64,000 nucleotides of DNA from NCBI GenBank assembly GCA_964387845.1, contig CAYLXA010000001.1, forward strand, positions 128,001-192,000. Direction: 5' to 3'. The notes beneath the pieces were generated by a model. The model saw nothing but the letters and a program-made list of their open reading frames with translations. It was not told where the DNA came from and did no database searches. Within the stretch, counting starts at the first letter, position 1; the number at the start of each line of letters is the position of its first letter. The translations under genes and the position numbers were made by a program. This DNA is from an uncultured bacterium (lineage in GTDB: Bacteria; Omnitrophota; Omnitrophia; Omnitrophales; Abzuiibacteriaceae). Shown piece after piece: positions 1 through 64,000 of this stretch.

Positions 1-3000
1 GCATGCGTTCTGCCAGTTCCGGATCGCGCCGAAGCTGTTTGGGCAATGCATGATTGTTAATCCAGGCTTTCTTCCGCACATTCTGCGGCGTTGCTTGAAG
101 TCCTTCTCGGTTAAGATCACGGATTGCATTGAGAATTCTTCGTGAGAAAAATTGGTTAACGGCTTCTTGAACTGCCCGGTTTTGATTTGTACGGTTTTGA
201 ACCACATCCAGCGAAAGCCGCGATTCCCTTGCGATCGTCATAAAGCTTGTTTTGGATTTCTGGCTTGGTTTCACGCGGCTTAGCTTTTGCAGTGCGTCGA
301 GAATCTCCGAATCATAAAATTCATTCAAAGCAGCTTGAACATTGACGTCCGACCGGACCAATGCTTTGAAATCGGGAACGGACAAGCCTGCTAAACTTGC
401 GATCGTGCGTGTATTTCGAACTGTTATAGACCAATCACTTCTCAAATGCCGAAGTACGGTGCCCAGTTGGTTTGGTTTTGCCCGCCGAAGTTCGCTGCGC
501 CGCTCAGCGCGATGATTGGCCGAAAGCTCGGCCATTTCCATAAGGATGTCGCGCAATCCTTCTTTTTGCACGGAAAAAACGGCGTGCAGCCACTGGAAAT
601 CTTTTTGTAATTGTAGTGTAAAACTGCTTCCCAAAATTAGTTCGGCTACTTGCTTTTTCGCGTTATGGCTGGAATGCTGTGCCTTGCTGGCCCAAGATTT
701 TGTCCGCGGCGGATTTGTATTGGACAATCGATATAAATAGAAAGAAAAACGCCTGATTCCGCTCATTATTTGTTGGAAAGTTTCTGAACTTAATGAATAT
801 GAGTCGGAATTCATTGTAAATTTCGCATATTCATCCCGGAATTTATCTGACAGAACAGCAAAATTGCCGCTCACCTCACGCAAAACGCTCTCGGCCTCGG
901 GATAACGGCGGGCAAGATATTTCAAATTTGTTTCCACATCTTCTATCAAGCGGCTGCCAACCGCAAACAACAACTGATGGCGGATAACAAAAGAAATCCC
1001 GTCCGGCTGGCTAACAGCATGAGGTGAGACTAAATCAAGATCTTCGTGATTGCGGTGCTGGAATTTCATTCCAACCCGCTGATTGACATAAATTTCGGTT
1101 AATAAATCAAGCAACATTTCATATCCGGCTGATCCGAGAGACACTTGCCTCTCCAGCCGGTCTATAAAGCTATGCAAATGGTTAAACAGGACATCATTCA
1201 TATGAGAACGCCATTGGCGTGACTGCATCATCCACAACACCACCGGCAGAAGCTCGTCATATGTACTCTCAGACAACAATTCTCTGAATCGATTGGCTTC
1301 GCCAATAAGATTGATGATAGGCAAATGTCTTTTTGTCACATAATCTTTGATGCGTTTCTCTAGGATACTTTTGGTATTGTAGTGATCAATCGTGAGTTCA
1401 AAATCATTCCGCAGCTCGGAGCGGGCCGGGTCTTCATCTTTGAAATCTAAAGCCTCTACAGACTCATCACGCCGGATTTCTTGCTCAAATGGAGTGACAG
1501 GTTCGGCCTCCACTTTAGGCCTATGGATAGAGTCTGCGATACGCAAAACATTGACCTGCTTATTCATCGAATCGGTCAAAGTAACAGTGGCGGCAAGCCG
1601 GCCTGCATGCTGCCGGACTTGTTTTAAAACAAATATTTTCTTATCAAGGCGCCTGGCCTCGGTTTTACTCCCGCTTGTATACGTTTTTTTCACACCCGTT
1701 ACGAGATAATCAATATGGCCTTCCACGCGATTAACACGCACGATATCCAGCAACTGAATTTGCCGTAGCGGTTCAGGCAGAAAAATAGATCTTTCATCTT
1801 GGATAATCTGCGACACTTCCTGCATGAGCTGATCGAGGCTTTGTAAGGGCACTACTTCTTGTGTATAGGCGGTCCGGTTTACCACGCGCCACTTTCTTCG
1901 AAAAGTTTGAATCCGGTCTCTCAGAAGCCGAATTTCATGAAGCTTCTCGGTATTAATACTTGCTTCCAGATGACTCGGGTGCGCCTGCGTAATTGTGTGT
2001 TGAATGTCAGATTCCGGTTCAAGTGAAATGGGAGCCGTATCCCTTGATTCATCCACTTCATCCAGCATGCGGTTCATGAGCGCTTTCAGAGCGTCCGTAT
2101 TTCCCGCCGCTTGTTTAGTATCTCTCTTCCAACTTTCTCTGACGCGCGGATCAAGCACAAGCGGGCTCAAGATTGAAAACAACCTAGAAAGTAATTGAAA
2201 TAAAGTCGCAGGATCGGTTTGTTGCGCTATTTGCTCCCGCGTACCGGGGATCTTTGGCTGAAGGTCTGATAATTTCTTGAGACGGTCGCTGCTGCCTGAT
2301 AAGAACCGTCCCACCGCATCGGCCTGTTGGGCTTCCGACCTTTCTTCGGCATATCGAGGGCCAGTGTCTTTTGGAACTTCCACTCCAGCTTGTTGAGCCA
2401 ATCGATTCAGATAAGCTTTGCCTTCGCGCTCATCTCTCGCCTTCCGTAAGCGCTCATCTTCCGCGGCTTCACGTGCAATTCTCGCCTGGTCTTGTTGATG
2501 CTTAATGTCCTCCGGATCCGGGAGCTTTGGCCGTTCATCTTCCGCCCGCAATTCGGATGAGGCGCGGGATGTGTTGTCGGTTTCATTGGATATCTTTGAC
2601 CCGTCTGAGTTTGATTCTTTACGGCTGCCATCGAGGACAAAATTCAATTGGCCGCTCAAGAGATCATCGACTTGGACTTCTCCATTTCGCGGCGTACTGC
2701 TGGGATCAATGATCCGATAGACGAACCCCGGCATGAGCGGCACATCGGCATGCCGCTTATGTTTACCATCAGCGTGGCGAACCACAGAACCTACAATGAT
2801 TTTGTCAGCCGTTAAATCTGGATCTTGAAAAACATATGATACGTCTGCGGCAAAACGCTGCGATCTTCCGACCGTCAGAACGATATCGCCGGGCTCGAGT
2901 TGTGAGGCATTGTCGATCGGTTCTGCTGTAAATCCTTGAAGAACTGAGGCAATAAATGCCGAATCCATGGGAAGTGACGGACGATAAAATCGCTCGACCA

Positions 3001-3817
3001 GTGGTTCTATAATCGATTGTTTCCACAATGGAAGCTGGGACAACCATTCCTTGGGGTATCTTTGCGCAAGGTTTTTATAACCTTCCCCAATGCTTGTGTG
3101 GAGGCCAATTCCGCCAATTGTCATCGGTTCTCGCTGATTCTCATCTTGCCGCAGCTCAGAGCGGGCCGACTTCAAAAGCTCCAACACTTCTTTGATCAAC
3201 TCGCGGTCATTCTTCGGAGAGAGAGAACCTGATTGAATTTTTCTCCCGATGATACCAAATTCTGACATTCCGGCTTGCTTTTCCAAATCAAAAAAGACAC
3301 CCGCCATTTCTGGGCTGGCATCAAGGCTTTTTATTTTTCTGCTAGACTCGTGGCGACGAAGAAATCGGGTTGCTTCATCTACCAATCTCTTATCAACTAA
3401 TTTCTTTTGAGTTGTTGGGAGTGTCGAATCACCTAGATCATCCAAATAACCATAAGGATGCTCTGAAGGACGTATTGTCACATAACCAGGCTTCCATTTA
3501 CTCGGATCAAGCGGCCGACTCCGCAGTTCGGAGCGGGATTTTCTGGCTTCAAGCTTCAAGCTTCCAGCTCCAGGTTTAACTGCTTGTGGCTTGTAGCTTG
3601 CAGCTTGTGGCTTGATTGAAACTTGCCCACTCGCGGCAATTTGCGCACTGTAGGGAAGCTGAAGATTAACGTCTTTTCGGAGGCCGAGATTGAAATTAGA
3701 TTTGGTAAGCGATTCGAAGAGAATCGGGGCGTCGCCGTAAGCGACCGTACTGGTCGTTAAAACCGTTGCGACGAGAACAAGGCTAATAAATTTGAAGATA
3801 GAAGATTTTGCCGGCAA
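1..3817 (-). CDS. giant secreted protein, N-terminal ~1270 aa; the C-terminus lies beyond the window start; contains four RSELR motifs
   Basis: Hand translation of the minus strand gives one uninterrupted frame from a TTG at 3817..3815 (preceded by an in-frame TAA) down to nt 1. It is absent from the ORF track because its stop codon lies outside the window. The N-terminus MPAKSSIFKFISLVLVATVLTTSTVAYG looks like a signal peptide. There is a KPQA-type low-complexity stretch and ~55-aa tandem repeats near the window edge. The TTG start is inferred. Confidence 0.55.
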   Translation of the reverse strand, partial: MPAKSSIFKFISLVLVATVLTTSTVAYGDAPILFESLTKSNFNLGLRKDVNLQLPYSAQIAASGQVSIKPQAASYKPQAVKPGAGSLKLEARKSRSELRSRPLDPSKWKPGYVTIRPSEHPYGYLDDLGDSTLPTTQKKLVDKRLVDEATRFLRRHESSRKIKSLDASPEMAGVFFDLEKQAGMSEFGIIGRKIQSGSLSPKNDRELIKEVLELLKSARSELRQDENQREPMTIGGIGLHTSIGEGYKNLAQRYPKEWLSQLPLWKQSIIEPLVERFYRPSLPMDSAFIASVLQGFTAEPIDNASQLEPGDIVLTVGRSQRFAADVSYVFQDPDLTADKIIVGSVVRHADGKHKRHADVPLMPGFVYRIIDPSSTPRNGEVQVDDLLSGQLNFVLDGSRKESNSDGSKISNETDNTSRASSELRAEDERPKLPDPEDIKHQQDQARIAREAAEDERLRKARDEREGKAYLNRLAQQAGVEVPKDTGPRYAEERSEAQQADAVGRFLSGSSDRLKKLSDLQPKIPGTREQIAQQTDPATLFQLLSRLFSILSPLVLDPRVRESWKRDTKQAAGNTDALKALMNRMLDEVDESRDTAPISLEPESDIQHTITQAHPSHLEASINTEKLHEIRLLRDRIQTFRRKWRVVNRTAYTQEVVPLQSLDQLMQEVSQIIQDERSIFLPEPLRQIQLLDIVRVNRVEGHIDYLVTGVKKTYTSGSKTEARRLDKKIFVLKQVRQHAGRLAATVTLTDSMNKQVNVLRIADSIHRPKVEAEPVTPFEQEIRRDESVEALDFKDEDPARSELRNDFELTIDHYNTKSILEKRIKDYVTKRHLPIINLIGEANRFRELLSESTYDELLPVVLWMMQSRQWRSHMNDVLFNHLHSFIDRLERQVSLGSAGYEMLLDLLTEIYVNQRVGMKFQHRNHEDLDLVSPHAVSQPDGISFVIRHQLLFAVGSRLIEDVETNLKYLARRYPEAESVLREVSGNFAVLSDKFRDEYAKFTMNSDSYSLSSETFQQIMSGIRRFSFYLYRLSNTNPPRTKSWASKAQHSSHNAKKQVAELILGSSFTLQLQKDFQWLHAVFSVQKEGLRDILMEMAELSANHRAERRSELRRAKPNQLGTVLRHLRSDWSITVRNTRTIASLAGLSVPDFKALVRSDVNVQAALNEFYDSEILDALQKLSRVKPSQKSKTSFMTIARESRLSLDVVQNRTNQNRAVQEAVNQFFSRRILNAIRDLNREGLQATPQNVRKKAWINNHALPKQLRRDPELAERM

Positions 3818-3927
3818 AGTGGTTTAGCCTGCTTTCTTAAAAAGTGTTTAAATAGTACCATTTTACACCTAATATGGCAAGTTTATGACCCAATATTTAA
3901 TAATTACAGATAAAAATAGAAGGAAAA

Positions 3928-3987
3928 TTAGTGGTAAGTGGTAAGCGATAAGTTGTTCGAATAACTTAAAACTTACCACTTAAAACT
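3928..3987. repeat. heptamer-built palindromic element, copy A: (TAAGTGG)n arm, spacer, (CCACTTA)n arm
   Basis: ttaGTGGTAAGTGGTAAGcgataagtt...aacttaaaacttaccacttaaaac. It shares a 16-nt identical core (AGTGGTAAGTGGTAAG) with copy B at 60581..60650. Confidence 0.6.
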
Positions 3988-3990
3988 AGA

Positions 3991-4221
3991 TCAGCCATCA
4001 CTACCGATGGCTTCGACGGGACATTCTGTAATGGCTTGCTCGCAGCGCTCGCGTTCTTGATCGTTCGCGGGCTGCTTGTGGACATAGCTGTAACCGCTTT
4101 GCTCGTTGCGCTCAAAATTGGCGGGTGCCGTTTGACGGCAAAGATCGCAGTCAATGCACTGCGTATCAACATAAAAAGCGCCTTCAACGTTTCCTAGATG
4201 TTTATGATCTTTGTTAGCCAT
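3991..4221 (-). CDS. small ferredoxin (single 4Fe-4S cluster, CxxCxxC...CP type)
   Basis: 76-aa ORF with CIDCDLC....CP(VEAI) cysteine spacing typical of single-cluster bacterial ferredoxins. It lies next to the 2-oxoacid:ferredoxin oxidoreductase genes. Confidence 0.7.
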   Translation of the reverse strand: MANKDHKHLGNVEGAFYVDTQCIDCDLCRQTAPANFERNEQSGYSYVHKQPANDQERERCEQAITECPVEAIGSDG

Positions 4222-4355
4222 TTTCTTTTAAATTCAAATATCAAATTTCAAAATCTAAAACAAATTCTAAATTCAAATGTTTCAATACAGCTGTTTTGAA
4301 TTTAAGGATTTGGTTATTTGAAATTATTTTGAATTTTGATATTTGATATTTGAAT
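4222..4355. repeat. ~130-bp AT-rich imperfect palindrome filling the aspA-fdx intergenic space
   Basis: The outer arms are a perfect 18-bp inverted repeat: taaattcaaatatcaaat (4224..4241) and atttgatatttgaattta (~4337..4354). The inner parts are built from ttcaaat/atttgaa units around a central ACAGCTGT. Confidence 0.6.
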
Positions 4356-5750
4356 TTACTTCTGTTTTGGGGTTGTCAATTCCTTGGGGGATAAAATTTT
4401 GTCGAGTTCGTCCTTGCTTAACAACTTTTTTTCTAAAATGATTTGCCGCATGGTTTTGCCGGTCTTCACGGATTCTTTCACTACCTCCGCCGCTTTGCTG
4501 TAACCGATATAAGGATTAAGCGCCGCCGCAATGCCGTAACTCTCTTCCGCATATTTTGAGCAGACTTCTTTGTTCGCCGTAATGCCGTCAATGCACATTT
4601 CTGCCAATGCCGAGCATGTGTTCTTTAAAATCTCTATCGATTGCAGCAAATTATGAATCACGGTCGGGATCATGACGTTGAGTTCCAGCTGCCCCGCTTG
4701 TGTCGCCATGGAAATCGCGGTGTCGTTGCCGATGACTTGAAAACAAACGATTGTCGTCATCTCGGGCATCACCGGATTGATCTTCCCCGGCATAATGGAA
4801 GAACCCGGCTGGCGCGCCGGCAATACAATTTCGTTAAAACCGGTCTTGGGACCTGAACTCAAGAGACGCAGATCGTTACAAATTTGGATTAAAACAAGCG
4901 CCAAGGTTTTCAACTCACCCGAAACCGCGCTGAAGTCAGAGGTGCTCTGCATTTTCTCGAAAAGATTTTTCGCAGAACGAAATTTAAATCCCGTAATTTC
5001 ACCAAGATTGGCAACTAGATCATTGCGATATTGAACGGTGGTGTTAAGTCCTGTTCCAACGGCCGAGCCGCCGATTCCCAAATCCAACAGATAATCCGAA
5101 ACATGCTTCACGCGATCAATGCAATTTTGAACGTTGCCGGCGTAGCCGCTAAACTCCTGGCCGAGTGTAATCGGCGCGGCATCCTGCATGTGCGTGCGGC
5201 CGGATTTCACAACATCCGTAAATTCCTTAGACTTTTTCTCGAGGGATTTCACCAATTTCTGAGCTGCCGGATAAAATTCGCCGAGTAGTTTCGTCACCGC
5301 CACCCGGAGTGCTGCAGGCATGACATCGTTGGTGGATTGGCCCATATTCACGTGATCATGCGAATGAACTTTTTTGTAATCGCCTTTTTCGTGGCCCAGG
5401 ATTTCGAGCGCGCGGTTCGTGATCACTTCATTTGTGTTCATGTGCTGCGAAACACCGGCACCCGACTGAAACACATCCACCGGAAATTCCTTGGCCAGCT
5501 TGCCGGCCATCACCTCTTCGGAAGCTTTGACGATGGCATCGCCGATTTTTTTATCGAGCGCACCGCGTTTCATGTTGGCTTTGGCAGCCGCGATTTTAAT
5601 GGCGGCAGTTGCCCATACAAATACGGGATGAAAACGAAGGCCTGAGATCGGGTAATTTTCGATAGCGCGCGCGGTTTCGGCGCCATAATAAACTTCAGAG
5701 GGAACTTGAAATTCTCCTAGCGAATCTTTTTCGGTCCGGGTTTTGGGCAT
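4356..5750 (-). CDS. aspA: aspartate ammonia-lyase (aspartase/fumarase class II family)
   Basis: 464 aa. It has the YYGAETARAIENYPISG N-terminus, FPVDVFQSGAGVSQHMNTNEV and GSSIMPGKINPVMPE (aspartase-like PVxPE rather than fumarase PTQCE). Similarity to E. coli AspA is colinear. Confidence 0.8.
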   Translation of the reverse strand: MPKTRTEKDSLGEFQVPSEVYYGAETARAIENYPISGLRFHPVFVWATAAIKIAAAKANMKRGALDKKIGDAIVKASEEVMAGKLAKEFPVDVFQSGAGVSQHMNTNEVITNRALEILGHEKGDYKKVHSHDHVNMGQSTNDVMPAALRVAVTKLLGEFYPAAQKLVKSLEKKSKEFTDVVKSGRTHMQDAAPITLGQEFSGYAGNVQNCIDRVKHVSDYLLDLGIGGSAVGTGLNTTVQYRNDLVANLGEITGFKFRSAKNLFEKMQSTSDFSAVSGELKTLALVLIQICNDLRLLSSGPKTGFNEIVLPARQPGSSIMPGKINPVMPEMTTIVCFQVIGNDTAISMATQAGQLELNVMIPTVIHNLLQSIEILKNTCSALAEMCIDGITANKEVCSKYAEESYGIAAALNPYIGYSKAAEVVKESVKTGKTMRQIILEKKLLSKDELDKILSPKELTTPKQK

Positions 5751-5774
5751 GATTGTTTCGGTCGTTGGGTAAAA

Positions 5775-6632
5775 TTATACGAAAATATCGGCAAGTTTTT
5801 CCAGATCGCCGCCGCGGGTTTCTTGCGCGCTTTTTTGTATCTTTGCAATGCGCTCTTCAAATGTCGTGGCTTCGCGGCGGTAAAAGATGCCTAAATATGT
5901 ATTTTCCTTATCAAGCGCCGTGGCAAATGCTTTCTGGCGGTTCGTCGGATCATAATCGGCCGGCAAATTTTTGATGCGCTGTGAAATGGGTTTGTAATTA
6001 TCGTTAAAAGTTGTGCACGGACTTAAAACTTCGAGTAAAGCAAAACCTTTGTGCTCGATGCCTTTTTGAATTAATTCAGCAAGCTCCTTGGGTTTTCCCG
6101 AATAGCCGCGCGCGACGAACGAAATATTATAAGCCACTGCCATCGCGATCGGATTCAAGGCTTCTTCTGCGTTGCCGTAAGGGGTTGTGCCGCCCGAGAA
6201 ATCTTCGGCCGTTGCGGATGATTGTCCTTTCGTAAGGCCGTACACTTCATTATCCATGACAATATAGCAAATATCGGGATTGCGGCGCGCAACGTGCGGA
6301 ATGTGTCCGCCGCCGATCGAATAGGCATCACCGTCACCGCCCACGCCCAATACTTCAATCTCGGGACGCGCAGTTTTGAGTCCGGTTGCCATCGGAAGCA
6401 CACGGCCGTGCACACTATGAAGACCGTAGACATTGACATATGCCGGAAGGCGGCTTGAGCAGCCGATACCGGAAACAATCGCGGCATTCTGCGGCTGAAT
6501 CTGCATTGCGGCAAACGCACGGTAAATACAAGTCAAAACACCAAAATCACCGCAACCCGGGCACCACACGGGATGCACATCTGTTTTGTAGCTTTGAATA
6601 TTAAACGCAGGTGCCGGCGTTGGTTCTACCAT
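5775..6632 (-). CDS. korB: 2-oxoacid:ferredoxin oxidoreductase, beta (TPP-binding) subunit
   Basis: 285 aa. It carries the WCPGCGDFG signature and a GDG TPP motif. Confidence 0.85.
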   Translation of the reverse strand: MVEPTPAPAFNIQSYKTDVHPVWCPGCGDFGVLTCIYRAFAAMQIQPQNAAIVSGIGCSSRLPAYVNVYGLHSVHGRVLPMATGLKTARPEIEVLGVGGDGDAYSIGGGHIPHVARRNPDICYIVMDNEVYGLTKGQSSATAEDFSGGTTPYGNAEEALNPIAMAVAYNISFVARGYSGKPKELAELIQKGIEHKGFALLEVLSPCTTFNDNYKPISQRIKNLPADYDPTNRQKAFATALDKENTYLGIFYRREATTFEERIAKIQKSAQETRGGDLEKLADIFV

Positions 6633-6642
6633 TTTTTTCTCC

Positions 6643-8382
6643 TTACTTCGAACTTTTGATGTATTGGCGCGTCACGCGCTCAACTTCATCGATAATTTCT
6701 TGAGGCGTAAACGGCAGCCCCGAAATTTTATTAAACGGAACCACTTCAATCTGGAATTTCTCACGGATCAAACGTGCGAATTGACCCAAATAATTTAACT
6801 CCGGAACAATAATTTTCTTGCACGAACGAACAAAAGTTTCCATTTCATGAACCGGCAGCGGATTGAGAACTCTCGGATGCAGCGCGCCTACTTTATACCC
6901 CATCGCCGTAAGACGCAAAATGGCTTCGCGAATGACTCCTTCCGTCGAACCCCAGCCCAAAATTCCGACATCAGGCTTATCGGATCCATAATGGCGGATC
7001 AACTCGGCACCTTTTAAGACGAGTTCTAATTTTTTAAAGCGCTTTTCCTGCATGGTGACGTGATTTTGCTGGTCCCAATTCGGAGATCCCTCCTCGCCAT
7101 GCTCAAGACCGGTTGCCGTGAAAATGCTGCCCGGCTCACCCGGAATTGCCATGGCCGAAACACCGGTCGGATTCAGACGATAACGTTTGTACGACTGTAG
7201 TTCTTCCTCAGAAGGCTTTCTCCGCTCTTCGATCAAAACCGATTTCAAATCAGGACGTGGAATGGTAGAGGTTCTTTGTGCGAGCGACTGATCGGACAAT
7301 ACAATCACCGGACATTGACAGCGAACTGCATAGTTAAACGCACGAATAATTCCATAAAATGAATCTTGAACACTCGTCAAAGCCATCACGATACGCGGTG
7401 CTTCGCCGTGGCCGCCATAGAGCGCCTGAAAAAGATCGCTTTGTTCTGTTTTGGTCGGCATGCCTGTGCTTGGGCCGGCGCGTTGAACGTCTACAATGAC
7501 GCACGGAATTTCGGCCATGCTGGCCAATCCTAACAATTCGGTCATCAATGACAATCCGGGGCCCGACGTGGCAGTCATCGACTTCACACCGCCATAACCG
7601 GCGCCAATCACCATCGATAACGCCGCAATTTCATCCTCTGCTTGGACGAGAGATCCGCCAAAGCGCGGCATTTCCTTCGAAAGCCATTCCATAATATCCG
7701 TCGCCGGTGTAATAGGATAGCCGGCATAAAAACGGCAGCCTGCGACGAGGGCGCCTAGCGCTAGCGCTTGGTTGCCTGAGATCACCAGCCGGTTATTCGC
7801 ATCTTTGCGGCCGACCGTGTAAGGATCTTTTTTCTCGACGTGCTGCTCGACATAATGATAGCCATGCTCAAGCGCTTTGACGTTTAAATTGACGATTGCC
7901 TCGCCCTTTTTCTTAAAACGCTTGGTGATCATGCTGACTAATTTTTCGAGAGGAAAATTAAATAGTTTCGCCAGAATGCCCAGGAAAATAATGTTTTTTG
8001 TCAGGTAGCTATTGAGTTCTTTGCGGGCCATATCGGAAACTGGAATCGCATACTGTATTTCCGGAACGCCTTCTTTCGGCTTGCAGGAGCTGGAATCGTA
8101 AACCAAAACGCCGCCCTGCTTGCGGATAGAATCAGCATGCAGATCGTATGCTTCTTGGTTAAAACAAACGAGAACATCAACGGCATCGCCTTTGGAGAAC
8201 AAGATTTCGCGGCCAACGCGAAGTTGATACATACAAGGCCCGCCTTTGATTTCGGCGGGATACGTGCGGAATGTGAAAATTTCGAGCCCGGCTTGCGCGG
8301 CTGATTGCGTTAAGATATCACTACAGCTGATAACACCTTCTCCGCCTTCTCCGGCCAATCTAAAAATAACGCTTTCTTCCAT
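6643..8382 (-). CDS. korA: 2-oxoacid:ferredoxin oxidoreductase, fused gamma/alpha subunit
   Basis: N-terminal POR-gamma-like region (IFRLAGEGGEGV) followed by an alpha domain. Start placed at MEESVIF (8382), where GAGGAG sits 9 nt upstream. The longer ORF start (8418) would overlap the upstream gene by 32 nt. Confidence 0.8.
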   Translation of the reverse strand: MEESVIFRLAGEGGEGVISCSDILTQSAAQAGLEIFTFRTYPAEIKGGPCMYQLRVGREILFSKGDAVDVLVCFNQEAYDLHADSIRKQGGVLVYDSSSCKPKEGVPEIQYAIPVSDMARKELNSYLTKNIIFLGILAKLFNFPLEKLVSMITKRFKKKGEAIVNLNVKALEHGYHYVEQHVEKKDPYTVGRKDANNRLVISGNQALALGALVAGCRFYAGYPITPATDIMEWLSKEMPRFGGSLVQAEDEIAALSMVIGAGYGGVKSMTATSGPGLSLMTELLGLASMAEIPCVIVDVQRAGPSTGMPTKTEQSDLFQALYGGHGEAPRIVMALTSVQDSFYGIIRAFNYAVRCQCPVIVLSDQSLAQRTSTIPRPDLKSVLIEERRKPSEEELQSYKRYRLNPTGVSAMAIPGEPGSIFTATGLEHGEEGSPNWDQQNHVTMQEKRFKKLELVLKGAELIRHYGSDKPDVGILGWGSTEGVIREAILRLTAMGYKVGALHPRVLNPLPVHEMETFVRSCKKIIVPELNYLGQFARLIREKFQIEVVPFNKISGLPFTPQEIIDEVERVTRQYIKSSK

Positions 8383-8386
8383 TGCA

Positions 8387-8818
8387 TTACTCCTCATGAA
8401 TATCACCCGGCCTGACATCTAACGGCTGGCGATACATAAAACCTTTTCCGACTTCGTGCCAATGATCGATCTTGTCTTCATCCAACTTCCAGCACAAATA
8501 AACGACTTTTCCGTCCATCAAGGAATAAAAATCAACGAGCCCCGTTTCCACATCTTTCAGAAGACAGCCAAACTCCTGAATTTTATCAATGGTTTCGTAA
8601 AAATCCGTCACGACATTTTGATGCTTTTTGACCAGGGACTCGATTTCTTTCTTCGAATTCGAGTTACCTGACCCGCTGACAATTTCGAGTGCATCAATCT
8701 GCGCTTCGATATGAACGGCTTGGCTTTGTTTTTCCTTTAACTGATGGATAAGATCTCTTAAAACGGGGATTAGCTGATTGGCTTCTTCAACTGTAAATAC
8801 CTTTAACTCATTATCCAT
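8387..8818 (-). CDS. conserved hypothetical cytoplasmic protein (DUF2203-like)
   Basis: 143-aa ORF in the operon position directly upstream of korA. Coding-like composition. The family assignment is from memory only. Confidence 0.5.
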   Translation of the reverse strand: MDNELKVFTVEEANQLIPVLRDLIHQLKEKQSQAVHIEAQIDALEIVSGSGNSNSKKEIESLVKKHQNVVTDFYETIDKIQEFGCLLKDVETGLVDFYSLMDGKVVYLCWKLDEDKIDHWHEVGKGFMYRQPLDVRPGDIHEE

Positions 8819-8961
8819 TCATGCCTCGGAACCGCTGATTTTTAGGATATCCTGACAATATATAGGAAGACCGGAAACCTGTTTCAAATATACAGCAAGG
8901 GACCCAGCCAATCAAGGGCTTTGTTACCTAACTGCTTTTAAAATTGAGTTTTCCGAAGATT

Positions 8962-9351
8962 TTAAGAACTATAAACAAGCCGACCGCCGAGATCGCTTGC
9001 CACCGAAACCAGAATGATTCCTAAGAGCGACCCAACTATCAAAATCAGCTTATAGCTGGCCTTCGCAGGATTCGCCTTATACCAATAAAATCCGCGCGCG
9101 GTATAAATAATAAACACGCAAACAGCCGCTACAAAATGATTCCGGATAGGGGGCGAAATTTCACCGGCATCCACATAACCCGCTATCATGGCAAGAACCA
9201 TGAGCGCGTAACCTGCTTTAAATGACAAAAACGCGAATTTCTTATAAGAATCGTCCTTCTTAAAATGCCAAAGACATAAAAGAAAGAATTCAAAGAAATA
9301 AAGCGCGATCGGAAAATGCACGGTCATCGGATGAAAATGAAGGTGCTCCAT
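8962..9351 (-). CDS. small integral membrane protein (HPMTVHFPIAL motif, DUF2231-like)
   Basis: 129 aa with 3-4 hydrophobic helices. It is adjacent to the metal-efflux genes. Confidence 0.5.
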   Translation of the reverse strand: MEHLHFHPMTVHFPIALYFFEFFLLCLWHFKKDDSYKKFAFLSFKAGYALMVLAMIAGYVDAGEISPPIRNHFVAAVCVFIIYTARGFYWYKANPAKASYKLILIVGSLLGIILVSVASDLGGRLVYSS

Positions 9352-9379
9352 AAAAGCCCTTTCTTAAGACGGTGCAGAA

Positions 9380-9655
9380 CTAATGGCTGTGTGAATGATT
9401 GTGTCCGACCACTTCTTTTTTAGTGCCATGCCCCAATATGGTAATAAATTTTTCAGGGTTTTTCTTAAACTTGTCAGAGCACATTTTGCAGCAAATACCG
9501 TAACGCTTGCCCTGATATTCCACAAATGATTTTCCGGAAACATCATCACCGCTCACGGGGCACATTTTATTTCCGGCGTCAATCAGTTCGGCTGCAAAAA
9601 GATTTGTTGAACCAAGTAACAATACAGTAAACATTGTTAAAATTATTTTCTTCAT
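9380..9655 (-). CDS. secreted YHS/TRASH-like metal-binding protein with a His-rich C-terminus
   Basis: Signal peptide MKKIILTMFTVLLLGSTNLFA, then CPVSG....CCKMC and a C-terminal HNHSHSH. It overlaps the RND pump gene by 4 nt, the last gene of the efflux operon. Confidence 0.6.
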   Translation of the reverse strand: MKKIILTMFTVLLLGSTNLFAAELIDAGNKMCPVSGDDVSGKSFVEYQGKRYGICCKMCSDKFKKNPEKFITILGHGTKKEVVGHNHSHSH

Positions 9656-12600
9656 GTCAAAGCTCCTTTCTGATTTAATTTTAATTCACGAGACTTCCAA
9701 ACCGCGTAAATCGCGGGATACACCAAAAGTTCGAGGATAAACGATGTCAACAGCCCACCGATCATAGGCGCCGCAATCCGTTTCATCACATCGGCACCGG
9801 CGCCCATCGTCCACATGATGGGAATCAAACCCATGAATGAAGTAACGACTGTCATCATTTTGGGCCTCACGCGCTTGACCGCTCCGTGGACCACAGCTTC
9901 ATCCAAATCCTCTTTGGTTTTCATTTTGCCGTTTTTGACCGCGTCTTGATACGCTAAATCTAAAAAGAGCAGCATGAAAACACCCGTTTCGGCATCGAGT
10001 CCCATTAGCGCAATCATGCCGACCCAAACAGCAATTGAAATATTGTAGTCCAGAATCCAAAGCAGCCAAACCGCTCCGATCAGCGAAAATGGGACGGCAA
10101 GCAAGACGATCCCTGTTTTCACCCATGATTTGGTATTGATATAAAGCAGGAAACAAATAATAAACAGTGTGAGCGGTATTACAATTTTCAAACGTTCTTT
10201 CACACGGATCATATTTTCATACTGCCCGCTCCAAAGCAGCGTGTAACCCGGCGTCAGCTTTAGTTCTCGATCGACGATTTTCTTCGCCTCATCAACATAG
10301 CTTCCAATATCGCGCCCTGTCATATCAACATATACGTACCCGGCCAACAAACCATTTTCATTTCGGATCATGGCTGGCCCGGAATTTAAGCGGATATCCG
10401 CAAGCTGCGCAAGCGGCACATGAGTTCCTGACGGCGTCGGCACAAAAACACGTTTTAGTTTTTCAATGTCATCCCGAAATTCACGTGAATAACGGACATT
10501 GACCGGATAACGTTCGCGGCCTTCGATAGTAGTTGTGATATTCTCACCGCCGATTGCAGTCATGATAACCAGCTGCGCATCATCAACTGAAAGCCCATAA
10601 CGCGCAAGTTCTTCGCGCTTCAAATCAAAATCCACAAAATAGCCGCCCGCCACCCGTTCCGCGTAGACGCTGCGTGTTCCCGGAACGTTTCGAAGAATCA
10701 TTTCAATATGCGTTCCGATTTCCTGGATCTTTTGAATATCATCGCCCAGGATTTTGATTCCGATCGGCGTTCGGACGCCTGTTGTTAGCATGTCAATCCG
10801 GTTTTTAATCGGCATCGTCCAGGCGTTTGTAGTCCCCGGAATTTTGAGCGCTTGATCCATCAGTTCAATTAATTCTTCGTGAGAAATACGCTCAGGCCAA
10901 ACACTTTGAAAAGGCCATTTGAAATGAGCCGGCAGCCACGAATGCCACCTTGGCTTGAAGCGCCATTCTTTTTCGGGCTTGAGCAGCACAACAGTTTCCA
11001 TCATGGAAAACGGCGCAGGGTCGGTCGAGCTTTCGATACGGCCGGATTTTCCGAACACACGCTCCACTTCGGGAAAACTTTTGAGGATTTTATCTTGTTT
11101 CTGTAAAAGTGCCTGAGCTTCGGTTACTGAAATTCCGGGCAAAGTGGTCGGCATGTAGAGAATGCTGCCTTCCCATAAGGGCGGCATAAATTCGGTGCCA
11201 AGACGCATATAAACCGGAATGGTTGTGAGCACCAATAAAAGCGCTGCGATAATTGTTTTCTTGCGGTGTCTTAGAACAAACCGGCACACCGGTTCATAAA
11301 TCTTAAATAAAACTTTGCTGACCGGATGTTTTTCTTCGGGATAGTAAGTGCCAACAAAAAGCGTGGTTGCCATTTTAGACAGCCATGTGAGCTTGATCCC
11401 CTCGCCCTTCCCTCGCTTCGAAGGAAAAAGATTGATGGTGAGGGGTTTGAACGGCTCCATGCGCGTAAAGAGCATCCGGATCGCAGGATCGAGTGTAATG
11501 GCCAAAATGGCGGCAATCGCCATCGCTAAATTCTTGGACCAGGCGAGAGGTTTAAAGAGGCGCCCTTCCTGATCCACTAAAGTGAAAATCGGCAAGAAGG
11601 CGACGGCAATCACAAGCAGTGAAAAGAAAATAGAGGGCCCGACTTCTTTTAACGCCTGAAGCCGGACTACATGGAAATCCCCTTTCCTACCGCCTTCTAT
11701 CCATTGCTCCAGCCGTTTGTATGCGTTTTCAACTTCTACGATAGCGCCGTCCACCAAAACACCGATTGAAATGGCGATGCCGGCAAGCGACATGATGTTG
11801 GATGTTAGGTTCATTCCGTTCAGAAGAATGAACGAAAGCAGCACCGAAATCGGAATGGTCACAATCGGAACAATCGCAGACGGAAAATGCCAGAGGAAAA
11901 TCATAATGATGATGCTGACAATAATCATTTCTTCAACAAGCTGATGTTTCAGCGTTTCAATCGCACGGACGATTAAATCCGACCTGTCGTAAAGCTCTAC
12001 CAATTCCACGCCTGGAGGAAATGAGGATTTCAATTCCTTAAACCGCTCCTTAACACGTTTGATGACTGTCAAAGCATTTTCACCGGAGCGCATGACGATG
12101 GTTCCTGTCACCACATCGCCCTCGCCGTTTAAGTCCGCAAGCCCGCGGCGGATTTCAGGCCCGATTGTCACAGTCCCGATGTGTTTCACCAAAATCGGCG
12201 TGCCTTTTTCATCGATACCGACTACAATATTTTCAAATTCATCAATTGTTTTCGCATAACCACGGCTCCGCACCATGTATTCCGCGCCTGAAAATTCAAG
12301 AAGCCTTCCGCCGACCTCCTGATTTCCTTTCCGGATCGCCTCTACCACGCGTGTGATCGGCATGTTGTAAGCCAAAAGCCGGTTTGGATCGATTGTCACT
12401 TGATATTGCTTCACAAATCCGCCGAGAGAAGCGACTTCGGCAACGCCCGGAACGCTTTGAAGGTTGTAGCGCAGAAACCAATCTTGAAAAGATCTTAATT
12501 CCTGGAGGTCGTGCTGCCCGGTTTTATCAACAATCGCGTATTGATAAACCCAGCCAACACCCGTCGCGTCAGGCCCAAGTTCGGTTTTGACACCGTCGGG

Positions 12601-13023
12601 AAGCTTTGGGATGATTTTGCTGAGGTATTCAAGCGTACGGCTTCTCGCCCAGTAAAGATCGGTACCGTCCTTGAAAATGACATAAACATAAGAAAATCCA
12701 AAATCCGAAAAGCCGCGGATTGCTTTCACATTGGGCGCTCCGAGCATCGCCGTCACGATCGGATACGTCACTTGATCTTCAATGATGTCGGGACTTCTAT
12801 CCCAGCGCGAATAAATAATGACCTGCGTATCCGACAAATCCGGAATAGCATCAAGCGGAATCCGCTTGAGCGACCAAATGGCTGCTAAAATGGCGCATCC
12901 AACAAGAATCAATACCAAAAATTTATTGTGCGCCGAAAATTCAATGATCTTCTCGATCACGCCTTCTTTTCTATTCGGATTAAGCTCCATGTTGATGGCC
13001 TCCGGCTCCGCCGATTTCTTCAA
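9652..13023 (-). CDS. heavy-metal efflux RND permease (CusA/CzcA family)
   Basis: 1123 aa. 12-TM RND architecture with HME-family blocks (AIGGENITTTIEGRERYPVNVRY, GLDAETGVFMLLF). The real start may be MELNP at 12990. Confidence 0.9.
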   Translation of the reverse strand: MKKSAEPEAINMELNPNRKEGVIEKIIEFSAHNKFLVLILVGCAILAAIWSLKRIPLDAIPDLSDTQVIIYSRWDRSPDIIEDQVTYPIVTAMLGAPNVKAIRGFSDFGFSYVYVIFKDGTDLYWARSRTLEYLSKIIPKLPDGVKTELGPDATGVGWVYQYAIVDKTGQHDLQELRSFQDWFLRYNLQSVPGVAEVASLGGFVKQYQVTIDPNRLLAYNMPITRVVEAIRKGNQEVGGRLLEFSGAEYMVRSRGYAKTIDEFENIVVGIDEKGTPILVKHIGTVTIGPEIRRGLADLNGEGDVVTGTIVMRSGENALTVIKRVKERFKELKSSFPPGVELVELYDRSDLIVRAIETLKHQLVEEMIIVSIIIMIFLWHFPSAIVPIVTIPISVLLSFILLNGMNLTSNIMSLAGIAISIGVLVDGAIVEVENAYKRLEQWIEGGRKGDFHVVRLQALKEVGPSIFFSLLVIAVAFLPIFTLVDQEGRLFKPLAWSKNLAMAIAAILAITLDPAIRMLFTRMEPFKPLTINLFPSKRGKGEGIKLTWLSKMATTLFVGTYYPEEKHPVSKVLFKIYEPVCRFVLRHRKKTIIAALLLVLTTIPVYMRLGTEFMPPLWEGSILYMPTTLPGISVTEAQALLQKQDKILKSFPEVERVFGKSGRIESSTDPAPFSMMETVVLLKPEKEWRFKPRWHSWLPAHFKWPFQSVWPERISHEELIELMDQALKIPGTTNAWTMPIKNRIDMLTTGVRTPIGIKILGDDIQKIQEIGTHIEMILRNVPGTRSVYAERVAGGYFVDFDLKREELARYGLSVDDAQLVIMTAIGGENITTTIEGRERYPVNVRYSREFRDDIEKLKRVFVPTPSGTHVPLAQLADIRLNSGPAMIRNENGLLAGYVYVDMTGRDIGSYVDEAKKIVDRELKLTPGYTLLWSGQYENMIRVKERLKIVIPLTLFIICFLLYINTKSWVKTGIVLLAVPFSLIGAVWLLWILDYNISIAVWVGMIALMGLDAETGVFMLLFLDLAYQDAVKNGKMKTKEDLDEAVVHGAVKRVRPKMMTVVTSFMGLIPIMWTMGAGADVMKRIAAPMIGGLLTSFILELLVYPAIYAVWKSRELKLNQKGALT

Positions 13024-14245
13024 GCGCAGATGTCAGGCGGCTTTCGGAATCAATTAAAAAATTTCCGCTTGTCACAGCCAGCTCGCCCTCTGACAAACCG
13101 TTTTTAATTTCATAAAACCGGTCGGTCTTCACACCAAGCGTGACTTCGCGCGGTTCAAACCGTCCATCCGGTTTCGAAACAAATACCACGTTTTTCTCTC
13201 CGGTCCTAAATACCGCCTCTTCCGATACGGCAAGCACATCGCCCAAATCAATTCGAAGCACCGCATTGACATACATTTGCGGTTTCAAAAAGCCTTCCGG
13301 ATTATCAAGCACAGCACGGATATTAATGGTTCTGGTCATCGAATCAATCACCGTATCCACAGCGCGGATAATGCCTTTCCATTTTTTTCCTGAAACAGCC
13401 GGGACTTCTACCTCGACCTCATTTCCGATTTTCACAAGCGGCATTTCATATTCATAAATCGGTGCATAAAGCCATGCGGTTCCGCCTGCTTCCGAATAAA
13501 GCAGTGAGCGGTCGGCTTTGCCTGCGGTTTCCAATTCTTGAATAATCTCATCGCTTAAGCCCATCAATTTCAATTTAATGCGCGCAGATTCCACAAGCTT
13601 CGCGGCTTGTTCCTTGATTTCCTGGATGGTACCGCCCTCTGCTTTTTTGAGCGATTCACGGGCTTGCAAATATTCTTCTTCGGCTTGGTAAAGCACGGGG
13701 TCATAGGCAATACGGCCTGCCGTGCGGATGGTTTTTGTCATCGGTATTTTTTTGACCGCCTCTGTCTTGACCCCGATGAGCTGCTGTTTTTCCGGATCCA
13801 ATTTGACATTGGCATAGCCGTCTGGCAGCAAATCTTTAATCACAACACCTAAATCTTCGCCGCAATGCGGACATTTTCCGGCGCGCGCAATTTCTTCTGT
13901 CATTGCAATCATGCATTGGCCCATTTTGCACTTATGAAGCAGGCAAATTTCACCCGGCTTCATACTCATGAGTTCCTTTAGCGTCATTTCACGCGGCTGA
14001 TTGGATCCGTGGGGCATATGCGCCTTTTCAGATTCGCCTCGCTTCACCAGGTTCATGTTGCATATCGGACAGCTGCCAGGCCGGTCAGACGTATAAGTCG
14101 GATGCATCGGACAATAATAAAGTGGCTTGCTTGCAGTTTTATGTGTTTGATTATGCATCTTTGGCGCTTGACGCATCCAAACTGCAGCGCCTACTATCGC
14201 GATGACAATTACCAAAAGCGCAATCAGTGTTTTATTTTTGTTCAT
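12980..14245 (-). CDS. RND efflux periplasmic adaptor (CusB-like) with an N-terminal Cys/Met/His metal-binding extension
   Basis: 421 aa. YYCPMHPTYTSDRPGSCPICNMNLV and CKMGQC...CPHCGE motifs, followed by membrane-fusion-protein beta-barrel and lipoyl-like regions. Confidence 0.8.
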   Translation of the reverse strand: MNKNKTLIALLVIVIAIVGAAVWMRQAPKMHNQTHKTASKPLYYCPMHPTYTSDRPGSCPICNMNLVKRGESEKAHMPHGSNQPREMTLKELMSMKPGEICLLHKCKMGQCMIAMTEEIARAGKCPHCGEDLGVVIKDLLPDGYANVKLDPEKQQLIGVKTEAVKKIPMTKTIRTAGRIAYDPVLYQAEEEYLQARESLKKAEGGTIQEIKEQAAKLVESARIKLKLMGLSDEIIQELETAGKADRSLLYSEAGGTAWLYAPIYEYEMPLVKIGNEVEVEVPAVSGKKWKGIIRAVDTVIDSMTRTINIRAVLDNPEGFLKPQMYVNAVLRIDLGDVLAVSEEAVFRTGEKNVVFVSKPDGRFEPREVTLGVKTDRFYEIKNGLSEGELAVTSGNFLIDSESRLTSALEEIGGAGGHQHGA

Positions 14246-15501
14246 TGCTTCCCCTCTTTCGTTTGAGTCAACACGGTTAAGCCGCAGCAGCGTAGAAGAT
14301 CAACGTAAGCTTTTAGTGATTCTGTGTGAAATTGAATTTGCGCGAGTTTTGCGTTGAAGTAAACCCGCTCGCTATCGAGTAGATTTAAAAAATCAACATT
14401 TCCCGCCTCATAACCTGCCTGATCGGCAGAAAGCGCGAGCTTTGCCTGCGGAACAATTGCGGTTTCATAAAGTTCCGACATTTTGAGTGCGGTTTGGTAT
14501 CGATGATAAGAATCTTTGACTTCCCGGAAGGTTTTATTTTTTGTTTCCAACAAGTCAGCTTCGCGCGCCTCTTCAAGAAGTTTCGCTTCCTGGATTTCGG
14601 GAATAATCCGGTTTTGCCAGACCGGAAGATTGAAACGGATCGGCATCATCCATTCGCTATCGCCCTCCTTCGGTTTGATCAGCCGCGCTCCGATATCCAG
14701 ATCCGGAATATAGGAAAGCTGCGCGAGACGTTTCGTGTGAGCGGCCTTTTGGACTTCAGCTTCGGCTGCCTGAATTTCCTGCCGGTTTTCAACAGCAATA
14801 TTAATAAGCTCGACCAATGAATAATCCAAGACCGGCTTTTCGGGAAGGACCGCTTTTCCGATCGGCAGCATTGGGTCTCGGTTTAACAGCGCATTCAATA
14901 CGGCGACTACACTTTCGCGCTTTTGCTCAAGCTCATATAATTTTTCTAATGATAAAGAAAATTCCGCCTGAGCTTTTGCGACATCTCTTTGGTCACCCGC
15001 AAGATTGGAATACCGCGCGGAAGCTATGGACTCAAACCGTTTAAGCAATTCCTTAATTTCATTAATCGTCTCTAGCGAAGCATCGACATAATAGAGATCG
15101 TAATAAGCATCCGTCAGTCGCAGCAAAAGGTCGCGCTCGACAATTTCTTGTTTTAGCGATGCAATATCAGCGTCGTTCTTCGCAATTTTTCCTTTTTGAT
15201 ATAACTTAACTGGAAACGGAATCGCTTGTGAAACCATGTATTCACTCTCAGCAGTTCCTGGCGTGATTTCGGCCATCGGGTCCGGAAGTGCCGTCTCCTG
15301 CCAAATTTTTTTCCTGGCGGCAAGCAACTCGGCTTTAGCGCTAATGAGTTCCGGGTTCTGTTTGAGCGCAAGCTCGATTAAATCATCCAGCCGCACTTCC
15401 TGAAGCGGAGCGCTCGCCTCGTTTTCGGCGATTACATTTCCGGAAACTGAAATCGCCATCGCGACTAACACACACATTAATTTGTATAAAAAGTGGTCCA
15501 T
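14242..15501 (-). CDS. outer-membrane efflux protein (TolC/CusC family)
   Basis: Two-repeat coiled-coil/beta OEP pattern. Start placed at MDHFLYK (15501), where AGGAG sits 9 nt upstream. Confidence 0.7.
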   Translation of the reverse strand: MDHFLYKLMCVLVAMAISVSGNVIAENEASAPLQEVRLDDLIELALKQNPELISAKAELLAARKKIWQETALPDPMAEITPGTAESEYMVSQAIPFPVKLYQKGKIAKNDADIASLKQEIVERDLLLRLTDAYYDLYYVDASLETINEIKELLKRFESIASARYSNLAGDQRDVAKAQAEFSLSLEKLYELEQKRESVVAVLNALLNRDPMLPIGKAVLPEKPVLDYSLVELINIAVENRQEIQAAEAEVQKAAHTKRLAQLSYIPDLDIGARLIKPKEGDSEWMMPIRFNLPVWQNRIIPEIQEAKLLEEAREADLLETKNKTFREVKDSYHRYQTALKMSELYETAIVPQAKLALSADQAGYEAGNVDFLNLLDSERVYFNAKLAQIQFHTESLKAYVDLLRCCGLTVLTQTKEGKQ

Positions 15502-15586
15502 TTTAAACTCCTGTTGATCAAAATAACTGTAAAATCTCCACACGCCGCTCGTTAAAGGTTTCGGCGCAAAGAAGTATTTTGAGAAA

Positions 15587-15964
15587 TCAAATCAGGAGCT
15601 GAACGGTCGCAAGCTTGGATAAGCTTGGCGGAGATATTTCGGAATGATTTAAAACGCTTGAAGTAAAGCCGGGTACAAAAACTGCTTTGGCCTCTGGTGA
15701 AATGGTTTTAAAACCGGAAACCAATTTTTCTACTTCAAAAGAATGAACGCCTGCAGCTTGATCCTTATTAATCACCATCGGCTTGTCGGTGCAGGCATTC
15801 TCGCCCGGGCAGCAGCAAGAATCGGCTTTGGTTATAATCACTTCATTCGCCGCCGCTTGTGCTGTGGGACAGTGACACAACGCCGCACACATAAAAACAA
15901 ATGTCGGCACTAAAAACACTGCTAACAAAATTCGTAATATTTTATTGCCGCATTTGGTTTTCAT
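15587..15964 (-). CDS. small secreted Cys-rich protein (possible metal-binding accessory protein or regulator)
   Basis: 125 aa. Signal peptide followed by CxxxCHC and SCCCPGENAC clusters. First gene of the efflux operon. Confidence 0.45.
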   Translation of the reverse strand: MKTKCGNKILRILLAVFLVPTFVFMCAALCHCPTAQAAANEVIITKADSCCCPGENACTDKPMVINKDQAAGVHSFEVEKLVSGFKTISPEAKAVFVPGFTSSVLNHSEISPPSLSKLATVQLLI

Positions 15965-16147
15965 AAAAACGCCTCAAAATCTAGTAAAAAACTAACACAG
16001 ACTTTGTTTTTCTGTCAAGAACCTCATGCCATTTATCGTCCTCTTTTGCCTAAAATATCAGCTGGCTGTTAAAAATTTTTTAGGTGTAAGGTGTGAATCA
16101 ATTTTTGCCTTATTTTCGCCCTCCAAAATCAATAAACCAAGCGAAAA

Positions 16148-16175
16148 TGACTTTCTAAAACGCTGAAGAAAGTCA
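16148..16175. promoter_or_regulatory. perfect 8-bp inverted repeat TGACTTTC-N12-GAAAGTCA in the divergent intergenic region
   Basis: Read directly from the sequence at 16148..16155 and 16168..16175. Confidence 0.4.
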
Positions 16176-16187
16176 AATCGCTTTATC

Positions 16188-16202
16188 TGTCAAAATTTGA
16201 CA
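16188..16202. promoter_or_regulatory. palindromic operator candidate TGTCA-N5-TGACA
   Basis: tgtcaaaatttgaca lies between the efflux operon and the 1920-aa gene. It shares the GTCA/TGAC core with the neighbouring inverted repeat. Confidence 0.4.
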
Positions 16203-16297
16203 ACACGTAATTGCCGTGCGACGCTCAAATTAGGTGCGTGAAAGGCTTTTGTTCGTAAAAAACAAAATGACGACACAAACCAGACCCTACAACAACC

Positions 16298-19200
16298 GTG
16301 ATGGACAATATGAAAAAGAGTACAAATTTTTTTGTACCTTTATTTAAATCTTTTCTAACTGGCTTACCAAAACGCGTTGTTACAGTTCTAGCCACTTTCT
16401 TCCTAGTCATTAACCAAGTCATTATTCCGGTTCCTAATTCCTTACTTCCCACGCTTAGCCCGGCAATCGCACAAGCTTCGGAAGATAACGGTACGACGGT
16501 GTCGATAGAAGCCTCCGGCGACGCTTATCTATCAAAGCAAAATCCGGATCAAAATTATGGCATTACGGATCTTATTACCGTAGACGGGCAAGACATTAAT
16601 GGAGACCCGAACACTGAGCTACGCGGACTGATCAAATGGAATCTTAGCCAATTGCCGGAAGGCAGTGTGGTCCAATCTGCCAGAATCATCCTTCATCTCG
16701 TCAACCACAGCGGCGGCAATGTTTATACCTTGCACAAATCTACGAAAGACTGGCACGAGGCGGATGTGACATGGAACAATGCAAGTGCCGACTTTGAATC
16801 AGCCTCTCTCGGCATACTGTCATCCAATATTTTAGGATTGCACAGCATCCCGTTGAATAGCGACGGAATTGCAGCCATTCAATCTTGGATCGATAATCCG
16901 GAAACCAATTTTGGATTTTTAATCCTCCCTGACGCAAACAGCACCAACGGCTTTGAATTTAAATCAAAAGATTCTTCTATTAAACCCGTCCTTGAAGTGA
17001 CAGTCACATTTCCTCAGGATGCTAGTTACAACGTTGAGATGTCAGTGAGTGGCGACGGCGCTATTTTCGTGAGCCCGGAACAGCCATTTGGATTTAACGA
17101 TAACGTTACGTTTACGGCGGAAGCCAACGATGGCTGGCAATTTGAAAGGTGGGAAGGCGATCTTGGCGGAGTGGAAAATCCGGCAACGATTCAAATTCAA
17201 AACAACATGAATGTGATGGCTGTTTTTCAATCTCTGGCTCCAGCTGAACCGCAAATGGGAATGTCGACTTGCGGTAACGGCGTGCTCGAAAATGGCGAAC
17301 AATGCGAGGGATCAAATCTGGGAGGTCAAAGCTGCTCAACTCTCGGGAACGGTTCAGGAACTCTTGTGTGTGCAAGCGACTGCACATTCAATATGGGCAG
17401 TTGCGCATTTGCGTGGCCGGCCGAGGCATTTGCATCAGCCGAAAACTTAACTTACATTGATTCTACCGGCTTTGGGGTTAATTTAAGCGGCGCCGCTTGG
17501 AATCCGGTATCACGAAAACTTTGGCTCGTTCGAAATGGCGGACCCGGCGGATCAAAATTGTGGGTATTGAGAGAAAATGGCAGCGGCGGATTTGAAGTTG
17601 ATTATAAAAATGGGCTGCGCGGTGAATGGTCCAATTTTAATGATTTAGAGGCTATTGCGCTGGCTGATTTTAATAATCCCGATGTGGTTTATTTATTAAT
17701 AGAAGGCGAAGAGCGCATTAAGAGATACAACATATCGACCTACGGCACGGCCATTCTTGAACGAAATTGGAACACAAGTCCGCATTTACCTTTAAATGGC
17801 GGGAGCGGCGCTGAAGCGCTTGCTTTTATTCCCGATTCATTTTTGACTGCGCAGGGCTTTGTAGATCCGGCCGGCAATCCGCGCACAAGTCAAAACGGAA
17901 TGGGCGGCTTGATGTTTGTCGGTCATCAAAACGGCGGACGGATTTATGTGTTCGACTTAAATCCTAATAATGACTCTTTCACCTATGTTGGCGCTTATCG
18001 AACAAACTATTCTGAAACTGCAGATCTGGCCTTTGATCGTTCAACCGGTTACTTGTATGTTTTTCATGGCGCCAATCATAATCATACTGAAGTGGTGTCT
18101 CTGGCTTCAACAGTAAACGGAAGTGAGCGAAAGCTTGTCACGCTGGTTGATTATAATCGCCCAACCGGAAGCGCAACAAACAGCAATATGGAAGGCATTG
18201 CGGTTGTTGAAACATCTGATTGTGCGGATGGAAAACGAGATTTCTTTTTGACGATTGATGACGGCGGCGCTGATTCCCTGTTCCGCTTCCGTAATTTTCC
18301 GTGCGGCTTGGCACGCAACAAAGCGCCTGTTGTGAATGCCGGATCCGATCAAACCATTACATTCCCGAACGCCGCTGCATTAAATGCAAGCGCATCCGAT
18401 GATCGTTTGCCCAATGGAACTATTACAACAACGTGGACACAAATTGGATTTGTGCCTGCGCCAGGTGTTTCCGGAAGCGGTGTCGCTACATTTGATGATT
18501 CAACCGCGTTAGCAACAAACGTTAACTTTGACTTGGCCGGCGATTACACGCTCCGCATGACAGTCACCGATGGCGAACTCTCAGCCGCGGACGATGTGAT
18601 TGTAACTGTCGATGAGGCAGCACGGCCTGTTACGTTTACCATTAATGCCTCGGCTGGATCTAACGGGTTTATTTCACCGATTGGAGAAGTTATTGTTGAT
18701 TCAGGCGCTAATCAAACATTCACAATCGCGCCAAATGCCAATTATCACATTGCCAATGTATTAGTAGACGGGGCTTCCGTAGGCGCGGTTTCAAGTTACA
18801 CATTTTCAAACGTAACGGCGAATCATACCATCGCGGCCAGTTTTGAAGTGAATACTTATACGATTGACTCCTCCGCGGGATCCAATGGTTCTATCTCACC
18901 CGCCGGTGTGACGACAGTGAATCATGGCGGTAGTCAAACCTTCACCATGACACCGAGCACAGGCTATCACGTAGCTGATGTGTTGGTGGATGGTGCATCA
19001 GTAGGTGCCGTGTCTAGCTATACCTTCAGCAATGTGACGGCTGATCATACGATTGAGGTGAGTTTTGCAGCAAGCAGTTTCACCATCACAGCTACAGCCG
19101 GCACTAATGGTTCTATCTCGCCAAGTGGTGATGTGGATGTTTCAGCCGGAGATGATCAGGTGTTTACGATAACGCCTAATTCTGGATTTCAAATTCAGAA

Positions 19201-22060
19201 CGTGACGGTTGATGGGCAGCCCGCAGGCGTTCTTTCAACCCATACATTTAGTAATGTCACCGCCAATCACACGATTCACGCTTCTTTTGTAGCAATAGAT
19301 CCTGTGAGAGATACCTACCTCCGGCAAAATACACCAACCACCAATTATGGAAGTGCAACCAGCGTCAATGTAGATGGCGATGAACCGGCAGGAACGGGAC
19401 ACGACGTGTTTGGTCTGTTGCGTTTTAACGTAGCACCTATTCCTGCTGGAAGCATCATTGATGCAATCGAATTAAGATTAAACATCACGAATGACACGCC
19501 GCACACTTACAGAATCTATGAAGTGAAGCGCCCTTGGTCTGAAGATCAGGCTACATGGAACCAAGCAGCAGCCGGTATGCCGTGGCAGGTTGCAGGCGCA
19601 AAAGGGGCCGAAGATCGTGGAGTAATTTTAGCAAATATAGGGCCTCTGGCTCTCGGACAACAGACCATTCTTTTGAATGACGCGGCTAAAAATATAATTC
19701 TCGGCTGGGCCAATAATCCTGCAAATAATCACGGCCTTATGATTGCAGACGAGGCAAGTACAAACGGTTTTGATTTTGCTTCCTTTGAATCGGCAACACC
19801 GCCACAACTCATTATCACCCATCGCCCAGGCTATACAATGACAACCAACGTCAATGGCAATGGGTCAGTATCAAAGAATCCGGATCAACAATATTACACA
19901 AATGGTTCAAATGTTACTTTAACCGCTAACGCAGGAGCCAACTCTGTATTCACCGGCTGGTCGGGTGACGCAACGGGAACCACCAACCCGCTTTCCGTTT
20001 CCATGAATAGCGATAAGAATATAACCGCTAACTTTACTATCAGAACCTATACACTCACGGCGTCAGCCGGTGCAAATGGTTCTATCTCACCCGCCGGCGT
20101 GACGACTGTCAATCATGGAGCGAGCCAGACTTACACCATGACACCGGCAACGGGTTATCACGTAGCCAATGTATTAGTAGACGGGGCTTCCGTAGGCGCG
20201 GTTTCAAGTTATACGTTTAGCAATGTCACAGCGGCTCACACGATCTCTGTCTCGTTTGCAATTAACACTTATACAGTCACCACCACGGCTACTTCAAACG
20301 GCACCATTTCTCTTTCGCCTAATCAAGCTTCGTATAATCATGGTTCAACGGTTACTGTGACCGCAACACCGAATAGCGGCTACACCTTCGCTAACTGGAC
20401 CGGTAGTCTCTCAGGTAGCGTGAACCCGGCCACACTCACGATGGACAGCAATAAAACCATCGGAGCGGTGTTCGCACAGATTCCGACGTTCACGATTACC
20501 CCGTCTGCGGGATTAAACGGTTCGATCTCTCCCGATACCATGGTCAATGTAATGGAAGGCGAGGATCAAACCTTCACCATCACGCCGGCGGCGGGTTATC
20601 ACATTGAAGATGTCTTGGTCGATGGCACCTCTGTTGGCGCAGTCGCAAGCTATACCTTCAGCAATGTGACGGCAAACCATACGATTGCAGCCAGTTTTGC
20701 GGTAAATACCTTCGCATTGTCGGCTTCTGTTTCAGGCAATGGCTCTATTTCAAAAAACCCGGACCAACCATACTACAACAACGGCTCTTCAGTGACTCTC
20801 ACTGCGAATGCAGGAGCTGATTCTGTATTCATCGGCTGGTCGGGCGATGCTTCAGGAACTGCTAATCCACTTTCGGTCACGATGAACGGCGATAAAAATA
20901 TTACGGCTAACTTTGCCGTTCGAACTTATTCATTGACCGCATCCGTTGAAGGAAGCGGCTCCATATCACCTTCAGGAGTTACATCGGTCAGCCACGGCGG
21001 GAGCCTAACTTACACGATAACCCCGGCAGCCGGTTATCGGATCCAATTTGTGAAAGTGGACGGCGTTTCGGTTGGCGCCGTTGAAAGCTATACGTTCAAT
21101 AACGTTACCGCCAACCATACGATTGCAGCAACTTTTTCAGTGAACACGTTCATTGTCTCTGCTTCTAACGGCAGTAACGGAAATATTTCACCCGTCGGAA
21201 ATACTCCGGTTAATGAGGGTGCTGATCAAACCTATGTGATTACTCCTGATTCAGGCTATGCTATTGAAGACGTGCGTGTAGACAATCAGTCGATGGGTGC
21301 AATTCCAAGCTACACCTTTAGTAATGTGACCGCCAATCACACAATTTCAGCAAGCTTCACCATGATTAGGCGCGCGTTAACCATTAGCACCAACCGCGGG
21401 CTTGGCGGAGCAGTCATTATCAATCCGGACAGCCCGGACGGCACTTATCTGCACGGCACGGAAGTAACCTTGACGGCTATTGCAAACCCCGGAAATATTT
21501 TCTCGGGATGGAGCGGAGACGCGGCGGGTTTGATTAATCCAGTCACAATCACCATGGACGCAGATAAAAATGTAACGGCTAATTTCAGCATGATCACTTA
21601 TTCGATAGAAGTTGAGACGACAACCGGCGGCGCGGTAGAAGTAAGCCCTGAAGGCCCACACTATTTGGGAGATGAAATTACACTGACAGCCACGCCGGAC
21701 TCAACTCACACCTTCAATGGATGGAGCGGCGACGTTACCGGTTCTGAAAATCCGATCTCAGTGACCGTAACGGGAAACATGAACATTGCGGCAAATTTTG
21801 CACCGATTACTTATACGCTCAATATAACCACAATCGGAAACGGAACCGTCACAAAAAGCCCGAATATGACGGATTACCCGGCAGGCACATCGGTAACCTT
21901 GACCGCGAACCCCGCGCGTTTCTGGAATTTTCTGCGCTGGACAGGAAACGCTTCGGGAACCAATCCGGTTATTACAGTTGTCATGGATGGCAACAAAAAC
22001 ATTCAGGCACGCTTTAAGCAGGGCCTAAGTCCATTCAGCGGCGGCGGCCCGGCATCGTAA
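16298..22060 (+). CDS. 1920-aa secreted/surface protein: two DNRLRE-type domains, a Cys-rich region, a beta-propeller-like region, a PKD domain and ~14 InlB-B-repeat-like domains
   Basis: N-terminal signal/anchor. The DNRLRE-like blocks are NTELRGLIKWNLSQLP...VTWNN and VFGLLRFNVAPIP...ATWNQ. The PKD-like block is APVVNAGSDQTITF. Many ~75-aa repeats have the pattern G..GS.SP.G..Y..G..VTLTA.P..G..F.GWSGD or ..GYH..DVLVDG..VGAV.SYTFSNVTANHTI. Confidence 0.85.
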   Translation: MMDNMKKSTNFFVPLFKSFLTGLPKRVVTVLATFFLVINQVIIPVPNSLLPTLSPAIAQASEDNGTTVSIEASGDAYLSKQNPDQNYGITDLITVDGQDINGDPNTELRGLIKWNLSQLPEGSVVQSARIILHLVNHSGGNVYTLHKSTKDWHEADVTWNNASADFESASLGILSSNILGLHSIPLNSDGIAAIQSWIDNPETNFGFLILPDANSTNGFEFKSKDSSIKPVLEVTVTFPQDASYNVEMSVSGDGAIFVSPEQPFGFNDNVTFTAEANDGWQFERWEGDLGGVENPATIQIQNNMNVMAVFQSLAPAEPQMGMSTCGNGVLENGEQCEGSNLGGQSCSTLGNGSGTLVCASDCTFNMGSCAFAWPAEAFASAENLTYIDSTGFGVNLSGAAWNPVSRKLWLVRNGGPGGSKLWVLRENGSGGFEVDYKNGLRGEWSNFNDLEAIALADFNNPDVVYLLIEGEERIKRYNISTYGTAILERNWNTSPHLPLNGGSGAEALAFIPDSFLTAQGFVDPAGNPRTSQNGMGGLMFVGHQNGGRIYVFDLNPNNDSFTYVGAYRTNYSETADLAFDRSTGYLYVFHGANHNHTEVVSLASTVNGSERKLVTLVDYNRPTGSATNSNMEGIAVVETSDCADGKRDFFLTIDDGGADSLFRFRNFPCGLARNKAPVVNAGSDQTITFPNAAALNASASDDRLPNGTITTTWTQIGFVPAPGVSGSGVATFDDSTALATNVNFDLAGDYTLRMTVTDGELSAADDVIVTVDEAARPVTFTINASAGSNGFISPIGEVIVDSGANQTFTIAPNANYHIANVLVDGASVGAVSSYTFSNVTANHTIAASFEVNTYTIDSSAGSNGSISPAGVTTVNHGGSQTFTMTPSTGYHVADVLVDGASVGAVSSYTFSNVTADHTIEVSFAASSFTITATAGTNGSISPSGDVDVSAGDDQVFTITPNSGFQIQNVTVDGQPAGVLSTHTFSNVTANHTIHASFVAIDPVRDTYLRQNTPTTNYGSATSVNVDGDEPAGTGHDVFGLLRFNVAPIPAGSIIDAIELRLNITNDTPHTYRIYEVKRPWSEDQATWNQAAAGMPWQVAGAKGAEDRGVILANIGPLALGQQTILLNDAAKNIILGWANNPANNHGLMIADEASTNGFDFASFESATPPQLIITHRPGYTMTTNVNGNGSVSKNPDQQYYTNGSNVTLTANAGANSVFTGWSGDATGTTNPLSVSMNSDKNITANFTIRTYTLTASAGANGSISPAGVTTVNHGASQTYTMTPATGYHVANVLVDGASVGAVSSYTFSNVTAAHTISVSFAINTYTVTTTATSNGTISLSPNQASYNHGSTVTVTATPNSGYTFANWTGSLSGSVNPATLTMDSNKTIGAVFAQIPTFTITPSAGLNGSISPDTMVNVMEGEDQTFTITPAAGYHIEDVLVDGTSVGAVASYTFSNVTANHTIAASFAVNTFALSASVSGNGSISKNPDQPYYNNGSSVTLTANAGADSVFIGWSGDASGTANPLSVTMNGDKNITANFAVRTYSLTASVEGSGSISPSGVTSVSHGGSLTYTITPAAGYRIQFVKVDGVSVGAVESYTFNNVTANHTIAATFSVNTFIVSASNGSNGNISPVGNTPVNEGADQTYVITPDSGYAIEDVRVDNQSMGAIPSYTFSNVTANHTISASFTMIRRALTISTNRGLGGAVIINPDSPDGTYLHGTEVTLTAIANPGNIFSGWSGDAAGLINPVTITMDADKNVTANFSMITYSIEVETTTGGAVEVSPEGPHYLGDEITLTATPDSTHTFNGWSGDVTGSENPISVTVTGNMNIAANFAPITYTLNITTIGNGTVTKSPNMTDYPAGTSVTLTANPARFWNFLRWTGNASGTNPVITVVMDGNKNIQARFKQGLSPFSGGGPAS

Positions 22061-22093
22061 TTACATATTGAGTATTTCATACCTGATATTTCC

Positions 22094-22459
22094 TCAAAAA
22101 AGCGAAAAAGTCAGAAGCCCGAACGAAACCGCGACAAGCCCTAGAAGCCGGACTGCAAGCGCAGGCATTCCGGCGTAATGTTCCATAAATCCCTTCACCT
22201 TCTCGATATCGACCGCAAAAATAATGATGCCGCTCGTCAGAAACAAAACACCGAGCGCTGCGGCCGCCATCGGAATCGCGCTTTTGGATGAACTGAGCAG
22301 CAATAAAATACCGACGAAAAGGCGCAGAAAACCCGCATAATAAATCCGCTTTCCCTGGCTCATAAAATCAAAAATTTTACGGGTTACATTCGGAGAAACC
22401 ACAATCGTAAGCCCTAAGCCCGCCATCACTACTGCGAGCAATTTAATAATCGCGATCAT
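22094..22459 (-). CDS. small integral membrane protein
   Basis: 121 aa with four hydrophobic segments. Confidence 0.5.
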   Translation of the reverse strand: MIAIIKLLAVVMAGLGLTIVVSPNVTRKIFDFMSQGKRIYYAGFLRLFVGILLLLSSSKSAIPMAAAALGVLFLTSGIIIFAVDIEKVKGFMEHYAGMPALAVRLLGLVAVSFGLLTFSLF

Positions 22460-22490
22460 AAAGCCTCCTTTGGTTAGGCTTTCATTCTAA

Positions 22491-23012
22491 TTACATTTTC
22501 CGGCTGTCGTAGGCCCAATGCAGAATAGCCTGGCGCTGGCGCTTGCGGCATTCCCAGTCGCCGCGAACGCAGTTCTTCCGGACCTGGACAATATGGCGCT
22601 TAATGGCAAGCCAGCGCTTAATTTGCCGGTCATCTTCCCCGGGAATCCGCCGGCCCATGAAGTAACGGCAATACCACTGAAACCAGCCGCGCGGGTCTTT
22701 ATCGCAGATCCACCTTTTCTTGCGCCATACTTTGAGCGGCTGGCTTGCGTTCACGCCGAAAAAATTGAGCTTGGCGTCATGTTTTTCCGGACAAAGTTTT
22801 GCCTGCCGGAACCAATCCGCCGGAAATTCCTTCCGGCAATCCGTCATGTATTTGCCGCCGAAAATACCGAGCCGGAGCATTTCCTTCGGCGTCAGTTCGG
22901 GTTTAAAGCGCGGATCGAAATTTTCTCCCGCCGGCTCCGTCAAAACGTAGCGGTAATTTTTCTGCATCTTGTCATTGACGGTAACGGTTTTACGCCGCTT
23001 TTTTTGCGCCAT
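22491..23012 (-). CDS. conserved hypothetical protein (Cys/Trp-rich, DUF4186-like)
   Basis: 173 aa with conserved-looking blocks YMTDCRKEFPADWF and GWFQWYCRYFMGRR. Chosen over the fully overlapping plus-strand ORF 22518..23030 because it matches the gene orientation and a known-looking family. Confidence 0.5.
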   Translation of the reverse strand: MAQKKRRKTVTVNDKMQKNYRYVLTEPAGENFDPRFKPELTPKEMLRLGIFGGKYMTDCRKEFPADWFRQAKLCPEKHDAKLNFFGVNASQPLKVWRKKRWICDKDPRGWFQWYCRYFMGRRIPGEDDRQIKRWLAIKRHIVQVRKNCVRGDWECRKRQRQAILHWAYDSRKM

Positions 23013-24468
23013 GCTCGGCCCTGTGTTTGATTGCGTTGATCATTCCCGCAAATACAAAATGATGAATCCAAAGAAGTGCAAACCAATACAGGATACCAAA
23101 AAGGCCTTTCGGAATGAACCGCGCTGTCTGCGACAGCATGGAGGATTGTGCGCTTGTCTGTGTTATTTTAAATTCCAAGACCGCAAAGCCAGGTAATTTC
23201 ATTTCCGCCTGGAGAACCAATCTTTTCTCCGGCTCCACCTTTGCGATACGCCAAAAATCAACCGCATCTCCCTGACGCAATTCGGCCGGATCCGTCCTTC
23301 CCTGTCGAAAACCGACGCCTCCGGCCAATCTGTCAAGCCAACCTCTCAACCTCCACAAAAAATCAGCGTGATACCAGCCCGTATGGCCTCCGATTTTTGA
23401 CAAAAGAGCCCAAATTTCTTTGACGGAAACTTGAATTGGAAGCGACCGGCTATCCACAAGCATCGTTCCGCCCGACCACTTTTGATCTGTCGGCCAAACC
23501 CATTCGGCAGGGCGAAATTCATCCGGCACTTTTTCATCTTCAACCAGCCGGTGCCGACTTCCTTCGATCGCGAGCCTAATGCTCTCGCGGGCGCCCAACA
23601 GCCGCTGCGGGATTATATTTTGAATAGAAGTATCACGGACCACCACGCGGTTCCTCAATCCCTCAGCAAGCGGAATAGCCAGCGACCGGTGGATCGGCGT
23701 TACAAAATGAATCCAGTAGGAACTCAGTTTGGGCGTCAAGACAGGGACCGGAATCACAAACCGCTTTGCGAGACCGGCTTCTTCCGCATAGATTTCCATG
23801 AGCTGCCGGTAGGTCACGACATCCGATCCGCCGACTTCAAAAGTTTTTCCCGCTGTATTCGGACTCTCGAGACTTTCGGCAAGGTAGTAAAGCACATTCC
23901 GGATAGCAATCGGCTGGCTTTCGGTGCTGACCCAGCGCGGCGTCACCATCGCAGGAAGCCGTTCGACTAAATAGCGCAAAATTTCGAAAGATGCGCTGCC
24001 GGTTCCGATAATCATCGCTGCGCGGAAAATCGTCGACGGAACCGGGCCTGAGGTGAGGATTTTTTCCACTTCGCGGCGCGACTTCAAATGCTTACTAAGA
24101 TTCTCGTTTTCCTCACCAAGCCCGCCTAAGTAAATAATTCTCTCAAGCCCGGCTTCGCCGGCCGCCTTTGCCATATTCTGCGCAGCTTGACGGTCCCTCG
24201 ATTCAAATTCCTTGCCGCCGGGAGCCATCGAATGGACCAAATAAAAAGCCGCGCCACAGCCCCGCGCAGCTTTGAGGATAGAATCATATTGAAGAACATC
24301 GGCCGAGGCGACTTCAATTCTGGAATGACGAAACCATGAGTAGGCTTTTAATTTTTCTGTCGACCTGGCCGCAGCCCGGACCCGGAAGCCCCGCTCGAGC
24401 AAAAACGGCACAAGCCGGGCGCCCACGTATCCGGTCGCGCCAGTCACTAAAATAAATTGATTTTTCAT
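22990..24468 (-). CDS. NAD(P)-binding SDR/NmrA-like oxidoreductase with a C-terminal DUF2867-like domain
   Basis: N-terminal ILVTGATGYVGARL Rossmann motif. 492 aa. Confidence 0.7.
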   Translation of the reverse strand: MKNQFILVTGATGYVGARLVPFLLERGFRVRAAARSTEKLKAYSWFRHSRIEVASADVLQYDSILKAARGCGAAFYLVHSMAPGGKEFESRDRQAAQNMAKAAGEAGLERIIYLGGLGEENENLSKHLKSRREVEKILTSGPVPSTIFRAAMIIGTGSASFEILRYLVERLPAMVTPRWVSTESQPIAIRNVLYYLAESLESPNTAGKTFEVGGSDVVTYRQLMEIYAEEAGLAKRFVIPVPVLTPKLSSYWIHFVTPIHRSLAIPLAEGLRNRVVVRDTSIQNIIPQRLLGARESIRLAIEGSRHRLVEDEKVPDEFRPAEWVWPTDQKWSGGTMLVDSRSLPIQVSVKEIWALLSKIGGHTGWYHADFLWRLRGWLDRLAGGVGFRQGRTDPAELRQGDAVDFWRIAKVEPEKRLVLQAEMKLPGFAVLEFKITQTSAQSSMLSQTARFIPKGLFGILYWFALLWIHHFVFAGMINAIKHRAEHGAKKAA

Positions 24469-24499
24469 CGTGCCCTTACGATTGTCAAAACTCAGGCTG

Positions 24500-25504
24500 C
24501 TAATTTTTTCCGACCAATTCGGGACTGACCATCATTTCTCTACGGACTTTTTTGTGCTGATAGTCGTCAATATTCTGCAGAGTCGTATGGGCAATATTGG
24601 CCATCGCGGAGTCGGTGAAAAAGGCCTGATGACCCGTAATTAGAACATTCGGAAATGTGAGCAGCCGCGCGAAAATATCGTCCTGAATCACATGATCGGA
24701 CAAATCCTCGAAGAAAAGGTCCGCTTCTTCTTCGTAGACATCGAGACCCAAATACCCGATTTTGCCCGACTTAAGCCCTTTGATGACTTCGCGCGTATCA
24801 ATCAAGGCGCCGCGGCTTGTGTTAATCAACATGACCCCCGGCTTCATCCGGCTCACCGCCTGGCCGCCGATCATATGCTTCGTTTCGGGTGTAAGCGGCA
24901 AATGAAGGGAGATGATGTCGCTTTTATTGAAAAGTTCGTCCAAAGCCACATACCGGGCGCGACATTCCGGATTCCGCATAGGATCATAGGCAATCACATC
25001 CGTGCTAAAACCCATCATGATATTCGCAAAGATATTTCCGATTCGGCCCGTCCCGATCACGCCTACGGTTTTTCCCGTCAATTCAAATCCGAGTAATCCT
25101 TCAAGCGAAAAATTTCCCTCATGGATCCGGTTGTGTGCGCGATAAAGTTTTCGGTTCAGTGCCAAAATCAACGCAACCGCGTGCTCGGCAACACCATGAG
25201 GCGAATAGGCGGGCACCCGTACAACGGTCATGCCCAAATCTTGTGCTTTTTTGATATCGACGTGATTGAAACCGGCGGAACGGAGCGCTAAAAGTCTCAC
25301 GCCATTCTGATGAAGCAAGCGCAAAACATCGGCGTTTAGTTGGTCATTGACAAATACACAAACCGCCTCAAAGCCGAATGCCAGTTTGCAGGTTTCGAGC
25401 GTTAATCGCGGTTCAAAATAAACGATCTTGTGCCCAAATTCCGCATTCGCCTTGTCGAAAAACTGCCGGTCATACGCTTTCGTACTGAAAACAGCTATTT
25501 TCAT
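24500..25504 (-). CDS. ldhA: D-lactate dehydrogenase (D-2-hydroxyacid dehydrogenase family)
   Basis: Colinear similarity to E. coli LdhA ([12 protein letters not shown]..., [21 protein letters not shown]). Start placed at MKIAVF (25504), where GGAGGAG sits 8 nt upstream. Confidence 0.85.
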
Positions 25505-25557
25505 ACCTCTATTCTCCTCCAAATCATATTGAATGCAATCTCTCTTTTGGAGAATAG
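25505..25557 (-). promoter_or_regulatory. stem-loop in the ldhA leader that pairs the Shine-Dalgarno sequence
   Basis: In the minus-strand RNA, UCUAUUCUCC (plus 25508..25517) can pair with GGAGAAUAGA (plus 25549..25558), which is part of the GGAGGAG SD immediately 5' of the ATG. The stem is 10 bp with a ~28-nt loop. Confidence 0.35.
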
Positions 25558-25633
25558 AATAAAAAAATGGGGTCAACCCGCAGTGATTCTGATCACGCGG
25601 AAAAAAGAGGACAAACGCTTGAAGCTGAATAAC

Positions 25634-26962
25634 TTATGAGCCGCGCTTGGCTGATTGAGCCTGGAGCTGACCTTGGCGTGCGTAATCAATAGCTTCAGCT
25701 AATATGCGCGCAACTTCCTGAGGCGCGTGAAAACCCATTGAATTCTCGGCTGAAACAAAATCAAGCCGCCACTGGGCTTTTCGGTGCATTTCAAGAGCCG
25801 GCTGTAATTCTTCTTCACCTGCGCCGCGTTTTTTGGCCGCAACGATTTCATCGATCAGTGCCAACACGGCAGCCTCGGCGCGGTCCATCAACACTTGTGT
25901 TTTTTCCTGAATAGATTCGGCTCGGTCAAGCATTTCGCGCTCCGTAAAATGATGGCACGGAAGGCACGACCTCGACACATTCAAAAGCGGGCTGCGAATA
26001 TGATGATCCGTCACTTTTAGCGCGCCTTCACGCTGATAAGGCATGTGGCAATCGGCGCACGAAACACCGCTGCGCGAATGGATGCCCTGATTCCACATTT
26101 CAAATTCGGGGTGCTGGGCTTTCAGCATTTTCGCGCCCGTTTCGGCATGCACCCAATCCGTGTGGCCGACTTGCTCATAATAAGCTTCAATTTCTTCAAC
26201 TTTTAACCCATTCGCCCACGGATAAGTGAGCATTTTCTCAGGGCCCGCAAAATAATATTCAACATGGCATTGAGCACAGACAAACGTGCGCATCTCCTGC
26301 CGGGTTGCCATGGTGTTTGGGTCATAATTTTGAATGCCTTCGCGCTCTTTAACTTTTTTAATTGCATTCATAAATCCCGGACGCGTGACACGCAGGTCCA
26401 TCGTTTTCGGATTGTGGCAATCCGTACACGCGATCGGATGTTGGACATACTTCCATGCCTCCTCAAGCGGCATTTTATTCACCTTCGCAAATCCCGCCTG
26501 GATGTCCCCTTCACCGACTAATTCATAAACTTGTTTCATGCCGCCTGCGTGGCATTGGAGGCAAGCGCCCGGCTGTTTGAACTCTTTTGTCCGGAGCGTT
26601 TCCTGCTGATCCGACAAGGAATACGCATGGCCGCGCTCTTCCCGGTAATCAACACCGAATGCGTAACCCGCGAAGAAACGTTTCCACGCAGGATCTTCAT
26701 CCAGTTTCGAGAAAGCTTCGCTGCCGCCGTAGCGCGTGCGCGCCGTATCAACCGTGCGGATATAGCCGTCATACTGGCGCGGATAATTTTTTGCCCAAAT
26801 CGCGGGATCAATTGTTTCTTCCGTCAATTCGACGACGGATATGTTCCGCCACTTGGCTTCTTCTTTTCTTTCGCGAATATTCAAGAGCAGAGACGTAATA
26901 GCCCATGTAACTGCAGACGTCATCACAATAATAAGAAAGTAAACCGCCATTTTTTTGAACAT
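25634..26962 (-). CDS. nrfA: cytochrome c nitrite reductase, pentaheme catalytic subunit
   Basis: Five CxxCH motifs, including the CAQCHVEYYF block. N-terminal membrane/signal segment. 442 aa. Confidence 0.85.
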   Translation of the reverse strand: MFKKMAVYFLIIVMTSAVTWAITSLLLNIRERKEEAKWRNISVVELTEETIDPAIWAKNYPRQYDGYIRTVDTARTRYGGSEAFSKLDEDPAWKRFFAGYAFGVDYREERGHAYSLSDQQETLRTKEFKQPGACLQCHAGGMKQVYELVGEGDIQAGFAKVNKMPLEEAWKYVQHPIACTDCHNPKTMDLRVTRPGFMNAIKKVKEREGIQNYDPNTMATRQEMRTFVCAQCHVEYYFAGPEKMLTYPWANGLKVEEIEAYYEQVGHTDWVHAETGAKMLKAQHPEFEMWNQGIHSRSGVSCADCHMPYQREGALKVTDHHIRSPLLNVSRSCLPCHHFTEREMLDRAESIQEKTQVLMDRAEAAVLALIDEIVAAKKRGAGEEELQPALEMHRKAQWRLDFVSAENSMGFHAPQEVARILAEAIDYARQGQLQAQSAKRGS

Positions 26963-26972
26963 GCCTGGCTCC

Positions 26973-27437
26973 TTAATCGTACACCGCGTGGCCGACCGAA
27001 CGGTGGCAGCTTGTACAGTTCATAACTCCCCTTTGAATATCCCTGTGGCTTGCAATATCGCTTGTTAGAACCTGATGGCAATGAATACAGTTATGTTGAA
27101 GATCATTCAGATTTTTCGGCGTAATCCGGATCGGCTCCGGCCAGTTCTGAAGCGTAAATGCTTTCGAATGATTCCACCCGTTCCTGGCTTTGACCCAGTA
27201 TTTTTCCGGAAACGTATGCGGCACATGGCAGTCGTTGCAGCTTGCGGCTTTGTGGTGGCTTGACCTTATCCATGAATCATAATGCTCCTGCATAATATGG
27301 CAATTAACACACGCCTGCGGGTTATTGCTCAAATAGGAAGTGCCTTTTGCATAATAAAATGTGTAGCTGCCAACCCCCACAACAATGCCGCCGCAAACCG
27401 CGAGCACCATCAAAACACCGTTAAAACCTAATTTCAT
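26973..27437 (-). CDS. nrfH: NapC/NirT-family tetraheme cytochrome c, quinol-oxidising partner of NrfA
   Basis: N-terminal TM helix plus four CxxCH motifs (CVNCH, CNDCH, CIHCH, CTSCH). It lies directly upstream of nrfA. Confidence 0.85.
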   Translation of the reverse strand: MKLGFNGVLMVLAVCGGIVVGVGSYTFYYAKGTSYLSNNPQACVNCHIMQEHYDSWIRSSHHKAASCNDCHVPHTFPEKYWVKARNGWNHSKAFTLQNWPEPIRITPKNLNDLQHNCIHCHQVLTSDIASHRDIQRGVMNCTSCHRSVGHAVYD

Positions 27438-27662
27438 ATATTATTTTACGGCCATACATACTGTGTGTTTTACGGAAAGTATTCACCTGACATTTTCGAT
27501 TAAATCTGCTAAGCTTTCCACTTAAATTTATATTTTTCTTTCTCTAAGGGTCGGGTTGGGATAAGTGAGACAAATGTTGATTGGTTTTGCCGAACAATCC
27601 CGAATTAATTTTAAAGTATTTGTTCAGCTCTTTTTCAATTCGAGAAGTCAAGTAGGGATAGT

Positions 27663-27685
27663 CACGGCATTCTTTTCATGCCGTG
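27663..27685. other. 8-bp stem hairpin CACGGCAT-tcttttc-ATGCCGTG
   Basis: Perfect inverted repeat read from the sequence. It lies between the nrfH promoter region and tRNA-Pro. Confidence 0.4.
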
Positions 27686-27725
27686 CAATCCCGAATTGGC
27701 TTCACAATATTTGATCAAACCAATT

Positions 27726-27799
27726 CGGGACGTGGCTCAGCCTGGTAGAGCGCACGCTTGGGGTGCGTGAGGTCCCGGGTTCGAATCCCGGCGTCCCGA
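27726..27799 (+). tRNA. tRNA-Pro (anticodon GGG)
   Basis: Cloverleaf: acceptor CGGGACG/CGTCCCG, D-arm GCTC..GAGC, anticodon stem CACGC/GCGTG with loop TTGGGGT, T-arm CCGGG-TTCGAAT-CCCGG, discriminator A. CCA is not encoded. Confidence 0.85.
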
Positions 27800-27977
27800 T
27801 ACTCCGCTACATTAAAAAGACACAAACATTTATTCATCAAAGCAGAGCATCGCCCTGAGGAGCGTTTTGTGCGACGAAGGGCTGCCCGCGTATCGGGACA
27901 ATGTTTTATGTGGTTCAACACTCACGCCAATGCGTGAGTGCGATGCTATCGCGACTCAAAGATAGCCGCGTACCGCA

Positions 27978-27995
27978 TCGATCCCGGCGTCCCGA
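27978..27995 (+). repeat. direct repeat of the tRNA-Pro 3' end (att-like scar)
   Basis: tcgATCCCGGCGTCCCGA repeats 27781..27799 (tcgaATCCCGGCGTCCCGA), ~180 bp downstream of the tRNA. Confidence 0.6.
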
Positions 27996-28207
27996 CCATT
28001 TAGTATATGTCCGTACCGGAGACGCGGGTTACATCATCTTCGGTGTAAACGAGTACTGTAAGTGCTGAGACATGGCTTGTCACATGTCGTTTTTTATTGT
28101 AATCGGGACTGAGGAGCTTGCGAGACGCTGCAATAAAATCTGCTTTGAATTCGCGAAGCTAAAGCCAGCCCGTTTACATCTCGCTTTTCCCGTCGGTTCA
28201 TATTAAA

Positions 28208-29848
28208 ATGCCTTTCATGAAATTTTTAAAAGTTTTCTCTTTTTTTCTTCTATTTAATGTTATTTCATTTTCTCTCAATGTTGGCGCCGATTCAATTCCG
28301 GACTTATTTCAAAATTACTCCGCCCCTCATTTTAAAGCTCCAGATTATTTAACTTACTCCGAGCTTGTCCGATTCTCTGAAAATCCAAAGCCAACCAAGG
28401 AATTAGAGAAAAAGCTTGATGCCATTCTCCGCACTCCATTTGTTAGCAACGAAGCATTTTATGAAGGAAAGCGTCCTCATCGTCCTTCGCGCGCCGATTT
28501 TGGGCCGTACTTACGCGCGGTTTCATGGAACATTGAAAAATCATACCGGATTCCGGAAGCTATCACCGCGTTTACAAGCGCAACTGGCTACGTAGAACTT
28601 ATCAATCAAAAAAAATTTCCACCGGGATCCAAGAAGTTTCACCGGGCTTTCGTCGAAAGAGATTTATTGAAAGAAGTGGATCTTGCGATTCTGCAGGAGA
28701 TGGAAGTGGGTATTAAGCGTTCGGGTTATCGTGATGCAGCGCGGGAAATGGCGCAAGCAATGGGAATGAATTACGCTTATGCCGTGCAGTATTTGGAGGT
28801 GGATCCCGTGCAGCTTGGCAAAGAAAGAATCTATTATGAGGAAGGTGGTGTTGATACGGAGCTGGAAGAATATTACCGGGTGGATCCAGAAAAATATAAA
28901 GGACTTTTCGGCTCAGCCGTTTTGTCGCGTTATCCGATTAAGTTTGTAGAAGTCATTCCTCTGAAAAATCAAGGTTACGATTGGTATCGCCAGGAGAAAA
29001 ATAAGACCACGTTCTTAGAGAAAGCCAGGCGCTTTGGCGCCAAAACCGTCTTTCTAAGTCATATGCACCGCGAAATAAAACTGGGCGGCCGCCATTATTT
29101 CCGCGTGGATTTGCACGTGCCCGGGCTTCCGAATGATACGCTCACTGTGATTAACATTCACCTAGAGATCAAATGTTTGCCCAAGGCACGCGAAGAGCAG
29201 ATGAGAGAAATTTTATCTTATATGGAGAAAATCAATAATCCCGTCATCATGGCTGGCGATTTTAATTCAGCGCCGTCTGATTTATCGCCTACTTCAACCA
29301 TTCGTGTGATTAAAAGAACGGCGACTGACCCGGAATTTTGGCTTTCGGTTGCGATTCGAGTAGCGCTTCAAGAAGCTCTTTTGATTAATGGCCTGCGTTC
29401 TATTTCTAATATCACTAAGAATTATCAAAATCCTCCCGCCATACATATCCCGTGGATTATGCCAAACAAAGTGAGGGGGCTTTTTAAAACCATCCGCGAT
29501 TTTCGATTTGAAGACGGAGGTGCTTTTGATTTTCGAGGCGATCCAGAGCGTTCGGCTAACGATCACGGTTATTTATCTAATTCCAACGAAATGGATTTTT
29601 GGAAGTATAAAGTCACGTTCCGCACACGAAGAACCATTGCACATTTGGTCGGCAAATTCCGGCTCGATTGGGTATTCGTGAAAGCATTTCTGAAGGAACC
29701 GTTTGATAAGAGCGGTTCTTATCGTTTTGCGCCTCACTTCGGTAGAACGCTCAATCATTTCAACGATGTTTTGCGCACACGCATTTCTGATCATGATCCT
29801 AACGTAGTCGATTTATTTTTTGAGGAACCATTACGGGTTACGCTTTAA
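28208..29848 (+). CDS. secreted endonuclease/exonuclease/phosphatase (EEP) family protein
   Basis: Signal peptide. EEP-type blocks (VSWNIEK, MAGDFNSAPSD, ISDHDP). 546 aa. Confidence 0.65.
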   Translation: MPFMKFLKVFSFFLLFNVISFSLNVGADSIPDLFQNYSAPHFKAPDYLTYSELVRFSENPKPTKELEKKLDAILRTPFVSNEAFYEGKRPHRPSRADFGPYLRAVSWNIEKSYRIPEAITAFTSATGYVELINQKKFPPGSKKFHRAFVERDLLKEVDLAILQEMEVGIKRSGYRDAAREMAQAMGMNYAYAVQYLEVDPVQLGKERIYYEEGGVDTELEEYYRVDPEKYKGLFGSAVLSRYPIKFVEVIPLKNQGYDWYRQEKNKTTFLEKARRFGAKTVFLSHMHREIKLGGRHYFRVDLHVPGLPNDTLTVINIHLEIKCLPKAREEQMREILSYMEKINNPVIMAGDFNSAPSDLSPTSTIRVIKRTATDPEFWLSVAIRVALQEALLINGLRSISNITKNYQNPPAIHIPWIMPNKVRGLFKTIRDFRFEDGGAFDFRGDPERSANDHGYLSNSNEMDFWKYKVTFRTRRTIAHLVGKFRLDWVFVKAFLKEPFDKSGSYRFAPHFGRTLNHFNDVLRTRISDHDPNVVDLFFEEPLRVTL

Positions 29849-30068
29849 TAGCTGTTCAGAATAATTAGAAATGACGGAGAACCGTTCTCTGTTTCGTTAA
29901 CGTGTCATGTGTCCGGTATATTGTGTAAACCATGCGTCAGTAAGTTCAGCGTTCTTTAGAATGTTCCAAGTGAATATTAATCAAAAACGAGCATCGCTCC
30001 AGGAGGCCGAAGGCTAACGCGGAGCTACCCGATTACTTCTTTCAAATATTCCAAGCGTTTATTCAACC

Positions 30069-30617
30069 ATGCTCATCGCCTTTTACAAACCTTACGGCGT
30101 CATTTCACAATTTACGCCCGAACAACCGGGCCAGCGGACACTCGCGGAATTCGGATTTCCGAAAAACGTGTATCCGATCGGCCGCCTCGACCTTGACTCC
30201 GAAGGCCTTTTGCTTCTCTCTGATGAAAAAGAGCTCGTCGACCGCCTGCTCAACCCCAAACATGAACATGAGCGGACTTATCACATCCAAGTCGAGGGTA
30301 TTGTCACGCCGGAAGCGCTTCTGAAATTACAAAAAGGCGTCGTGATTCAAGGTTATAAAACCAAGCCCTGCAAAGCCCGAAAAATCGAAGACCCAGAATA
30401 TCCCGAGCGCAATCCGCCGATCCGTTTTCGAAAAACAATTCCGACTTCGTGGATCGAAATCAAATTAATCGAAGGCAAAAACCGGCAAGTCCGCCGCATG
30501 ACCGCCGCCGTCGGCTTCCCCACGTTGCGCCTCATCCGCACCGCAATCGGCCCCATGACGCTCCACGGCCTCCGCGAATCCGCCTGGCGCGAGCTTTCTT
30601 CCTATAATCTAACTTAA
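30069..30617 (+). CDS. rluE: rRNA pseudouridine synthase (RsuA/RluE family)
   Basis: 182 aa. YKPYGVISQF and GRLDLDSEGLLLLSD catalytic-Asp block. Confidence 0.65.
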   Translation: MLIAFYKPYGVISQFTPEQPGQRTLAEFGFPKNVYPIGRLDLDSEGLLLLSDEKELVDRLLNPKHEHERTYHIQVEGIVTPEALLKLQKGVVIQGYKTKPCKARKIEDPEYPERNPPIRFRKTIPTSWIEIKLIEGKNRQVRRMTAAVGFPTLRLIRTAIGPMTLHGLRESAWRELSSYNLT

Positions 30618-30647
30618 GCTTGGTGAGAATAGCTTGCCTCCGGAACC

Positions 30648-30681
30648 GGCGGTCTTGACGCTCCTGCGGCGTCAAGCCGCC
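30648..30681. other. strong GC hairpin (13-bp stem, 1 bulge, 7-nt loop)
   Basis: ggcggTcttgacgc-tcctgcg-gcgtcaagccgcc. It sits ~30 nt after the rluE stop and is not followed by a T-run. Confidence 0.5.
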
Positions 30682-31016
30682 TGCACACTCACCGCTCGGA
30701 CTGCCAGCGAATAACGCGGCAGGGCCAAGCTCCTCGCGGTTCCGTGAGGCGCCCTTTTTTGCTTAGCCCAGTCGGTCTTATTCGCCAACGTTCGACGAGA
30801 AAGGTTCTCAGAAGGCATGTCTCGGAGCCGTTTGGAGCTTGGTCCTGCACGTTTATTTATAGCAGGTCCAAACGGCGAGAGCCAAGGCACCAAGCCGTCG
30901 CAGGAACGGCTCGAGTGCCGGTGCCGGATGAGAAGCCTTTCTTGGCGAGCGTTGGCGAAAGTATGCAATATAATTTTCGGTTGACGAACGGGAGAAGGAT
31001 CGCTAAGGTGTTTCGC

Positions 31017-31574
31017 ATGAAATTTACGCCGCTGGAAATTCCGGATGTGATTTTGATTGAGCCGAAAGTATCGGAAGATGCGCGCGGTTTTTTTATCGAG
31101 TATTACCGCGAAGATCTTTTCATCCAACACGGAATCCGCACAAAGTTTGTGCAAGACAACCACAGCCGTTCATTTAAAGGTGTCGTTCGCGGCCTGCATT
31201 ATCAGATCGAGCCCAAAGCGCAGGCCAAATTCATGCGCGTCGTTCGCGGTTCAGTGTTTGACGTTTGTGTTGATATCCGGCCGGGCTCTAAAACGTTCGG
31301 AAAATCGGTTGCGATCGAACTCAGCGCCAATAATAGGAAAATGCTTTACATTCCCGAAGGTTTCGCGCACGGCTTCTGCGTTTTAGAAGACGGGACGGAA
31401 TTTTTCTATAAAGTATCCAACTTTTACTCGCCCGAAGATGAGCGCGGAATTTTGTGGAATGATCCGGCGCTTGGCATCAATTGGCCCAAATTGGATATTC
31501 CCTACCAACTTTCCAAAAAAGACCAGGCCAATCCTACCTTCAAAGAAGTTTTTGGGAAATTACTGCGGAAATAA
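31017..31574 (+). CDS. rfbC: dTDP-4-dehydrorhamnose 3,5-epimerase
   Basis: MKFTPLEIPDVILIEP...RGLHYQ...GSKTFGK, the typical RmlC sequence. The longer ORF from 30744 is a GC-rich non-coding extension. Confidence 0.85.
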   Translation: MKFTPLEIPDVILIEPKVSEDARGFFIEYYREDLFIQHGIRTKFVQDNHSRSFKGVVRGLHYQIEPKAQAKFMRVVRGSVFDVCVDIRPGSKTFGKSVAIELSANNRKMLYIPEGFAHGFCVLEDGTEFFYKVSNFYSPEDERGILWNDPALGINWPKLDIPYQLSKKDQANPTFKEVFGKLLRK

Positions 31575-31578
31575 AAAA

Positions 31579-32442
31579 TTAATCGGCAGCTAACTGATTG
31601 AGGTAATCGGTGTAGCTGGTTTTGAAAGCACCGGCGGCTTTTTTGATCTCGGCCTTCGATATAAAACCCATGCGGTAAGCCACTTCTTCGATGTTGCCGA
31701 CTTGAAATCCCTGCCGCTCTTCGATGGTTTTGATAAACATGGAAGCTTCAAGCAGCGAATCGTAAGTGCCCGTATCGAGCCAGGCAAACCCCCGGCCCAA
31801 AGTTTCTACTTTTAATTTCTTCTGTTGAAGATATGCGGTGATTACATCCGAAATTTCAAGTTCCGCGCGCGCCGACGGCTTTATTTTCTTGGCAATATCA
31901 ATGACCTGATTGTCAAAAAAATAAAGCCCTGTGACCGCCCAATTGGTTTTCGGATTTTTGGGTTTTTCTTCGATTGAAAGGGCGTTTCCGGCCTTATCGA
32001 AATCAATAACGCCGTATCGTTCGGGGTCTTTGACGTTATAAGCAAAAATCGTGGCGCCTTCTTTCTGCTGCGCGGCTTTCTGCAGCAATTTGCTCAAACC
32101 CGGACCGAAGAAAATATTGTCGCCGAGCACAAGGCATACGCTGTCTTTTCCGATGAATTTCTCACCAACCAGAAAAGCATCCGCCAAGCCGCGCGGTTTT
32201 TCTTGTTCCGCATACGTTAATTGAATGCCAAGATCTCTGCCGTTGCCTAAGAGTGTTTTAAAATGCGGAAGCGCTTCGGATGTGGAAATAATCAAAATAT
32301 CCTTAATACCTGAAAGCATCAGGACCGATAGAGGGTAATACACCATCGGCTTGTTGTAAACCGGGAGAAGCTGTTTGCAGATTCCTTTGGTGATGGGATA
32401 AAGCCGCGTTGCTCTACCTCCTGCAAGAATAATACCCTTCAT
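31579..32442 (-). CDS. rfbA: glucose-1-phosphate thymidylyltransferase
   Basis: [39 protein letters not shown], the canonical RmlA N-terminus. 287 aa. Confidence 0.9.
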
Positions 32443-32447
32443 AAAAT

Positions 32448-33380
32448 CTATTCACTCTTACCAAACGGAAGTTTAAGCTTGTCTTTGAGTTCGCCCGCAG
32501 CACCGGCCAAATCTTTGACAGCATCTTTCGCAGTGCTCGTCACGGCGCCCGCGGTTTCTTTTGCCGTTCCGCCGACAGCGCCTGCTGTTTTCTTAAGGCT
32601 TTCAGGCGCCGAGCCAACCAATTCTTTCGCAGCTTTTGCTTGTTCACCGATCAAGGCCTGCCCCTTCAAAATCGCATCCGCCGCCACTTTTTGCGATGTG
32701 GCCAGCGTATCGGCAACGGATGACTGTAGTGCGCCCAAATCAATGTCCGTGAGCGACGCAATGGTTGTATTCATGAGCGCTTTTGCGACAATCAAACTCA
32801 CAACCGCAGCCGGGTTTTCTATGTTGGTATAAGATTCATTTAAATTTAATTTAAATTCCTTAACGGAAGGCGCATTAATCCGGGCAGTGTAGTCTTTATA
32901 AACCACCTTCTCGACCCGAAGTAAAAGCTTGTCAATTTGGATCGCGGGCGCCTTTCCGGCTTCCTTTGGTTTTTCTGCAGCGGGCCCACCTTTTTTCTTA
33001 GCCTGAGGCGGGATTAATTTGTTGATATTCACTTCGCCGCTTTTATTTTTAATCACTACCAATTCTTTTAAATGGACCCGGATCTCCGGCAAATGCACCT
33101 TGCCTTGAAACAAAGGTTCAATTTGATAAGCAACAAAAAATTCGGGCAAATCAACCATTACCGGATCTTGAAATCCGTCCGGATTATGGAGCCGCAGATT
33201 TTTGATGCCAACCGAGGGGCTCGCGCCGACGCCGATATTTAAATCGGCAATGCTTAGTTTGACGCCCGTCACCAAATGAACGCCTGTTTCGATTGCGGCT
33301 TTGGCAATCAAATTACGGCCGATAAAAAGGCCGATCAAAATAATAAAAACAAAAAGGATAAATTTTAAAAAACTTTTCAT
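32448..33380 (-). CDS. hypothetical secreted/anchored protein with an Ala/Lys-rich C-terminal low-complexity region
   Basis: Start placed at [18 protein letters not shown] (33380), where GGAGA sits 5 nt upstream. The longer ORF start would overlap mscS. Confidence 0.55.
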
Positions 33381-33394
33381 GACTGTCTCCTCAA

Positions 33395-34228
33395 TTATGC
33401 CACTGCGGTTTGCGAAACAATATGAACGTCTCTTTGCGGAAACGGTATTTCGACACCATCTCTTTTGAAAGTCCGGTAAACTGCCAAATTGACGGCAGCA
33501 ACGGTAGACGGGTACTGATCGGCACGCGCCCAATAACGGTAGCCAATATTAACGGAAGAATCGCCAAATTCTTTGATCCCTACCTGGGGAGCAGGTGCTT
33601 GGACCACGTTCGGATTTTGTTTCAGCACTTCCTGGATAATCGCAATTGCCTTTTCGGGATCGCTCGCGTAACTAATACCCACGATCGAATTGGAAATTTT
33701 GTTGGTGAATGAATTGTAAACAATTTCACCGACCATGTGTTTGTTGGGGATGGTAATTCGCGCGCCGTCTGCATTCACCAAAATCGTACATGGCAATTTA
33801 ATGTCCTGCACCGTGCCGGTGACATCTTTCACCGTAATCGTGTCGCCTATTGCAAACGGTCGTGCAAAAATGATGGCCAGTCCGGCCGCATAATTGGAAA
33901 GCGTGCCTTGAATTGCAAAACTCGCACCGAAGAGCGCGGCGCTCAAAGCCGCTACGAGCGGCGTAATTGTAATACCGATTTTACCGAGCGCAACGATAAC
34001 GGCAAATGCGATGACTATTAATTTGAAAATACCCGACAAAAATCGCGCAAGCGCCAAATCTACTTTCTTTTTCTCGAAAAGGCCAAGTGAGAACTTTGCG
34101 GTCCAGTTGGCAACGACAAACCCTGCGATCAATACTAAAATAGCGCCGACAAGTTCAAAGCTGTAATTCACTACGAACTCGATACTAGTATCGATTAACT
34201 TCTGAACGGCTGAAATTTCTTCCGACAT
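33395..34228 (-). CDS. mscS: small-conductance mechanosensitive channel (MscS family)
   Basis: Three TM helices plus an MscS beta-domain pattern (GDTITVKDVTGTVQDIKL...). Confidence 0.8.
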   Translation of the reverse strand: MSEEISAVQKLIDTSIEFVVNYSFELVGAILVLIAGFVVANWTAKFSLGLFEKKKVDLALARFLSGIFKLIVIAFAVIVALGKIGITITPLVAALSAALFGASFAIQGTLSNYAAGLAIIFARPFAIGDTITVKDVTGTVQDIKLPCTILVNADGARITIPNKHMVGEIVYNSFTNKISNSIVGISYASDPEKAIAIIQEVLKQNPNVVQAPAPQVGIKEFGDSSVNIGYRYWARADQYPSTVAAVNLAVYRTFKRDGVEIPFPQRDVHIVSQTAVA

Positions 34229-34325
34229 GGGCTTCTCCTTAAGTAGGGCTGTATTTTAACGGTTTACTCCTTATTCTTCTAGCCATTTTTATCTGTCTCC
34301 AAATATATTACAATTATTTATATTT

Positions 34326-34358
34326 ATACTTACAATATACTTACAATTGTGGTATAGT
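34326..34358 (+). promoter_or_regulatory. tandem 11-bp direct repeat ATACTTACAAT x2 forming a sigma70-like promoter (TTACAA-17 nt-TATAGT) 6 nt before the purU ATG
   Basis: Repeats at 34326..34336 and 34337..34347. Putative -35 element at 34330..34335 and -10 element at 34353..34358. There is no Shine-Dalgarno sequence, so the mRNA may be leaderless. Confidence 0.4.
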
Positions 34359-34364
34359 TTATCT

Positions 34365-35444
34365 ATGGGTACAAAAGAGATTATTCTAAAAGAAGTTGAA
34401 TTGAAAGGGTCTGTCAAAACCGCGGATTTGGCCCGAAAAACCGGCATCTCCCGCCAGACCATTGCGCAGCACTTCCGGGACCTCATCAAAGACCGAAAAC
34501 TGATTAAACTGGGTTCTACGCACAACGCAAGTTACCTGCCCTACGTGCCTCAGGCGCCCGTTCCGCTCGCAACCGAAAAAAACGCCAAACAACACACCGC
34601 CACACTTCTCATCCACTGCCCCGACCAAAAAGGGATTGTGGCGGCGGTAACAAAGTTCCTGTTTCAATTCCGGGGAAATATTCTTTACCTGGACCAGCAT
34701 GTGGATTTCGAGAAGAAAGTTTTCTTTATGCGGGTTGAATGGGACCTGCGCGGCTTTCTGATTTCACGAAAAAATATCGGAAAACAATTCGACAGGACTG
34801 TCGGCCGGCATTTCCGCATGAAATGGCAGCTTTACTTTTCCGATGAAATCCCGCGGATGGCAATTTTCGTGTCGACACTGCCGCACTGCCTATACGATAT
34901 TCTCGCGCGCTGCCAATCGGGCGAATGGCGCGTAGAAGTTCCGGTCATCATCAGCAATCATGAATCGTTAAAACCTGTTGCACAGCAATTCGGCATCGAG
35001 TTTCACTATTTCCCCATTACGAAGGCCAATAAAAGCGAGCAGGAAAGGCGTGAAATTGAGCTGTTAAAAAAATTAAAAGTGGATTTTGTTGTGCTTGCCC
35101 GTTATATGCAGATCTTGAGCGATTCTTTCCTCCGTCAATTTCCGGAAAAGATCATCAATATCCATCACTCATTTCTGCCGGCCTTCCCAGGCTCCCGGCC
35201 ATATCATTCGGCTTACGGGCGCGGCGTTAAGATCATCGGCGCCACAAGCCATTATGTTACCGCCAAACTCGATGAAGGCCCGATCATTGAGCAAGACACG
35301 GTTCGCATCAGCCACAAAGACACAATCGATGATTTAATTAGAAAAGGAAGGGATTTGGAAAAACTTGTTTTGGCGCGTGCGGTTTGGCATCATATCCGCC
35401 GCACAATTTTAATCCACGAAAACCGGACGGTTAATTTCGCTTAA
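34365..35444 (+). CDS. purU: formyltetrahydrofolate deformylase with an extra N-terminal winged-HTH domain
   Basis: ACT-like block (TATLLIHCPDQKGIVAAVTKF) plus a formyltransferase block (HHSFLPAFPG, ATSHYV). These are preceded by ~65 aa with KTADLARKTGISRQTIAQHFRDL. An alternative TTG start lies at 34347. Confidence 0.8.
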   Translation: MGTKEIILKEVELKGSVKTADLARKTGISRQTIAQHFRDLIKDRKLIKLGSTHNASYLPYVPQAPVPLATEKNAKQHTATLLIHCPDQKGIVAAVTKFLFQFRGNILYLDQHVDFEKKVFFMRVEWDLRGFLISRKNIGKQFDRTVGRHFRMKWQLYFSDEIPRMAIFVSTLPHCLYDILARCQSGEWRVEVPVIISNHESLKPVAQQFGIEFHYFPITKANKSEQERREIELLKKLKVDFVVLARYMQILSDSFLRQFPEKIINIHHSFLPAFPGSRPYHSAYGRGVKIIGATSHYVTAKLDEGPIIEQDTVRISHKDTIDDLIRKGRDLEKLVLARAVWHHIRRTILIHENRTVNFA

Positions 35445-35932
35445 GACGCGGGTCCTGTCTGCGCAACTTTGTCCTAAAGCTTTGAAGAAGCCCTCCGCTC
35501 AATGGATTCATTGTGAGAAATCTATTCGCTCCGGCATTGGAACACCTTCCGCTGTCCTGCCGCTCAAAACGTCGCAGTCATCGGCTTTCCAATGCCTCCG
35601 CACATGATTGCTCTCTCGCGAATCCAATTCGCTTCGGCGCTTCTTCAAAGCTTTTTGATATTGAGAGACGAAAGCCAAGCTGCTTCTCGGAGCGCCATCA
35701 TGAGGCCGTGATTCCAATCGAATCATGGCCGAATGGGCTGAGTACGACAATTTCTCCCTCAGCGCTTCCTTGAAGATAAATATTCAAGGATCAATTAAGC
35801 GCTGGGGCTGGACTCATTTCTATAAACCGACTGGATCCATTAATGAAAATGAGTCCTGCTTAGGCATGGCGCCTAGAAATTGGCGCACGGAGGAAAGCGG
35901 AGAGAAGCAGGTTGGGCTGAGTCGTGCGTAGA

Positions 35933-38900
35933 TTAGGCTTTGATGATGAGTTCGTGCGCATTTTGGAATTCTGCTCTTAACTCGCTTGAAAACTTGACGA
36001 TATTGAACAATCCTCTGATATCGTCGGCAGAACTTTCATCATCAATAACGCCGCGGTTTTTCATAGCAAGCGCAATCCCCCGGTCCTCTTTTAAGCCAAG
36101 CGCCTGGATAAAACCAACCTGTAGCTTCTTTTTTAAATAATGCGCCGCCTGATCGGGATATTGAAACACTTTCATTCGTTCATCGGCTTGAAAAGAAACG
36201 GCCGCGGCTCCGTCCGAAACCACCGCGACTTCATAACCTTGCGCTTTATAGTAACGCACAAGAAGCGGTGTCACGGTGCCCGCTTCGCGCGTTAAAATAT
36301 CCATCAAAATTACGCCGCGCTTTAAATGGAGATCTTGATTCGAGTCGCCGCTGATTTCAAACGTTCGGTTTAAATAATTTCTAAGTTCCGGCGTTAAAAA
36401 CAACCCCGGATCCGCATCGATTTGCCGCGCGGCTTCTCGCACGCTTGATTCCATAGTTTCTATATGCATCTCGAGCCCGTCAAACGGGTTTAGATGATCA
36501 AATCTTAACTCGGACTTGGCGCCATCACCTTTAACCAAGTAAGTGTAAATTTTCTGAAATTCATGTTCATAGCTTTCGGTAAATTTTTCTTCTTTCTCGG
36601 CCACGCGGCGATAATATTCCGAAGCTTGTCCGGTAACATACTGCCACAAGGTAAAATTTGTCTGATTTTGTTTATTAAAATCAGCCAACTGCTCTGCGTC
36701 TATTTCACCTTGCGCCTCTCCCTGGTGGCGTAGAAAAATCGGTATCTCCGGCCCTAGAAAAACTTCGGGAAAAAGCGCGGCAATTTGCCTGACGATGCTT
36801 AGGAAATCTTGGGACGGATCATTGTCTAAATTCTCTGAAATATCCTGAAGAATTTCTCGGTAGGCTTCCAAACCGAAGGCGTCCACTGGAAAATCATTTT
36901 GCTTAAAAAACTCAGCCCCGTGCGAGGCCGCTGTCTTATTCGGAACAAACAAAAGGCCATTGATCAGCGCGGAACCGTACTCCAATATTTTCTGCCTATT
37001 TTGAACAGGATCTTTTAGAAATTCTTTTAATGAAGGCAAAAACCCTTTGATTAAAATGGGCATCAATTGAATATCCAGTTCATCTGTCCCGATACGGTGA
37101 TCATGCCTTAAGTGCGGGCCCAGGATTCCGAATAAAAGAGCTGCTCCTTGCGCGGATTTTTGCGCAAGCGCCGCAGCGTTATCAAGAAAGACTTGGTCAT
37201 TGTCAGCAAATGACAAAAGTTTTTTAAGCAGCAGGCCGTCAGGTTCGGGAATTACATCATTCAAACGGCCGTCTTCATGCCCCCGCAGTTCGGAACGGTT
37301 TTCAATGGTAATCAAAACCTCTTCCTGTGCGGGGTTTTTGGTTGGAATCACCCTGACCTTAAATTCAAGTGATTCTGAAGCATCGTTCAATACAAATGTC
37401 CCGTAATCGGAACCGGCGCGCTGCCGTTCGATGGCAACATCTTTTGCTATTAACTTCACCAATGTAAAAAAGTGAAGCGCATTTCCGGCAGGTTTGGCAG
37501 TGAAATGCCTGGCAGAAATCTTGCTGTCTGAATCTTTAGACACGATTACGGTAACAACAGCACCGTTACGAATCAACCGCACAGATTTTGCCTGCTTCAA
37601 TTTGAAAACGGGTTTCAGCACATAAGATTGAACCAATTTTGAATAAGGAAGCGGTGTTTCATGGTTGGATGCGATTGACAATAAAAATCGGCCTTGATCC
37701 CGGTTCATGATCCAGAGTGCAAATTGCGCGCCCTTAAGCTCCAACCGTTCCCTTTCGGTCATCGTGCGGCTTTGGGTCAAGCGCTTCATATCCAACTTAT
37801 CAAAGCGCTCCAAGAGCCCATGGAACTTTCCGGGGTCGAGCAGCTCATCCGCGTCAACCTCGGAAAGCACAAGAAGAGTCAGTAAGTGGCCAAGCTGTCT
37901 AAATAACGGGCTTTTATCTCTAAAGTCCTCGAAAAGATTCTTCGCATCTTCAAGCAGGCTGCGGACTTCATCATAGGCAAGGCCAGATGCTGTCAAATAT
38001 CGCATTTTGCCCACCGCGCGCAAAAATTGCCCCTCTTGATCCATGGTTAATCCGACTTTATTTTCGGTTTCTGGATCATCCGGATTGATAATTTCGATGG
38101 GGTCAAGGCCTTCGCGGAAATCTTCCTCTAAAAATTTCTTCAATTCATCCGAACGTTTTCCCATTTCGATTAAAAGCTGGGATAACGCCCTTAATTCGGA
38201 ACGCTGCCCTCCGGCAGAGCCGTTTTGTGCATTATTGCGCTTCTTATAATTTGACACTTCAATAGACAAATCATTGATTTCATTGGCTAACGCTTCAACT
38301 TTAAAAATAAGCTTTCGATTTGGATTTTTTGGATCGGCGAGAATGAACGAGCCGATTTGATCAACATTTCCCCGGTTAATATCGATCTGCTGCGTAAAAA
38401 ATTGCAGTAAGGTTAAAAAATAAAACGCGTCTTGCTTTTCTAATTTGAACTTTTCAGATTTTATGACGTCGCGCTGTGCGTCTGAATCCAGATAGTAAAT
38501 TTCGACTGTATTTGTCTTTTGAACACGTTTGATTTTAATGAAGCCAATATCATCCTCTTTAAATGCCGGGTCTATGATCATTTGCTTTAATAACTGGCCA
38601 ACCTGAAACTGCCTGATCGCCAAATGAATAAAGCGGCCTTGATACTGTCTCATGCCGGCCAACAAGTATTTTGCCGCTGCCGCGATCAGCTTGTCCATCG
38701 GGTCCAGCGGCTGTCCGTTCCGTTCGGAATAATGAAATCTCATAGCTAAGCTGACCAGTTCGTGAAATATGTCGGTTTGAAAATATGTGTTGAGCTTTTC
38801 GGGCGTTCTTGCTAATTCGGTTTGAATTGTTTCGAGCTCACTTCGAAAACCATCGGCTACACTAATGTAGTGATAAGTACCCGCCGCAGAAATAGCTTGT

Positions 38901-41900
38901 GTCAAAAGCTGGTCGAAGCGCCGGTTGTGAACCAGATAAAATAGCGGCGGATAGGCACCATGCTCCAAATCAACTTGGCCAACCACATAGTCAAAGAAAT
39001 CTTTGACTGCTTTTTTTGCATCATTGTTGCCGAGCCGCATCATCACACTGTCTTTTTGCTTGACTAGTCTCTGCGTCAACAATTCTTCAATTTCAAATAA
39101 GCGCTGGCCCATCTCGGCCAAGTCGATTTCCAGTTTGCTCCATCCGCTATTTCCGATATCGCCCGATTTGGTTCGGAGTTCGGATCTTTCCGCAGGTTGT
39201 TTTTGATTATCAAACTCGGCGGTCAATTTAAACGATCTAGCATGTTCGGCGTCGAATGCTTCGAGCATCGGGTCGGCGTATTCGAAAAGCCAGCTAAAAT
39301 CTTTTTCTGCCTCGGGAGTTTTAAAACCAAAGTCTTCTGTAAAAATAGAGAAATCAACCTCAGGCCGGCCGCTCAATAAAAATGTAAGACTAAGCGGATT
39401 TTCTATCTCACGATTACCGTTGATTTCGTCCAGCCATGCTTGAAATAATGCGGCTAGGCGTATTTTCCTTTTATCCAAACTGCCGTCCGGACGCATGATA
39501 TGCCTTAAATTCTTCAGTTCGTTTGCAACCGCTTCGCGCCGCTCTTCGTCTGAAAATGATTGAATATAATCATCAAAGTTGCCGGGTGGCCCGATCTCCT
39601 TCAGAACTGCTTCTGCCAATACTACGAATTGCTCATAATGAGGCTGGGTGGCATACACAACATAACGCCGAAACCAATCCTTCATTTTGGGATCTTGATA
39701 ATAATCAAGAAGCCTTTTCATCGAAGGATCCTTTTGAGCCGACTCATAAAATGTCTCCCCTTTAAGGATCATCTTCCTGTTCAGGTCTTGGTCGAATCGA
39801 TAGCTGCCGTCCGGCTGTATCGCCAAACTAATATTGTTGCGGTGAATCTGCCGATATTTTTTAAATTGCACTGCCCGGGGATTATTCGTTTTTTCGGGAT
39901 AATGAATGAATTTTGCCACATTAATAAAGTACCGAATATTCATCAGCCGGAATTTTCTGGGAAGCCAAGCTGTATAATCATAATCGATGGCAGCCAAGGC
40001 ACTGTTGGGTTCGTCCTTAGATTGCGGCGCCTTCATCAGAACAATTTCAAAGGGTTTCAGCAAAGACCGCCCGTTCAGAGTCACTTCATTGCCGATTGCC
40101 AAACGGGACCCTTTGCTAATCAAACTGATAAATTCCCGGATCAAATTGCGATCCTCTTCGGTTTCGGCATATTTCAGATCTTGATCCAGGATAAAGCGAA
40201 GTTCTTCCGCCAGTCTGTCCATTTTCTCCGAATTCCCCGGCGGAACCCGGAGCGCAAACTGATCAAGCTTGCTGAAGCCAATAGACAAATCGACTGGATC
40301 ATACGGAACTTGCGGTGCCGGATCTTCAAATAGGCGATATTGCAAATCCCGCTTAAACCACCGGACAACGGGGAAATAATAAAATAATGCGGCAATCATC
40401 GATAGCACAGACCCAAAAACCGAGGCCCAAACTATCCGCTTCTTCAGAATTTGCCGTTTTGCATGCTTAAGCCGCTTCTGGCGCTCAAGCAGATTATTCA
40501 AAGCTTGTTTAGCAAGTGAAACGATGTGATGATCGCTATCCTCCGGGCCGAATTCAAACTGAATAACTTGCCCGCGCTTTGTTTCAAGTGCCGCGTATCC
40601 GGATTTTCCATTCTCAGGCAAAAGCACAAACGGTTTTTCCCATGGCCCATGGAAAACAAACGGCTCTTCGTTCGGTAATCTGAGAATCAATTTCTCAATC
40701 TCCCCGGGCCGTTCGGCTTGGCGCCTTTCTTCATCCAATCGTTGTTCGTTATTCCGCCAATCCCTTTTTATTTGCTGAACTTTTCCTAACGCGTCCGCCC
40801 TTTTGGCAGCCGTGGTCTCATCATCATGGAGCACATTTTGGTATTCTGTGTGGCCGAACAGTTTTGTCAGCAAATGATCACGGGATTGAGCGGTCGGAAG
40901 GCCATAAACAACCTCCGCCACGTGAAGCACTCCGCTTTCAATTGCGCTCCGGAGCGAATTTAACTTTGATGGCGTAGCATCAAGCTCTTTTCCTCTCGCC
41001 GGAATTAGATGAAACGGCAAATGACTTTTCCCGGAATCTAAGAATAAACTGATAGATCGTAGTTTTTTTCCGTTTAATTCAATTTCTTTTTTAAAGTTAA
41101 TTTGAATAGTTGATGGCTTGCCAGAATGATCCACGATGATTCGAGTGTGGCTGGAAAAATCGTTCGCCACACCGATAATTGTGTCGGCTATTTCTTTTTC
41201 AGGAACGAGCGGCCGAAAACCTAAATGAGTCCATATTTGAATAATACGTGGATCACGACTTTCGCCTTCTAATTTTAGAACGCTTCCGTTCTTAGACGAT
41301 AATTGATTCTGTGCTATGAATTCGATTTTGCCGTGAAGTTTATGATTCAACCTCGTTGGGTCTATGGTTTCAAGCCGCACCACTTCAGTGCTTGCGCGAA
41401 GCTCTGATCGCGGCGTAGTTTGATTAGTTGCAATTCTGGTAAAGACGAGATAATGCCAATAGCGCCCTGATTTGTAAAAAGCCGGGATGGCGCGCGATCC
41501 TGTAGAACTTTGCCATTCTTCAGGATGAATAAATTCGCGAAATGCTTTTAATATGGAATCGCCCGCTCCATCAAAATCGAACTCTAGCTCGTCAAAGGGG
41601 TACTCAAAAGTAATTTGGCCGCCCTCCGGAATCCTGGCAATTAACTGCCGAAACCACTCTTGCGAGAGCGAATCGACGTAGCGGTCGATATTTCCAAAAC
41701 GGACATGACGATAAGCCGGCTCTTGAAATAACAAGGCGGGATCCCGGATATCAACCCGGCGGATTTCTATTTGGTCACCGAGACGTAAGAATTTTTTGGC
41801 TCGTTTCGAAAAAGCCTCCACGAAAAACGAGCGGTCTGAGAAAATAAAATGATCATCACCGCTGATTTGTTTAAAAAAGTTCACGGCGTTGGTTCCTGAA

Positions 41901-44900
41901 GCCAGATCCAAAACCGGCAGTCTTCTTAATTTTGGATCATTTGAGTTCAAATAAACCGGCACTTCGTCGTCAAAATGTTTCGCCGAAAATGCCATCACGG
42001 CTGCAAACTCGCCTAACTTCTGCAAAAATAATCTTGCTTCGGGTAAATTTTCAAGATAAGCACGCTCCGAAAATTGAATGACTCTCTCTAATTCATCGTA
42101 AATATATTCAAAATCAGAAAACATTGGAAGCGATCGCACAACTTCCGGCCAAAACGTATCAAAATTCAAATAGTAATGATATTGAAATATCATTTGAGCC
42201 AAATATCCGTTGGCTTGCCGAAGGATTCGGCCACGCAAATCTTTGTAATCCTCGATTCCGAACTTTTCTAAAAGCTCGGTGGGCCACGGCTTTGAAACTC
42301 TACGGCTGCTGATTTGATGAAAAACGTGCAAGCTCAAAAACCCGACGGTAGAAGCAACTACAACCGGCCACATCAAGCTACGAAGCTCAGAACGAATCCA
42401 TTTATCCGATAAGTCATGCTGGATTTCGCGGAACTGTTCGCGCCATTGAATCAGCTCGGCGTTTCGTTTGCGTGCATCATCCGCAATTGCTTGAAGCGGT
42501 TTTGGCACCATGCTTTGAACATAATATTGAATATCCAATTGAGCAAACCAGTTCCCAAAACGATATCTTTCACCATCCGGAATTTGACTCAGGTTAAAGT
42601 TTTCATGTTTTAATTTGGAAATAGCGAGCTGCCCTGCCAAGCGAGTCGATAAAGCTCCTGAAAAATAAAGCTGGAGCAACTTTGTTAAATGAAAAAAGTA
42701 AACAAAGTTAAGCCCATTGTTGCCAAATAAAACAGGGTCAAATGCAAACGCATCCTCTCCGCCTTTTTCAGGCCTAAAGTAGAGATCGATTAAGTTCGAA
42801 TTAAAAGAAGCATCTTTGACGTGGGTTATTCCGATTTCCCGCCATATACGCACATCCAGATCACCAATTCCCAACGCGTGGCGTAAACTTCCAAATAAAT
42901 AAACTCGCGGATATAAATCCGATTCAGAATAGCTTTCTTTAGCGCGTACAAAATCGAGTGCCTTTTTCAACTCATCAACCAAAAGAATTGAATTTTGAAA
43001 ATGTTCTAAATTAGTATAAGGATGCGTCAGGTGAAAATACAGCCGATGAAGCATATTGTGGACAAAACTCACGCCATTGATTTCTTCAAAAAGCCGGAGA
43101 TCTGCGGGAAGCACTCTTAGGCGTGGAGACTTTTCTTTGTTCCAACTGCGGATCAGCTGTTCAATCTCAGAATTGATTTGGATGTAGTTTTCTGATGCGC
43201 CCGATTCGAGATCTGGTTTGGCTAGGTCTTTTGATAACTGGAATAACTGATCCTCCATCGACATAATTTTCATGAAAAAATCAAAATCATCATCTGTTAA
43301 AGATCTATGGATGCTTTTCTGAATTTGCTTCAGAAAATAAATCGTATTGTCGAGGAGAATTTTGTGCGCTGCATCCTGCGGTATGTCAAAATGATCGAAC
43401 ATTTTTTGCGCCATTTTTTCAGCGGTTGGATAGAAAAGCGGCTGACCCAATTCATTCATTCTGAGTTCAGAACGGCGAGCAGTCTTCAAGAAACCTGATG
43501 CACCTGCCAACACTTTGCCTGCTTCAGGTAAACTTAATCTTCGAAGGAGCAATGGTTTCACGTTCTTCGCGGCTTTTCGTCTAGCGACTAAATACAAGAC
43601 ACCTTCAAATTCGGTTGCCGCCTCTTTTAAAGTCAGTTCTCGAAGCGGTCCGTCAATACCGTACTTTTCCCAACTCGCGCTTCGGCTTAAGGGGAGGCCA
43701 AAAACCTGAACGTCGATGTTTCGCCGTCTGAAGAGATTGACTAATTCGGCATTTGTCTTGACGCCGCGCGGATTAAGGCTGGATTTGGTTGCGTAAAGCA
43801 GTACGGAATTTTGAACAACGACCGAAGCGCCCGGGCTCATATTTGCCAAAACTTCTCCCGCAACTTTTTGAGCATCAACGTAATTCAATAAATTTGAAAT
43901 GACAATGGTGTCAAATTGAGAATATAAATGCGGCGGACTTAGCTGAGAAGAAGGCTTGCCCTCACGAAGAACCAAATCGATTGCATGGCGATCCTCCGGG
44001 CTCATACTCTCGATCCGCTCAACATCCGCCCGCACAGTCAAAACGTTACCCTTCTGCTCAATATCCTTGGGTGGGCGGAGAGCAAGCGCCACGATTTTTT
44101 TCTTTGGATACATTACAGCTGACAAAGGATTGCCCCCATCCCCCAATTCTAAAATTCGATCCCCTAAACCGCCGGATCGTTCTAACGCTGAGAAAACAGT
44201 TGCTAAATCGCCTCGAAATGTGACATCTTCGTCCCTATAAAAATTCCGCCATAGAAATTCACGGCCGAGATTGGTCAATTCCAGCTCAGAGGTCTTGCCC
44301 ACCACACTGCCTTGAAACACGGACGACAAAGACACAGCCGCTCGATTGCCGTCCTGCATCTGTAAACTTAAATTTCCCTCAAAAGAAGAAGCGTGGATGG
44401 TTATTTTGATTGTTTTTTTATTCTCATCGTCAAATTCCAGAAAATAACTTTCGCTCAAACTTCCTCCGGTTGCGATTTTTTTCGAAAAAGGTTTTTCCTT
44501 GGTATAAAAAGAAATGTTTTTTTGAATCAGGCGGACAAATTTCTGTACTTCTTCCGGCACATCACCGATGGTTTTGAGATCACCTGTTTTAAAAGTTCCC
44601 TCGGCCGAGCCAACAAAAACGAAACCGGTTTCATACTGCGTAAAAAACTGAAATCGCGAGGCCTTCTCTGCCTGAGTTTCATTGGGAACTACTCGAATGT
44701 TGTACCAATCGCCGCTGACAGGATGATAAACCAATAATAAAAATCCATGGCCATTTAATTCGTCTGCAAAAAATAAGTCGCCAATTCTTGGGTTCTGTGG
44801 ATCGGGCTTTCTTCTGCTTTCAAAACTGCCCAAATAGCCGGCGGCCTGCAGGCGCGCTATCAGACGAATGGCGGCAGGGCTAAATGTTTCGCTTTGTTCG

Positions 44901-45286
44901 CGCAATCTTTCATCGGATAGGGCCCTAAAAATAAATTGACGCTTGTCGGTTCTTCGCCGGTAACGCGCAATAGAAAAGTCTTTTAAAAATTCATCAGCCG
45001 TGAGCGCTTTGCCGTTATATTTTTTAAGAAATCTGGAAAGTCTTTCAACGTCTTTCTTTAAAATGGAAATCCGCGAAGCCTGGTTTGCCAGCGCGCTTGT
45101 CCGCAATTCAGAACGGACAATAGCCGGATTTAAGTTCCGGAAGGAACGGCTCTTTAAATAACTTGCGGCTTTTTGAAAGAAGGCGGTGGCAGACGGAATA
45201 TCACTGTACGCAATGGTGCTTGTGAAGGTAAAACTCAGCAGGGTTGTGAGGGCAATGGTTTTGAATAAAGCGGACTTTAATTTCAC
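35933..45286 (-). CDS. 3117-aa giant secreted/membrane protein with seven RSELR/KSELR motifs and two Rossmann/methyltransferase-like motif-I regions
   Basis: Single uninterrupted ORF. Signal peptide MKLKSALFKTIALTTLLSFTFTSTIAYS. Two central hydrophobic helices (LMWPVVVASTVGFLSLHVF; IVWASVFGSVLSMIAALFYYFPVV). ILELGDGGNP and VLDLASGTNAV resemble SAM-MTase motif I. Confidence 0.85.
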   Translation of the reverse strand: MKLKSALFKTIALTTLLSFTFTSTIAYSDIPSATAFFQKAASYLKSRSFRNLNPAIVRSELRTSALANQASRISILKKDVERLSRFLKKYNGKALTADEFLKDFSIARYRRRTDKRQFIFRALSDERLREQSETFSPAAIRLIARLQAAGYLGSFESRRKPDPQNPRIGDLFFADELNGHGFLLLVYHPVSGDWYNIRVVPNETQAEKASRFQFFTQYETGFVFVGSAEGTFKTGDLKTIGDVPEEVQKFVRLIQKNISFYTKEKPFSKKIATGGSLSESYFLEFDDENKKTIKITIHASSFEGNLSLQMQDGNRAAVSLSSVFQGSVVGKTSELELTNLGREFLWRNFYRDEDVTFRGDLATVFSALERSGGLGDRILELGDGGNPLSAVMYPKKKIVALALRPPKDIEQKGNVLTVRADVERIESMSPEDRHAIDLVLREGKPSSQLSPPHLYSQFDTIVISNLLNYVDAQKVAGEVLANMSPGASVVVQNSVLLYATKSSLNPRGVKTNAELVNLFRRRNIDVQVFGLPLSRSASWEKYGIDGPLRELTLKEAATEFEGVLYLVARRKAAKNVKPLLLRRLSLPEAGKVLAGASGFLKTARRSELRMNELGQPLFYPTAEKMAQKMFDHFDIPQDAAHKILLDNTIYFLKQIQKSIHRSLTDDDFDFFMKIMSMEDQLFQLSKDLAKPDLESGASENYIQINSEIEQLIRSWNKEKSPRLRVLPADLRLFEEINGVSFVHNMLHRLYFHLTHPYTNLEHFQNSILLVDELKKALDFVRAKESYSESDLYPRVYLFGSLRHALGIGDLDVRIWREIGITHVKDASFNSNLIDLYFRPEKGGEDAFAFDPVLFGNNGLNFVYFFHLTKLLQLYFSGALSTRLAGQLAISKLKHENFNLSQIPDGERYRFGNWFAQLDIQYYVQSMVPKPLQAIADDARKRNAELIQWREQFREIQHDLSDKWIRSELRSLMWPVVVASTVGFLSLHVFHQISSRRVSKPWPTELLEKFGIEDYKDLRGRILRQANGYLAQMIFQYHYYLNFDTFWPEVVRSLPMFSDFEYIYDELERVIQFSERAYLENLPEARLFLQKLGEFAAVMAFSAKHFDDEVPVYLNSNDPKLRRLPVLDLASGTNAVNFFKQISGDDHFIFSDRSFFVEAFSKRAKKFLRLGDQIEIRRVDIRDPALLFQEPAYRHVRFGNIDRYVDSLSQEWFRQLIARIPEGGQITFEYPFDELEFDFDGAGDSILKAFREFIHPEEWQSSTGSRAIPAFYKSGRYWHYLVFTRIATNQTTPRSELRASTEVVRLETIDPTRLNHKLHGKIEFIAQNQLSSKNGSVLKLEGESRDPRIIQIWTHLGFRPLVPEKEIADTIIGVANDFSSHTRIIVDHSGKPSTIQINFKKEIELNGKKLRSISLFLDSGKSHLPFHLIPARGKELDATPSKLNSLRSAIESGVLHVAEVVYGLPTAQSRDHLLTKLFGHTEYQNVLHDDETTAAKRADALGKVQQIKRDWRNNEQRLDEERRQAERPGEIEKLILRLPNEEPFVFHGPWEKPFVLLPENGKSGYAALETKRGQVIQFEFGPEDSDHHIVSLAKQALNNLLERQKRLKHAKRQILKKRIVWASVFGSVLSMIAALFYYFPVVRWFKRDLQYRLFEDPAPQVPYDPVDLSIGFSKLDQFALRVPPGNSEKMDRLAEELRFILDQDLKYAETEEDRNLIREFISLISKGSRLAIGNEVTLNGRSLLKPFEIVLMKAPQSKDEPNSALAAIDYDYTAWLPRKFRLMNIRYFINVAKFIHYPEKTNNPRAVQFKKYRQIHRNNISLAIQPDGSYRFDQDLNRKMILKGETFYESAQKDPSMKRLLDYYQDPKMKDWFRRYVVYATQPHYEQFVVLAEAVLKEIGPPGNFDDYIQSFSDEERREAVANELKNLRHIMRPDGSLDKRKIRLAALFQAWLDEINGNREIENPLSLTFLLSGRPEVDFSIFTEDFGFKTPEAEKDFSWLFEYADPMLEAFDAEHARSFKLTAEFDNQKQPAERSELRTKSGDIGNSGWSKLEIDLAEMGQRLFEIEELLTQRLVKQKDSVMMRLGNNDAKKAVKDFFDYVVGQVDLEHGAYPPLFYLVHNRRFDQLLTQAISAAGTYHYISVADGFRSELETIQTELARTPEKLNTYFQTDIFHELVSLAMRFHYSERNGQPLDPMDKLIAAAAKYLLAGMRQYQGRFIHLAIRQFQVGQLLKQMIIDPAFKEDDIGFIKIKRVQKTNTVEIYYLDSDAQRDVIKSEKFKLEKQDAFYFLTLLQFFTQQIDINRGNVDQIGSFILADPKNPNRKLIFKVEALANEINDLSIEVSNYKKRNNAQNGSAGGQRSELRALSQLLIEMGKRSDELKKFLEEDFREGLDPIEIINPDDPETENKVGLTMDQEGQFLRAVGKMRYLTASGLAYDEVRSLLEDAKNLFEDFRDKSPLFRQLGHLLTLLVLSEVDADELLDPGKFHGLLERFDKLDMKRLTQSRTMTERERLELKGAQFALWIMNRDQGRFLLSIASNHETPLPYSKLVQSYVLKPVFKLKQAKSVRLIRNGAVVTVIVSKDSDSKISARHFTAKPAGNALHFFTLVKLIAKDVAIERQRAGSDYGTFVLNDASESLEFKVRVIPTKNPAQEEVLITIENRSELRGHEDGRLNDVIPEPDGLLLKKLLSFADNDQVFLDNAAALAQKSAQGAALLFGILGPHLRHDHRIGTDELDIQLMPILIKGFLPSLKEFLKDPVQNRQKILEYGSALINGLLFVPNKTAASHGAEFFKQNDFPVDAFGLEAYREILQDISENLDNDPSQDFLSIVRQIAALFPEVFLGPEIPIFLRHQGEAQGEIDAEQLADFNKQNQTNFTLWQYVTGQASEYYRRVAEKEEKFTESYEHEFQKIYTYLVKGDGAKSELRFDHLNPFDGLEMHIETMESSVREAARQIDADPGLFLTPELRNYLNRTFEISGDSNQDLHLKRGVILMDILTREAGTVTPLLVRYYKAQGYEVAVVSDGAAAVSFQADERMKVFQYPDQAAHYLKKKLQVGFIQALGLKEDRGIALAMKNRGVIDDESSADDIRGLFNIVKFSSELRAEFQNAHELIIKA

Positions 45287-45476
45287 GAAATGTAAAACGC
45301 TCCCTTACGCGAAGATTTATTGAGCTAAAGTGTAGCACTTTATCCTTATATTTTCAATATAATAGGTAATTTAATTTATATAAAATGTATTTAATAGTTC
45401 TATATAGTACTATAAAAATATAAGCTGAAATTTAAGTGTTGAATCAAAAAAACAAGGCGCGATATACTTTTTTGCT

Positions 45477-46547
45477 ATGGACCATACGCATCATCAAAAA
45501 ACAAACGGATCTGAATGCTGCCATCATTCGGAGCAGGCTCGCCGGAAAGCGCCGTGGTATCACAATAAGCTGACAATCATTTTGCTAGGCACTGCCCTGC
45601 TTTATGGCGTGTCTTTTATTTTTCAGCCTCTTCTTGCATTTCGCGAGTCATTTGACAGTTATTTGAAAATCATCGCCATTCCGATGCTCATTGGGCTTCT
45701 CTTGGGCGGCGTGATCGATTACTACATCCCGCAGGAATATGTCTCAAAATATTTAGCACGCACCACGAAACGCACTGTTTTTTACGCAACAGGCCTCGGA
45801 TTTCTGATGAGCGCCTGCAGCCACGGTATTTTGGCACTTTCCATGGAACTTCATAAAAAAGGCGCATCAGGCCCTGCGGTTGTGAGCTTTCTTTTAGCAA
45901 GCCCGTGGGCCAATTTGCCGGTCACTTTTCTTTTGATCGGATTTTTCGGGTGGAAAGGGTTTTTGATTATCTTGGCCGCATTTCTAGTTGCGATTACCAC
46001 AGGTCTCGCGCTTCAACTTTTAGACAGTCGGGGCCTGATTGAAAAGAACCGGCATACTTCTGCGGTGAACTCGGAATTTTCAATTTTGAAAGATATGAAA
46101 CGGAGATTTTCCGAATATGAGTGGACTTTCTCCAATTTATCCAAGGACCTGCGCGGCATCGGAAAAGGCTCTTGGGAGCTTTCGGAAATGATTTTATGGT
46201 GGATTTTAATCGGACTGATTCTCGCGAGCCTGACATCTGCGTTTGTGCCGCACGGAATTTTCCAGAAATATTTCGGGCCGACCTTGCTTGGCTTAGTGGC
46301 TACTTTGCTTTTGGCCACTATTTTTGAAGTTTGCTCGGAAGGCACATCGCCTTTGGCGTTTGAAATTTATAAACAAACGGGCGCATTCGGCAACGCGTTT
46401 GTTTTCTTAATGGGCGGCGTGGTAACGGATTACACCGAAATCGGGCTTTTGTGGATTAATCTTGGAAAACGAACTGCGCTTTGGACACTGGCGTTATCAA
46501 TTCCGCAGGTGTTTTTGATTGGCTGGGCGCTCAATATACTTTTCTAG
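45477..46547 (+). CDS. predicted permease (DUF318-like multi-TM protein) with a Cys/His-rich N-terminus
   Basis: 356 aa with ~8 TM segments. N-terminal CCHH cluster. Confidence 0.6.
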   Translation: MDHTHHQKTNGSECCHHSEQARRKAPWYHNKLTIILLGTALLYGVSFIFQPLLAFRESFDSYLKIIAIPMLIGLLLGGVIDYYIPQEYVSKYLARTTKRTVFYATGLGFLMSACSHGILALSMELHKKGASGPAVVSFLLASPWANLPVTFLLIGFFGWKGFLIILAAFLVAITTGLALQLLDSRGLIEKNRHTSAVNSEFSILKDMKRRFSEYEWTFSNLSKDLRGIGKGSWELSEMILWWILIGLILASLTSAFVPHGIFQKYFGPTLLGLVATLLLATIFEVCSEGTSPLAFEIYKQTGAFGNAFVFLMGGVVTDYTEIGLLWINLGKRTALWTLALSIPQVFLIGWALNILF

Positions 46548-47416
46548 CCGATCCGGAGCCGGACGGTTTCCTGTTTACCGTCTTTCTCGATCACAATGCT
46601 GGTGGGCTTAATTTCAATGATCTTCGTATGGCCCACTTGATCGCCGGGGCGCCAGATTTTTCCATTAATCAAAACAACCGGGTCGGAAGCATCATACATA
46701 ATGCCTTCCAGCACTAAATCTTCATGAGGCGCAGATTCAGCCCATGTCTTGAAAGGATTACGGCCGAATTCCCGGAACCGTGTCTTGCCTGCTTTTCGCA
46801 ATTCAACCGACAATTGGCCTTGATCCATATAAATCAGCTTTTCGTCATTCTCCGGAACAAAAACGGATACCGTCAGTGGCCCCCGGAGAAAATCGCTTTC
46901 GGGATTAGGCGGTGAAAACCGGAATTCGTCAACCCGCATGACGGCTTGATCCAACTTTCCCAGTTGTGAAAGAAATAGCGCGACATCCTGATAACTACCG
47001 CGGATCGTCATATCGATCGGAATCCGCGATAAATTCGGAAGCAGTTTTTTCTCGCTTTCATTTAAATCGGTTTTTGCCCTGGGTGAAATAGAATCAAATT
47101 GCACATTAAAGCGTTTGCCGGTGCTTGTGATTTGTTCGATGTAGGTCGCAACATTATTTCCTGACGTAAACTTAGCGAGCTCTTCTTTTAATTCTGCATT
47201 CGCGGCGGGTTCATTCAGCCGGTCCAATTGCCAGACTTCCTCGCGGTAATGATCCAGCTGGCGGCGGGTCTCGTAATAACCACTTTTTGCCTTGTCCACG
47301 CGAAGCGCCATAACACCGACTAGTGCAAGCATCGCGCACCCGATGACGCCGATAGCGCTCATTGGAATATGCTTGTGCCCGATTTTGATATCAATTTTCA
47401 TGTCTGAAAACTTCAA
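46544..47416 (-). CDS. fused PilO-like / PilP-like pilus assembly protein
   Basis: TM helix, then a coiled coil, then a PilO-type block (IDMTIRGSYQDVALFLSQLGKLDQAVMRVDEF). The C-terminus has a PilP/GspC-like beta-domain (VLINGKIWRPGDQVGHTKIIEIKPTSIVI). Confidence 0.5.
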   Translation of the reverse strand: MKFSDMKIDIKIGHKHIPMSAIGVIGCAMLALVGVMALRVDKAKSGYYETRRQLDHYREEVWQLDRLNEPAANAELKEELAKFTSGNNVATYIEQITSTGKRFNVQFDSISPRAKTDLNESEKKLLPNLSRIPIDMTIRGSYQDVALFLSQLGKLDQAVMRVDEFRFSPPNPESDFLRGPLTVSVFVPENDEKLIYMDQGQLSVELRKAGKTRFREFGRNPFKTWAESAPHEDLVLEGIMYDASDPVVLINGKIWRPGDQVGHTKIIEIKPTSIVIEKDGKQETVRLRIG

Positions 47417-49020
47417 ATCGCCTCTCCCAATATTGAAAAAGTGACTGATTTTTCATTCCGGTCAGACTCGGCCAAAGTAGGTTTTCGAAAAACCGGGCCT
47501 TCAATCTGCTCCAGTGATTTCGAGAGGAGCCCCTGCTGACTGTCGACCGGGAAACTGCCTTTAATGATAAACAAGCCTCTCTGATAAGAGAATTCGGATA
47601 AAGTCACTTCTCTCGGAAATGCTTGAGATAACTCCTGAAAAACATCCTCCCAGTAAGGTTCTGAGGAAAAAACTCCGGAGATCAGTGTTTTCACCTGCAT
47701 GCTTTTCTGACGGATTGCTTTCACTTTTTGCGCTTCTTCATATCCCGGCTGCAGGTTCGCAATTTGCAAATGTAAAGACTTTGTCTTATCTGAGATGGTA
47801 ATGGATTGCCAGGCCAGACTTGAAAACAGTAAAACAAAAGCGGTCAAAGCGGCAATGGCTGTTTGCCGGTACGAAAAGAATTTAACCGCGGAGTTCCCCA
47901 TCTTGAGCAAATCGGGAAGCCACGGCTTTTTTAAATTATGCCTATCTAAAATAATGCTGATAGGACGGTAAAAACCGTTCAAATCGTCTTCACGGAGTTT
48001 GTCGGAAATTTCAATGTCCTGGAAAAAATAAACGGGCTTAACGGGGACTTGGAGAGTTTGTTCCACAAATTGAATAAACCCCTTAAGTCGGCTTCCGCCG
48101 CCTGTGAGAAAGATACGTTCAATTCCTTCCCCGTGTTCCTGGGAGTAAAAATCAAAAGAACGCCGGAGTTCACCGGTTAATTTTTGTAAAACGGGCCGGA
48201 TGAGCGGATATAATTTTGAAGCTTCGATTTTGCCGGCAATCAAATTTTCATTTTCGGCACCCAAAAATACGCTCTCATGCCGTGCCCGATCGGCCTCTTC
48301 CATGGTTAGCGCAATGCGTCCTTTATCAGTCACGATAGGCTGCGTGAGCGCCTGGCTCAATAATTCGCCGCCGAAAGAAATTTTGCGCAGAAAATCAAGC
48401 CGGCCGCCCGCATAAAGCGCGATTTCCGCAATTTTATGGCCAATATCAACCACTGTTACCAAATGCCGCGTCGACTGTGCGAAGGCATACGGCAAATGAT
48501 CGACTTCGAAAGCTGCATTCGCCAATTCAAAAGAACTGCAGCCGGATTCGCGGAGAATGCCGGCCAATGTCTCATAAACCTTGACGGGAAGAGCTGTTAC
48601 TAAAACTGTCTGTCTAAGGTCCTTTTTTTGACCCGGCATAGGTACGATTTTGTAATCTAGTTTCGCTTCTTCGATGGCAAACGGGAGTTCATCTTTTACT
48701 TTCCATTTAATTGTGTCGACCAAGTCTTTTTGAGATATGTTCGGAACGACAAAAGACCCGAAATAAGTTTGGAGGCTGTTGGTTACTAAAAAAACGGTAT
48801 GGCGGCTCAAATCAAACCCGGACAAAGCTTTCGCGGCTGCTTGCTTCAGCGTTTCCCTGGCCTGAGCAACATCCTCGTAAGGCGGAACCGGAATGCTCCG
48901 TGCCTCCAGAAGATGGAACCGCTTTGCGGCCGTTTTTATCTGGACAATTTTGACAGAGGAAGAAGCGAACTCGATTGCCAAGAAGAAGCGTTCGCGGTTT
49001 TCGTTGGGCCAATTCAGCAT
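47413..49020 (-). CDS. fused PilM (actin-like ATPase fold) - PilN pilus assembly protein
   Basis: N-terminus LAIEFASSSVKIVQIK, a PilM-type start. After ~370 aa there is a TM helix plus a PilN/GspL-like periplasmic region. Confidence 0.65.
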   Translation of the reverse strand: MLNWPNENRERFFLAIEFASSSVKIVQIKTAAKRFHLLEARSIPVPPYEDVAQARETLKQAAAKALSGFDLSRHTVFLVTNSLQTYFGSFVVPNISQKDLVDTIKWKVKDELPFAIEEAKLDYKIVPMPGQKKDLRQTVLVTALPVKVYETLAGILRESGCSSFELANAAFEVDHLPYAFAQSTRHLVTVVDIGHKIAEIALYAGGRLDFLRKISFGGELLSQALTQPIVTDKGRIALTMEEADRARHESVFLGAENENLIAGKIEASKLYPLIRPVLQKLTGELRRSFDFYSQEHGEGIERIFLTGGGSRLKGFIQFVEQTLQVPVKPVYFFQDIEISDKLREDDLNGFYRPISIILDRHNLKKPWLPDLLKMGNSAVKFFSYRQTAIAALTAFVLLFSSLAWQSITISDKTKSLHLQIANLQPGYEEAQKVKAIRQKSMQVKTLISGVFSSEPYWEDVFQELSQAFPREVTLSEFSYQRGLFIIKGSFPVDSQQGLLSKSLEQIEGPVFRKPTLAESDRNEKSVTFSILGEAI

Positions 49021-49027
49021 GATGATT

Positions 49028-49546
49028 TTAACTGGAAAAAGTGCCTGTTCCGTTGGTTATAAAAATATCATCGTCATTTTGGCCCGTTAACTTTCCATTA
49101 TTATCAATACCGGTAATATCCGCCGCGCCGTCTGGGCCATATGAAAATGCAACGTAATATTTACCGTTTCCGCTGACGGAATAACTATACTCCGCATTTG
49201 CGGTTCGGAATGGATCATACAGAACTTGCCTCAGAACACGCGGGCTGTCACTCGCTAAATCACTACTTTGCCAATCCGATCCCGTCGGATAGGTGCTGGA
49301 ATGATTTAAATAATAAGCGTTGACGGCCGTCTGGATTGCTCTTAAATCACCTTTGGCAGTTTCAATGTTTTTATGCTCGCTCATCCCGCGCATCCGGATC
49401 AGTGAAATTCCGAGAATAATCACGACAAGCGCCAAAACAAAAATCATTTCGAGGACCGAAAAACCTTTCTTTGTGAATCGATCCCCGACACACACTGCGC
49501 GATACACGAAATCAAACCTCCGCCCAGGAATTTGCTTTTTTGGCAT
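49028..49546 (-). CDS. prepilin-type major pseudopilin (GspG-like), paralogue 2
   Basis: KKGFSVLEMIFVLALVVIILGI N-methylation motif. C-terminus ends ...NDDDIFITNG. Start is uncertain: ATG at 49546 or GTG at 49495. Confidence 0.65.
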   Translation of the reverse strand: MPKKQIPGRRFDFVYRAVCVGDRFTKKGFSVLEMIFVLALVVIILGISLIRMRGMSEHKNIETAKGDLRAIQTAVNAYYLNHSSTYPTGSDWQSSDLASDSPRVLRQVLYDPFRTANAEYSYSVSGNGKYYVAFSYGPDGAADITGIDNNGKLTGQNDDDIFITNGTGTFSS

Positions 49547-50744
49547 AGGTGTAAGTGGTAGTCGTCGTAAAGCCCGCCGGCAAACTAACGGGCAAGTAAC
49601 TTGAATTGTAAGTAATGGCTGCTTGATTAATGATGTTATCGCTTTGAAGCTCATTGGCAACTACGCTTCCGTGAACCACGGCATCATCCTGCACATTGGC
49701 GTTATCCGTAAAAATAATTCCCTCAAATGTTGCTGAATTCAAAATTTTGACTTGTTGATTGGTTTCGGGCGCCATCAAAACCGAAACAACATCAGCGCTG
49801 TCCTTCACAACCACATTGTTTTGGCTGTAAACCAGGCCGCCGCCCTGAACGGTAGTTGTATCTTGAATGGTAATGGTTTTTGCCGAAATCAAATTGACCT
49901 GCGAGCCAATTCCTGCGCTATTTTTAACATCAACCGCTTTGGTTGCCACCAAGTTCCCGGGCCCGGTAACCGTGGCATTGTCTTTGATCGTAACGCTTTT
50001 GTAATAGACGGTTTGCCCGGATAAATTTAAATTAGACGTTCCCGAAAGCGTTAGGTTTGAAGCGGCGTTGGCTTCGGCTTGCACAATGGCGTTGTCGTAA
50101 GTTGTCTTTGTAAAGGAAGGCATGCTGGGCGCAGGACTCGGATAACTCGGCGCCTGGGTATAAGTTCCGCCGCCCGTGACCGAATCGGCATAAACAAGGC
50201 CATTAATGACTTGTGAATTATTTCTTACGATGACAGAATCGGTACCGGCGGTTGGGTTGTAATAGACATTGCCCGATACAACAACGGTATGCGCATTCGT
50301 ATTTCCGACTTTAAGCGTATGATTGCCGCTCGGATTAGTTCCGACAAAAACCGCGTAAGAAAATGCGCTTGGAAAATTAACGGTGGTTGTTACCGTTTCG
50401 GTTTGAGTTAACTGCCTTGATTGACTATTATAAGTACCGGTCGAGTTAATAATGACATCGTCAACCGGCCGGGACAAATCAACCGAATAGGAGCCGCCGG
50501 CAAAACTATTATTCGAGAAACTGGAAATCCCGCCTATACTTAATGTGATGTCACCGTTTTTAAGCCGGTTCACGGCATCCGCAATGCCTGCTTCGGCCAT
50601 CCAAAACGCTTTTGCATCATTGGCATGCACCGCGATGCCGCGCATATCCGTTGTCAGGCTCACAATCAGCCCGCCCACAACCGCGGACAAAACAATCATA
50701 ATGACAATAGACAAAAGAAGAACAAACCCGTTTTTTTTACGCAT
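49512..50744 (-). CDS. PilX-N-domain minor pilin-like protein with a beta-helix-like C-terminal domain (GspK analogue)
   Basis: Hydrophobic N-terminus without Glu5, followed by RGIAVHANDAKAFWMAEAGI, which matches the PilX_N pattern. Confidence 0.55.
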   Translation of the reverse strand: MRKKNGFVLLLSIVIMIVLSAVVGGLIVSLTTDMRGIAVHANDAKAFWMAEAGIADAVNRLKNGDITLSIGGISSFSNNSFAGGSYSVDLSRPVDDVIINSTGTYNSQSRQLTQTETVTTTVNFPSAFSYAVFVGTNPSGNHTLKVGNTNAHTVVVSGNVYYNPTAGTDSVIVRNNSQVINGLVYADSVTGGGTYTQAPSYPSPAPSMPSFTKTTYDNAIVQAEANAASNLTLSGTSNLNLSGQTVYYKSVTIKDNATVTGPGNLVATKAVDVKNSAGIGSQVNLISAKTITIQDTTTVQGGGLVYSQNNVVVKDSADVVSVLMAPETNQQVKILNSATFEGIIFTDNANVQDDAVVHGSVVANELQSDNIINQAAITYNSSYLPVSLPAGFTTTTTYTYAKKANSWAEV

Positions 50745-51246
50745 TGCGGGGCCTCACATAAGCGCTAACAGCCAGCGTATCGCTTCCGGCCGTTGCGCTA
50801 AGCCTTAACCGAGCCACATTGCCGGAACTGGTGATGGTTGTACTGAAAGGGGCATTCAAATTGGTTGTGATTAAATCGCCCGATCCGTAAGAAAAGCCTG
50901 TCACAGCCGCGCGCCTCAGATCATAACTCGTTTGATTAAACGCCGGCGGCCATACGTCGGCAGCGTTGTGTAAATAATAACGGTATTGAACATTTGAACC
51001 GCTTTCATGCAGGGTAAACGTTACCGCATGGTTGGAGACGGTAACAGCGTTGGCATTCCGAATGTCCCGCGTCATGCGCTCTAACGCAAAATACAGCTTC
51101 TCGTGCAAATCAGTCCGGTTTCCGATGTGATGCGAATTTCGCATGGCAACAATATAAACAAAAAGAATTGATGCGATTAAAAAAACGATGAGCGTAATCG
51201 TAAAAACCATTTCGAGTAACGTGAAACCGCGCTCTTGATTTTTCAT
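50737..51246 (-). CDS. prepilin-type minor pseudopilin (GspJ-like)
   Basis: ERGFTLLEMVFTITLIV N-terminal motif. 169 aa. Confidence 0.6.
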   Translation of the reverse strand: MKNQERGFTLLEMVFTITLIVFLIASILFVYIVAMRNSHHIGNRTDLHEKLYFALERMTRDIRNANAVTVSNHAVTFTLHESGSNVQYRYYLHNAADVWPPAFNQTSYDLRRAAVTGFSYGSGDLITTNLNAPFSTTITSSGNVARLRLSATAGSDTLAVSAYVRPRNA

Positions 51247-51248
51247 GA

Positions 51249-51659
51249 TCAGCCATTCACCACATAAGTACTGAGTGTAACGCTCGTCTCGCCGTTAGGA
51301 ACAGTCCAATAAGTCGTTACATCGACTTTCTTTAAATAAGCAGGGACACTGGTCACTGTTACCTGCTGTTCAAATGTTGTGAGCAATGTTGTGCCTGTAA
51401 TATCAAAAACGAGGGAGCGGCCGCTGGAGGCAACACTGGCGAAAGAACTGTCTTTGATTTCTTCGAGTTTGCGCTGAGTCAAGGAAAGGGCAAGTGAATA
51501 ATTTTCGACATCACTTTGTCCAAAAACGCCGCGGTTCATGGCTTCCATTAAAGCGAAAATGCTGATCCCGACAATGAGTGTCGTGATCAGCACTTCCAAA
51601 ATCGTGAAGCCGCGTTTCGATTTTAACTGGTGTGAGCGATACTTAAGTTTGACAAACAT
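51249..51659 (-). CDS. prepilin-type minor pseudopilin (GspI/PilV-like)
   Basis: KRGFTILEVLITTLIVGI N-terminal motif. 136 aa. Confidence 0.6.
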   Translation of the reverse strand: MFVKLKYRSHQLKSKRGFTILEVLITTLIVGISIFALMEAMNRGVFGQSDVENYSLALSLTQRKLEEIKDSSFASVASSGRSLVFDITGTTLLTTFEQQVTVTSVPAYLKKVDVTTYWTVPNGETSVTLSTYVVNG

Positions 51660-51678
51660 TCCATTGCGATGAATCTAA

Positions 51679-52152
51679 TTACGCAGAAAGTTGCCCGTTT
51701 GTCACATAAATATCATCGTCAACTTCGCCGACAACGATATTGCCGCTGGCATCCGGCACTGTGCTAATATCCGCGGTCCGGTCCGGTCCGACCGAATAGA
51801 TGACATAATATCTGCTGTTGGCGGAAATTTTATATTTATAGGGCGAACTTGCGGTGAACGGATCCACGAAATCGCTGACCTCTCCAACCATCCGAGGCGT
51901 AGCACCTTCCAGAGCGCTTTCTAAATCGGCAGTCGTGCCTGCGGTAGCGGCCGGAAGCGTCGGGCTTGTACGCAATAAATAAGACTCGAGCGCGGTTTGG
52001 AGCGTCCTTAATTCTGCAGCAGCCTTGGCTTTTCGGCCTTCATCCGAAACGCCCGTAAACCTGGGCAGCGCAATGCCGACGATAATCAAAATAAGCGTGA
52101 TAACCACCAAGATTTCGAGCAATGTAAAACCTTTTTCTGATTTCAACACCAT
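51679..52152 (-). CDS. prepilin-type major pseudopilin (GspG-like), paralogue 1
   Basis: EKGFTLLEILVVITLILIIVGIALP N-terminal motif. C-terminal ...VDDDIYVTNG, the same ending as paralogue 2. Confidence 0.7.
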   Translation of the reverse strand: MVLKSEKGFTLLEILVVITLILIIVGIALPRFTGVSDEGRKAKAAAELRTLQTALESYLLRTSPTLPAATAGTTADLESALEGATPRMVGEVSDFVDPFTASSPYKYKISANSRYYVIYSVGPDRTADISTVPDASGNIVVGEVDDDIYVTNGQLSA

Positions 52153-52175
52153 GATGAAACTCCTCCTTCGTTTGT

Positions 52176-53384
52176 TTATTGAGGGCTGAAAATTTTAATC
52201 ATATCGAAAATAGGAAGCAGAATAGAGAGCATGATAAAGCCGACTATTACCCCCATGAAAAGAACAAAAAACGGCTCGAGGCTGTCTGTTAACTTCTTGA
52301 GGCTTCTTGCGATCAGTTCGTCATAAAAGCTGGCAATTTTATGCAGCATTTTATCGAGGCTGCCCGAATGTTCGCCGGTTGCCACCATCTGAACTACATC
52401 GTTCGGGACAGCCGAACTCTTCTGTAACGTATCGGCTAACTTGCCGCCACCCTGAACGGATTCATAGGTTTTTTTAAAGATATCCTGAAAGATACTATTC
52501 GATGTTAAATTTTGTGAAATTTCGAGCGTTTGCAGAATATTCACGCCGCTTGAAATCATGAGCGCCACGCTGCGGCTCCAGCGGCTGATTTCGATTCGCT
52601 TGATTAATAATCCAACCAGCGGAAATGACAGCCAAAAACTGTCCCATGCCCGCCGGAAAAATTCAATTCGCATAAAAACCGGAAATAAAGCGGCAAACAC
52701 CGCGAAAAACGCCAAGATCCAAAAACCAAACTGCCGCATCCACAAGCTGAGGTTATAGACCATTTGCGTGGGCAACGGAAGCGATACGCCTGATTTGCTG
52801 AAAATCGTAATAAAAGAAGGCACAACCCATACCATCATAAATGCTACCACCGCGACACTGGCCAGCATCAGAACGATCGGATAAGCAAGCGCAGAACTGA
52901 TTTTATGATTGAGTTCCGATTTGGCTTCTTCCAGCTGTGCCACATAACGCAGAACCTGCGATAAATTTCCGCCGGCCTCCCCCACTTTCATCATGGCACG
53001 ATACAGAGACGGAAATAGATGTTCGTGATGCGCTGATGCTTCTGACAAACTTTCACCGTTTTCGATCCGGGCAATCAGATTCTTAACGGTTTCTTTAAAA
53101 GATTGATTTTCAACCTGATGAACAATTGTTTGAAGTGCGGAAAGCATCGGAAGACCGGCTTCCAGCATGTTGCTGAGCTGCACGTAAAAAAGTATCACAT
53201 CGTCTGGCGAAACACGGTTTCCAAAACTCATCGCAACTGGCGAAGCTTTCGAGCGTTTGATGGATGCGACTAAGTAACCCTGCTTAACCAACTGATCAGC
53301 CAGCGCCTTTTCGGAAATCGCTTCCGTAATTCCTTGCACTTTCCTGCCGGATTGATCATGGACTTTATAAACGTAAGAAGGCAT
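52176..53384 (-). CDS. type II secretion / type IV pilus inner-membrane platform protein (GspF/PilC family)
   Basis: 402 aa. Two repeated T2SSF domains with three TM segments. Confidence 0.85.
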   Translation of the reverse strand: MPSYVYKVHDQSGRKVQGITEAISEKALADQLVKQGYLVASIKRSKASPVAMSFGNRVSPDDVILFYVQLSNMLEAGLPMLSALQTIVHQVENQSFKETVKNLIARIENGESLSEASAHHEHLFPSLYRAMMKVGEAGGNLSQVLRYVAQLEEAKSELNHKISSALAYPIVLMLASVAVVAFMMVWVVPSFITIFSKSGVSLPLPTQMVYNLSLWMRQFGFWILAFFAVFAALFPVFMRIEFFRRAWDSFWLSFPLVGLLIKRIEISRWSRSVALMISSGVNILQTLEISQNLTSNSIFQDIFKKTYESVQGGGKLADTLQKSSAVPNDVVQMVATGEHSGSLDKMLHKIASFYDELIARSLKKLTDSLEPFFVLFMGVIVGFIMLSILLPIFDMIKIFSPQ

Positions 53385-53390
53385 TGCTTA

Positions 53391-55088
53391 TTATCCTTCC
53401 TGGGTTACGCGCATAATTTCTTCGATCGTCGTAACACCGGAAACAATTTTTAAAAATCCGTCTTCGCGCAGCGTTTTCATGCCGGCCTGAATTGCCTTTA
53501 GTTTGATGTCATCGCCCGACGACTTTTGTAGAACCATTTTTTGAATTGCGTTATCCGGTACTAATATTTCGAAAAGACCGCTTCTGCCCTTATAGCCTGA
53601 TTTCTTGCATTGTAGACATCCCTTCCCCCGGTAGAGCTGCTTAGGAAGCTTGCTCATATCTGCTGTCATCAATTTGAGACTGGCGATCTCGGCATCGACC
53701 GGGCTGTAAGCTGTTTTACAGTCTTGGCAAATGGTCCGAATAAGGCGCTGCGCAACCACGCCCGTAATAGTGGAAGCCACCAAAAAAGGTTCGACGCCCA
53801 TATCAATCAAGCGCGTAAAAGCAGACGCAGCGTCATTGGTATGCAAAGTCGAAAAAACAAAGTGGCCTGTCAGCGCTGCTTGAATCGCAATGTTCGCCGT
53901 GTCTTTATCCCGGATTTCACCGACCATGATTACGTCCGGATCCTGGCGCAAAATCGAACGGAGGCCGCTCGCAAACGTGAGATTGACCTTCGTATTGACT
54001 TGAATCTGGCGGATTAACGGAAGCTGGTATTCAACAGGGTCTTCAATCGTTACAATATTTTTTTCCGCGTTATTGATCTGATTAAGCGCACCGTAAAGCG
54101 TCGTGGTTTTTCCGCTTCCCGTGGGGCCTGTGATGAGCAAAATACCGTAAGGTTTTTTGATTAACTCATTAAAAACGGTCAGACTCTCTTTTCCCATACC
54201 CAATTTCTCTAACGGCAAAATCGCGCTTTGCAGATTGAGGAGCCGGACGACAATATTTTCTCCGTGGATCGTCGGCATCACGGAAATGCGCAAGTCAAGC
54301 GGCCGGCTATCAAGGTCCATGCGGACACGTCCGTCCTGCGGCACGCGGCTTTCCGCAATATCCAAATTGGAAATGACTTTCACGCGTGACACAACGCCGG
54401 AATGAAGTTCCGTCGGATACTGGTCTACTTCACGTAAAATTCCGTCAATGCGGAAACGTACGACGACTTTATCTTTCTCCGGCGAAATATGAACGTCGCT
54501 GGCGCCGTCGCGTTGAGCTTGTGAAATCATGGTATTAACCAACTTGATAATGGGCGCTTCTTCGGGCTTGATTTCCTGCGAGACGATCGCTTCCTTTTGA
54601 GCAGTGATGGTCAACTCATCCTGCATCGATTGAACCATATCGCTCACATCGCTTTTGACGCCATAATACTGCTCGATGGCGCCTCTGATTTCGGCCTCGG
54701 TTGCAAGCGCTTGCTCAATTTCATAACCTGTCCGGATACGTAATTGATCGATAAGGTTTAAATTAAACGGATCGCTCGTTGCGACCGTCAGGCGTTTTCC
54801 GATTTTTAAGACCGGAAAAACACGAAACCGCCGGACAATATCCTGGGGCAGGATCGCGAGCACTTCTTTTTTGACGATTTGGTGAGAAATTTCGATTTCG
54901 GGAATGCTGAGTTTCTGGCTCAAGAACGAGACAAACTTTCGCTCGTCGACAAAACCGAGTTTACGCAGCGCTTTTTGAAAAGGTTCATGCGTTCGGCGCA
55001 TCTCCGATTCGACCTGCTTCAGCTGCGAGGTTGTTAGCAAACCCTCGGCAACCAGATTTTCGCCAAGTGAAGGCGCCGTGTTTTTCAT
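53391..55088 (-). CDS. type II/IV secretion ATPase (GspE/PilB family)
   Basis: N-terminal GSPII_E_N-like region. Walker A GPTGSGKTTTLY, Asp box, Walker B and His box are present. Confidence 0.9.
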   Translation of the reverse strand: MKNTAPSLGENLVAEGLLTTSQLKQVESEMRRTHEPFQKALRKLGFVDERKFVSFLSQKLSIPEIEISHQIVKKEVLAILPQDIVRRFRVFPVLKIGKRLTVATSDPFNLNLIDQLRIRTGYEIEQALATEAEIRGAIEQYYGVKSDVSDMVQSMQDELTITAQKEAIVSQEIKPEEAPIIKLVNTMISQAQRDGASDVHISPEKDKVVVRFRIDGILREVDQYPTELHSGVVSRVKVISNLDIAESRVPQDGRVRMDLDSRPLDLRISVMPTIHGENIVVRLLNLQSAILPLEKLGMGKESLTVFNELIKKPYGILLITGPTGSGKTTTLYGALNQINNAEKNIVTIEDPVEYQLPLIRQIQVNTKVNLTFASGLRSILRQDPDVIMVGEIRDKDTANIAIQAALTGHFVFSTLHTNDAASAFTRLIDMGVEPFLVASTITGVVAQRLIRTICQDCKTAYSPVDAEIASLKLMTADMSKLPKQLYRGKGCLQCKKSGYKGRSGLFEILVPDNAIQKMVLQKSSGDDIKLKAIQAGMKTLREDGFLKIVSGVTTIEEIMRVTQEG

Positions 55089-55462
55089 GAACCTCCGAGA
55101 AGTTCCGAAACTTTGGCCAAAAGCGCAGGCGGTTCAAACGGTTTTGTCATGTAGCCGTTTGCGCCGCAATCTTCAAGGCCCATCCGCTCGTCTTCGACGC
55201 CCGCTTTTGCGGTAAAAAGGAGCACCGGAATTTTCTTATAGCGGTCATCGTGCTTTAAAGTCGCGCAAACCTGGTAACCGTCCATTTTCGGAAGCATTAA
55301 ATCCAAAATAATCAAATCCGGCTTTTCAGAACGCGCTTTGGCCAATCCTTCTTCTCCGTCAAAAGCCGTGACGATTTCGTAATCATGCGCTTCCAGACGC
55401 GCCTGAACGGCCATCACCAATTCTTCTTCATCGTCCACAATTAAAATCTTTTTCTTTGCCAT
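55085..55462 (-). CDS. single-domain CheY-like response regulator
   Basis: Receiver residues DD...D...T...K are present. Its stop overlaps the ATPase gene start (ATGA at 55085..55088). Confidence 0.8.
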   Translation of the reverse strand: MAKKKILIVDDEEELVMAVQARLEAHDYEIVTAFDGEEGLAKARSEKPDLIILDLMLPKMDGYQVCATLKHDDRYKKIPVLLFTAKAGVEDERMGLEDCGANGYMTKPFEPPALLAKVSELLGGS

Positions 55463-55476
55463 TGAATCCCTTTGGT

Positions 55477-55860
55477 TTAGGAAGTTTTCTTGGATCTTGC
55501 TTCGATTTCGCGAATTTGCTTCACCAAATCACCGCCGTCGACCGGCTTCATCATGAATGCCTCGGCGCCTTCGAGGCGGAATGCCTGTTCAATCATTAAA
55601 GCTTTTCCGGTTACGATGATAACCGGAATTTTTTTATCGGACATTTGATTAATTTGCTTCAGGGTTGCCAAGCCATCCAAATTCGGCATCAAAGCGTCCA
55701 TCACGATCAGGTCCGGTGCTTTTTTTTGAATCGATTCCAGCGCTTCTTTGCCGTCATAAGCCACTTCGGCCTTGAATCCTTCGGAGCTCAGGCGCATTTG
55801 AAACATCGACGCTAAATCGCGGTCATCATCAACAATTAAAATATTTTTCATTTGCGTCAC
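55477..55860 (-). CDS. single-domain CheY-like response regulator
   Basis: Receiver residues present. 127 aa. Confidence 0.8.
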   Translation of the reverse strand: MTQMKNILIVDDDRDLASMFQMRLSSEGFKAEVAYDGKEALESIQKKAPDLIVMDALMPNLDGLATLKQINQMSDKKIPVIIVTGKALMIEQAFRLEGAEAFMMKPVDGGDLVKQIREIEARSKKTS

Positions 55861-55869
55861 ACGGATGTT

Positions 55870-58230
55870 TTAGATTTTTGATGAAGTTGTTTTACCCAAA
55901 ATCGCCGACAAAAACACTTCCGGCGTCATGGATTGATGATTAAAGGTGTTGACCTGAAAAACGGCTTTAACCTTTAATTTCTCGATTTCGGTATTCATTT
56001 TATCTTTAATTTGAGCCACTTCCTGCGCATCGGCTTCTACGATTGCGGCGAGCCCTTTGCCTTCGTCATAACGCAAAACCATCTCGGTCGTTTTGCGTAA
56101 AGCGCCTTTCATGATTTCGCTCATTTTGCTGACTTCCTGATCCGGCATGGCTTCACCGTTTTTCAATTCTGCATGATCGGGATGAACGCCGATCACGGAA
56201 AACGGCGTCAATTTTTTCTGGCTTTCCTTCAGGCGCTGCTTGACTTCCAATTCAAAGACAGAATCAATTGTATGATATGGAAGCGTAAAAGTAAATTTGG
56301 TTCCTTTGCTGAATTCACTTTCAATCCACATTTTTCCGCCATGCATTTCGACAAGCCCTTTCGAGATCGCGAGGCCCAGTCCGGTTCCTTTGGCACCGCC
56401 GCCCGCCGCGCGGCCGAATTGTTCAAATTTACCGAATACTTTGCTTAAATTTTCACGTGCGATCCCGGTCCCGGTATCCGCCACGCTGAATTCCATTTCC
56501 TGCCCTTTGTGAACGGTTGTGACAACGACCATGCCGCTTTCCGGCGTAAATTTAGCCGCATTGCCGATTAAATTGGTAATGATTTGGATCAATTTGTCGC
56601 GATCAACAAACACCTTGGGTAATTTTTTATCAAAACTGGAATGAAGCGATATTTTTTTGCTTTCAAAATGGCCGCGGTAGGTTTCTAAAACGTCTTCGAT
56701 CAAAGCTTTGACATCCACGAATGAACGATTGAGCACGATTTTTCCCGCTTCGATTTTCGAAATATCAAGCAGGTCGTTGATGATCCGCGCCAAACGGTCA
56801 ATATTGCTCTTCGCGGTCGTTAAGAATTTTCTTTGCTTTTCATTCACTTCACCGCTCACACCGTCCAAGACTAGCGAAACAAATTCCTTAATAATGGCCA
56901 GCGGTGTCCTGAGCTCGTGGCTGACGGTTGAAACGAATTCGTTTTTCATCTGATCAATTTCTTTTTCCTTTGTCATGTCGCGGAAAATTTCGATTGCACC
57001 GATGGTTTTTCCTTCGCTGACGACCGGCGAAATCGTGAGCGCCACCGGAAAACGGGGCTGATTTTGGGAAGCGTAATAAACAGAAGTCGATGTGCTGCGG
57101 CCCGTCGTTAAAACCGACTGCAGCGGATCTTTGCTTTTATCGATTTCTTTTCCTTTATCATCCTGAAGTTTCACGACTTCGTGCAGGAATTTTCCGGACA
57201 CACTTTTCAAAGATTCACCGAGCATCTCCTCGGCCTGCTTGTTCATCATCATGATTTTACCTTCACGGTCCGTTGCGATCATGCCTTCCCCGATGCTTTC
57301 GAGCAGCGCTTCGTCTTTGGCCTTGGCTTGCTCGATTTCCTCTACTTTGAGGACGAGTTCCCGCGTTTTCTCCCGGACTTTTTGTTCGAGGCCGCCGTAG
57401 GATTCTTTGAGCTTCACCGTCATTTGATTAAAAGCTTTTGCCAGTTCGCCGACTTCGTCGTTGGATTCAACCGGAATTTGATAGTTGAGGTTTCCTTTTC
57501 CGATCACTTCAGCGCCTTGCTGAAGCGCGCTAATCGGCCGCGAAATCGACTGCGAAATCAGAAAGCCAAGAATAATGGCAAGCAAAACCGCGAAAATACT
57601 GACCTGCGTGATAAAACGCGTAGAACCTTTCAATAATGTAAGCGTTTCCTGGACTACGCGATCCACATTGTTGGATGTAACAACGAGCGATTCGCCCAGC
57701 TTTTTGCCGCGCCGCTCGACATATTGTTCAAGCCCCGATTTATACTCCTGCTTAAGCCGCCAATAATCGGCGCTTTCAAGCATCCGGATTGCTTCTTCGC
57801 GCATCCCGCCATCCACCGCTGCGATGGCTTTGTATTCCAGATCGACAAATGACTGTTTTGCTTTTTGAACATCCAAGAAAGATTTTTTGTCCTCAACGTC
57901 GCCTTTATCGATACTTTCTTTGATCACATTGCCAAGCTGCGGCTCCATATCTTTGTAGCGGTATTTCCATTTGAGATCGCCCGTCATCGCGTAATTGCGC
58001 GCCGCCTCCGTCAGGACTTGGTCATAGTAACGAATTTGCTGAGCGAGGCTGTCGAGACGGGATGTGCGTTCGATTTCTTTGAGTCCCTTGGGAATATCTT
58101 CGGTGAGCGGGTCGTAGAGCTTTTTCATTTCTTTAAATGAAAAAAGGCTCACAATCCCCACCAGTGACGCGATCACAAGGAATCCGGCCATGAGCCGCGT
58201 CGCGATGTTTAAATTCCGAAACATTTGCAT
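55870..58230 (-). CDS. sensor histidine kinase (TM-periplasmic-TM, HAMP, PAS, HisKA, HATPase) with a C-terminal degenerate GGDEF-like extension
   Basis: H-box FVSTVSHELRTPL. PAS block IGEGMIATDREGKIMMMN. G-boxes present. Start placed at MQMFRNL (58230); the ORF extends to 58287. Confidence 0.8.
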   Translation of the reverse strand: MQMFRNLNIATRLMAGFLVIASLVGIVSLFSFKEMKKLYDPLTEDIPKGLKEIERTSRLDSLAQQIRYYDQVLTEAARNYAMTGDLKWKYRYKDMEPQLGNVIKESIDKGDVEDKKSFLDVQKAKQSFVDLEYKAIAAVDGGMREEAIRMLESADYWRLKQEYKSGLEQYVERRGKKLGESLVVTSNNVDRVVQETLTLLKGSTRFITQVSIFAVLLAIILGFLISQSISRPISALQQGAEVIGKGNLNYQIPVESNDEVGELAKAFNQMTVKLKESYGGLEQKVREKTRELVLKVEEIEQAKAKDEALLESIGEGMIATDREGKIMMMNKQAEEMLGESLKSVSGKFLHEVVKLQDDKGKEIDKSKDPLQSVLTTGRSTSTSVYYASQNQPRFPVALTISPVVSEGKTIGAIEIFRDMTKEKEIDQMKNEFVSTVSHELRTPLAIIKEFVSLVLDGVSGEVNEKQRKFLTTAKSNIDRLARIINDLLDISKIEAGKIVLNRSFVDVKALIEDVLETYRGHFESKKISLHSSFDKKLPKVFVDRDKLIQIITNLIGNAAKFTPESGMVVVTTVHKGQEMEFSVADTGTGIARENLSKVFGKFEQFGRAAGGGAKGTGLGLAISKGLVEMHGGKMWIESEFSKGTKFTFTLPYHTIDSVFELEVKQRLKESQKKLTPFSVIGVHPDHAELKNGEAMPDQEVSKMSEIMKGALRKTTEMVLRYDEGKGLAAIVEADAQEVAQIKDKMNTEIEKLKVKAVFQVNTFNHQSMTPEVFLSAILGKTTSSKI

Positions 58231-58350
58231 AAAAGCCCCTGTGCTAGGTTGGAAAGGCGCACAATTACAGTTAATCTTTATCGGCAAATATGCGGCGAAG
58301 CTTTGAAGGCGTTTTAGGGGGATGCCGCCTCAAAGGCGAAATCCGGACCC

Positions 58351-58749
58351 TTAACTGCCTACTTTAAAGTTTACCTTAGAAAGCGCTTCTTGCAACTGGG
58401 CCTGGAATTTGGCCGGGTCAAGAGGTTTGGTAAGATAGGCAAAACCGCCTGCGTTTTTGGCGTGAAATTCGGTCTGGATGTCCGCAGCAGCGGTCAAAAA
58501 GATGACCGGAATGTGAGATGTCTTGGGGTCATTCTTCAGAATTTCGCAAATATCGATTCCGCTAAGGCCTGGAAGATTAACGTCGAGGATGGCCAAATCC
58601 AACTTTTCGGTTTCGATTTTCTCAAGAGCTTCTTTGGCGGTCGCAGCCTTCACAACCTCAAAATTCATAAGCTCAAGACGGATTTCAAGCGCTGTCAGCA
58701 AATCCGGCTCGTCATCAACAATAAGAATTCTTTTTTTAGCGTTGGGCAT
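58351..58749 (-). CDS. single-domain CheY-like response regulator
   Basis: RILIVDDEPDLL...D...T...K receiver pattern. 132 aa. Confidence 0.8.
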   Translation of the reverse strand: MPNAKKRILIVDDEPDLLTALEIRLELMNFEVVKAATAKEALEKIETEKLDLAILDVNLPGLSGIDICEILKNDPKTSHIPVIFLTAAADIQTEFHAKNAGGFAYLTKPLDPAKFQAQLQEALSKVNFKVGS

Positions 58750-58820
58750 ATTGATAACAACTCTATTTGATACAAATACTTAGAAGTCTGCGGGCCGCCG
58801 CCAAAGGTGGCGAGCCTCGC

Positions 58821-58845
58821 CAATTTTTGCAGAGCAAAAATTGGC
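58821..58845 (-). terminator. 10-bp hairpin CCAATTTTTG-cagag-CAAAAATTGG at/after the tRNA-Asp 3' end
   Basis: Perfect inverted repeat that partly includes the CCA end. A second short GC hairpin (ggcgagcctcgcc) follows. Confidence 0.45.
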
Positions 58846-58918
58846 GGGAGCGACGGGACTTGAACCCGCAACCCTCAGATCGACAATCTGATGCTCTAAC
58901 CAATTGAGCTACGCCCCC
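58842..58918 (-). tRNA. tRNA-Asp (anticodon GTC), CCA encoded
   Basis: The reverse complement folds as a cloverleaf: acceptor GGGGGCG/CGCTCCC with a G-U pair, anticodon loop TTGTCGA, T-arm GCGGG-TTCAAGT-CCCGT, discriminator G, then CCA. Confidence 0.85.
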
Positions 58919-58994
58919 AAAGCTGTAAAAAGAGGTAAGAAGACGAGTATCTTAATAATTTAAGATGGTTTTTGTCAATTAAAAACCCTAGCGC

Positions 58995-59852
58995 TTAGCC
59001 GGCCAGTTTTCGGAACACTTGTGGTAAATATTGAATGATGTCTGAAGCAATCAGTGATATTTGACCTTGTTTTTTTACGGCAAAATCGCCGGCAAGGCCG
59101 TGAACATACACACCTGCGCAAGCAGCATCAAAGGGTTTCAGTTTTTGGCCCAAAAGCGCTGCGATGACGCCGGTCAAAACATCGCCTGATCCGCCCGTTG
59201 CCATGCCGGCATTCCCGGTTGAATTTACAAATGCTCTGCCGCTTTGATCCGCCACGACTGTCTGATTGCCTTTTAGAACCAGCGTCAGCCGGTATTGTTG
59301 AGAGATTTTTTTTGCAATCAGAATTCTCCCTTTTAAATCACCGGGCACCGATACTTTGAAAAGCCGGTGGAATTCACCCGGGTGCGGCGTTGCAATCAAA
59401 GGCGCTTTTAACTTCCGGAACCGAGCAGCTTTCCCTACAAAAGCATTCAACCCATCAGCATCCAGCACAACCGGAATTTTGGATGCTAAAACCGCGCGGC
59501 GGATCAATTTCTGAGTTTCCGGATTTTGTGACAGTCCGGGGCCGACGGCAAAAACATTTTGGTTCTTGAGAAACGTTTTGATTTTTGAGAAAGCGCGAGC
59601 GCTGAGCGTTCCCGATTTTGTTTCAGGAAGCGGCAGGAACATCGCTTCGGTTAAACGCTTTGCCATCACAAGTGATAAACCTTCCGGGACTCCGACCGTC
59701 ACAAGGCCTGCGCCCGAACGAAGCGCAGCCGTGCCGGCCAACACCGCAGCGCCGCTCATGCCAACAGAGCCTGCGAGAATCAAAATGCGTCCAAAATCGC
59801 CTTTGTGGCTTTTTGGGTTCCGGGGTGGAAGTAAATGGCGGATATTTTTCAT
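58995..59852 (-). CDS. nnrD: ADP-dependent NAD(P)H-hydrate dehydratase (YjeF C-terminal domain family)
   Basis: GDFGRILILAGSVGMSGAAVLAG and GSGDVLTGVIAALL motifs. 285 aa. Confidence 0.8.
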   Translation of the reverse strand: MKNIRHLLPPRNPKSHKGDFGRILILAGSVGMSGAAVLAGTAALRSGAGLVTVGVPEGLSLVMAKRLTEAMFLPLPETKSGTLSARAFSKIKTFLKNQNVFAVGPGLSQNPETQKLIRRAVLASKIPVVLDADGLNAFVGKAARFRKLKAPLIATPHPGEFHRLFKVSVPGDLKGRILIAKKISQQYRLTLVLKGNQTVVADQSGRAFVNSTGNAGMATGGSGDVLTGVIAALLGQKLKPFDAACAGVYVHGLAGDFAVKKQGQISLIASDIIQYLPQVFRKLAG

Positions 59853-60565
59853 ACTTTTCGGATCAATCGAACTATTTCAGAAGTTGCGCTTCTGATGCCG
59901 GTAAAAATCGAGCGGGCGATAATCGCATGACCGATGTTGAGCTCCTCCATAAACGGAAGCCGGGCAACCGGCATCACATTTTCATAATTGAGGCCGTGGC
60001 CTGCGTTAACGCCTAAACCAAGTGCGTGCGCAAAAATGGCAGCGCGCCGGAGCCGTTTGAGCTCTGCAGCCCTCTTTTTTCCGGAAACCCGGGCATAAGT
60101 TCCCGTATGAAGCTCGATGTAATCGGCATTCACTTTCCGCGCAGCCTGGATTTGCCGAAAATCCGGATCGATAAAAAGACTCACGCAAATTCCGGCACGT
60201 TTCAATTTTTTAACGGCTGAACTGACTTTCTTAACAGATCCAAGCACATCCAGCCCGCCTTCGGTCGTCAATTCCAAACGACGCTCCGGAACTAAGCAAG
60301 CTTTTTGAGGTTTGGTTTTGACGGCAAACCGGACAATTTCGGCAGATACGGACATTTCCAGATTGAGCGGGACTTTGATTGACTTGAGCAGCCGGGTAAC
60401 ATCGGCATCCTGAATATGGCGGCGGTCTTCGCGCAGGTGAACCGTAATGCCCGATGCACCGCCGCGAATTCCTTCCTGCGCTGCCTTTAAGATATCGGGA
60501 ACAATATCGCGCCGGGCTTGGCGGACCGTTGCGACATGGTCAATATTAAGACCTAGCTTAATCAA
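59849..60565 (-). CDS. pdxJ: pyridoxine 5'-phosphate synthase
   Basis: LGLNIDHVATVRQAR...HLREDRRHI, the canonical PdxJ sequence. TTG start with GAGG 9 nt upstream. Confidence 0.85.
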   Translation of the reverse strand: MIKLGLNIDHVATVRQARRDIVPDILKAAQEGIRGGASGITVHLREDRRHIQDADVTRLLKSIKVPLNLEMSVSAEIVRFAVKTKPQKACLVPERRLELTTEGGLDVLGSVKKVSSAVKKLKRAGICVSLFIDPDFRQIQAARKVNADYIELHTGTYARVSGKKRAAELKRLRRAAIFAHALGLGVNAGHGLNYENVMPVARLPFMEELNIGHAIIARSIFTGIRSATSEIVRLIRKV

Positions 60566-60580
60566 TGCATTGCCTCAGTG

Positions 60581-60650
60581 TTAAGGGATAAGTGGTAAGT
60601 GGTAAGTTATTTTGAATATCTTAACACTTATCACTTACAACTTACCCCTT
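60581..60650. repeat. heptamer-built palindromic element, copy B
   Basis: ttaagggaTAAGTGGTAAGTGGTAAGtt-attttgaatatcttaa-CACTTATCACTTACAACTTACC. It lies between the cdaR stop and the pdxJ RBS. Confidence 0.6.
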
Positions 60651-60657
60651 CACAAAA

Positions 60658-61620
60658 TTATGATTTTATGCGATCGACATGAAGTTTCACGATCGGCGGA
60701 TCGCCCTTTACCGAAATCGTTTCGGGAAGAATCAATGTGGCAGGAATATCGTAAGATCCGCGCTTAAGGCCGCTCACATCTGCATAAATCAAAACACCTT
60801 CTTTAATCAGCCGGTCCAATTCGCTTTTCGGGCCCTTTAATGTAAAAGAAATGACCGGTGTATCCAACACGACCACATTGCCGTTATCGGGCAAGCCGAG
60901 CGGCTTCACAATGATATCGTTAAATTGAAGTTCCGAAAATTCTTCGCGGATCGGAACAAAGACATCGATCACGGATTCGGATGTAACGCGAAACGTAGGT
61001 TCCAGCATGAGCCGCGCAATCATCCGGAATGACCGGGTGCGGCCGATTAAGCCAATCGGCTCGGTTTGAATAAATTCGATTTTTTCAAGCCGGCTCTTTG
61101 GCCCTTCCACCAAAACTGCATTCGGATCAACTTCAACTTTTTCAGTCAAAATTTTATAGCCGTAGGCTGGCTCTCCGACAAAATTCGCCTGGACAGGTAA
61201 TTTTTTCACAATATCTTCGTCGATTTCAACGCTCACAATTTCAGGCAGAATGCTGGTAACCGCAATCCCGGATGAAGGCAGTTTGATATCGGTCGGCAAC
61301 ACACGGAAGGAATATTCTCCCGCGCGGTCAAGATTTTCGATTTTGTGTGATGCCGTAACATCGCCCGCCGAAAGAAGAGACAGCGAGCCGCGCGGCGCAC
61401 GCAAGCGCACATAAAGCGACTCTGCGGAACGTTTAGAAATGCTCAATTTTTTGCCGGCACCCTGAATATCGACTCTCAAAGGAACCGCGCGCGTCACCTC
61501 CACCATTTCTTCGTTGATTGCGTAACCCCAAAAACCGATCGCCAAAATAAGCGAGACCAGCTTGAGGCCCCAATGCTCCGTAAACCAATCGCGAATAGTA
61601 ATGAGCCAATTCCGAATCAT
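60658..61620 (-). CDS. cdaR: YbbR-domain regulator of diadenylate cyclase (CdaR-like)
   Basis: N-terminal TM helix plus repeated YbbR-like beta domains. Lies directly downstream of cdaA. Confidence 0.65.
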   Translation of the reverse strand: MIRNWLITIRDWFTEHWGLKLVSLILAIGFWGYAINEEMVEVTRAVPLRVDIQGAGKKLSISKRSAESLYVRLRAPRGSLSLLSAGDVTASHKIENLDRAGEYSFRVLPTDIKLPSSGIAVTSILPEIVSVEIDEDIVKKLPVQANFVGEPAYGYKILTEKVEVDPNAVLVEGPKSRLEKIEFIQTEPIGLIGRTRSFRMIARLMLEPTFRVTSESVIDVFVPIREEFSELQFNDIIVKPLGLPDNGNVVVLDTPVISFTLKGPKSELDRLIKEGVLIYADVSGLKRGSYDIPATLILPETISVKGDPPIVKLHVDRIKS

Positions 61621-61629
61621 ATCATCCCT

Positions 61630-62454
61630 TTATATTTCACCGCGAGAACGCTCGGCCTTGGGCACGAGACGGACTTTATTCTGCAGAAATTCCAAAAATT
61701 TATTCCGGTTTTCATCCGGCCGGAAAAGGCTCTTCAAAACGCGCCTTAGGCCGTCTTCATCCAAATCGCCGGTCAGCTTTCCGTAAACCGATACGGAAAC
61801 CGAACCCGTTTCTTCCGATACCACAATGCAAACTGTGTCCGTTTCTTCCGTAATGCCGATGGCGGCGCGATGACGCGTTCCGAGCGTCCGTGCCAGCGTT
61901 AAATTTTGTGACAGCGGAAATAAAGCGCCCGATCCTGCGATACGGTCGCCTTGAATAATCACGGCACCGTCGTGGATCGGCGCGTTCGGCGCGAAAATCG
62001 TGATCAAAAGTTCAGCGCTCACTTTGGCATCAAGCGGAATTCCGGATTCCAAATACTGTTGAAGGCTCATTTCCCTTTCAATGGCAATCAGCGCGCCTCG
62101 GCGGATCTTGGACATGCGCATGCAAGCTTCCACAATTTCATCCACCGTTCCGCCTTTTTTCAAGAACGGGCTGAAAAACGTATTTTGGCCGACACGCGCC
62201 AGCGCGCGCCGAAGTTCAGGCTGGAACAAAATGATAAGCGAGATAAAACCGACAGCGGCTAATTTGTTGAGAAACCAATTGATCGTATTGAGTTCAAGCC
62301 ACTTCGATAAATTAAATACGATCGCAAAAAACGCGAGGCCGATTAAAACCTGAAGCGCACGGGTGCCCTGAAAAATCCGGATTGCGAAATAAATAAAAAA
62401 CCAGATGAAACCGATTTCAAGAATGGGCCGCCAAAGATTCAAAATGTATTCCAT
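61630..62454 (-). CDS. cdaA: membrane-anchored diadenylate cyclase (c-di-AMP synthase, DisA_N/DAC domain)
   Basis: Three N-terminal TM helices. DAC block DGAVIIQGDRIAGSGALFPLS...LGTRHRAAIGITEETDTVCIVVSEETGSVS. Confidence 0.85.
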   Translation of the reverse strand: MEYILNLWRPILEIGFIWFFIYFAIRIFQGTRALQVLIGLAFFAIVFNLSKWLELNTINWFLNKLAAVGFISLIILFQPELRRALARVGQNTFFSPFLKKGGTVDEIVEACMRMSKIRRGALIAIEREMSLQQYLESGIPLDAKVSAELLITIFAPNAPIHDGAVIIQGDRIAGSGALFPLSQNLTLARTLGTRHRAAIGITEETDTVCIVVSEETGSVSVSVYGKLTGDLDEDGLRRVLKSLFRPDENRNKFLEFLQNKVRLVPKAERSRGEI

Positions 62455-62670
62455 TTATTTTTTCCCGAAAATTGAAAACAACAGCGTCAAAATCAAACTG
62501 ATCAAAATAGATGTCGTGATCGGAAAATAAAGCGTAAAATTTTCTTTTTTCACCAAAATATCGCCCGGCAAGCGCCCGATGCCCGGAATTTTTTGAAGCA
62601 CCGGCAATAAAAGCCCGATCGCAATCAAAACAGCCCCGAAAACAATGAGCAGCTTTGAAACCGAACTCAT
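62455..62670 (-). CDS. small membrane protein (DUF2905-like)
   Basis: Start placed at MSSVSKLL (62670), where GAGGAG sits 9 nt upstream. Two TM helices. C-terminal PGDILVKKENFTLYFP motif. Confidence 0.55.
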   Translation of the reverse strand: MSSVSKLLIVFGAVLIAIGLLLPVLQKIPGIGRLPGDILVKKENFTLYFPITTSILISLILTLLFSIFGKK

Positions 62671-62671
62671 G

Positions 62672-63724
62672 CTACCAAAGCTCCTCTTGACGCTTGCTGG
62701 GCGGTTTACCGAGATGTTCATATGCCAGCTTCGTCAGCACGCGGCCGGATGACGTCCGCTTAATCAACCCTTTTTGGATCAGATAAGGCTCATAAATTTC
62801 TTCGAGCGTTTCGGCTTCTTCGCCGATCGCGATTGCCAAATTGTTGATTCCGACCGGGCCGCCGTCAAATTCGTTTAAAAGCAGCGTCAAGATCCGCTTA
62901 TCCATCTGGTCAAGCCCCGCTTCATCCACTTCGAGCATGCGGAGCGATTCATTGGCCACTTTTTGCGTGATAACGCCGTCGGCGCGCACCTGGGCAAAAT
63001 CGCGGACGCGTTTGAGGAGCCGGTTTCCGATCCGCGGCGTTGAACGCGAGCGGCGCGCAATTTCCGATGCGCCGGCTTCATCAATTTCAATATTGAGAAG
63101 CTTGGCGGAACGTTTCACGATGGTTGTCATTTCTTCGACAGAATAAAAATTGATGCGTTCGACGATTCCGAAACGCGAACGGAGCGGCGATGTCAGAAGC
63201 CCGCTTCTCGTCGTTGCGCCGATTAATGTGAAGCGCGGAATGTTAACGCGCACGGAGCGTGCGTTGGGGCCTTTGTCGATCATGATGTCGAGATAATACT
63301 CTTCCATCGCCGGATACAAATACTCCTCCACGACGTGTGATGTGCGGTGAATTTCATCAATAAAAAGAACATCGTTTTCCTGCAGATTGGTCAGAATGCC
63401 GGCCAAGTCGCCGGGCCGTTCCAAAACCGGACCCGATGTTGTCCGGATGTTAGCGCCCATTTCACGCGCGATAATGTTAGCAAGCGTTGTTTTTCCAAGC
63501 CCTGGGGGCCCGAAAAGCAGGATATGATCCAAAGGCTCTTTCCGCTGAACCGCCGCCTGAATGTAAACGGACAGGTTTTCCTTTAACTTCTCCTGCCCGA
63601 TAAATTCCGAGAGCAGTGTCGGCCTAAGCGCCGAATCGAATTCCGTATCTTCAACACGCAGCGCGGATGATATCAAACGCGCTTCTTCATTTTCCGATTC
63701 CGAATTGATTTCGCTCATGGTCAC
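62672..63724 (-). CDS. ruvB: Holliday junction branch-migration ATPase RuvB
   Basis: [11 protein letters not shown] Walker A, DEIHR, and the RuvB C-terminal winged helix. 350 aa. Confidence 0.95.
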
Positions 63725-64000
63725 ACGTATTTAAGAGACTGCCGGATTAATTCTTCGACTTTCATTTTCTCATGATTGGGATGCGCAGAAAGCACTTTTT
63801 GAACCGCGATTTTGGCATTTTGTTTTCCGTAACCAAGCGAGACAAGCGCTTTAACCGAATCTTCCATCAATGTACTGCGGTGCCCTGCATGTTTATGGGT
63901 ATCCGCGCGGCGTTCATCCAGAATCACTTTTTCACGCAGCTCCACGATAAGTCTTTCCGCGATCTTCCGGCCGATACCGGAAATCGACGTTAAAACCGGC
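63721..64000 (-). CDS. ruvA: Holliday junction DNA helicase RuvA; only the C-terminal part is in the window
   Basis: The frame is open to the window end. The C-terminal domain ...[19 protein letters not shown] is RuvA domain III. There is a 4-nt overlap with the ruvB start. Confidence 0.8.

Follow-up and report, generated by a model that had tools for sequence, protein, structure and literature searches.

Does a very long reading frame at the edge of a genomic window encode one giant exported protein, or a series of ordinary-sized proteins joined in a single frame? The question is raised by a 64,000-nt stretch of DNA, hereafter the window, from an uncultured bacterium of the Omnitrophota, a phylum of widespread, ultra-small bacteria that hold the longest genes found so far. 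On the minus strand, reverse-complement translation from position 3817 to position 1 gives 1272 codons free of stops, in agreement with the original prediction of one continuous frame from a TTG; the frame is also, as stated there, missing from the list of open reading frames, which leaves out those that run off the end of the source. The gene, here called giant A, had been described as a partial giant gene at the edge, and it is indeed giant, but it appears partial only because the window was cut there, and the contig itself continues. Leftward extension of the contig and gene calling that admits TTG starts and partial genes had been proposed as checks. The first carries the frame along the Logan contig (L001/L052) to a stop codon at L052 11294-11296, and the complete protein (P0001) has 3617 aa, of which codons 1-1272, roughly the first third, lie in the window (1..3817, minus strand), with the remainder to its left. 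With regard to the start, an in-frame TAA at 3826..3824 leaves the TTG (3815..3817, minus strand) as the earliest one available, and an independent Logan gene call places it at the identical base (L001 443, window 3817). Alignment of the 11.4-kb Logan contig with the window shows 0 mismatches in 4259 bases, and the cluster record of the protein, which draws on both NCBI and Logan sources, names a 409,037-bp contig at NCBI.

Genes for ferredoxin, fumarase and 2-oxoacid:ferredoxin oxidoreductase lie upstream of giant A, whose neighbours, besides metabolic genes, include an RND efflux system. A 60-nt palindromic hairpin element of the GTGGTAAG type (3929..3988, no strand assigned) lies in the gap that separates the ferredoxin stop from giant A, with a second copy after the giant A stop and a third at 60576-60643. 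A sigma-70-like promoter candidate, TTGCCA-17-TACTAT (3852..3880, minus strand), lies 35 nt upstream of the TTG and is a consensus match only, no more frequent than in shuffled sequence. The protein opens with a leader (residues 1-28; 3734..3817, minus strand) that reads by eye as Sec-type, with a hydrophobic segment at residues 3-28 and an end at AYG|D, and that carries the giant-specific motif TSTVAYGD (3731-3754, minus strand). In a six-frame scan of the loci, the pattern [ST][ST][ST]x[AG]Y[GSA]D was found only at the N-termini of three giants, discussed below, whose leader alignment gives the consensus TSTxAY[G/S]D; curated NCBIfam models made no call on the leader signals. The leader module also contains a low-complexity stretch, KPQAASYKPQAVKPGAGS (residues 69-86; 3560..3613, minus strand); this and the signal-peptide-like N-terminus, both predicted earlier, are present in the translation.

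Giant A consists of about a dozen unrelated, ordinary-sized modules (62-741 aa), each closed by the motif [R/K]SELR. On the minus strand of the window, RSELR ends the leader module (site 1, residues 95-99; 3521..3535) and recurs at residues 219-223 (site 2; 3149..3163), 799-803 (site 4; 1409..1423) and 1107-1111 (site 5; 485..499). These four had been reported; an SSELR at residues 420-424 (site 3; 2546..2560) had been omitted, which brings the SELR in the window to five. The sample is small, with three genomes of a single clade contributing four proteins, and SELR is present in 12 copies in giant A, 9 in a second giant of the window (giant B), 7 in a third giant (L006) and 3 in the fragment P0002, a sum of 31. 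About 0.12 occurrences are expected per giant; residues 1-3275 of giant A contain 10, giant B contains 9 and the L006 giant 7, and the maximum in any shuffle was 3. SELR is the top 4-mer of each giant, and conservative variants of it are nearly absent. A six-frame translation of Omnitrophota DNA, 320,772 codons in all, contains 27 SELR, and 24 of these are read in frame within a giant ORF.

The residue preceding SELR is Arg at 24 of the 31 sites, Lys at four, Ser at two and His at one (R/K, 28/31), and conservation of the flanks ends at this position -1. The same 31 sites use five codons for Ser, from both families, six for Leu, six for Arg and both for Glu; since the codons vary while the peptide is fixed, selection acts on the peptide and not on the DNA. 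A DNA-level repeat or recombination site was rejected given these scrambled codons, as were internal translation starts at the motif, given that no consistent Met follows SELR. Moreover, the motif also closes the final module, 5 residues from the C-terminus in giant A and 13 in giant B, and is thus more than an inter-domain linker. RSELR is also given in papers on PL7 alginate lyases as a conserved signature of their catalytic region. There, it occurs once, inside a beta-jelly-roll fold, in a domain of ~250 aa that also holds the QIH and YFKAGxYxQ regions, whereas the giants carry many copies; a PL7 identity was rejected, with no YFKAG signature, only scattered Q[IV]H and no lyase family match in the giants, and the likeness is a coincidence.

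Module 4 (residues 425-803; 1409..2545, minus strand) is the sole module with homologues. An exhaustive HMMER search of residues 1-1200 against 1.84 billion representatives gave matches confined to it, with P0002 covering residues 440-763 and P0003 residues 450-794. BLASTP aligns residues 421-770 of giant A with 414-741 of P0002 at 36% identity (E 1e-56); the alignment, which opens exactly at site 3, starts at SELR in both proteins and stops at the next RSELR of P0002, and the neighbouring modules are unrelated. As this alignment shows, what is exchanged is module 4 as a whole, from one SELR to the next. Module 6 contains an array of HTH-like repeats in units of ~54 aa (residues 1137 to ~1600; 1..409, minus strand, continuing past the window). 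A profile of four units, all beyond the window edge, recovered from stretches in the window that it had not used a unit at 1172-1227 (i-E 2.5e-6) and a half unit at 1137-1169 (i-E 1e-4), lending independent weight to the ~55-aa tandem repeats predicted near the edge. In Pfam, the array matches HTH_11 (8.9e-7) and, more weakly, other HTH families. The modules of giant A also include an HExxH peptidase and a PPP-like phosphoesterase, the latter being the sole match in a PDB sequence search, where giant B had none. Each of the Pfam domains is contained in a single module (HTH, Peptidase_Mx1 and Metallophos, as well as a methyltransferase in the L006 giant). As whole queries, giants A and B gave noise only against Pfam and NCBIfam; a word-indexed search of 5.8 billion proteins with residues 1-1272 or 1716-3275 of giant A, or with the three-leader alignment, gave no match, nor did giant A pattern scans of species-representative genomes and JGI metagenomes. 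AlphaFold2 models (pLDDT 39.7 for residues 1-1200; 48.6 for module 4 with three sequences) are too poor for boundaries to be drawn. Neither PHROGs nor PADLOC gave a meaningful match, and an origin in phages or defence systems was therefore rejected.

Certain module onsets resemble targeting signals. In module 7, RSELR at 1711-1715 is followed by SNRGKK, an h-region and an LSGC lipobox, and this segment, SNRGKK-IPSAVVSILLSIGAAS-LSGC, fits by eye the basic n-region, h-region and lipobox ([LVI][ASTVI][GAS]C) of a lipoprotein-type signal, with a weak NCBIfam touch (E 0.08). Module 8 (121 aa) has two TM segments. In module 9, RSELR at 2325-2329 is followed by a Tat-like segment, SRREFTGRFLGAVAAFLGLGSSVFA|G, which fits by eye the pattern of S/T-R-R-x-F-L-K, an h-region of moderate hydrophobicity and a c-region of the A-x-A type, and is scored by no NCBIfam model. 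The lipoprotein-, Tat- and leader-signal assignments are therefore readings by eye, curated NCBIfam having given either none or E 0.08. Both the lipoprotein-type and the twin-arginine-type signal begin no more than 15 residues past an RSELR, and 4/9 internal hydrophobic segments begin 2-14 residues past SELR, against 7.4% expected (P = 0.003). The other 5/9 do not follow the motif, which counts against cleavage. Neither the PPP-like phosphoesterase module nor that of the HTH-repeat array has a targeting segment of its own. Additionally, cysteine is nearly absent from both giants of the window, with 1 in 3617 residues in giant A and 0 in 3117 in giant B, against an average of 0.76% for the other genes of the window (P about 4e-11 and 5e-11, respectively). 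The only cysteine of giant A, Cys1741, is that of the lipobox in the internal lipoprotein-type signal.

Giant B (3117 aa, 9 SELR, no Cys; 35933..45286, minus strand) has a leader of the same type as giant A, with the motif TSTIAYSD at 45200-45223 (minus strand). Upstream of it lies a type II secretion/type IV pilus-like cluster (46544..55088, minus strand), which is not part of giant A; the PilM-like neighbour of giant B, used as a query, found one locus (L047), in which a giant gene downstream is absent. The L006 giant is syntenic, and its copy holds a scaffold gap. BLASTP found no similarity among giants A, B and L006, and the only likeness among the SELR giants is the module shared by giant A and the P0002 fragment of a third genome; the original prediction, that RSELR is common to giant A and an otherwise unrelated 3117-aa protein, holds. 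The SELR giants form a lineage-specific class, with a TSTxAY[G/S]D leader, near-zero Cys and modules closed by [R/K]SELR.

The reading that we prefer, and on which our confidence is evenly balanced, is that giant A may be a polyprotein cut at [R/K]SELR after translation. Most probably, the single ORF gives rise to some 12 proteins of ordinary size. Cuts past the final Arg (S-E-L-R|X) would be made by a sequence-specific endopeptidase whose gene lies in another part of the genome, and the freed modules would act as separate proteins, some of them with a lipoprotein-type, Tat-type or TM targeting segment at the new N-terminus. Cleavage at the motif, the side of the cut, the compartment and the use of the internal signals are points that we infer. 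With regard to protease subsites, an invariant S-E-L-R followed by a variable residue is the pattern expected for a cut after Arg, and the conservation of SELR on the non-prime side only fits such cleavage. A recurrent short site at unit boundaries, the generic mark of a polyprotein, is found in the giants. Several observations count against cleavage: no candidate protease for SELR was found in the window, the flanks of SELR exceed the background in hydrophilicity to a marginal degree only (P about 0.04-0.06), and the last module of P0002 (186 aa) has no terminal SELR. Self-processing by a common protease module was rejected, since none is shared and HExxH is confined to giant A. Furthermore, if cleavage were cytoplasmic, the leader of the chain would export just a 30-70-aa peptide, for which the polyprotein reading does not account. 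The description of giant A as a giant exported protein nonetheless stands in part: the gene is long, starts at TTG and has a signal-like N-terminus, but a single exported chain is doubtful in view of the internal lipoprotein- and Tat-type signals, the two-TM module, the HTH array, the phosphoesterase and the module exchange. Homology to several ordinary-sized genes, which the original prediction had named as what would speak against it, applies in spirit, although the frame is still one ORF.

A possible but rather doubtful alternative is that giant A is one uncleaved, membrane-anchored, multi-domain protein. The N-terminal signal, together with the hydrophobic segments inside the chain, would thread it as a single piece through the membrane, and [R/K]SELR would be a recurring site of post-translational modification or one that is recognised without being cut, for example by an adaptor, a chaperone or part of the secretion system. 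Long Omnitrophota proteins are read in this way by default in the literature, where signal-peptide-plus-TM architectures are described, and the reading agrees with a leader at the front of the whole chain and with the fact that no protease was identified; the motif at the close of the last module would suit a binding tag equally with a cleavage site. However, were the leader exported, segment 1722-1746 would be N-out/C-in, with SNRGKK outside and the sole Cys in the cytoplasm, and the retention of this Cys would then be unexplained. Moreover, no function is known for a twin-arginine-type signal placed 2330 residues down a chain, and the HTH array, the phosphoesterase and the lipoprotein peptidase would all have to share one topology.

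Distinctly improbable is an extension of polyprotein cleavage in which the RSELR giants would be polyproteins that deliver effectors to prey or host cells. Export of the unfolded, cysteine-free chain would rely on the dedicated leader and on the T2SS/T4P-like machinery nearby, and the cut at RSELR would be delayed until delivery. The modules would then act in the target, with the HTH arrays, the PPP-like phosphatase and the methyltransferases working in its cytoplasm and the modules with Tat or lipoprotein signals borrowing the export systems of the target cell.

Two further explanations dispense with a protease. It is very improbable that RSELR is a cassette-junction scar, left by recombination that joins shuffled modules and with no role in the protein. 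The giants do swap modules at the motif, and the last module bears it too, as if module and motif were one cassette, but the 31 sites have no DNA-level conservation, whereas four positions of the peptide never vary, and a neutral scar would be expected to decay at the protein level. Even less probable is co-translational separation, in which the RSELR of the growing chain would cause the ribosome to leave out a peptide bond and separate proteins would arise from one mRNA, as happens in eukaryotic viruses with 2A 'StopGo' peptides. This would account for the operon-like content of the ORF, the N-terminal signals past the motif and the missing protease; however, no mechanism of this kind is known in bacteria, 2A needs about 20 conserved upstream residues where five are conserved here, and the copy of the motif that lies 5 residues short of the stop codon would have no explanation. 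An artefact, be it misassembly, a pseudogene or genes fused through sequencing errors, is hardly credible despite the metagenomic origin and the L006 scaffold gap, given 3617 stop-free codons, the presence of the protein in both NCBI and Logan with an identical contig, an architecture that recurs in three genomes from different projects, and a fixed peptide motif under varied codons.

If polyprotein cleavage is confirmed, giant A would be a rare bacterial chromosomal polyprotein that joins as many proteins, with different destinations, as an operon would encode. Whether Omnitrophota giants are single chains or are cut up is a question made testable by these smaller, more tractable RSELR relatives, as the [R/K]SELR module ends predict the sites of new N-termini in proteomes. 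The motif also gives split points for structure prediction of Omnitrophota giants and can be used in a phylogenetic-profile search for the protease.

Among the closest known counterparts are other giant proteins of the Omnitrophota, namely the Archaeovorins, with genes of >90 kb and proteins of >30,000 aa, and related very long proteins (West-Roberts et al. 2023, bioRxiv 10.1101/2023.11.21.568195; bioRxiv 10.64898/2026.06.07.730766). In these two papers, a text search found no mention of [R/K]SELR, the leader or cysteine, and in one of them internal signal-peptide calls were thrown out as artefacts (bioRxiv 10.64898/2026.06.07.730766). Cleavage of Omnitrophota giant proteins is suspected and treated as open in the literature, which gives the cleavage points as unknown. 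Giants A and B, with 3617 and 3117 aa, are about tenfold below Archaeovorin size, but share with them the phylum, a mosaic of highly divergent, mutually unrelated domains of enzyme type, interspersed TM segments and an N-terminal signal. The domain mix is also Archaeovorin-like, with the HExxH peptidase, Metallophos, HTH and TM segments in giant A and the methyltransferase in L006; SecA_DEAD, SecA preprotein-binding, C39 and S8 domains had no Pfam match in giants A and B. A T2SS/T4P-like locus has been reported upstream of Omnitrophota giant genes, and giant B lies downstream of such a cluster, whereas giant A is preceded by metabolic genes.

Outside the phylum, the MARTX toxins of Vibrio (3500-5300 aa) are secreted, cysteine-poor proteins with unrelated effector modules that are released site-specifically, by cuts at a loose X-Leu|small residue site. 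The giants are similar in size, in their unrelated modules and in their low Cys, but have a strict pentapeptide instead of a loose site; Pfam found neither RTX repeats nor a C80 cysteine protease in giants A and B, and no type I secretion genes lie beside giant A, where metabolic and RND efflux genes are found instead. The gingipain/HagA precursors of Porphyromonas gingivalis are cut after Arg/Lys into related domains that stay associated, and they use type IX secretion with a C-terminal domain and have no strict pentapeptide or internal export signals. They resemble the giants in being bacterial and in the Arg/Lys-type site, and differ from them with regard to the unrelated modules and the internal export signals. 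In viral polyproteins of the 3C/NIa type, one ORF encodes products bounded by a short, strict site that is conserved on the non-prime side. Unlike these, the giants have a chromosomal gene, no recognisable protease module and no match to phage or viral families; like them, they combine a strict site with modules that differ in function and destination.

The minus-strand frame at the left edge of the window (giant A) starts at the TTG at 3817, the first start codon after an in-frame TAA at 3826..3824, and reads through 1272 codons to position 1 without a stop, as originally predicted. It is indeed missing from the ORF track, because the lister omits ORFs that run off a source end. As in the original prediction, the translation has a signal-like N-terminus and contains the KPQAASYKPQAVKPGAGS stretch, and the four RSELR motifs reported for the window part are accompanied by one SSELR. 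The gene had been taken to be partial, an appearance that arises because the window cut falls inside it. The Logan contig SRR15237813_35004, which also carries the adjoining ferredoxin gene (window 3991..4221), aligns to the window across 4259 bases without a mismatch, and there the frame continues to give the complete gene (443-11296). An independent gene call on this contig returned the same TTG start and 3617 residues, and an exhaustive HMMER search returned a protein (P0001) identical to the translation except for Met in place of the TTG codon. The cluster records of giant A and of giant B, the 3117-aa minus-strand protein at 35933..45286, each name a 409,037-bp NCBI contig.

The original observation holds, and the gene proves more interesting than it suggested. 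The view of giant A as a second giant exported protein is doubtful; judged from its sequence, it is a member of a leader-bearing, cysteine-free, RSELR-punctuated multi-module protein class in Omnitrophota, apparently undescribed so far, for which the support is entirely computational and drawn from three genomes. There are 12 copies of SELR in giant A, nine in giant B, seven in the syntenic giant of another MAG, which lies directly downstream of that MAG's fumarase (the L006 giant), and three in a giant fragment from a third MAG (P0002), against an expectation of ~0.12 per giant and shuffles that never exceeded three. No other 4-mer is as strongly over-represented in any of the giants, which contain hardly any conservative variants of it. 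A six-frame count over 320,772 codons of Omnitrophota DNA gives 27 SELR, 24 of them in frame within giant ORFs, a ~290-fold enrichment. The preceding residue at the 31 sites is R in 24, K in four, S in two and H in one, with no conservation in the flanks beyond it. Both Ser families, all six Leu, all six Arg and both Glu codons are used at these sites, which places the constraint at the level of the peptide rather than the DNA or RNA. Two one-residue variants in P0002, RAELR (residues 71-75), which is followed by a TM-like segment, and RSALR (154-158), may be tolerated or decaying sites. The use of RSELR in the literature as a PL7 alginate lyase motif is a coincidental match.

Cutting after each SELR divides giant A into modules 1-6 of 99, 124, 201, 379, 308 and 604 aa and modules 7-12 of 493, 121, 496, 347, 168 and 272 aa, followed by a 5-aa tail; the giant B modules range from 62 to 741 aa, with a 13-aa tail. 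All domain matches fall within single modules. In giant A, module 6 is an HTH-repeat array, module 7 combines a lipoprotein-type signal with an HExxH peptidase (Peptidase_Mx1, 1e-4; NCBIfam lipoprotein HExxH family, 1.7e-6), module 8 is a two-TM unit of 121 aa, module 9 joins a twin-arginine-type signal to a domain without a family match, and module 10 is a Metallophos domain (2.7e-11) whose nearest PDB sequences are PPP Ser/Thr phosphatases. Likewise, a SAM methyltransferase lies inside one module of the L006 giant. The tandem repeats noted near the window edge are real, with units of 53-60 aa and HTH-type Pfam matches: a profile made from four later units of giant A, to which the in-window stretches did not contribute, detects a unit spanning residues 1172-1227 (i-E 2.5e-6) together with half a unit (residues 1137-1169, i-E 1e-4).

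BLASTP detects no similarity among giant A, giant B and the L006 giant, which bears out the expectation that giants A and B are otherwise unrelated. In a HMMER search of 1.84 billion representatives, residues 1-1200 of giant A matched two other proteins only, and in module 4 only. The alignment with P0002 (E 1e-56, 36% identity) begins with a SELR of each protein and extends to the next RSELR of P0002, and the modules flanking it are unrelated. Modules are thus swapped as whole units that the motif links. A giant from another locus, P0003 (6939 aa, L049 6924-27743), carries a module 4 homologue at residues 5291-5642 and no SELR. Its top 7-mer is RPGFALV, and a TM segment follows each of the three copies (PGF at residues 782, 1294 and 2325); GPGFIAS with a TM segment stands at 5644, at the end of the module shared with giant A. 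These motifs resemble internal class III (prepilin-type) signals and could be a different punctuation system.

With regard to the N-termini, the leaders of giant A (…IFKFISLVLVATVLTTSTVAYGD), giant B (…LFKTIALTTLLSFTFTSTIAYSD) and the L006 giant (…FLKLVAFVTFICFTSTSTLGYGD) share a pattern, [ST][ST][ST]x[AG]Y[GSA]D, that is confined to giant leaders in six frames of the loci scanned; the signals of the window's other exported proteins differ. The first SELR follows within ~100 residues of the N-terminus in each of the three. Cysteine is found once in the 3617 residues of giant A, and is absent from the 3117 of giant B and the 926 of P0002, against a mean of 0.76% in 35 other window genes (depletion P ~4e-11 for giant A and ~5e-11 for giant B) and a normal 0.69% in P0003. 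The sole cysteine of giant A (residue 1741) is the lipobox Cys of an LSGC, in a signal-like segment that starts 7 residues past an RSELR. Of nine internal hydrophobic segments, four begin 2-14 residues after SELR (7.4% expected, P = 0.003).

We give about an even chance to giant A being a polyprotein that undergoes site-specific proteolysis at RSELR. A protease would cut the chain at the five-residue site ending each module, most likely after the final Arg, a position suggested, from general protease behaviour, by conservation of the non-prime side only. This is the simplest account because a strict site ends every module, the last included, and because its C-terminal side is variable and often leads into a targeting signal of a kind that as a rule functions only at an N-terminus. 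Against it, searches of the window turned up no protease and the giants have none in common, curated models do not call the Tat-like signal of giant A, and the last module of P0002 lacks the motif. Furthermore, a whole-chain leader would have no obvious purpose if cutting is cytoplasmic, and both structure predictions were uninformative. An uncleaved single chain, with RSELR bound or modified, seems rather unlikely: were the leader exported, the segment at residues 1722-1746 would lie N-out/C-in, with its basic flank outside and the lipobox Cys facing the cytoplasm, which clashes with its sequence. A junction scar, translational separation and an artefact each appear highly improbable.

The window also encodes ferredoxin, a class II fumarase, a 2-oxoacid:ferredoxin oxidoreductase, an RND efflux system and NrfAH. 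The fumarase shares 71-74% identity with those of six groundwater MAGs, of which five carry the label Omnitrophota or Omnitrophica; outside these six, identity does not exceed 56%. The fumarase-ferredoxin intergenic region is filled by a 42-nt AT-rich inverted repeat (4229-4270 and 4317-4358), with arms 86% complementary and 46 nt apart. NrfA (cytochrome c552) and an NrfH-like gene (25634-27437, minus strand) indicate a capacity for nitrite ammonification in this Omnitrophota genome. In contrast to the giants, a 1920-aa plus-strand ORF (16298-22060) lacks SELR, begins with an ordinary signal-like sequence and has a Cys content of 0.42%, and is therefore a conventional large surface protein; it contains a PKD-like domain and nine repeats of the Flg_new_2 (InlB B-repeat-like) type. 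Palindromic elements of GTGGTAAG-like units, ~60 nt long, lie just upstream of giant A (3929-3988) and just past its stop codon (11305-11364 on the Logan contig), and another lies between pdxJ and a ybbR-like gene (60576-60643). The pattern, with seven window matches against 0.1 expected, probably represents a dispersed REP-like hairpin or terminator. A T2SS/type IV pilus-like cluster on the minus strand (46544-55088; PilO-like, PilM-like, pseudopilins, GspF and GspE) lies immediately upstream of giant B, with only an ArsP-type permease gene, on the opposite strand, in between; such a cluster upstream of a giant gene has been published for much larger Omnitrophota giants.

MARTX toxins and viral polyproteins are the most similar to the giants in function, but the giants have the defining parts of neither. 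The closest known system is that of the Omnitrophota giant proteins, where West-Roberts et al. (10.1101/2023.11.21.568195) described proteins of >30,000 aa mixing enzyme domains and TM helices, with predicted localisations considered 'highly unlikely', and suspected cleavage at points that were unknown; a 2026 preprint (10.64898/2026.06.07.730766) discarded internal signal-peptide calls as artefacts. A text search of both found no mention of SELR, cysteine or a leader, and a literature search found no polyprotein proposal for Omnitrophota. Giants A and B fall outside this giant class in size and with regard to SecA/C39/S8, and resemble a punctuated form of it on a smaller scale.

Follow-up and report, generated by a model that had tools for sequence, protein, structure and literature searches.

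In many bacteria, no long simple-sequence repeats are more over-represented than heptameric ones; like the STRR arrays of cyanobacteria, these are mostly intergenic and have been put down to slippage of the polymerase (Mrazek 2007 and Mazel 1990, to the extent that they are reported in PMC4692102 and PMC4679880). In Xanthomonas they form 70-75 inverted pairs of GGGAATC arrays, always convergent, which lie close together on opposite strands between genes, usually with about four tandem 7-nt units per array; the pairs are transcribed and vary in length and sequence between related genomes, 83% of the sites are common to two species, and their function there is unknown (Rehm et al. 2015, PMC4692102). 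The TAACTGA arrays of Beggiatoaceae, Cyanobacteria and Bacteroidetes place one heptamer in distant phyla with no evident mechanism of transfer; they are found near start and stop codons, mostly just upstream of start codons, nearly all are direct repeats (one inverted case in 170 sets in the BOGUAY genome), and at the same site close relatives have shorter spacers without heptamers (MacGregor 2015, PMC4679880). Geobacter metallireducens has multicopy sites of four or five tandem heptanucleotide repeats, with the units MTYCTGA and GGACCGG, which fall in regulator-site classes described as mostly paired, the class-3 sequence looping between strands, and which were interpreted as putative binding sites of global regulators or as RNA elements (Aklujkar et al. 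2009, PMC2700814). Finally, REP elements are tagged palindromes of 20-40 bp, often RAYT-linked and variable between strains, that lie predominantly downstream of coding regions, are plausibly transcribed into RNA hairpins and are viewed as selfish DNA that may stabilise mRNAs or terminate transcription (Di Nocera et al. 2013, PMC3733652).

The window, that is, the whole 64-kb stretch of Omnitrophota DNA analysed here, contains two intergenic elements, copies A and B, in which an array of TAAGTGG-type units is directly joined to its own reverse complement and thereby gives a palindrome of 60-78 bp. Copy A (3929-3988), located past the fdx stop codon and ahead of the promoter of a giant gene, runs TTAGTGG, TAAGTGG, TAAGCGA, TAAGTTG, a TTCGAA centre and then the mirror arm. 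Its two arms (3929-3958 and 3959-3988) are of 30 nt each, are 80% complementary and meet with no central spacer at the dyad TTC/GAA. Copy B (about 60579-60654), between the stop codon of cdaR (YbbR) and pdxJ, runs TAAGGGA, TAAGTGG, TAAGTGG, TAAGTTA, a loop, and then CTTAACA, CTTATCA, CTTACAA and CTTACCC; its core arms (60577-60599 and 60620-60642) are of 23 nt and 83% complementary, and outer pairs extend them to about 60579-60654. This copy begins 4 nt past the cdaR stop codon and ends 2 nt short of the pdxJ Shine-Dalgarno GAGG (60573-60576). The 16-mer AGTGGTAAGTGGTAAG, which an initial annotation of the region had given as the common core of both elements, is found at exactly two sites of the window, 3930 and 60591, where shuffled sequences predict 0.10. 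The motif TAAGYGGTAAG, with up to one mismatch, has 10 matches in the window against 0.96 expected, nine of them inside copies A and B, and the likeness of the copies reaches into the loop (TTCGAATAAC in one, TTTGAATATC in the other).

The periodicity was detected by TRF at 3930-3953, 3963-3987 and 60577-60607, with a separate tandem scan in agreement, and at least three head-to-tail 7-nt units are present in both copies, as in the heptanucleotide class of long simple-sequence repeats. As RNA, copy A folds at -24.9 kcal/mol on the minus strand and -25.2 on the plus strand (z -7.3 and -6.5) and copy B at -30.9 and -30.0 kcal/mol on the two strands (z -5.8 and -5.4); none of 200 shuffles folds as well as either copy, on either strand. 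The palindromic order of a heptamer run and its complementary run, which the initial annotation had described, is thus confirmed by the arms and by the folds, and the minus-strand gene context that it gave (fdx and the giant gene, cdaR and pdxJ) agrees with the stops and starts placed here. The stem is longer than the roughly 20 bp that it estimated, with about 24-30 paired positions and bulges, and membership of the elements in the known heptanucleotide simple-sequence repeat class had been missed.

Both copies separate housekeeping genes read from the minus strand. The gene fdx (3991-4221, minus; stop codon 3991-3993) encodes a single-cluster 4Fe-4S ferredoxin of 76 aa (Fer4_13, E 2.7e-21) and has a heptamer palindrome on either side, copy A and a third palindrome described below. 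The 5' part of the giant gene (1-3817, minus) starts at about 3817, in a frame open from 3823, and leaves the window at position 1; more than 1274 aa are encoded in the window, and an identical Logan contig gives a product of 3617 aa with a Metallophos domain, itself cut at the end of the locus. Across copy A, Logan contig L001 is identical to the window. The promoter-like site of the giant gene (3852-3880, minus), composed of TTGCCA, 17 nt and TGnTACTAT, lies downstream of copy A on the transcribed strand. At the other locus, cdaA (61630-62454) is the upstream neighbour of cdaR (60658-61620, minus; YbbR-domain; stop codon 60658-60660), which precedes copy B, and pdxJ (59849-60565, minus; PdxJ, E 8.6e-94) follows it with a TTG start at 60565. 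The closest named homologues of PdxJ and AspA are from Candidatus Omnitrophica MAGs, and the assignment of the host to Omnitrophota follows the names of such homologues; a 409-kb NCBI contig carries an identical PdxJ. The 26 ORFs of the window that were scanned are housekeeping genes, including nrfAH-like cytochromes, pseudopilins and sugar-nucleotide enzymes, and no transposase, reverse transcriptase or replication gene was found among them. The stretch has three giant genes in 64 kb, the one at 1-3817 (minus) and those at 16298-22060 (plus, 1920 aa) and 35933-45286 (minus, 3117 aa). At 25634-27437 (minus), a cytochrome c552 gene (NrfA-like, E 1.7e-134) adjoins one for a NapC/NirT-family (NrfH-like) cytochrome, a pair that suggests nitrite ammonification in the source Omnitrophota genome.

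Compared with the described systems, copies A and B are closest in architecture to the Xanthomonas pairs, since they too are close convergent arrays of tandem 7-nt units on opposite strands between genes, with the TAAGTGG arm on the 5' side. They differ from them in unit and in host. The TAAGTGG unit has no GGG tract and so, unlike GGGAATC, gives no G-quadruplex; G-tracts in the two copies are GG at most, except for one GGG or GGGG at the outer ends of copy B. In STRR arrays the units are CCCCAGT, TTGGTCA and CAACAGT, and the host is cyanobacterial; the window elements have other units in another host, and they are full palindromes, whereas the STRR are single arrays. A cyanobacterial STRR/HIP1 context was rejected, the units being TAAGTGG-type, the host Omnitrophota and the cyanobacterial palindrome GCGATCGC present once in 64 kb. 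With the TAACTGA repeats the window elements share their places near start and stop codons and the shorter, repeat-free spacers of close relatives, but the unit is another one and those repeats are nearly all direct. Likewise, the Geobacter metallireducens sites resemble them in the tandem heptanucleotides and their multiplicity and differ in the units. With REP elements they share the intergenic position downstream of genes, the palindromic form and the variable presence, but they are tandem heptamers of 60-78 nt, and no RAYT was seen in the window. The reading that we consider probable is that copies A and B are paired convergent heptanucleotide arrays of a TAAGTGG class, that they belong to a broad class of intergenic palindromes, and that they are recent and dispensable gains in this Omnitrophota lineage.

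Short, regularly spaced units in dyad symmetry are also what arrays of sites for a DNA-binding protein, iteron-like or of a global regulator, would look like, and for the heptanucleotide repeats of Geobacter the published annotation proposes binding of global regulators (PMC2700814). Such a role is very improbable for the window elements. With a period of 7 bp, neighbouring units face different sides of the helix; the palindromes are unlike one another in unit sequence, relatives lack the elements, and these come after stop codons and not in promoters, copy A being about 50 nt upstream of the -35 hexamer. Iteron or origin repeats are direct repeats of about 17-22 bp, whereas the units here are of 7 nt and inverted, the neighbours are fdx, aspA, cdaA, cdaR and pdxJ, and the scanned ORFs include no replication or partition gene nearby. 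The iteron-like site suggested in the initial annotation is therefore not supported by units of 7 nt between housekeeping genes.

The stability of the stem-loops on the transcribed strand raises the alternative of selected RNA devices, that is, intrinsic or bidirectional terminators, or intercistronic hairpins that stabilise mRNA, which would fix the level of fdx expression relative to that of the giant gene and the level of cdaR relative to that of pdxJ. After copy A come AUUUUCCUUCUAUUUUUAU and, beyond it, a separate promoter that is conserved, and the stem of copy B, like that of a similar element in another Omnitrophota genome (L070), stops just before an exposed Shine-Dalgarno sequence. 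A consensus terminator scan calls neither copy, however: the tail of copy A is U-rich but interrupted, and is found on the minus strand only, while copy B has none. The third palindrome also has no U tract. Since the plus-strand tail of copy A is A-rich, this copy is not bidirectional, and the bidirectional terminator considered in the initial annotation is not supported by copy B either, which is intra-operon. Copy B and the L070 element, which have no U tract and leave the next ribosome-binding site exposed, cannot be terminators, whereas the U-rich tail of copy A, followed by a conserved promoter, may help to end the fdx transcript. The hairpins match no Rfam family above the gathering threshold; in the window, only two tRNAs exceed it, and the hairpins give just sub-threshold matches to eukaryotic miRNA precursors. 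Considering also that close relatives of identical gene order have no such elements, selection for a defined RNA function is rather improbable as the reason for their presence.

The window is rich in other structures of the same period. A third palindrome (4229-4358) occupies the entire aspA-fdx spacer, its first three bases being the aspA stop codon TAA. It has arms of 42 nt built from AAATATC and AAATTTC units with the complement GATATTT and GAAATTT, and folds at -36.4 and -37.1 kcal/mol (z -8.0 and -6.5). This is the strongest close inverted repeat of the window, and the top three are all heptamer-built. A weak inverted heptamer pair is found at 3541-3607 inside the giant gene (minus), with GCTTCAA three times and then GCTTGTR four times; its fold is marginal (z -1.8 and -2.3), and at the protein level it corresponds to a low-complexity linker, KPQAASYKPQAVKPGAGSLKLEA, which follows the signal peptide. 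The family is therefore not confined to the two sites proposed initially. Comparison with the relative L125, in which the linker is poorly conserved and too diverged, could not show the weak pair to be an in-frame insertion. In total, seven period-7 arrays of at least three units were detected in the window where shuffled sequences gave 0.2, together with two of period 6 and none of periods 8-12 in the same tandem-array scan. Other AT-rich tandem repeats lie between predicted ORFs at 34302-34347 (period 11) and 45357-45414 (21/10), and within the predicted ORF 58995-59852 (minus) at 59552-59592 (period 19).

These observations bear on the possibility that each palindrome originated in place, from a short seed expanded by 7-nt slippage and copied by an intrastrand template switch (fold-back synthesis), with convergence as the source of the shared 16-mer. 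Different heptamers give one architecture in the window, three of the four heptamer palindromes fall within 820 bp, the unit variants and the unequal unit numbers in the arms of copy B fit slippage, and no mobility genes were found among the scanned ORFs; heptamer excess has moreover been attributed to slippage in the literature (PMC4692102, PMC4679880). The likeness of copies A and B, on the other hand, continues into the loop, which counts against origin in place.

Orthologous sites in relatives provide the comparison by which presence and absence can be judged, and every site retrieved is empty of the window palindromes. The cdaR-pdxJ spacer is of 92 nt in the window, 17 nt in L131, 26 nt in L002 and 23 nt in L005. 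The closest of these relatives, L131, has a PdxJ 95% identical and DNA 88.8% identical to those of the window, and its 17-nt spacer, TTGAGGGCGCCCATTTT, is without a heptamer seed; in L002 (84%) and L005 (81%) the full synteny tilS-ftsH-folP-yebC-ruvCAB-cdaA-cdaR-pdxJ is kept. The extra 71-78 nt of the window spacer are the palindrome itself, placed between the stop codon and the Shine-Dalgarno sequence. At the other locus, L125 (AspA 93% identical) keeps the aspA-fdx-giant order as well as the block GGTCATAAACTTG...AAATGGTACTATTT upstream of the giant gene (11870-11915 in L125), with its extended -10 promoter-like site, while the surrounding spacer has diverged; both copy A and the third palindrome are absent. 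The aspA-fdx spacer of L125 has instead an unrelated 82-nt palindrome (11406-11487, CGTCATTGCGAG...CTCGCAATGACG), which opens with CGTC, the tag of one REP superfamily, so that sister lineages carry different palindromes in one spacer. No period-7 arrays were detected in about 75 kb of relatives' DNA. The empty orthologous sites, together with this lack of arrays, indicate that the window palindromes are recent and dispensable, in distinction from the Xanthomonas sites, most of which two species share, and their being missing in close relatives means that an essential function is not implied. A palindrome of 71-78 nt where the seedless spacer of L131 has 17 nt also counts against origin in place, although the outer stem of copy B does resemble the TGAGGG of the ancestral spacer.

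The edge of the insertion could not be fixed at copy B, where MAFFT and an affine-gap alignment put the gap at different places. The ambiguity arises because the TGAGGG of L131 can be aligned either with the outer 5' stem (TGAAGGGG) or with the Shine-Dalgarno sequence that follows the element. The TGAGG around copy B is for this reason a possible duplication that is indistinguishable from alignment ambiguity, and copy A has no duplication, so the search for target-site duplications suggested in the initial annotation gave a negative answer at one copy and an ambiguous one at the other.

Clean presence or absence between close relatives and palindromes with no obvious target-site duplication would agree with non-autonomous mobile elements of REP or MITE type, moved in trans by a hairpin-recognising transposase such as an IS200/IS605-family Y1 (RAYT-like) enzyme. 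Enzymes of this family insert without target duplication. The different palindrome opening with CGTC in the aspA-fdx spacer of L125 would also fit, as would the position, REPs being found mainly downstream of coding regions and plausibly transcribed (PMC3733652). Even so, we consider such mobility unlikely. The elements, of 60 nt (A) and about 76 nt (B), were rejected as REPs by their length, and again by their tag, the stem flanks being AAAATT and AAAACTAG at copy A and TTTT and TGAGG at copy B, with no unpaired GTAG or CGTC. Two copies are found in 64 kb, with no transposase domain among the 26 ORFs scanned. The terminal inverted repeats of MITEs are not seen here as discrete parts, the palindrome extending through the whole element. 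Stems of variable heptamers are a poor sequence-specific substrate, and the third palindrome, built from an unrelated heptamer, shows that one mobile family cannot explain all the palindromes. Among the three classes put forward initially, the REP/MITE-like one nevertheless remains the closest in behaviour, for the elements are palindromic, intergenic and gained in this lineage; the length and the tag do not hold, and discrete terminal inverted repeats and a clear target-site duplication are not seen.

Outside the relatives, the exact 16-mer was sought in two public collections and matched at least 118 genome stretches (L007-L124) and at least 120 metagenome stretches (L132-L251). Most of the matches listed are true TAAGTGG arrays, with a median of 4.3 units and a maximum of 27, and the named hosts among them cover at least five phyla: Planctomycetota (several Thermoguttaceae), Acidobacteriota (Pyrinomonadaceae, Granulicella), Bacteroidota, Pseudomonadota (Nitrosomonadales, Gallionella, Thiobacillus) and a cyanobacterium, as well as another Omnitrophota genome. 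The initial annotation had reasoned that the existence of only two copies, along with empty sites in related genomes, would weaken the idea of a family; the sites are empty, two TAAGTGG copies are visible in the window, and arrays of the unit occur in all these phyla. A CCACTTA-type array lies within 150 nt at 24% of the genome loci and 23% of the metagenome loci listed, where chance would give an estimated 0.5% or so. The palindromes are mostly placed between co-directional ORFs, a few nt from a stop or start codon, among the loci whose ORFs could be placed, a context that is approximate because ORFs were chosen by greedy start-to-stop selection; stop-to-stop ORF overlap was discarded as a test of coding context, since CCACTTA arrays are open in all frames and yield spurious ORFs. 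The element of L070 is arranged as copy B, with a stop codon, 4 nt, the palindrome TAGTGGTAAGTGGTAAG..., AAGGAG and ATG. No paper in the searched literature contains the TAAGTGG array sequence.

Most loops of these palindromes are unique among the palindromic loci listed, as would be expected from formation in place. Two are shared by distinct loci and genomes and constitute dispersed subfamilies of non-repeat loops: GGACGCAAGCG, in the Thermoguttaceae L009, L012, L049, L066 and L106 and in L232, and GTGAAAG.A.AAAAC, in L065, L082, L212 and L222 (Pyrinomonadaceae and other Acidobacteriota). Dispersal of loop subfamilies within lineages would agree with mobility and counts against origin in place. 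The conserved apical sequence GGACGCAAGCG resembles a GNRA tetraloop, and the likeness of some loop subfamilies to such tetraloops would agree with a role of the RNA.

The orientation of the arms is nearly invariant. In 45 of the 46 palindromic loci among the matches listed the TAAGTGG arm precedes the CCACTTA arm in the 5' to 3' direction, and the polarity is the same in each collection (24:1 in genomes and 21:0 in metagenomes; binomial p about 1e-6 each, for the matches listed). Read 5' to 3' on either strand, such a palindrome therefore has its G-rich, C-poor arm first. A general rule by which the G-rich arm comes first for all heptamers was not supported, given that nine pairs of other heptamers at the same loci, a small sample, were split 5 to 4 for units unlike TAAGTGG, and the third palindrome of the window is of the opposite sense. 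Descent from a polar founder element is a possible cause of the polarity; synthesis from two 3' ends toward the centre is another; and selection, for instance against a C-rich Rho-loading tract that comes first or for all-frame TAA stops in the proximal arm, is possible too. Symmetric fold-back synthesis would not be expected to give a 45:1 polarity. Origin of the palindromes in place is, with this evidence and that of the loops and relatives, a tentative alternative, less doubtful than mobility in trans. The same ratio is not predicted by simple slippage, and to that extent it counts also against paired heptanucleotide arrays as the explanation that we prefer.

For the origin and spread of such paired arrays, and for their effects at the RNA level, we infer the following course. 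A short spacer that separates co-directional genes would gain a whole palindrome, which would arise there or be copied in; replication slippage would then reshape the palindrome in 7-nt steps and leave a mix of unit variants, and it would be co-transcribed with the flanking genes and form a long stem-loop in the mRNA. Copying of the whole palindrome is put forward only as a conjecture, since neither an enzyme nor terminal inverted repeats nor a clear target-site duplication could be identified. In this course the elements would behave as REP-like selfish or neutral DNA, acting at most as a barrier to 3' exonucleases or as a weak terminator; protection of the upstream mRNA from 3' exonucleases is plausible by analogy with REP. 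A specific function is not needed to explain the presence of the elements.

More speculatively, and with little probability, a dedicated DNA transaction with strand polarity, at work in many phyla, may generate the TAAGTGG palindromes, either as a new class of hairpin-shaped non-autonomous mobile elements or as repair scars. In the latter version, heptamers would be added to both 3' ends in the direction of the centre, and the products would be joined head to head during break or gap repair. If true, this would explain the insertions free of duplication, the 45:1 preference for the G-rich arm on the 5' side of both strands, and the reappearance of one unit in unrelated bacteria.

Paired convergent heptanucleotide arrays are thus extended to Omnitrophota as a host phylum and to TAAGTGG, a unit not found in the searched literature; new here as well are filled and empty sites compared at about 89% DNA identity, and palindromes of one unit in at least five named phyla. 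In practice, annotation of the elements as terminators or regulatory sites is to be avoided. Heptanucleotide repeats are the foremost over-represented long simple repeats of bacteria; the near-absolute polarity observed in two independent collections constrains any model for the formation of TAAGTGG palindromes.

Follow-up and report, generated by a model that had tools for sequence, protein, structure and literature searches.

A large multidomain protein with diverged InlB-B repeats and a conserved beta-propeller in an Omnitrophota genome

Does the long repeat-rich gene in a 64,000-nt stretch of Omnitrophota DNA (contig CAYLXA010000001.1, positions 128,001 to 192,000; hereafter the window) encode a surface protein that frequently changes its repeat number, or a protein with repeats that diverged long ago? 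The original prediction had described a 1920-aa adhesin-like protein with two DNRLRE-type domains, a PKD domain, a beta-propeller-like region and about 14 InlB-B-repeat-like units, and had proposed that near-identical repeats in its gene make the protein variable and endanger the assembly. The features of the locus are collected in Table 1.

Table 1. Features of the gene and of the divergent spacer upstream of it (positions refer to the window)
Feature	Position	Strand	Remarks
Palindrome TGACTTTCT-N10-AGAAAGTCA	16148..16175	.	divergent intergenic spacer; one occurrence in the window (expected 0.01)
Palindrome TGTCAAA-A-TTTGACA	16188..16202	.	same conserved spacer block as the 16148..16175 palindrome; identical in the ortholog's spacer (L001)
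CDS, large multidomain protein	16298..22060	+	ORF from GTG 16298; likely start ATG 16310, giving 1916 aa
N-terminal leader, putative signal peptide or signal anchor	16310..16477	+	read from the translation by eye
DNRLRE/CBM96 module 1	16496..17002	+	NF033679 aa 75-235; PF24517 65.7 bits
InlB-B unit B0	17021..17236	+	PF18998 38.5 bits
Cys-rich linker, 6 Cys	17237..17422	+	sub-threshold matches only: DUF4215 E = 0.08, myxo_disulf_rpt E = 0.07
Five-bladed beta-propeller	17423..18337	+	unannotated family, remotely YjiK/SdiA-regulated-like
K319L-like PKD (Ig-like) domain	18338..18610	+	PF22352 35.4 and 42.3 bits
InlB-B unit A1	18629-18850	+	first of three tandem A units
47-nt exact repeat, copy 1 (in A1)	18752..18798	+	
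InlB-B unit A2	18851-19072	+	second of three tandem A units
InlB-B unit A3	19073-19294	+	third of three tandem A units (block 18629..19294)
DNRLRE/CBM96 module 2	19295..19828	+	PF24517 62.8 bits; second NF033679 stretch
Ten-unit InlB-B block	19829..22024	+	B4 A5 B6 A7 B8 A9 A10 B11 B12 B13
InlB-B units B4, A5	19829-20044, 20042-20263	+	
47-nt exact repeat, copy 2 (in A5)	20165..20211	+	1413 nt (471 codons) downstream of copy 1
InlB-B units B6, A7	20267-20482, 20483-20704	+	
InlB-B units B8, A9, A10	20708-20923, 20921-21142, 21143-21364	+	
InlB-B units B11, B12, B13	21380-21595, 21593-21808, 21809-22024	+	

Domain architecture and export

The predicted ORF is real. A single uninterrupted ORF of 1920 codons is present, and the NCBI protein call (P0001) is 100% identical, starts at ATG 16310 and comprises 1916 aa. 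The predicted domains were also recovered. Two DNRLRE-type modules were found with NF033679 (161 bits in two stretches, cut-off 34) and with Pfam CBM96 (PF24517, 65.7 and 62.8 bits, cut-off 26), the CBM96 assignment being one by profile score. The PKD domain is K319L-like (35-42 bits), and the propeller-like region turned out to be a five-bladed beta-propeller. The InlB-B units are indeed 14 in number, seven each of the subtypes A (VDGxSVG..SYTFSNVTA) and B (W[ST]G). The whole-protein scan with PF18998 yielded 373.5 bits in 12 stretches (cut-off 23.6; E = 3e-114). Ten units were also scanned singly, namely the seven A units, B0, B4 and B13. Each of them covers the profile from end to end (roughly positions 1-70 of 73), and eight of the ten score above 23.6 bits, while A1 (21.5) and A2 (22.8) are slightly below. 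Pfam matches to MlaD, ThiI and GCV_T_C were judged to be spurious, because no individual stretch passed. PDB relatives were found neither for DNRLRE module 1 (phmmer) nor for the repeat half (sequence searches).

Arrays of such units are shared with the InlB B-repeat proteins (PF18998 Flg_new_2 / PF09479 Listeria-Bacteroides repeat; TIGR02543), which are likewise large and extracellular, and the closest database relatives after the ortholog (P0003, P0012) are named InlB B-repeat-containing. In contrast to these proteins, two diverged subtypes are interleaved in the window protein, and the array is split by the second DNRLRE module. A receptor-binding LRR domain, as in InlB, was not detected. 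Among its relatives, P0003 and P0020 have a Por_Secre_tail (PF18962), and elsewhere in the InlB B-repeat group S-layer-homology domains, LPXTG motifs and GW modules are typical. The window protein has none of the anchors of these relatives, nor those that Gram-positive members usually have.

By-eye reading of the leader revealed a basic stretch, the hydrophobic segment VVTVLATFFLVINQVIIPV and a possible cleavage site between AQA and SE, and we infer that the protein is exported. The C-terminus (...FKQGLSPFSGGGPAS) has no hydrophobic segment. The whole-protein Pfam and NCBIfam matches included no autotransporter barrel, RTX, T9SS CTD, PEP-CTERM or LPXTG, and also no SLH, lipobox, T1SS retention module or other sorting or secretion-system module. 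Surface attachment is therefore unproven, as neither an anchor nor a sorting signal nor a secretion-system-specific domain was detected, and it may be that the cell simply releases the protein. Of the term "adhesin-like", the part that describes a large repeat-rich extracellular protein fits, but "adhesin" is not established in view of the missing anchor and sorting domains.

Divergence of the repeat units and a 47-nt conversion patch

In contingency surface proteins, e.g. adhesins of the Alp/Rib family and Bap-like adhesins, the tandem repeats are about 100% identical at the DNA level. The window protein resembles them in being large and putatively extracellular, in consisting of small repeated domains and in a unit number that is not the same in related genomes. 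Unlike in these proteins, however, its units are diverged, and Tandem Repeats Finder (minimum score 30) detected no array in the gene (0 rows). The pairwise DNA identity is 51-72% for the A units and 41-69% for the B units, and A1, A2 and A3, which are direct neighbors, are 56-64% identical. All 14 units are distinct sequences. Repeat families found by a repeat search are 60-73% identical, self-BLAST HSPs 67-84%, the HSP with 84% being merely 44 nt long, and the best 100-nt self-match window contains 82 identical positions. Hence, the description of the repeats as "near-identical" in the original prediction does not hold, and tandem repeats with about 90-100% DNA identity that are long enough for slippage or recombination, as expected for a contingency protein, were not found. 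One of its two examples, 18889..18960 versus 20083..20165 with an identity of more than 85%, pairs segments of unequal lengths; in register (versus 20080..20151) the identity is 59/72, i.e. 82%. The other, 18759..18799 versus 20169..20209, was reported to be identical at 41/41 positions; as written the segments agree at 11 of 41, but they match exactly after a shift by 3 nt.

The maximal exact repeat of the gene is 47 nt long, whereas shuffled sequences reach at most 14 nt. The two copies are located in A1 and A5, which have 66/123 identical positions to the left of the tract, 47/47 within it and 31/52 to the right. The identical run spans 34 variable sites (p<1e-4 in a global permutation test), and chance identity of the codons has a probability of 3e-9. 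A5 is a mosaic, with flanks that are A2-like and a core that is identical to A1. Because the identity is confined to a patch within units that are otherwise 54-60% identical, the tract marks a short gene-conversion event. Recombination among the units, which had been proposed, has indeed happened, with this patch as one significant trace. The slipped or recombinational expansion and contraction that should generate a variable surface protein is unsupported, because this mechanism depends on long repeats of high similarity, which the gene lacks.

The mosaic structure of A5 might also be taken as a sign of a collapsed or chimeric array, all the more as the window apparently stems from a metagenome-assembled genome, the type of record to which all of the closest named RuvB relatives belong. 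But a mis-join would give a single switch point, whereas the A1-identical patch has two boundaries. Furthermore, the reading frame is uninterrupted throughout its 5.8 kb and contains 14 distinct units, and colinearity with the independently assembled ortholog described below includes the two ends of the gene as well as its unique domains. With 47 nt, the longest exact repeat should be shorter than typical reads and than the final k-mers of assemblers, which makes the predicted assembly collapse unlikely. Taking these points together, we regard an assembly artefact as very improbable.

The dN/dS values are 0.06-0.25, with dS saturated and, for three segments, undefined. A cassette of two units, B4-A5, recurs as B8-A9 (19856-20217 versus 20735-21096, 70.9% identity over 364 nt). 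Since the units are old and diverged and not near-identical, the sequence gives no pointer to a rapid switching of repeat number.

Comparison with an ortholog

One ortholog was found (P0002). It is syntenic, has 1700 aa and contains 11 InlB-B units instead of 14, in a different order: A-B-A-A, D2, B-A-A-B-B-B, compared to A-A-A, D2, B-A-B-A-B-A-A-B-B-B in the window. Its lineage differs at the species level, with about 92% identity for RuvB and 65-84% for the domains of the protein. A third relative in this Omnitrophota lineage (P0162) has 91% for RuvB. The propeller has the highest identity (84%), compared to 65-75% for the other domains, including 66% for DNRLRE module 2, 71% for the Cys-rich linker and 65% for the leader. 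B0 and the respective ortholog unit are 75% identical at the DNA level as well as at the protein level. Two other loci (L031, L032) were ruled out as orthologs by their different architectures. A metagenome scan with the DNRLRE-2 segment yielded no relatives, and a scan with the two-sequence alignment yielded only the known ortholog contig and distant DNRLRE proteins.

The differences in unit number and order indicate that cassettes have been duplicated and relocated. The closest paralogous pairs within the window protein are A2 and A5 (72%) and B4 and B8 (69%), while the unit pairs between the orthologs are 62-80% identical, and thus the duplicated units are as old as the split of the two orthologs. 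As the duplicates have diverged to about the same extent as the orthologs, the array seems to have undergone slow evolutionary shuffling rather than contingency-type variation. The units may be viewed as ancient duplicates under purifying selection, and the array probably took shape as cassettes of one or two units were occasionally duplicated and relocated, with one or more short conversion events (about 47 nt) in addition.

This has to be weighed against the model of a variable surface adhesin in which near-identical repeats frequently gain or lose copies through slippage or homologous recombination. The copies of the 47-nt repeat are in frame, and this length is in principle sufficient for a RecA-type recombination that would result in an in-frame deletion. 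The model also agrees with the one conversion event that can be demonstrated, and with the difference of three units and in unit order between two related genomes. However, a near-identical tandem array is lacking, the duplicates date back to the species split, dN/dS is well below 1, and the exact 1700-aa product of the ortholog was found on three contigs (JGI and Logan). Frequent changes of the repeat number are therefore improbable. A hypervariable adhesin would have implied a mechanism of phase variation as well as a hazard for the assembly; as neither is supported, the gene can be annotated as it stands. It represents a clean case of InlB-B array evolution, with duplication and relocation of cassettes of one or two units and a micro gene-conversion patch.

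The beta-propeller, the putative role and the divergent spacer

It seems rather probable that the gene encodes a large exported protein with binding modules on a stalk of old, diverged repeats, and is not a fast-switching locus. The two DNRLRE/CBM96-type modules would be putative glycan-binding parts, the propeller would be a strongly conserved working part, and the PKD domain and the 14 InlB-B domains would space and project these parts as a stalk. The likeliest role would be an extracellular glycan-binding one, in which the protein binds, and possibly modifies, an extracellular polysaccharide or the surface of another cell. DNRLRE domains are known from polysaccharide lyases and S-layer proteins, and TM6-N4, the founding member of CBM96 in the alginate lyase Dp0100, binds internal alginate chains with Lys10/22/25/27/31, Arg36 and Tyr159 as key residues (PMC9971899). 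In contrast to Dp0100, the window protein has no polysaccharide-lyase catalytic module, and ligand binding is putative.

No other part of the protein is as conserved as the propeller. Its standalone homologs, which occur in Planctomycetota, Myxococcota, Acidobacteriota and other groups, are 48-62% identical to it, and the tightly conserved family comprises about 1100 cluster representatives and has no Pfam model. Its members are mostly small secreted proteins in the three named phyla; in some homologs the propeller is joined to dockerin, FlgD-Ig or Ig/TSP-like repeats, each of which represents an extracellular context. The five-bladed fold is superposable on PDB 3qqz (YjiK), which is the best structural match (13% identity). 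Against Pfam, the window propeller reached no family threshold and had no match to PF06977 (SdiA-regulated) at E<=1; among 73 family members, 18 have weak matches to PF06977 (best E 0.0011) and 13 to the phytase-like PF13449 ("Esterase-like activity of phytase"). The propeller belongs to a family distinct from both, with a fold that is remotely YjiK/SdiA-regulated-like.

It might be asked whether the protein is primarily an enzyme, with a catalytic propeller (e.g. a metal-dependent hydrolase or lyase that acts on glycans or cell walls), CBM96 modules for targeting and repeats as linkers. CBM modules usually occur beside catalytic modules (PMC9971899), and the strong conservation of the propeller with its many invariant residues (E74, E82, E100, E137, D184, D211, E263, D285, H221, Q175, R242) as well as the weak phytase-esterase matches are in agreement with this possibility. 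But YjiK itself has no known function, a PDB search with the propeller profile yielded no match to any solved enzyme or structure, and the gene neighborhoods of four standalone homologs have no common conserved partner or pathway. On balance, a primarily enzymatic protein is possible, but less likely than the glycan-binding protein on a repeat stalk. More speculative, and in our opinion unlikely, is that the propeller is a new extracellular module for catalysis or receptor recognition, which together with the two CBM96 modules on the InlB-B stalk forms a device that attaches to or attacks a host or prey cell at its envelope or exopolysaccharide. In any case, the gene points to a well-conserved beta-propeller family without a Pfam model or known function.

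The gene also adds a candidate cell-contact protein for the Omnitrophota, a phylum suspected to be host-dependent or predatory. For large Omnitrophota proteins an attachment to other cells has been proposed (10.1101/2023.11.21.568195). The window protein stems from the same phylum as the large and giant proteins (10.1101/2023.11.21.568195; PMC10066038) and has a multidomain architecture of the extracellular type, but its 1.9 kaa leave it well short of the "giant" class of the former study, in which a term search did not find the set of InlB-B and DNRLRE domains. In RuvB, the best named matches are all from Omnitrophica (72-77% identity).

The predicted divergent orientation to a metal-efflux operon was borne out, and the operon has the composition OEP-MFP(HMBD)-RND. 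A functional tie was rejected, because the adjacency is known from just two related genomes and the protein has no sign of metal binding. A search of the gene region for promoter and terminator consensus motifs gave fewer matches than expected by chance and was uninformative. The two palindromes expected in the spacer, as putative operators, are present, and both are conserved in the spacer of the ortholog. They were missed by the inverted-repeat tool and were detected by aligning the two spacers. TGTCAAA-A-TTTGACA has one match in the window and is not significant on its own, because the chance expectation is 0.46. The arms of the palindrome at 16148..16175 are identical in the ortholog's spacer, and they lie inside a conserved block between diverged flanks.

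Domain architecture and the central propeller

The gene under study is a single, unbroken ORF of 1920 codons, as had been claimed. Its public NCBI entry (P0001) starts at the ATG at 16310, four codons downstream of the ORF start, and is 100% identical over its 1916 aa. The domain list of the original prediction was correct. The two DNRLRE domains (161 bits, NCBIfam) match Pfam CBM96 with 65.7 and 62.8 bits, the PKD domain is K319L-like (Pfam), and in the whole-protein Pfam scan the divergent InlB B-repeat family PF18998 has a multi-copy match of 373.5 bits in 12 stretches. Cutting the protein at its own motifs yielded 14 InlB-B-repeat units, in agreement with the approximate number put forward. 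Seven of the 14 are of subtype A (…VDGxSVGAVSSYTFSNVTA…) and seven of subtype B (…W[ST]G…), and 10/10 units scanned singly (7 A and 3 B) align with PF18998 end to end. From the N-terminus, the protein consists of a leader, DNRLRE-1, B0, a Cys-rich linker, about 305 aa without a family match, and the PKD domain; these are followed by A1, A2, A3, DNRLRE-2, B4, A5, B6, A7, B8, A9, A10, B11, B12, B13. The protein is an InlB-B-repeat-containing large extracellular protein, a known kind, and its most interesting component is the propeller domain, which is unannotated yet structurally recognisable.

This central domain (residues ~376-680) has no match in Pfam, NCBIfam or PDB sequences. An AlphaFold2 run with a 73-sequence alignment gave a confident model (pLDDT 94.6, pTM 0.92), in which the region described as beta-propeller-like is a five-bladed beta-propeller. 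Relatives of the domain (278 matches at E<1e-5) are mostly "hypothetical proteins" of 350-500 aa with 48-62% identity to it, spread over Planctomycetota, Myxococcota, Acidobacteriota, and other phyla, and an exhaustive profile search retrieved 1142 cluster representatives at E<=1e-3. In some members the domain is joined to dockerin, FlgD-Ig or Ig/TSP-like repeats, and the neighbourhoods of four standalone members had nothing in common. Some of the 73 aligned members had weak, sub-threshold matches to known families (SdiA-regulated, 18/73; Phytase-like, 13/73). Having no Pfam or NCBIfam model, the family is a candidate for a new domain-family entry.

Features of the window discussed in the text (L001 is the contig with the ortholog P0002)
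Feature	Position (strand)	Remark
Gene under study	16298..22060 (+)	
Propeller domain	17423..18337	family alignment A1, loci L003-L029; members mostly small secreted-looking proteins
MlaD, ThiI, GCV_T_C matches	18629..21364	on A-type units; whole-protein Pfam scan, E down to 5e-9
47-nt exact repeat, copy in A1	18752-18798	
47-nt exact repeat, copy in A5	20165-20211	
Nearly invariant block, ~60 nt	~16143-16205; L001 ~9850..9915	contains two palindromes
Palindrome TGACTTTCT-N10-AGAAAGTCA	16148-16175	single occurrence in window, chance expectation 0.01
Palindrome TGTCAAA-A-TTTGACA	16188-16202	
Second conserved spacer block TTAAAAA(T)TTTTTAGGTGTAA	near 16066-16090	
125-aa ORF	15587..15964 (-)	heads efflux operon
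~8-kb block	22094..~30000	absent at that position in L001
3117-aa ORF	35933..45286 (-)	N-terminus signal-peptide-like
PilM-like, T2SS-F, T2SS-E (with MshEN domain) cluster	47413..55088 (-)	
PAS/HAMP histidine kinase	55870..58287	after PilM/T2SS cluster

The MlaD, ThiI and GCV_T_C matches look spurious, low-complexity or repeat-summed, and no single stretch passes alone; precomputed annotation of P0001 and P0002 also includes MlaD.

Repeat units and the pace of their evolution

The original prediction had proposed near-identical intragenic DNA repeats and, via their expansion and contraction, a variable surface protein. Such a contingency locus is unlikely, because the near-identical repeats that it requires are absent. 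Tandem Repeats Finder reported nothing for the gene, even at score 30, unit families group at 60-73% identity in a repeat finder, and pairwise identities of codon-aligned DNA are 51-72% for A units and 41-69% for B units. Self-BLAST of the gene gave nine HSPs of 67-84%, the 84% HSP being only 44 nt long, and the highest-scoring 100-nt self-match window across the gene is 82/100. The pair quoted as >85% identical has unequal lengths and reaches 59/72 (82%) once in register. The pair quoted as 41/41 is 11/41 as written, with a register 3 nt off, but it reflects a real exact repeat of 47 nt. As this is the longest exact repeat, assembly collapse, which had been named as a hazard, is unlikely.

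Shuffled sequences contained exact repeats of at most 14 nt, versus the 47 nt observed. Outside the tract A1 and A5 are identical at 66/123 positions on the left and 31/52 on the right, and at the tract the remaining A units, A2 among them, specify a nearly identical peptide with many synonymous differences (33/47 or fewer). In a GENECONV-style analysis the run of 34 matching variable sites exceeded the maximum of 24 in 10,000 permutations (global p<1e-4), and the probability that 15 identical residues have identical codons by chance is 3e-9 with this gene's codon usage. We read the tract as a short intragenic gene conversion and not as an assembly mis-join, because the A1-identical segment of A5 is a patch with two boundaries and A2-like flanks within the unit. 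The same boundaries, together with the shortness of the exact repeat, make it improbable that the repeat region is an assembly artefact. The two copies are spaced by 1413 nt (471 codons), and a hypothetical crossing-over between them would lead to an in-frame deletion.

A search of 5.8 billion clustered proteins revealed P0002 (1700 aa) as the only full-length ortholog, and two metagenome scans found none beyond it. Its gene is syntenic, with a small ORF and then OEP-MFP(HMBD)-RND efflux genes next to it in divergent orientation, and its product was recovered identically on three contigs. P0002 has 11 units in the order A-B-A-A / DNRLRE-2 / B-A-A-B-B-B, compared with A-A-A / DNRLRE-2 / B-A-B-A-B-A-A-B-B-B in the window. 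Orthology holds for the units at the ends and for those next to DNRLRE-2 (62-80% DNA identity), and the window's B6-A7 cassette has its counterpart in B2-A3 of P0002, which is located on the opposite side of DNRLRE-2. According to unit-by-unit identities, A2 (of A5) and the B8-A9 cassette (of B4-A5) are extra copies in the window. Because these paralog pairs (69-72% identical) are no closer than the orthologs, the duplications and relocations are of roughly the same age as the divergence of the two lineages, whose RuvB proteins are ~92% identical. Orthologous segments have dN/dS values of 0.06-0.25, with dS saturated, and per-domain identities are 65-75%, or 84% for the propeller, within the range of the neighbouring genes (53-90%). 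The identical recovery on three contigs, the low dN/dS, and the per-domain identities fit slow evolution. Judged from its sequence, the array is recombinationally plastic over evolutionary time, and the locus lacks the properties of a rapidly varying one. The predicted object is thus real and its protein-level description stands, but the near-identical DNA repeats, which would have implied rapid variation, are absent.

Putative function of the protein

Export is probable because the N-terminal leader is basic-plus-hydrophobic and conserved. Pfam and NCBIfam scans of the protein revealed neither an anchor nor a module specific to a secretion system, so it is at most a candidate adhesin in the narrow sense. 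In CAZy, DNRLRE has become family CBM96; internal alginate chains are the ligand of its founding member, and the domain is further known from lyases, S-layer proteins, and disaggregatases (PMC9971899). Omnitrophota reportedly encode numerous very large multidomain proteins, for which a role in adhesion to other cells has been suggested (10.1101/2023.11.21.568195; PMC10066038). The best-supported reading is an exported protein, in which the PKD domain and the 14 InlB-B units would form a stalk of small beta-rich domains carrying two putative glycan-binding modules and the conserved propeller. It might bind, and perhaps act on, an extracellular polysaccharide or the surface of another cell. In the main alternative the propeller would be catalytic and the protein a CBM-bearing enzyme. 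Invariant acidic residues are numerous across the propeller family alignment and may form a metal site or an active site.

Divergent spacer and genomic neighbourhood

The divergent placement from a metal-efflux operon was confirmed (OEP-MFP(HMBD)-RND genes) and is retained with P0002. Most of the 333-nt spacer differs between the two genomes, and its nearly invariant block with two conserved palindromes supports a putative conserved regulatory element; the role as operators, which had been assigned to the palindromes, is likewise putative. The 125-aa ORF has no Pfam family, is 56% conserved at the same position in L001, and could belong to the efflux system as an accessory or periplasmic component.

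The window is chromosomal; its genes include fumarase, PFOR, NrfAH, a PilM/T2SS-F/T2SS-E cluster, and RuvB, and Candidatus Omnitrophica accounts for all of the best named RuvB relatives (72-77% identity). Between the repeat-protein gene and a pseudouridine synthase gene, the ~8-kb block contains two familyless small ORFs, NmrA/DUF2867, a 2-hydroxyacid dehydrogenase, NrfA, NrfH, and a 546-aa ORF. No Pfam family matches the 3117-aa ORF at E<=0.01. The genes on either side of it (formyltransferase-like, ArsP_1 permease) adjoin each other in the syntenic L001, so this giant gene is either lineage-specific or inserted in the window. PilM- and PilO-like genes are also present in L001, and the PilM/T2SS cluster may encode the machinery of a type IV pilus or of type II secretion, with possible relevance to the export of large proteins.

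Follow-up and report, generated by a model that had tools for sequence, protein, structure and literature searches.

In the Omnitrophota genome examined here, the 3' end of the tRNA-Pro(GGG) gene is repeated downstream of the gene. The downstream copy forms the 3' arm of a hairpin in which both acceptor-stem strands of the tRNA are reproduced. Five other Omnitrophota loci, comprising four MAGs and one metagenome contig (L057, L263, L273, L036, and L001), harbor hairpins with these ends. The hairpins cluster beside tRNA-Pro(GGG), and they come and go among close relatives. We favor, with about even confidence, the reading that positions 27800-27995 of the window (the whole 64-kb stretch of DNA that was analyzed) represent an ORF-less cassette of ~196 bp that would have been inserted by recombination in the core of the tRNA 3' end. 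A repeated tRNA 3' end is usually taken to mark a large integrated island; here, the repeat belongs instead to a family of tiny hairpin cassettes that copy both acceptor-stem strands and undergo gain, loss, and shuffling at a single tRNA gene of a poorly known phylum.

The tRNA-Pro(GGG) repeat and its hairpin

The tRNA-Pro(GGG) gene occupies positions 27726-27799 on the forward strand and is recognized by both ARAGORN and Rfam (tRNA model, 66.1 bits, full length). It encodes no CCA, and the bases that follow it are TAC. The proximal copy of the repeat (27781-27799, forward strand; tcgaATCCCGGCGTCCCGA) runs from the T-loop through the 3' strand of the T-stem and the 3' strand of the acceptor stem to A73. 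The distal copy (27978-27995, forward strand; tcgATCCCGGCGTCCCGA) lies in direct orientation and is followed by CCA (27996-27998) and then by TTT. The exact shared block comprises 15 nt, ATCCCGGCGTCCCGA, at 27785-27799 and 27981-27995; the tcg located 5' of the 15-mer also matches if one base is deleted, which extends the match to 18 nt with a single indel. The start of identity, TTCGA|ATCCC, lies within the T-loop, a canonical sublocation for att sites. The original prediction, that the end of tRNA-Pro is duplicated ~180 bp downstream, is accurate in its coordinates and strings, with 15 nt as the exact block and a measured interval of 181 nt that contains no credible ORF. Apart from these two sites, nothing in the 64-kb window matches the 15-mer, even when up to two mismatches are allowed. 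Because shuffled sequences yielded a mean of 0.09 matches against the two observed (two matches were reached in 1 of 100 shuffles), the repeat is not a product of chance. The other tRNA gene of the window, tRNA-Asp, encodes its CCA. A second copy of the tRNA-Asp 3' end occurs at 17797-17806, inside coding sequence, and was taken as chance rather than as a real duplication.

The distal copy is part of a larger structure, hereafter element 1, that spans 27893-27998 on the forward strand when the CCA at 27996-27998 is included and that is supported by RNA and DNA folding alike. The motif TCGGGAC, which corresponds to the 5' strand of the tRNA acceptor stem plus the T at position -1, has a second copy at 27893-27899, which precedes the distal repeat copy by 88 nt, and a third at 28103-28109. 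When both strands of the 64-kb window are considered, 5 of its 12 TCGGGAC/GTCCCGA sites fall within 27725-28109. The copy at 27893-27899 pairs with GTCCCGA at 27989-27995 to form the outer 7-bp helix of a 103-nt hairpin, and position 7 of the element is an A that faces a C and is unpaired. Beyond the outer helix, the interior holds a second 7-bp helix (27908-27914/27972-27978) and two hairpins (27919-27927/27932-27940 and 27945-27950/27961-27966). The region 27893-27995 folds as RNA with -42.2 kcal/mol (z -3.1) and as DNA with a z-score of -3.4.

Likeness of element 1 to a tRNA is limited to the acceptor helix and to one inner stem (CACTCACGC/GCGTGAGTG), which contains the anticodon-stem sequence of the tRNA, CACGC/GCGTG. 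No T stem can be drawn, and the element does not form a cloverleaf. ARAGORN, run with pseudogene and intron options and in tmRNA and mitochondrial modes, detected no tRNA or pseudo-tRNA at 27893-27998. Rfam searches at E-values up to 10 on the window locus recovered the true tRNA only (match at 27726-27799), those at E-values up to 1 on the five related loci recovered the true tRNAs only, and a scan of the whole window returned two tRNAs and nothing else. Together, ARAGORN and Rfam rule out element 1 as a tRNA, a pseudo-tRNA, or a member of an Rfam family.

Additional structures flank the tRNA gene. The 93-nt spacer of the putative cassette (27800-27892, forward strand) starts with TACTCC, which resembles the flank of the L263 hairpin (GTCCCGA|TTACTCC), and apart from short motifs it does not resemble the other loci. 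Structure is unusually pronounced over the entire trailer, 27800-28110 (z -3.3). A hairpin with a T run, similar to an intrinsic terminator, is located at 28069-28098 on the forward strand (one site versus 1.1 expected from shuffles) and weakly hints that a tRNA-Pro transcript containing element 1 might terminate there. Directly beyond it, 28103-28172 (forward strand; TCGGGACTG...CAGCCCG) is tentatively considered a degenerate second hairpin, with a fold that is not significant (z -0.9), and a weak second unit may span 27996-28172. The 13-mer that provides the 5' motif of this candidate (GTAATCGGGACTG, window position 28099) is identical in L273, L263, and L036.

On the other side of the gene, an inverted hairpin at 27655-27692 (reverse strand; DNA fold z -5.45; repeats I3/I4 and D1) consists of an outer helix GGGAT/ATCCC, one unpaired T, and an inner helix of 8-9 bp. 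Its 5' arm, CCAATTCGGGAT, copies the tRNA leader and 5' end (CCAATTCGGGAC). The topology matches that of the family described below, of which this hairpin is probably a member. It is followed by an 11-bp hairpin at 27689-27730 (forward strand; repeat I3; z -5.5), in which TCCCGAATTGG pairs with CCAATTCGGGA, the latter being the tRNA leader plus the first five bases of the tRNA. Within the 64-kb window, all elements are confined to 27650-28172.

The surrounding genes are housekeeping in character and include nrfHA, a 2-hydroxyacid dehydrogenase gene, rfb genes, type IV pilus genes, and ruvB. Downstream of the tRNA, 408 nt separate its end from the ATG at 28208 of a gene of the endonuclease/exonuclease/phosphatase (EEP) family (28208-29848, forward strand), approximately the 400 gene-free bp that had been reported from the sequence. 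The EEP protein has 898 homologues, of which the named ones belong to Omnitrophica/Omnitrophota, and 77 related loci were obtained. An identical protein is known only from the same organism, as is a Logan contig (L078) that is identical to the window over the intergenic region; the next best homologue is 59-60% identical, and no close relative of this genome was found. In two other Omnitrophota lineages, tRNA-Pro(GGG) precedes the EEP gene on the same strand, at a distance of 2.6 kb (L018) and 3.4 kb (L057), and the intervening genes differ. Since the gene is conserved across Omnitrophota, it is not island cargo. An apparent link between the hairpins and EEP-family genes (window, L036, and L001) was discounted, as the EEP gene had been the route by which most loci were retrieved.

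A hairpin family beside tRNA-Pro(GGG)

Family members were sought by a scan that combined motif and fold, which yielded 8-9 short, divergent hairpins with indels in their arms. They share the ends TCGGGAC[A/T]G...GTCCCGA, range in size from 47 to 105 nt, and feature an outer helix of 5-7 bp, an unpaired A or T at position 7, and a self-complementary inner helix. The sequence of the inner helix differs from copy to copy (CCCAACTT, CATGGT, CATCAC, CTCCGGCA, CCGCTGAA, GCAGGACA, and CATTGATCC), and z-scores of the DNA folds range from -2.2 to -8.3. Likewise, the window hairpin has termini and topology in common with the other members, but not its interior. About nine members are recognized in all, and three of them carry CCA at the 3' end. 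The sequence GTAATCGGGAC is a flanking motif of family elements.

An array of elements occurs in L057 (Omnitrophica RIFCSPLOWO2_01_FULL_45_10b). Within 420 nt downstream of its tRNA-Pro(GGG), the last 10 nt of the tRNA, GCCGTCCCGA, occur in four further copies, three of which close hairpins that start with TCGGG(A)C[A/T]G, for a total of three or four elements. This downstream region folds with a z-score of -7.7. Relatives of L057 were fetched via gpsA, the glycerol-3-phosphate dehydrogenase gene located upstream of tRNA-Pro in this lineage. All of these genomes keep the order gpsA-tRNA-Pro, and each has its own set of genes downstream of the tRNA. Two of the relatives have family elements. 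L263 (GpsA 86% identical to that of L057) harbors one hairpin upstream of the tRNA, inverted and arranged like the window hairpin at 27655-27692, and L273 (85%) encodes a tRNA with CCA followed by two hairpins downstream. No elements occur at tRNA-Pro(GGG) in L266, L269, and L271 (85-87%) or in L277, L280, and L282 (77-79%); in L280, an AbiEii gene adjoins the tRNA. Family elements are therefore present in some and absent from other close relatives with the same gene order. The remaining two loci lie on contigs that contain no tRNA: L036 features one hairpin and, in addition, a repeat of its 5' arm, and L001 features two tandem hairpin copies 80 nt apart.

No family hairpins were detected in 128 other loci (720 kb), which include 117 tRNA-Pro(GGG) genes from a metagenome scan for the same acceptor stem and anticodon arms, irrespective of organism. 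CCA is encoded by 112 of these 117 genes. With one exception, none of them is followed within 1.5 kb by a downstream copy of the last 8 nt of the tRNA. The exception, L099, emerged in an 11-mer scan and is classical in form, as the 3' half of tRNA-Pro and the terminator are repeated 882 nt downstream, around a toxin-antitoxin-like pair. In view of this set, we rejected duplication as a general property of tRNA-Pro(GGG).

Flank exchange and competing explanations

Comparison across genomes reveals that homology breaks exactly at the repeated core of the tRNA 3' end. For example, the tRNA 3' end and flank of L057 (GCCGTCCCGA TTTTTATTAATAAAAAG...AATCTGGACTG) match the 3' arm and flank of L273 hairpin m2 at 87% over 46 nt, whereas to the left of GCCGTCCCGA, where the T arm of one faces the hairpin arm of the other, there is no homology. 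Similarly, the 3' arm and flank of L057 hairpin B (GCCGTCCCGAGATT...) match the tRNA end and flank of L263 and L269 at 14/14 nt and beyond, a match that also covers the 5' arm of the following hairpin. Hairpin C of L057 and element 1 of the window share the flank CGTCCCGACCATTT (14/14 nt). Overall, three kinds of right flank (CCA[T/A]TT, TTTT[T]ATT, and GATT) are spread among the tRNA and the hairpins of different genomes. Because the breaks coincide exactly with the tRNA 3'-end repeat, flanks have been swapped between the tRNA and the hairpins. These breakpoints and exchanges match the pattern that recombination at an att-like core produces, and exchange at the core would leave the same tRNA gene with CCA in one genome and without it in relatives. 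Gain and loss are seen only in the L057 lineage; by analogy, the elements of the window genome may be mobile as well.

We propose that 27800-27995 is a cassette made up of a spacer and a terminal hairpin, the arms of which (TCGGGAC...GTCCCGA) mirror the two acceptor strands of tRNA-Pro. The 3' arm shares 15-18 nt with the 3' end of the tRNA and would constitute the junction repeat. [quoted passage not shown] The tRNA would be regenerated from the copy on the cassette, now with TAC after it, and the other copy, together with CCA and its flank, would be displaced 196 nt downstream. The empty site is predicted to read tRNA...GTCCCGA|CCATTT (tRNA...GGCGTCCCGA|CCATTTAG), and the junction of a circle or tandem is predicted to read ...GTCCCGA|TACTCC (...GGCGTCCCGA|TACTCCGC joined to the hairpin end). 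Family elements gather on both sides of tRNA-Pro(GGG), in direct orientation downstream and inverted upstream, a layout that fits the presence of GTCCCGA on the plus strand where the gene ends and on the minus strand where it starts. The window copy presumably arose by insertion. We infer that the exchange is site-specific and performed by a recombinase encoded elsewhere, rather than a result of slippage or short-homology recombination, and its substrate may be either duplex or folded single-stranded DNA. Slippage deletion between 10-nt direct repeats could also yield the flank exchanges, with no need for a site-specific enzyme.

The repeat had been interpreted as an att-like integration scar, most simply a remnant after loss of an element, or a very small cargo. 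The att-like character is supported by the direct repeat that starts in the T-loop, CCA on the distal copy only, breakpoints at the core in relatives, and variable gene content downstream; the lost island has no direct support. In the lost-island scenario, a conventional integrase-borne island or prophage would have entered at the T-loop/3' end of tRNA-Pro and later been deleted to ~180 bp between attL and attR. We regard it as unlikely, even though it accounts for the form of the repeat and for the distal CCA. Also in its favor, L099 offers a small, classical example involving this tRNA species (882 nt, with its toxin-antitoxin-like pair), gene content downstream of tRNA-Pro varies in relatives and includes the AbiEii gene beside the tRNA in L280, and tycheposon islands leave scattered partial tRNAs (10.1101/2020.12.28.424599). 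However, the 181 nt are not random debris, because they hold the complementary 5' acceptor strand, placed to close a hairpin, and fold into a design that recurs at 50-105 nt in five other loci, two of which have no tRNA on the contig. Pfam searches of 23 of the 44 window ORFs identified housekeeping families only, with no integrase, integrase remnant, transposase, or recombinase among them, and the same enzymes were absent from eight ORFs that flank the elements of L036, L057, and L273. No tRNA-Pro site occupied by an island was found. Among viral contigs of IMG/VR, which were searched for an attP, the 15-mer has 64 matches, mostly coincidences in coding sequences of GC-rich contigs; none is in a tRNA and none continues as ...CCCGATAC. 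Two candidates from this search were rejected. L214, with CGGGACA/TGTCCCG palindromes, proved to be a cluster of GTCCCG(G) iterons adjoining a phage gene, and L276, the sole IMG/VR match to the hairpin consensus, is GC-rich and carries GTCCCGAC iterons beside a primase/helicase-like ORF, probably an origin. The region also falls short of the Islander filters, which require an integrase gene between tRNA and fragment and a length of at least 2 kb (PMC4383910).

Two further explanations dispense with integration. Under one of them, which we consider distinctly unlikely, element 1 is a structured RNA (minihelix or trailer) derived from the tRNA-Pro transcript; its acceptor-like stem and ACCA would be recognized by tRNA-processing enzymes, such as RNase P or those of 3' trimming and CCA addition, and selection or gene conversion, rather than insertion, would maintain its resemblance to the tRNA end. 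An RNA-level role is consistent with the location of element 1 on the same strand as the tRNA, the 7-bp acceptor-like helix with T at -1 and an ACCA 3' end, the stable folds of both element (z -3.1) and trailer (z -3.3), and the terminator-like hairpin downstream at 28069-28098. Inner helices that vary across the family yet keep their pairing point in the same direction, as does the E. coli rtT/RttR RNA, which, according to annotation and sequence, stems from tyrT-distal repeats that each end in the 3' 19-mer of tRNA-Tyr. Such a role is harder to reconcile with a CCA end in only three of about nine members, with members that are inverted upstream of the tRNA (L263, possibly 27655-27692 in the window) or at tRNA-less loci (L036 and L001), and with close relatives that have no elements, which are hence dispensable. 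Element 1 also has no T-arm and no tRNA, pseudo-tRNA, or Rfam assignment, and RNA structure alone does not explain the conservation of unpaired flank motifs, GTAATCGGGACTG among them, across distant genomes.

The other explanation, local duplication by unequal crossing-over or replication slippage followed by drift, with no mobility involved, has been proposed for the 178-bp repeats of E. coli tyrT, and we judge it very unlikely here. The E. coli K-12 tyrTV locus, which we read in NC_000913.3 (repeats downstream of tyrV, within the annotated rttR/tpr region), does offer a close parallel. The last 19 nt of tRNA-Tyr, starting from the T-loop, are repeated on the same strand at a spacing of 178 nt, near the 196 nt observed here, and the repeats lie inside the tRNA transcription unit (rtT/RttR RNA, tpr). 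Moreover, each E. coli unit holds a stretch, GGGGAAGGAT, that by our reading of the sequence is complementary to the repeated tRNA end. In E. coli, however, the 178-bp unit recurs in tandem over its full length with nearly identical sequence, whereas here only 15-18 nt of tRNA-derived end recur, the interiors are unrelated, and the sequences that follow the two copies are unrelated as well, leaving no repeated unit. The presence of the same hairpin design, with conserved flanking motifs, at unrelated positions and in unrelated genomes also speaks against a local duplication.

Relation to known recombination sites and repeats

The favored cassette has much in common with att repeats at tRNA genes, including those of the T-loop class exemplified by mycobacteriophage Ms6 (PMC1762012). 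In both, an intact tRNA is accompanied by a displaced 3' fragment in the same orientation that starts in the T-loop, homology breaks at the repeat, and arrays form at one tRNA. The unit described here differs in being ~200 bp long and ORF-less, with no integrase found in the ORFs searched. The hairpin whose 3' arm is the displaced copy also holds the 5' acceptor strand of the tRNA, and family members additionally occur inverted upstream and at tRNA-less sites. The element behaves like an att repeat yet lies outside the operational class of tRNA-integrated islands (181 nt, no integrase found). Island finders that demand an integrase and a length of 2 kb or more will miss hairpin cassettes whether these act as recombination sites or as RNA. 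If the hairpins are RNA elements, they would be acceptor mimics of tRNA-Pro. If a dedicated recombinase acts on them, they would represent a novel type of attachment site whose structural target is a tRNA stem, and the activity of that enzyme would explain why the 3' flank and CCA of the tRNA differ between close relatives. We found no published description of such elements in full texts on Omnitrophota tRNAs, repeats, or hairpins or on att sublocations in tRNA genes.

Integron attC sites and the folded attP of CTX phage are similar in other respects, as they are imperfect palindromes with conserved inverted terminal cores, a variable but paired interior, and a conserved unpaired base in the stem, and they form arrays and exchange flanks. 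Hairpins of the family, at 47-105 nt, conform to the attC palindrome (55-140 nt, inverted cores, variable paired interior). The core differs, however, being GTCCCGA rather than GTTRRRY or dif-like; the cassettes are ORF-less, no intI or attI is nearby, and no recombinase occurs in the ORFs searched in the window, L036, L057, and L273. The likeness in using folded single-stranded DNA is, for these elements, purely conjectural. Extending it, one could envisage a system of structure-directed recombination in Omnitrophota, in which the acceptor stem of tRNA-Pro(GGG), as folded single-stranded DNA, serves as the attachment structure and is mimicked by short hairpins with a conserved unpaired base. 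A recombinase encoded elsewhere would insert, shuffle, and delete ORF-less cassettes on both sides of the tRNA by an integron- or CTX-like mechanism at a new site, and in some cases the inserted cassette would provide the tRNA gene with an encoded CCA or a different 3' flank or terminator. We offer this broader scheme as a speculative and rather improbable one.

Finally, REP/REPIN and MITE-like palindromes resemble the family in being short, non-coding intergenic hairpins with conserved ends that occur sporadically and sometimes in tandem, as in L001. They differ from it in several ways. No GTAG-type head was seen in the family, no target-site duplication is evident, and no REP-associated tyrosine transposase (RAYT) is encoded by the window ORFs searched. 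Interiors of the elements described here differ between copies within one genome, and in the 64 kb examined, the elements lie only around tRNA-Pro.

Downstream flank of tRNA-Pro(GGG)

Among nine Omnitrophota loci with the gpsA-tRNA-Pro(GGG) order (L057, L263, L266, L269, L271, L273, L277, L280 and L282), gpsA is constant upstream of the tRNA, and the gene directly 3' of it is different in each. The downstream genes include Ysc84-like, GDSL lipase, Usp, ResB, AbiEii and response regulator genes as well as a long ORF. The 3' side of tRNA-Pro(GGG) is a rearrangement hotspot in these relatives; no integrase was seen in the fetched flanks of the nine loci. At tRNA-Pro(GGG) in the metagenome contig L099 (Ga0081539_10004684, positions 1-1150) there is a small insertion of the classical kind: beginning at the anticodon stem, the tRNA's 3' half recurs together with its terminator hairpin 882 nt downstream. 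The repeats enclose two small ORFs that resemble an antitoxin/toxin (addiction-module) pair; no integrase is present.

Hairpins and repeats in the window and its relatives

Upstream of tRNA-Pro, the window carries a 39-nt direct repeat (27588-27626 and 27679-27717; 77% identity, copies 91 nt apart). Each includes AATCCCGAATT, which is complementary to the tRNA-Pro leader plus 5' end. The second copy is involved in both upstream hairpins (27655-27692, minus strand, and 27689-27730, plus strand); at the first, the fold of 27548-27608 is not significant.

Further hairpins occur in other Omnitrophota contigs. In L001, a 6-kb contig, a perfect 47-nt hairpin (TCGGGACAGTCATTGATCC...) is present as two identical copies 80 nt apart (5881-6019), located approximately 700 nt 3' of an EEP (endonuclease/exonuclease/phosphatase-family) gene and at the extreme end of the contig, which is probably an assembly break within a longer tandem array. 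Between the two hairpin elements of L273 lies an inverted-order hairpin, GTCGTCCCAGGAGGCCCGAAGGGCCGACGTGGGAC (3300-3345), in which 3'-strand-like sequence precedes 5'-strand-like sequence; a related stretch, GGTCGCCCCCGAACGAAG, is also found in L057.

Comparison with E. coli and viral repeats

Each 178-bp tyrV-distal repeat unit of E. coli K-12 (L285; NC_000913.3, 1286200-1288200) contains GGGGAAGGAT, which is complementary to the ATCCTTCCCC portion of the repeated tRNA-Tyr 3' 19-mer. In these units, as in the Omnitrophota elements, the end derived from the tRNA could therefore base-pair with a segment inside the unit. Two GC-rich viral contigs from IMG/VR, L214 (2200-2360) and L276 (840-1140), feature dense GTCCCG(A/G)/CGGGAC iteron clusters, in direct and inverted orientation, that surround an AT-rich spacer; the L276 cluster adjoins a primase/helicase-like ORF. 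These clusters, which gave rise to the database hits, have the look of replication-origin or packaging sites and are unrelated to the Omnitrophota elements.

Other features of the window

Immediately 3' of tRNA-Asp on the minus strand (58800-58845), an 11-bp hairpin, CCAATTTTTGC/GCAAAAATTGG, incorporates the encoded CCA of the tRNA and is probably a terminator; no copy of the acceptor stem lies at this site. The window also encodes three very large ORFs: one on the minus strand (1-3824) of at least 1274 aa that extends past the left window end, one of 1920 aa (16298-22060), and one of 3117 aa (35933-45286).
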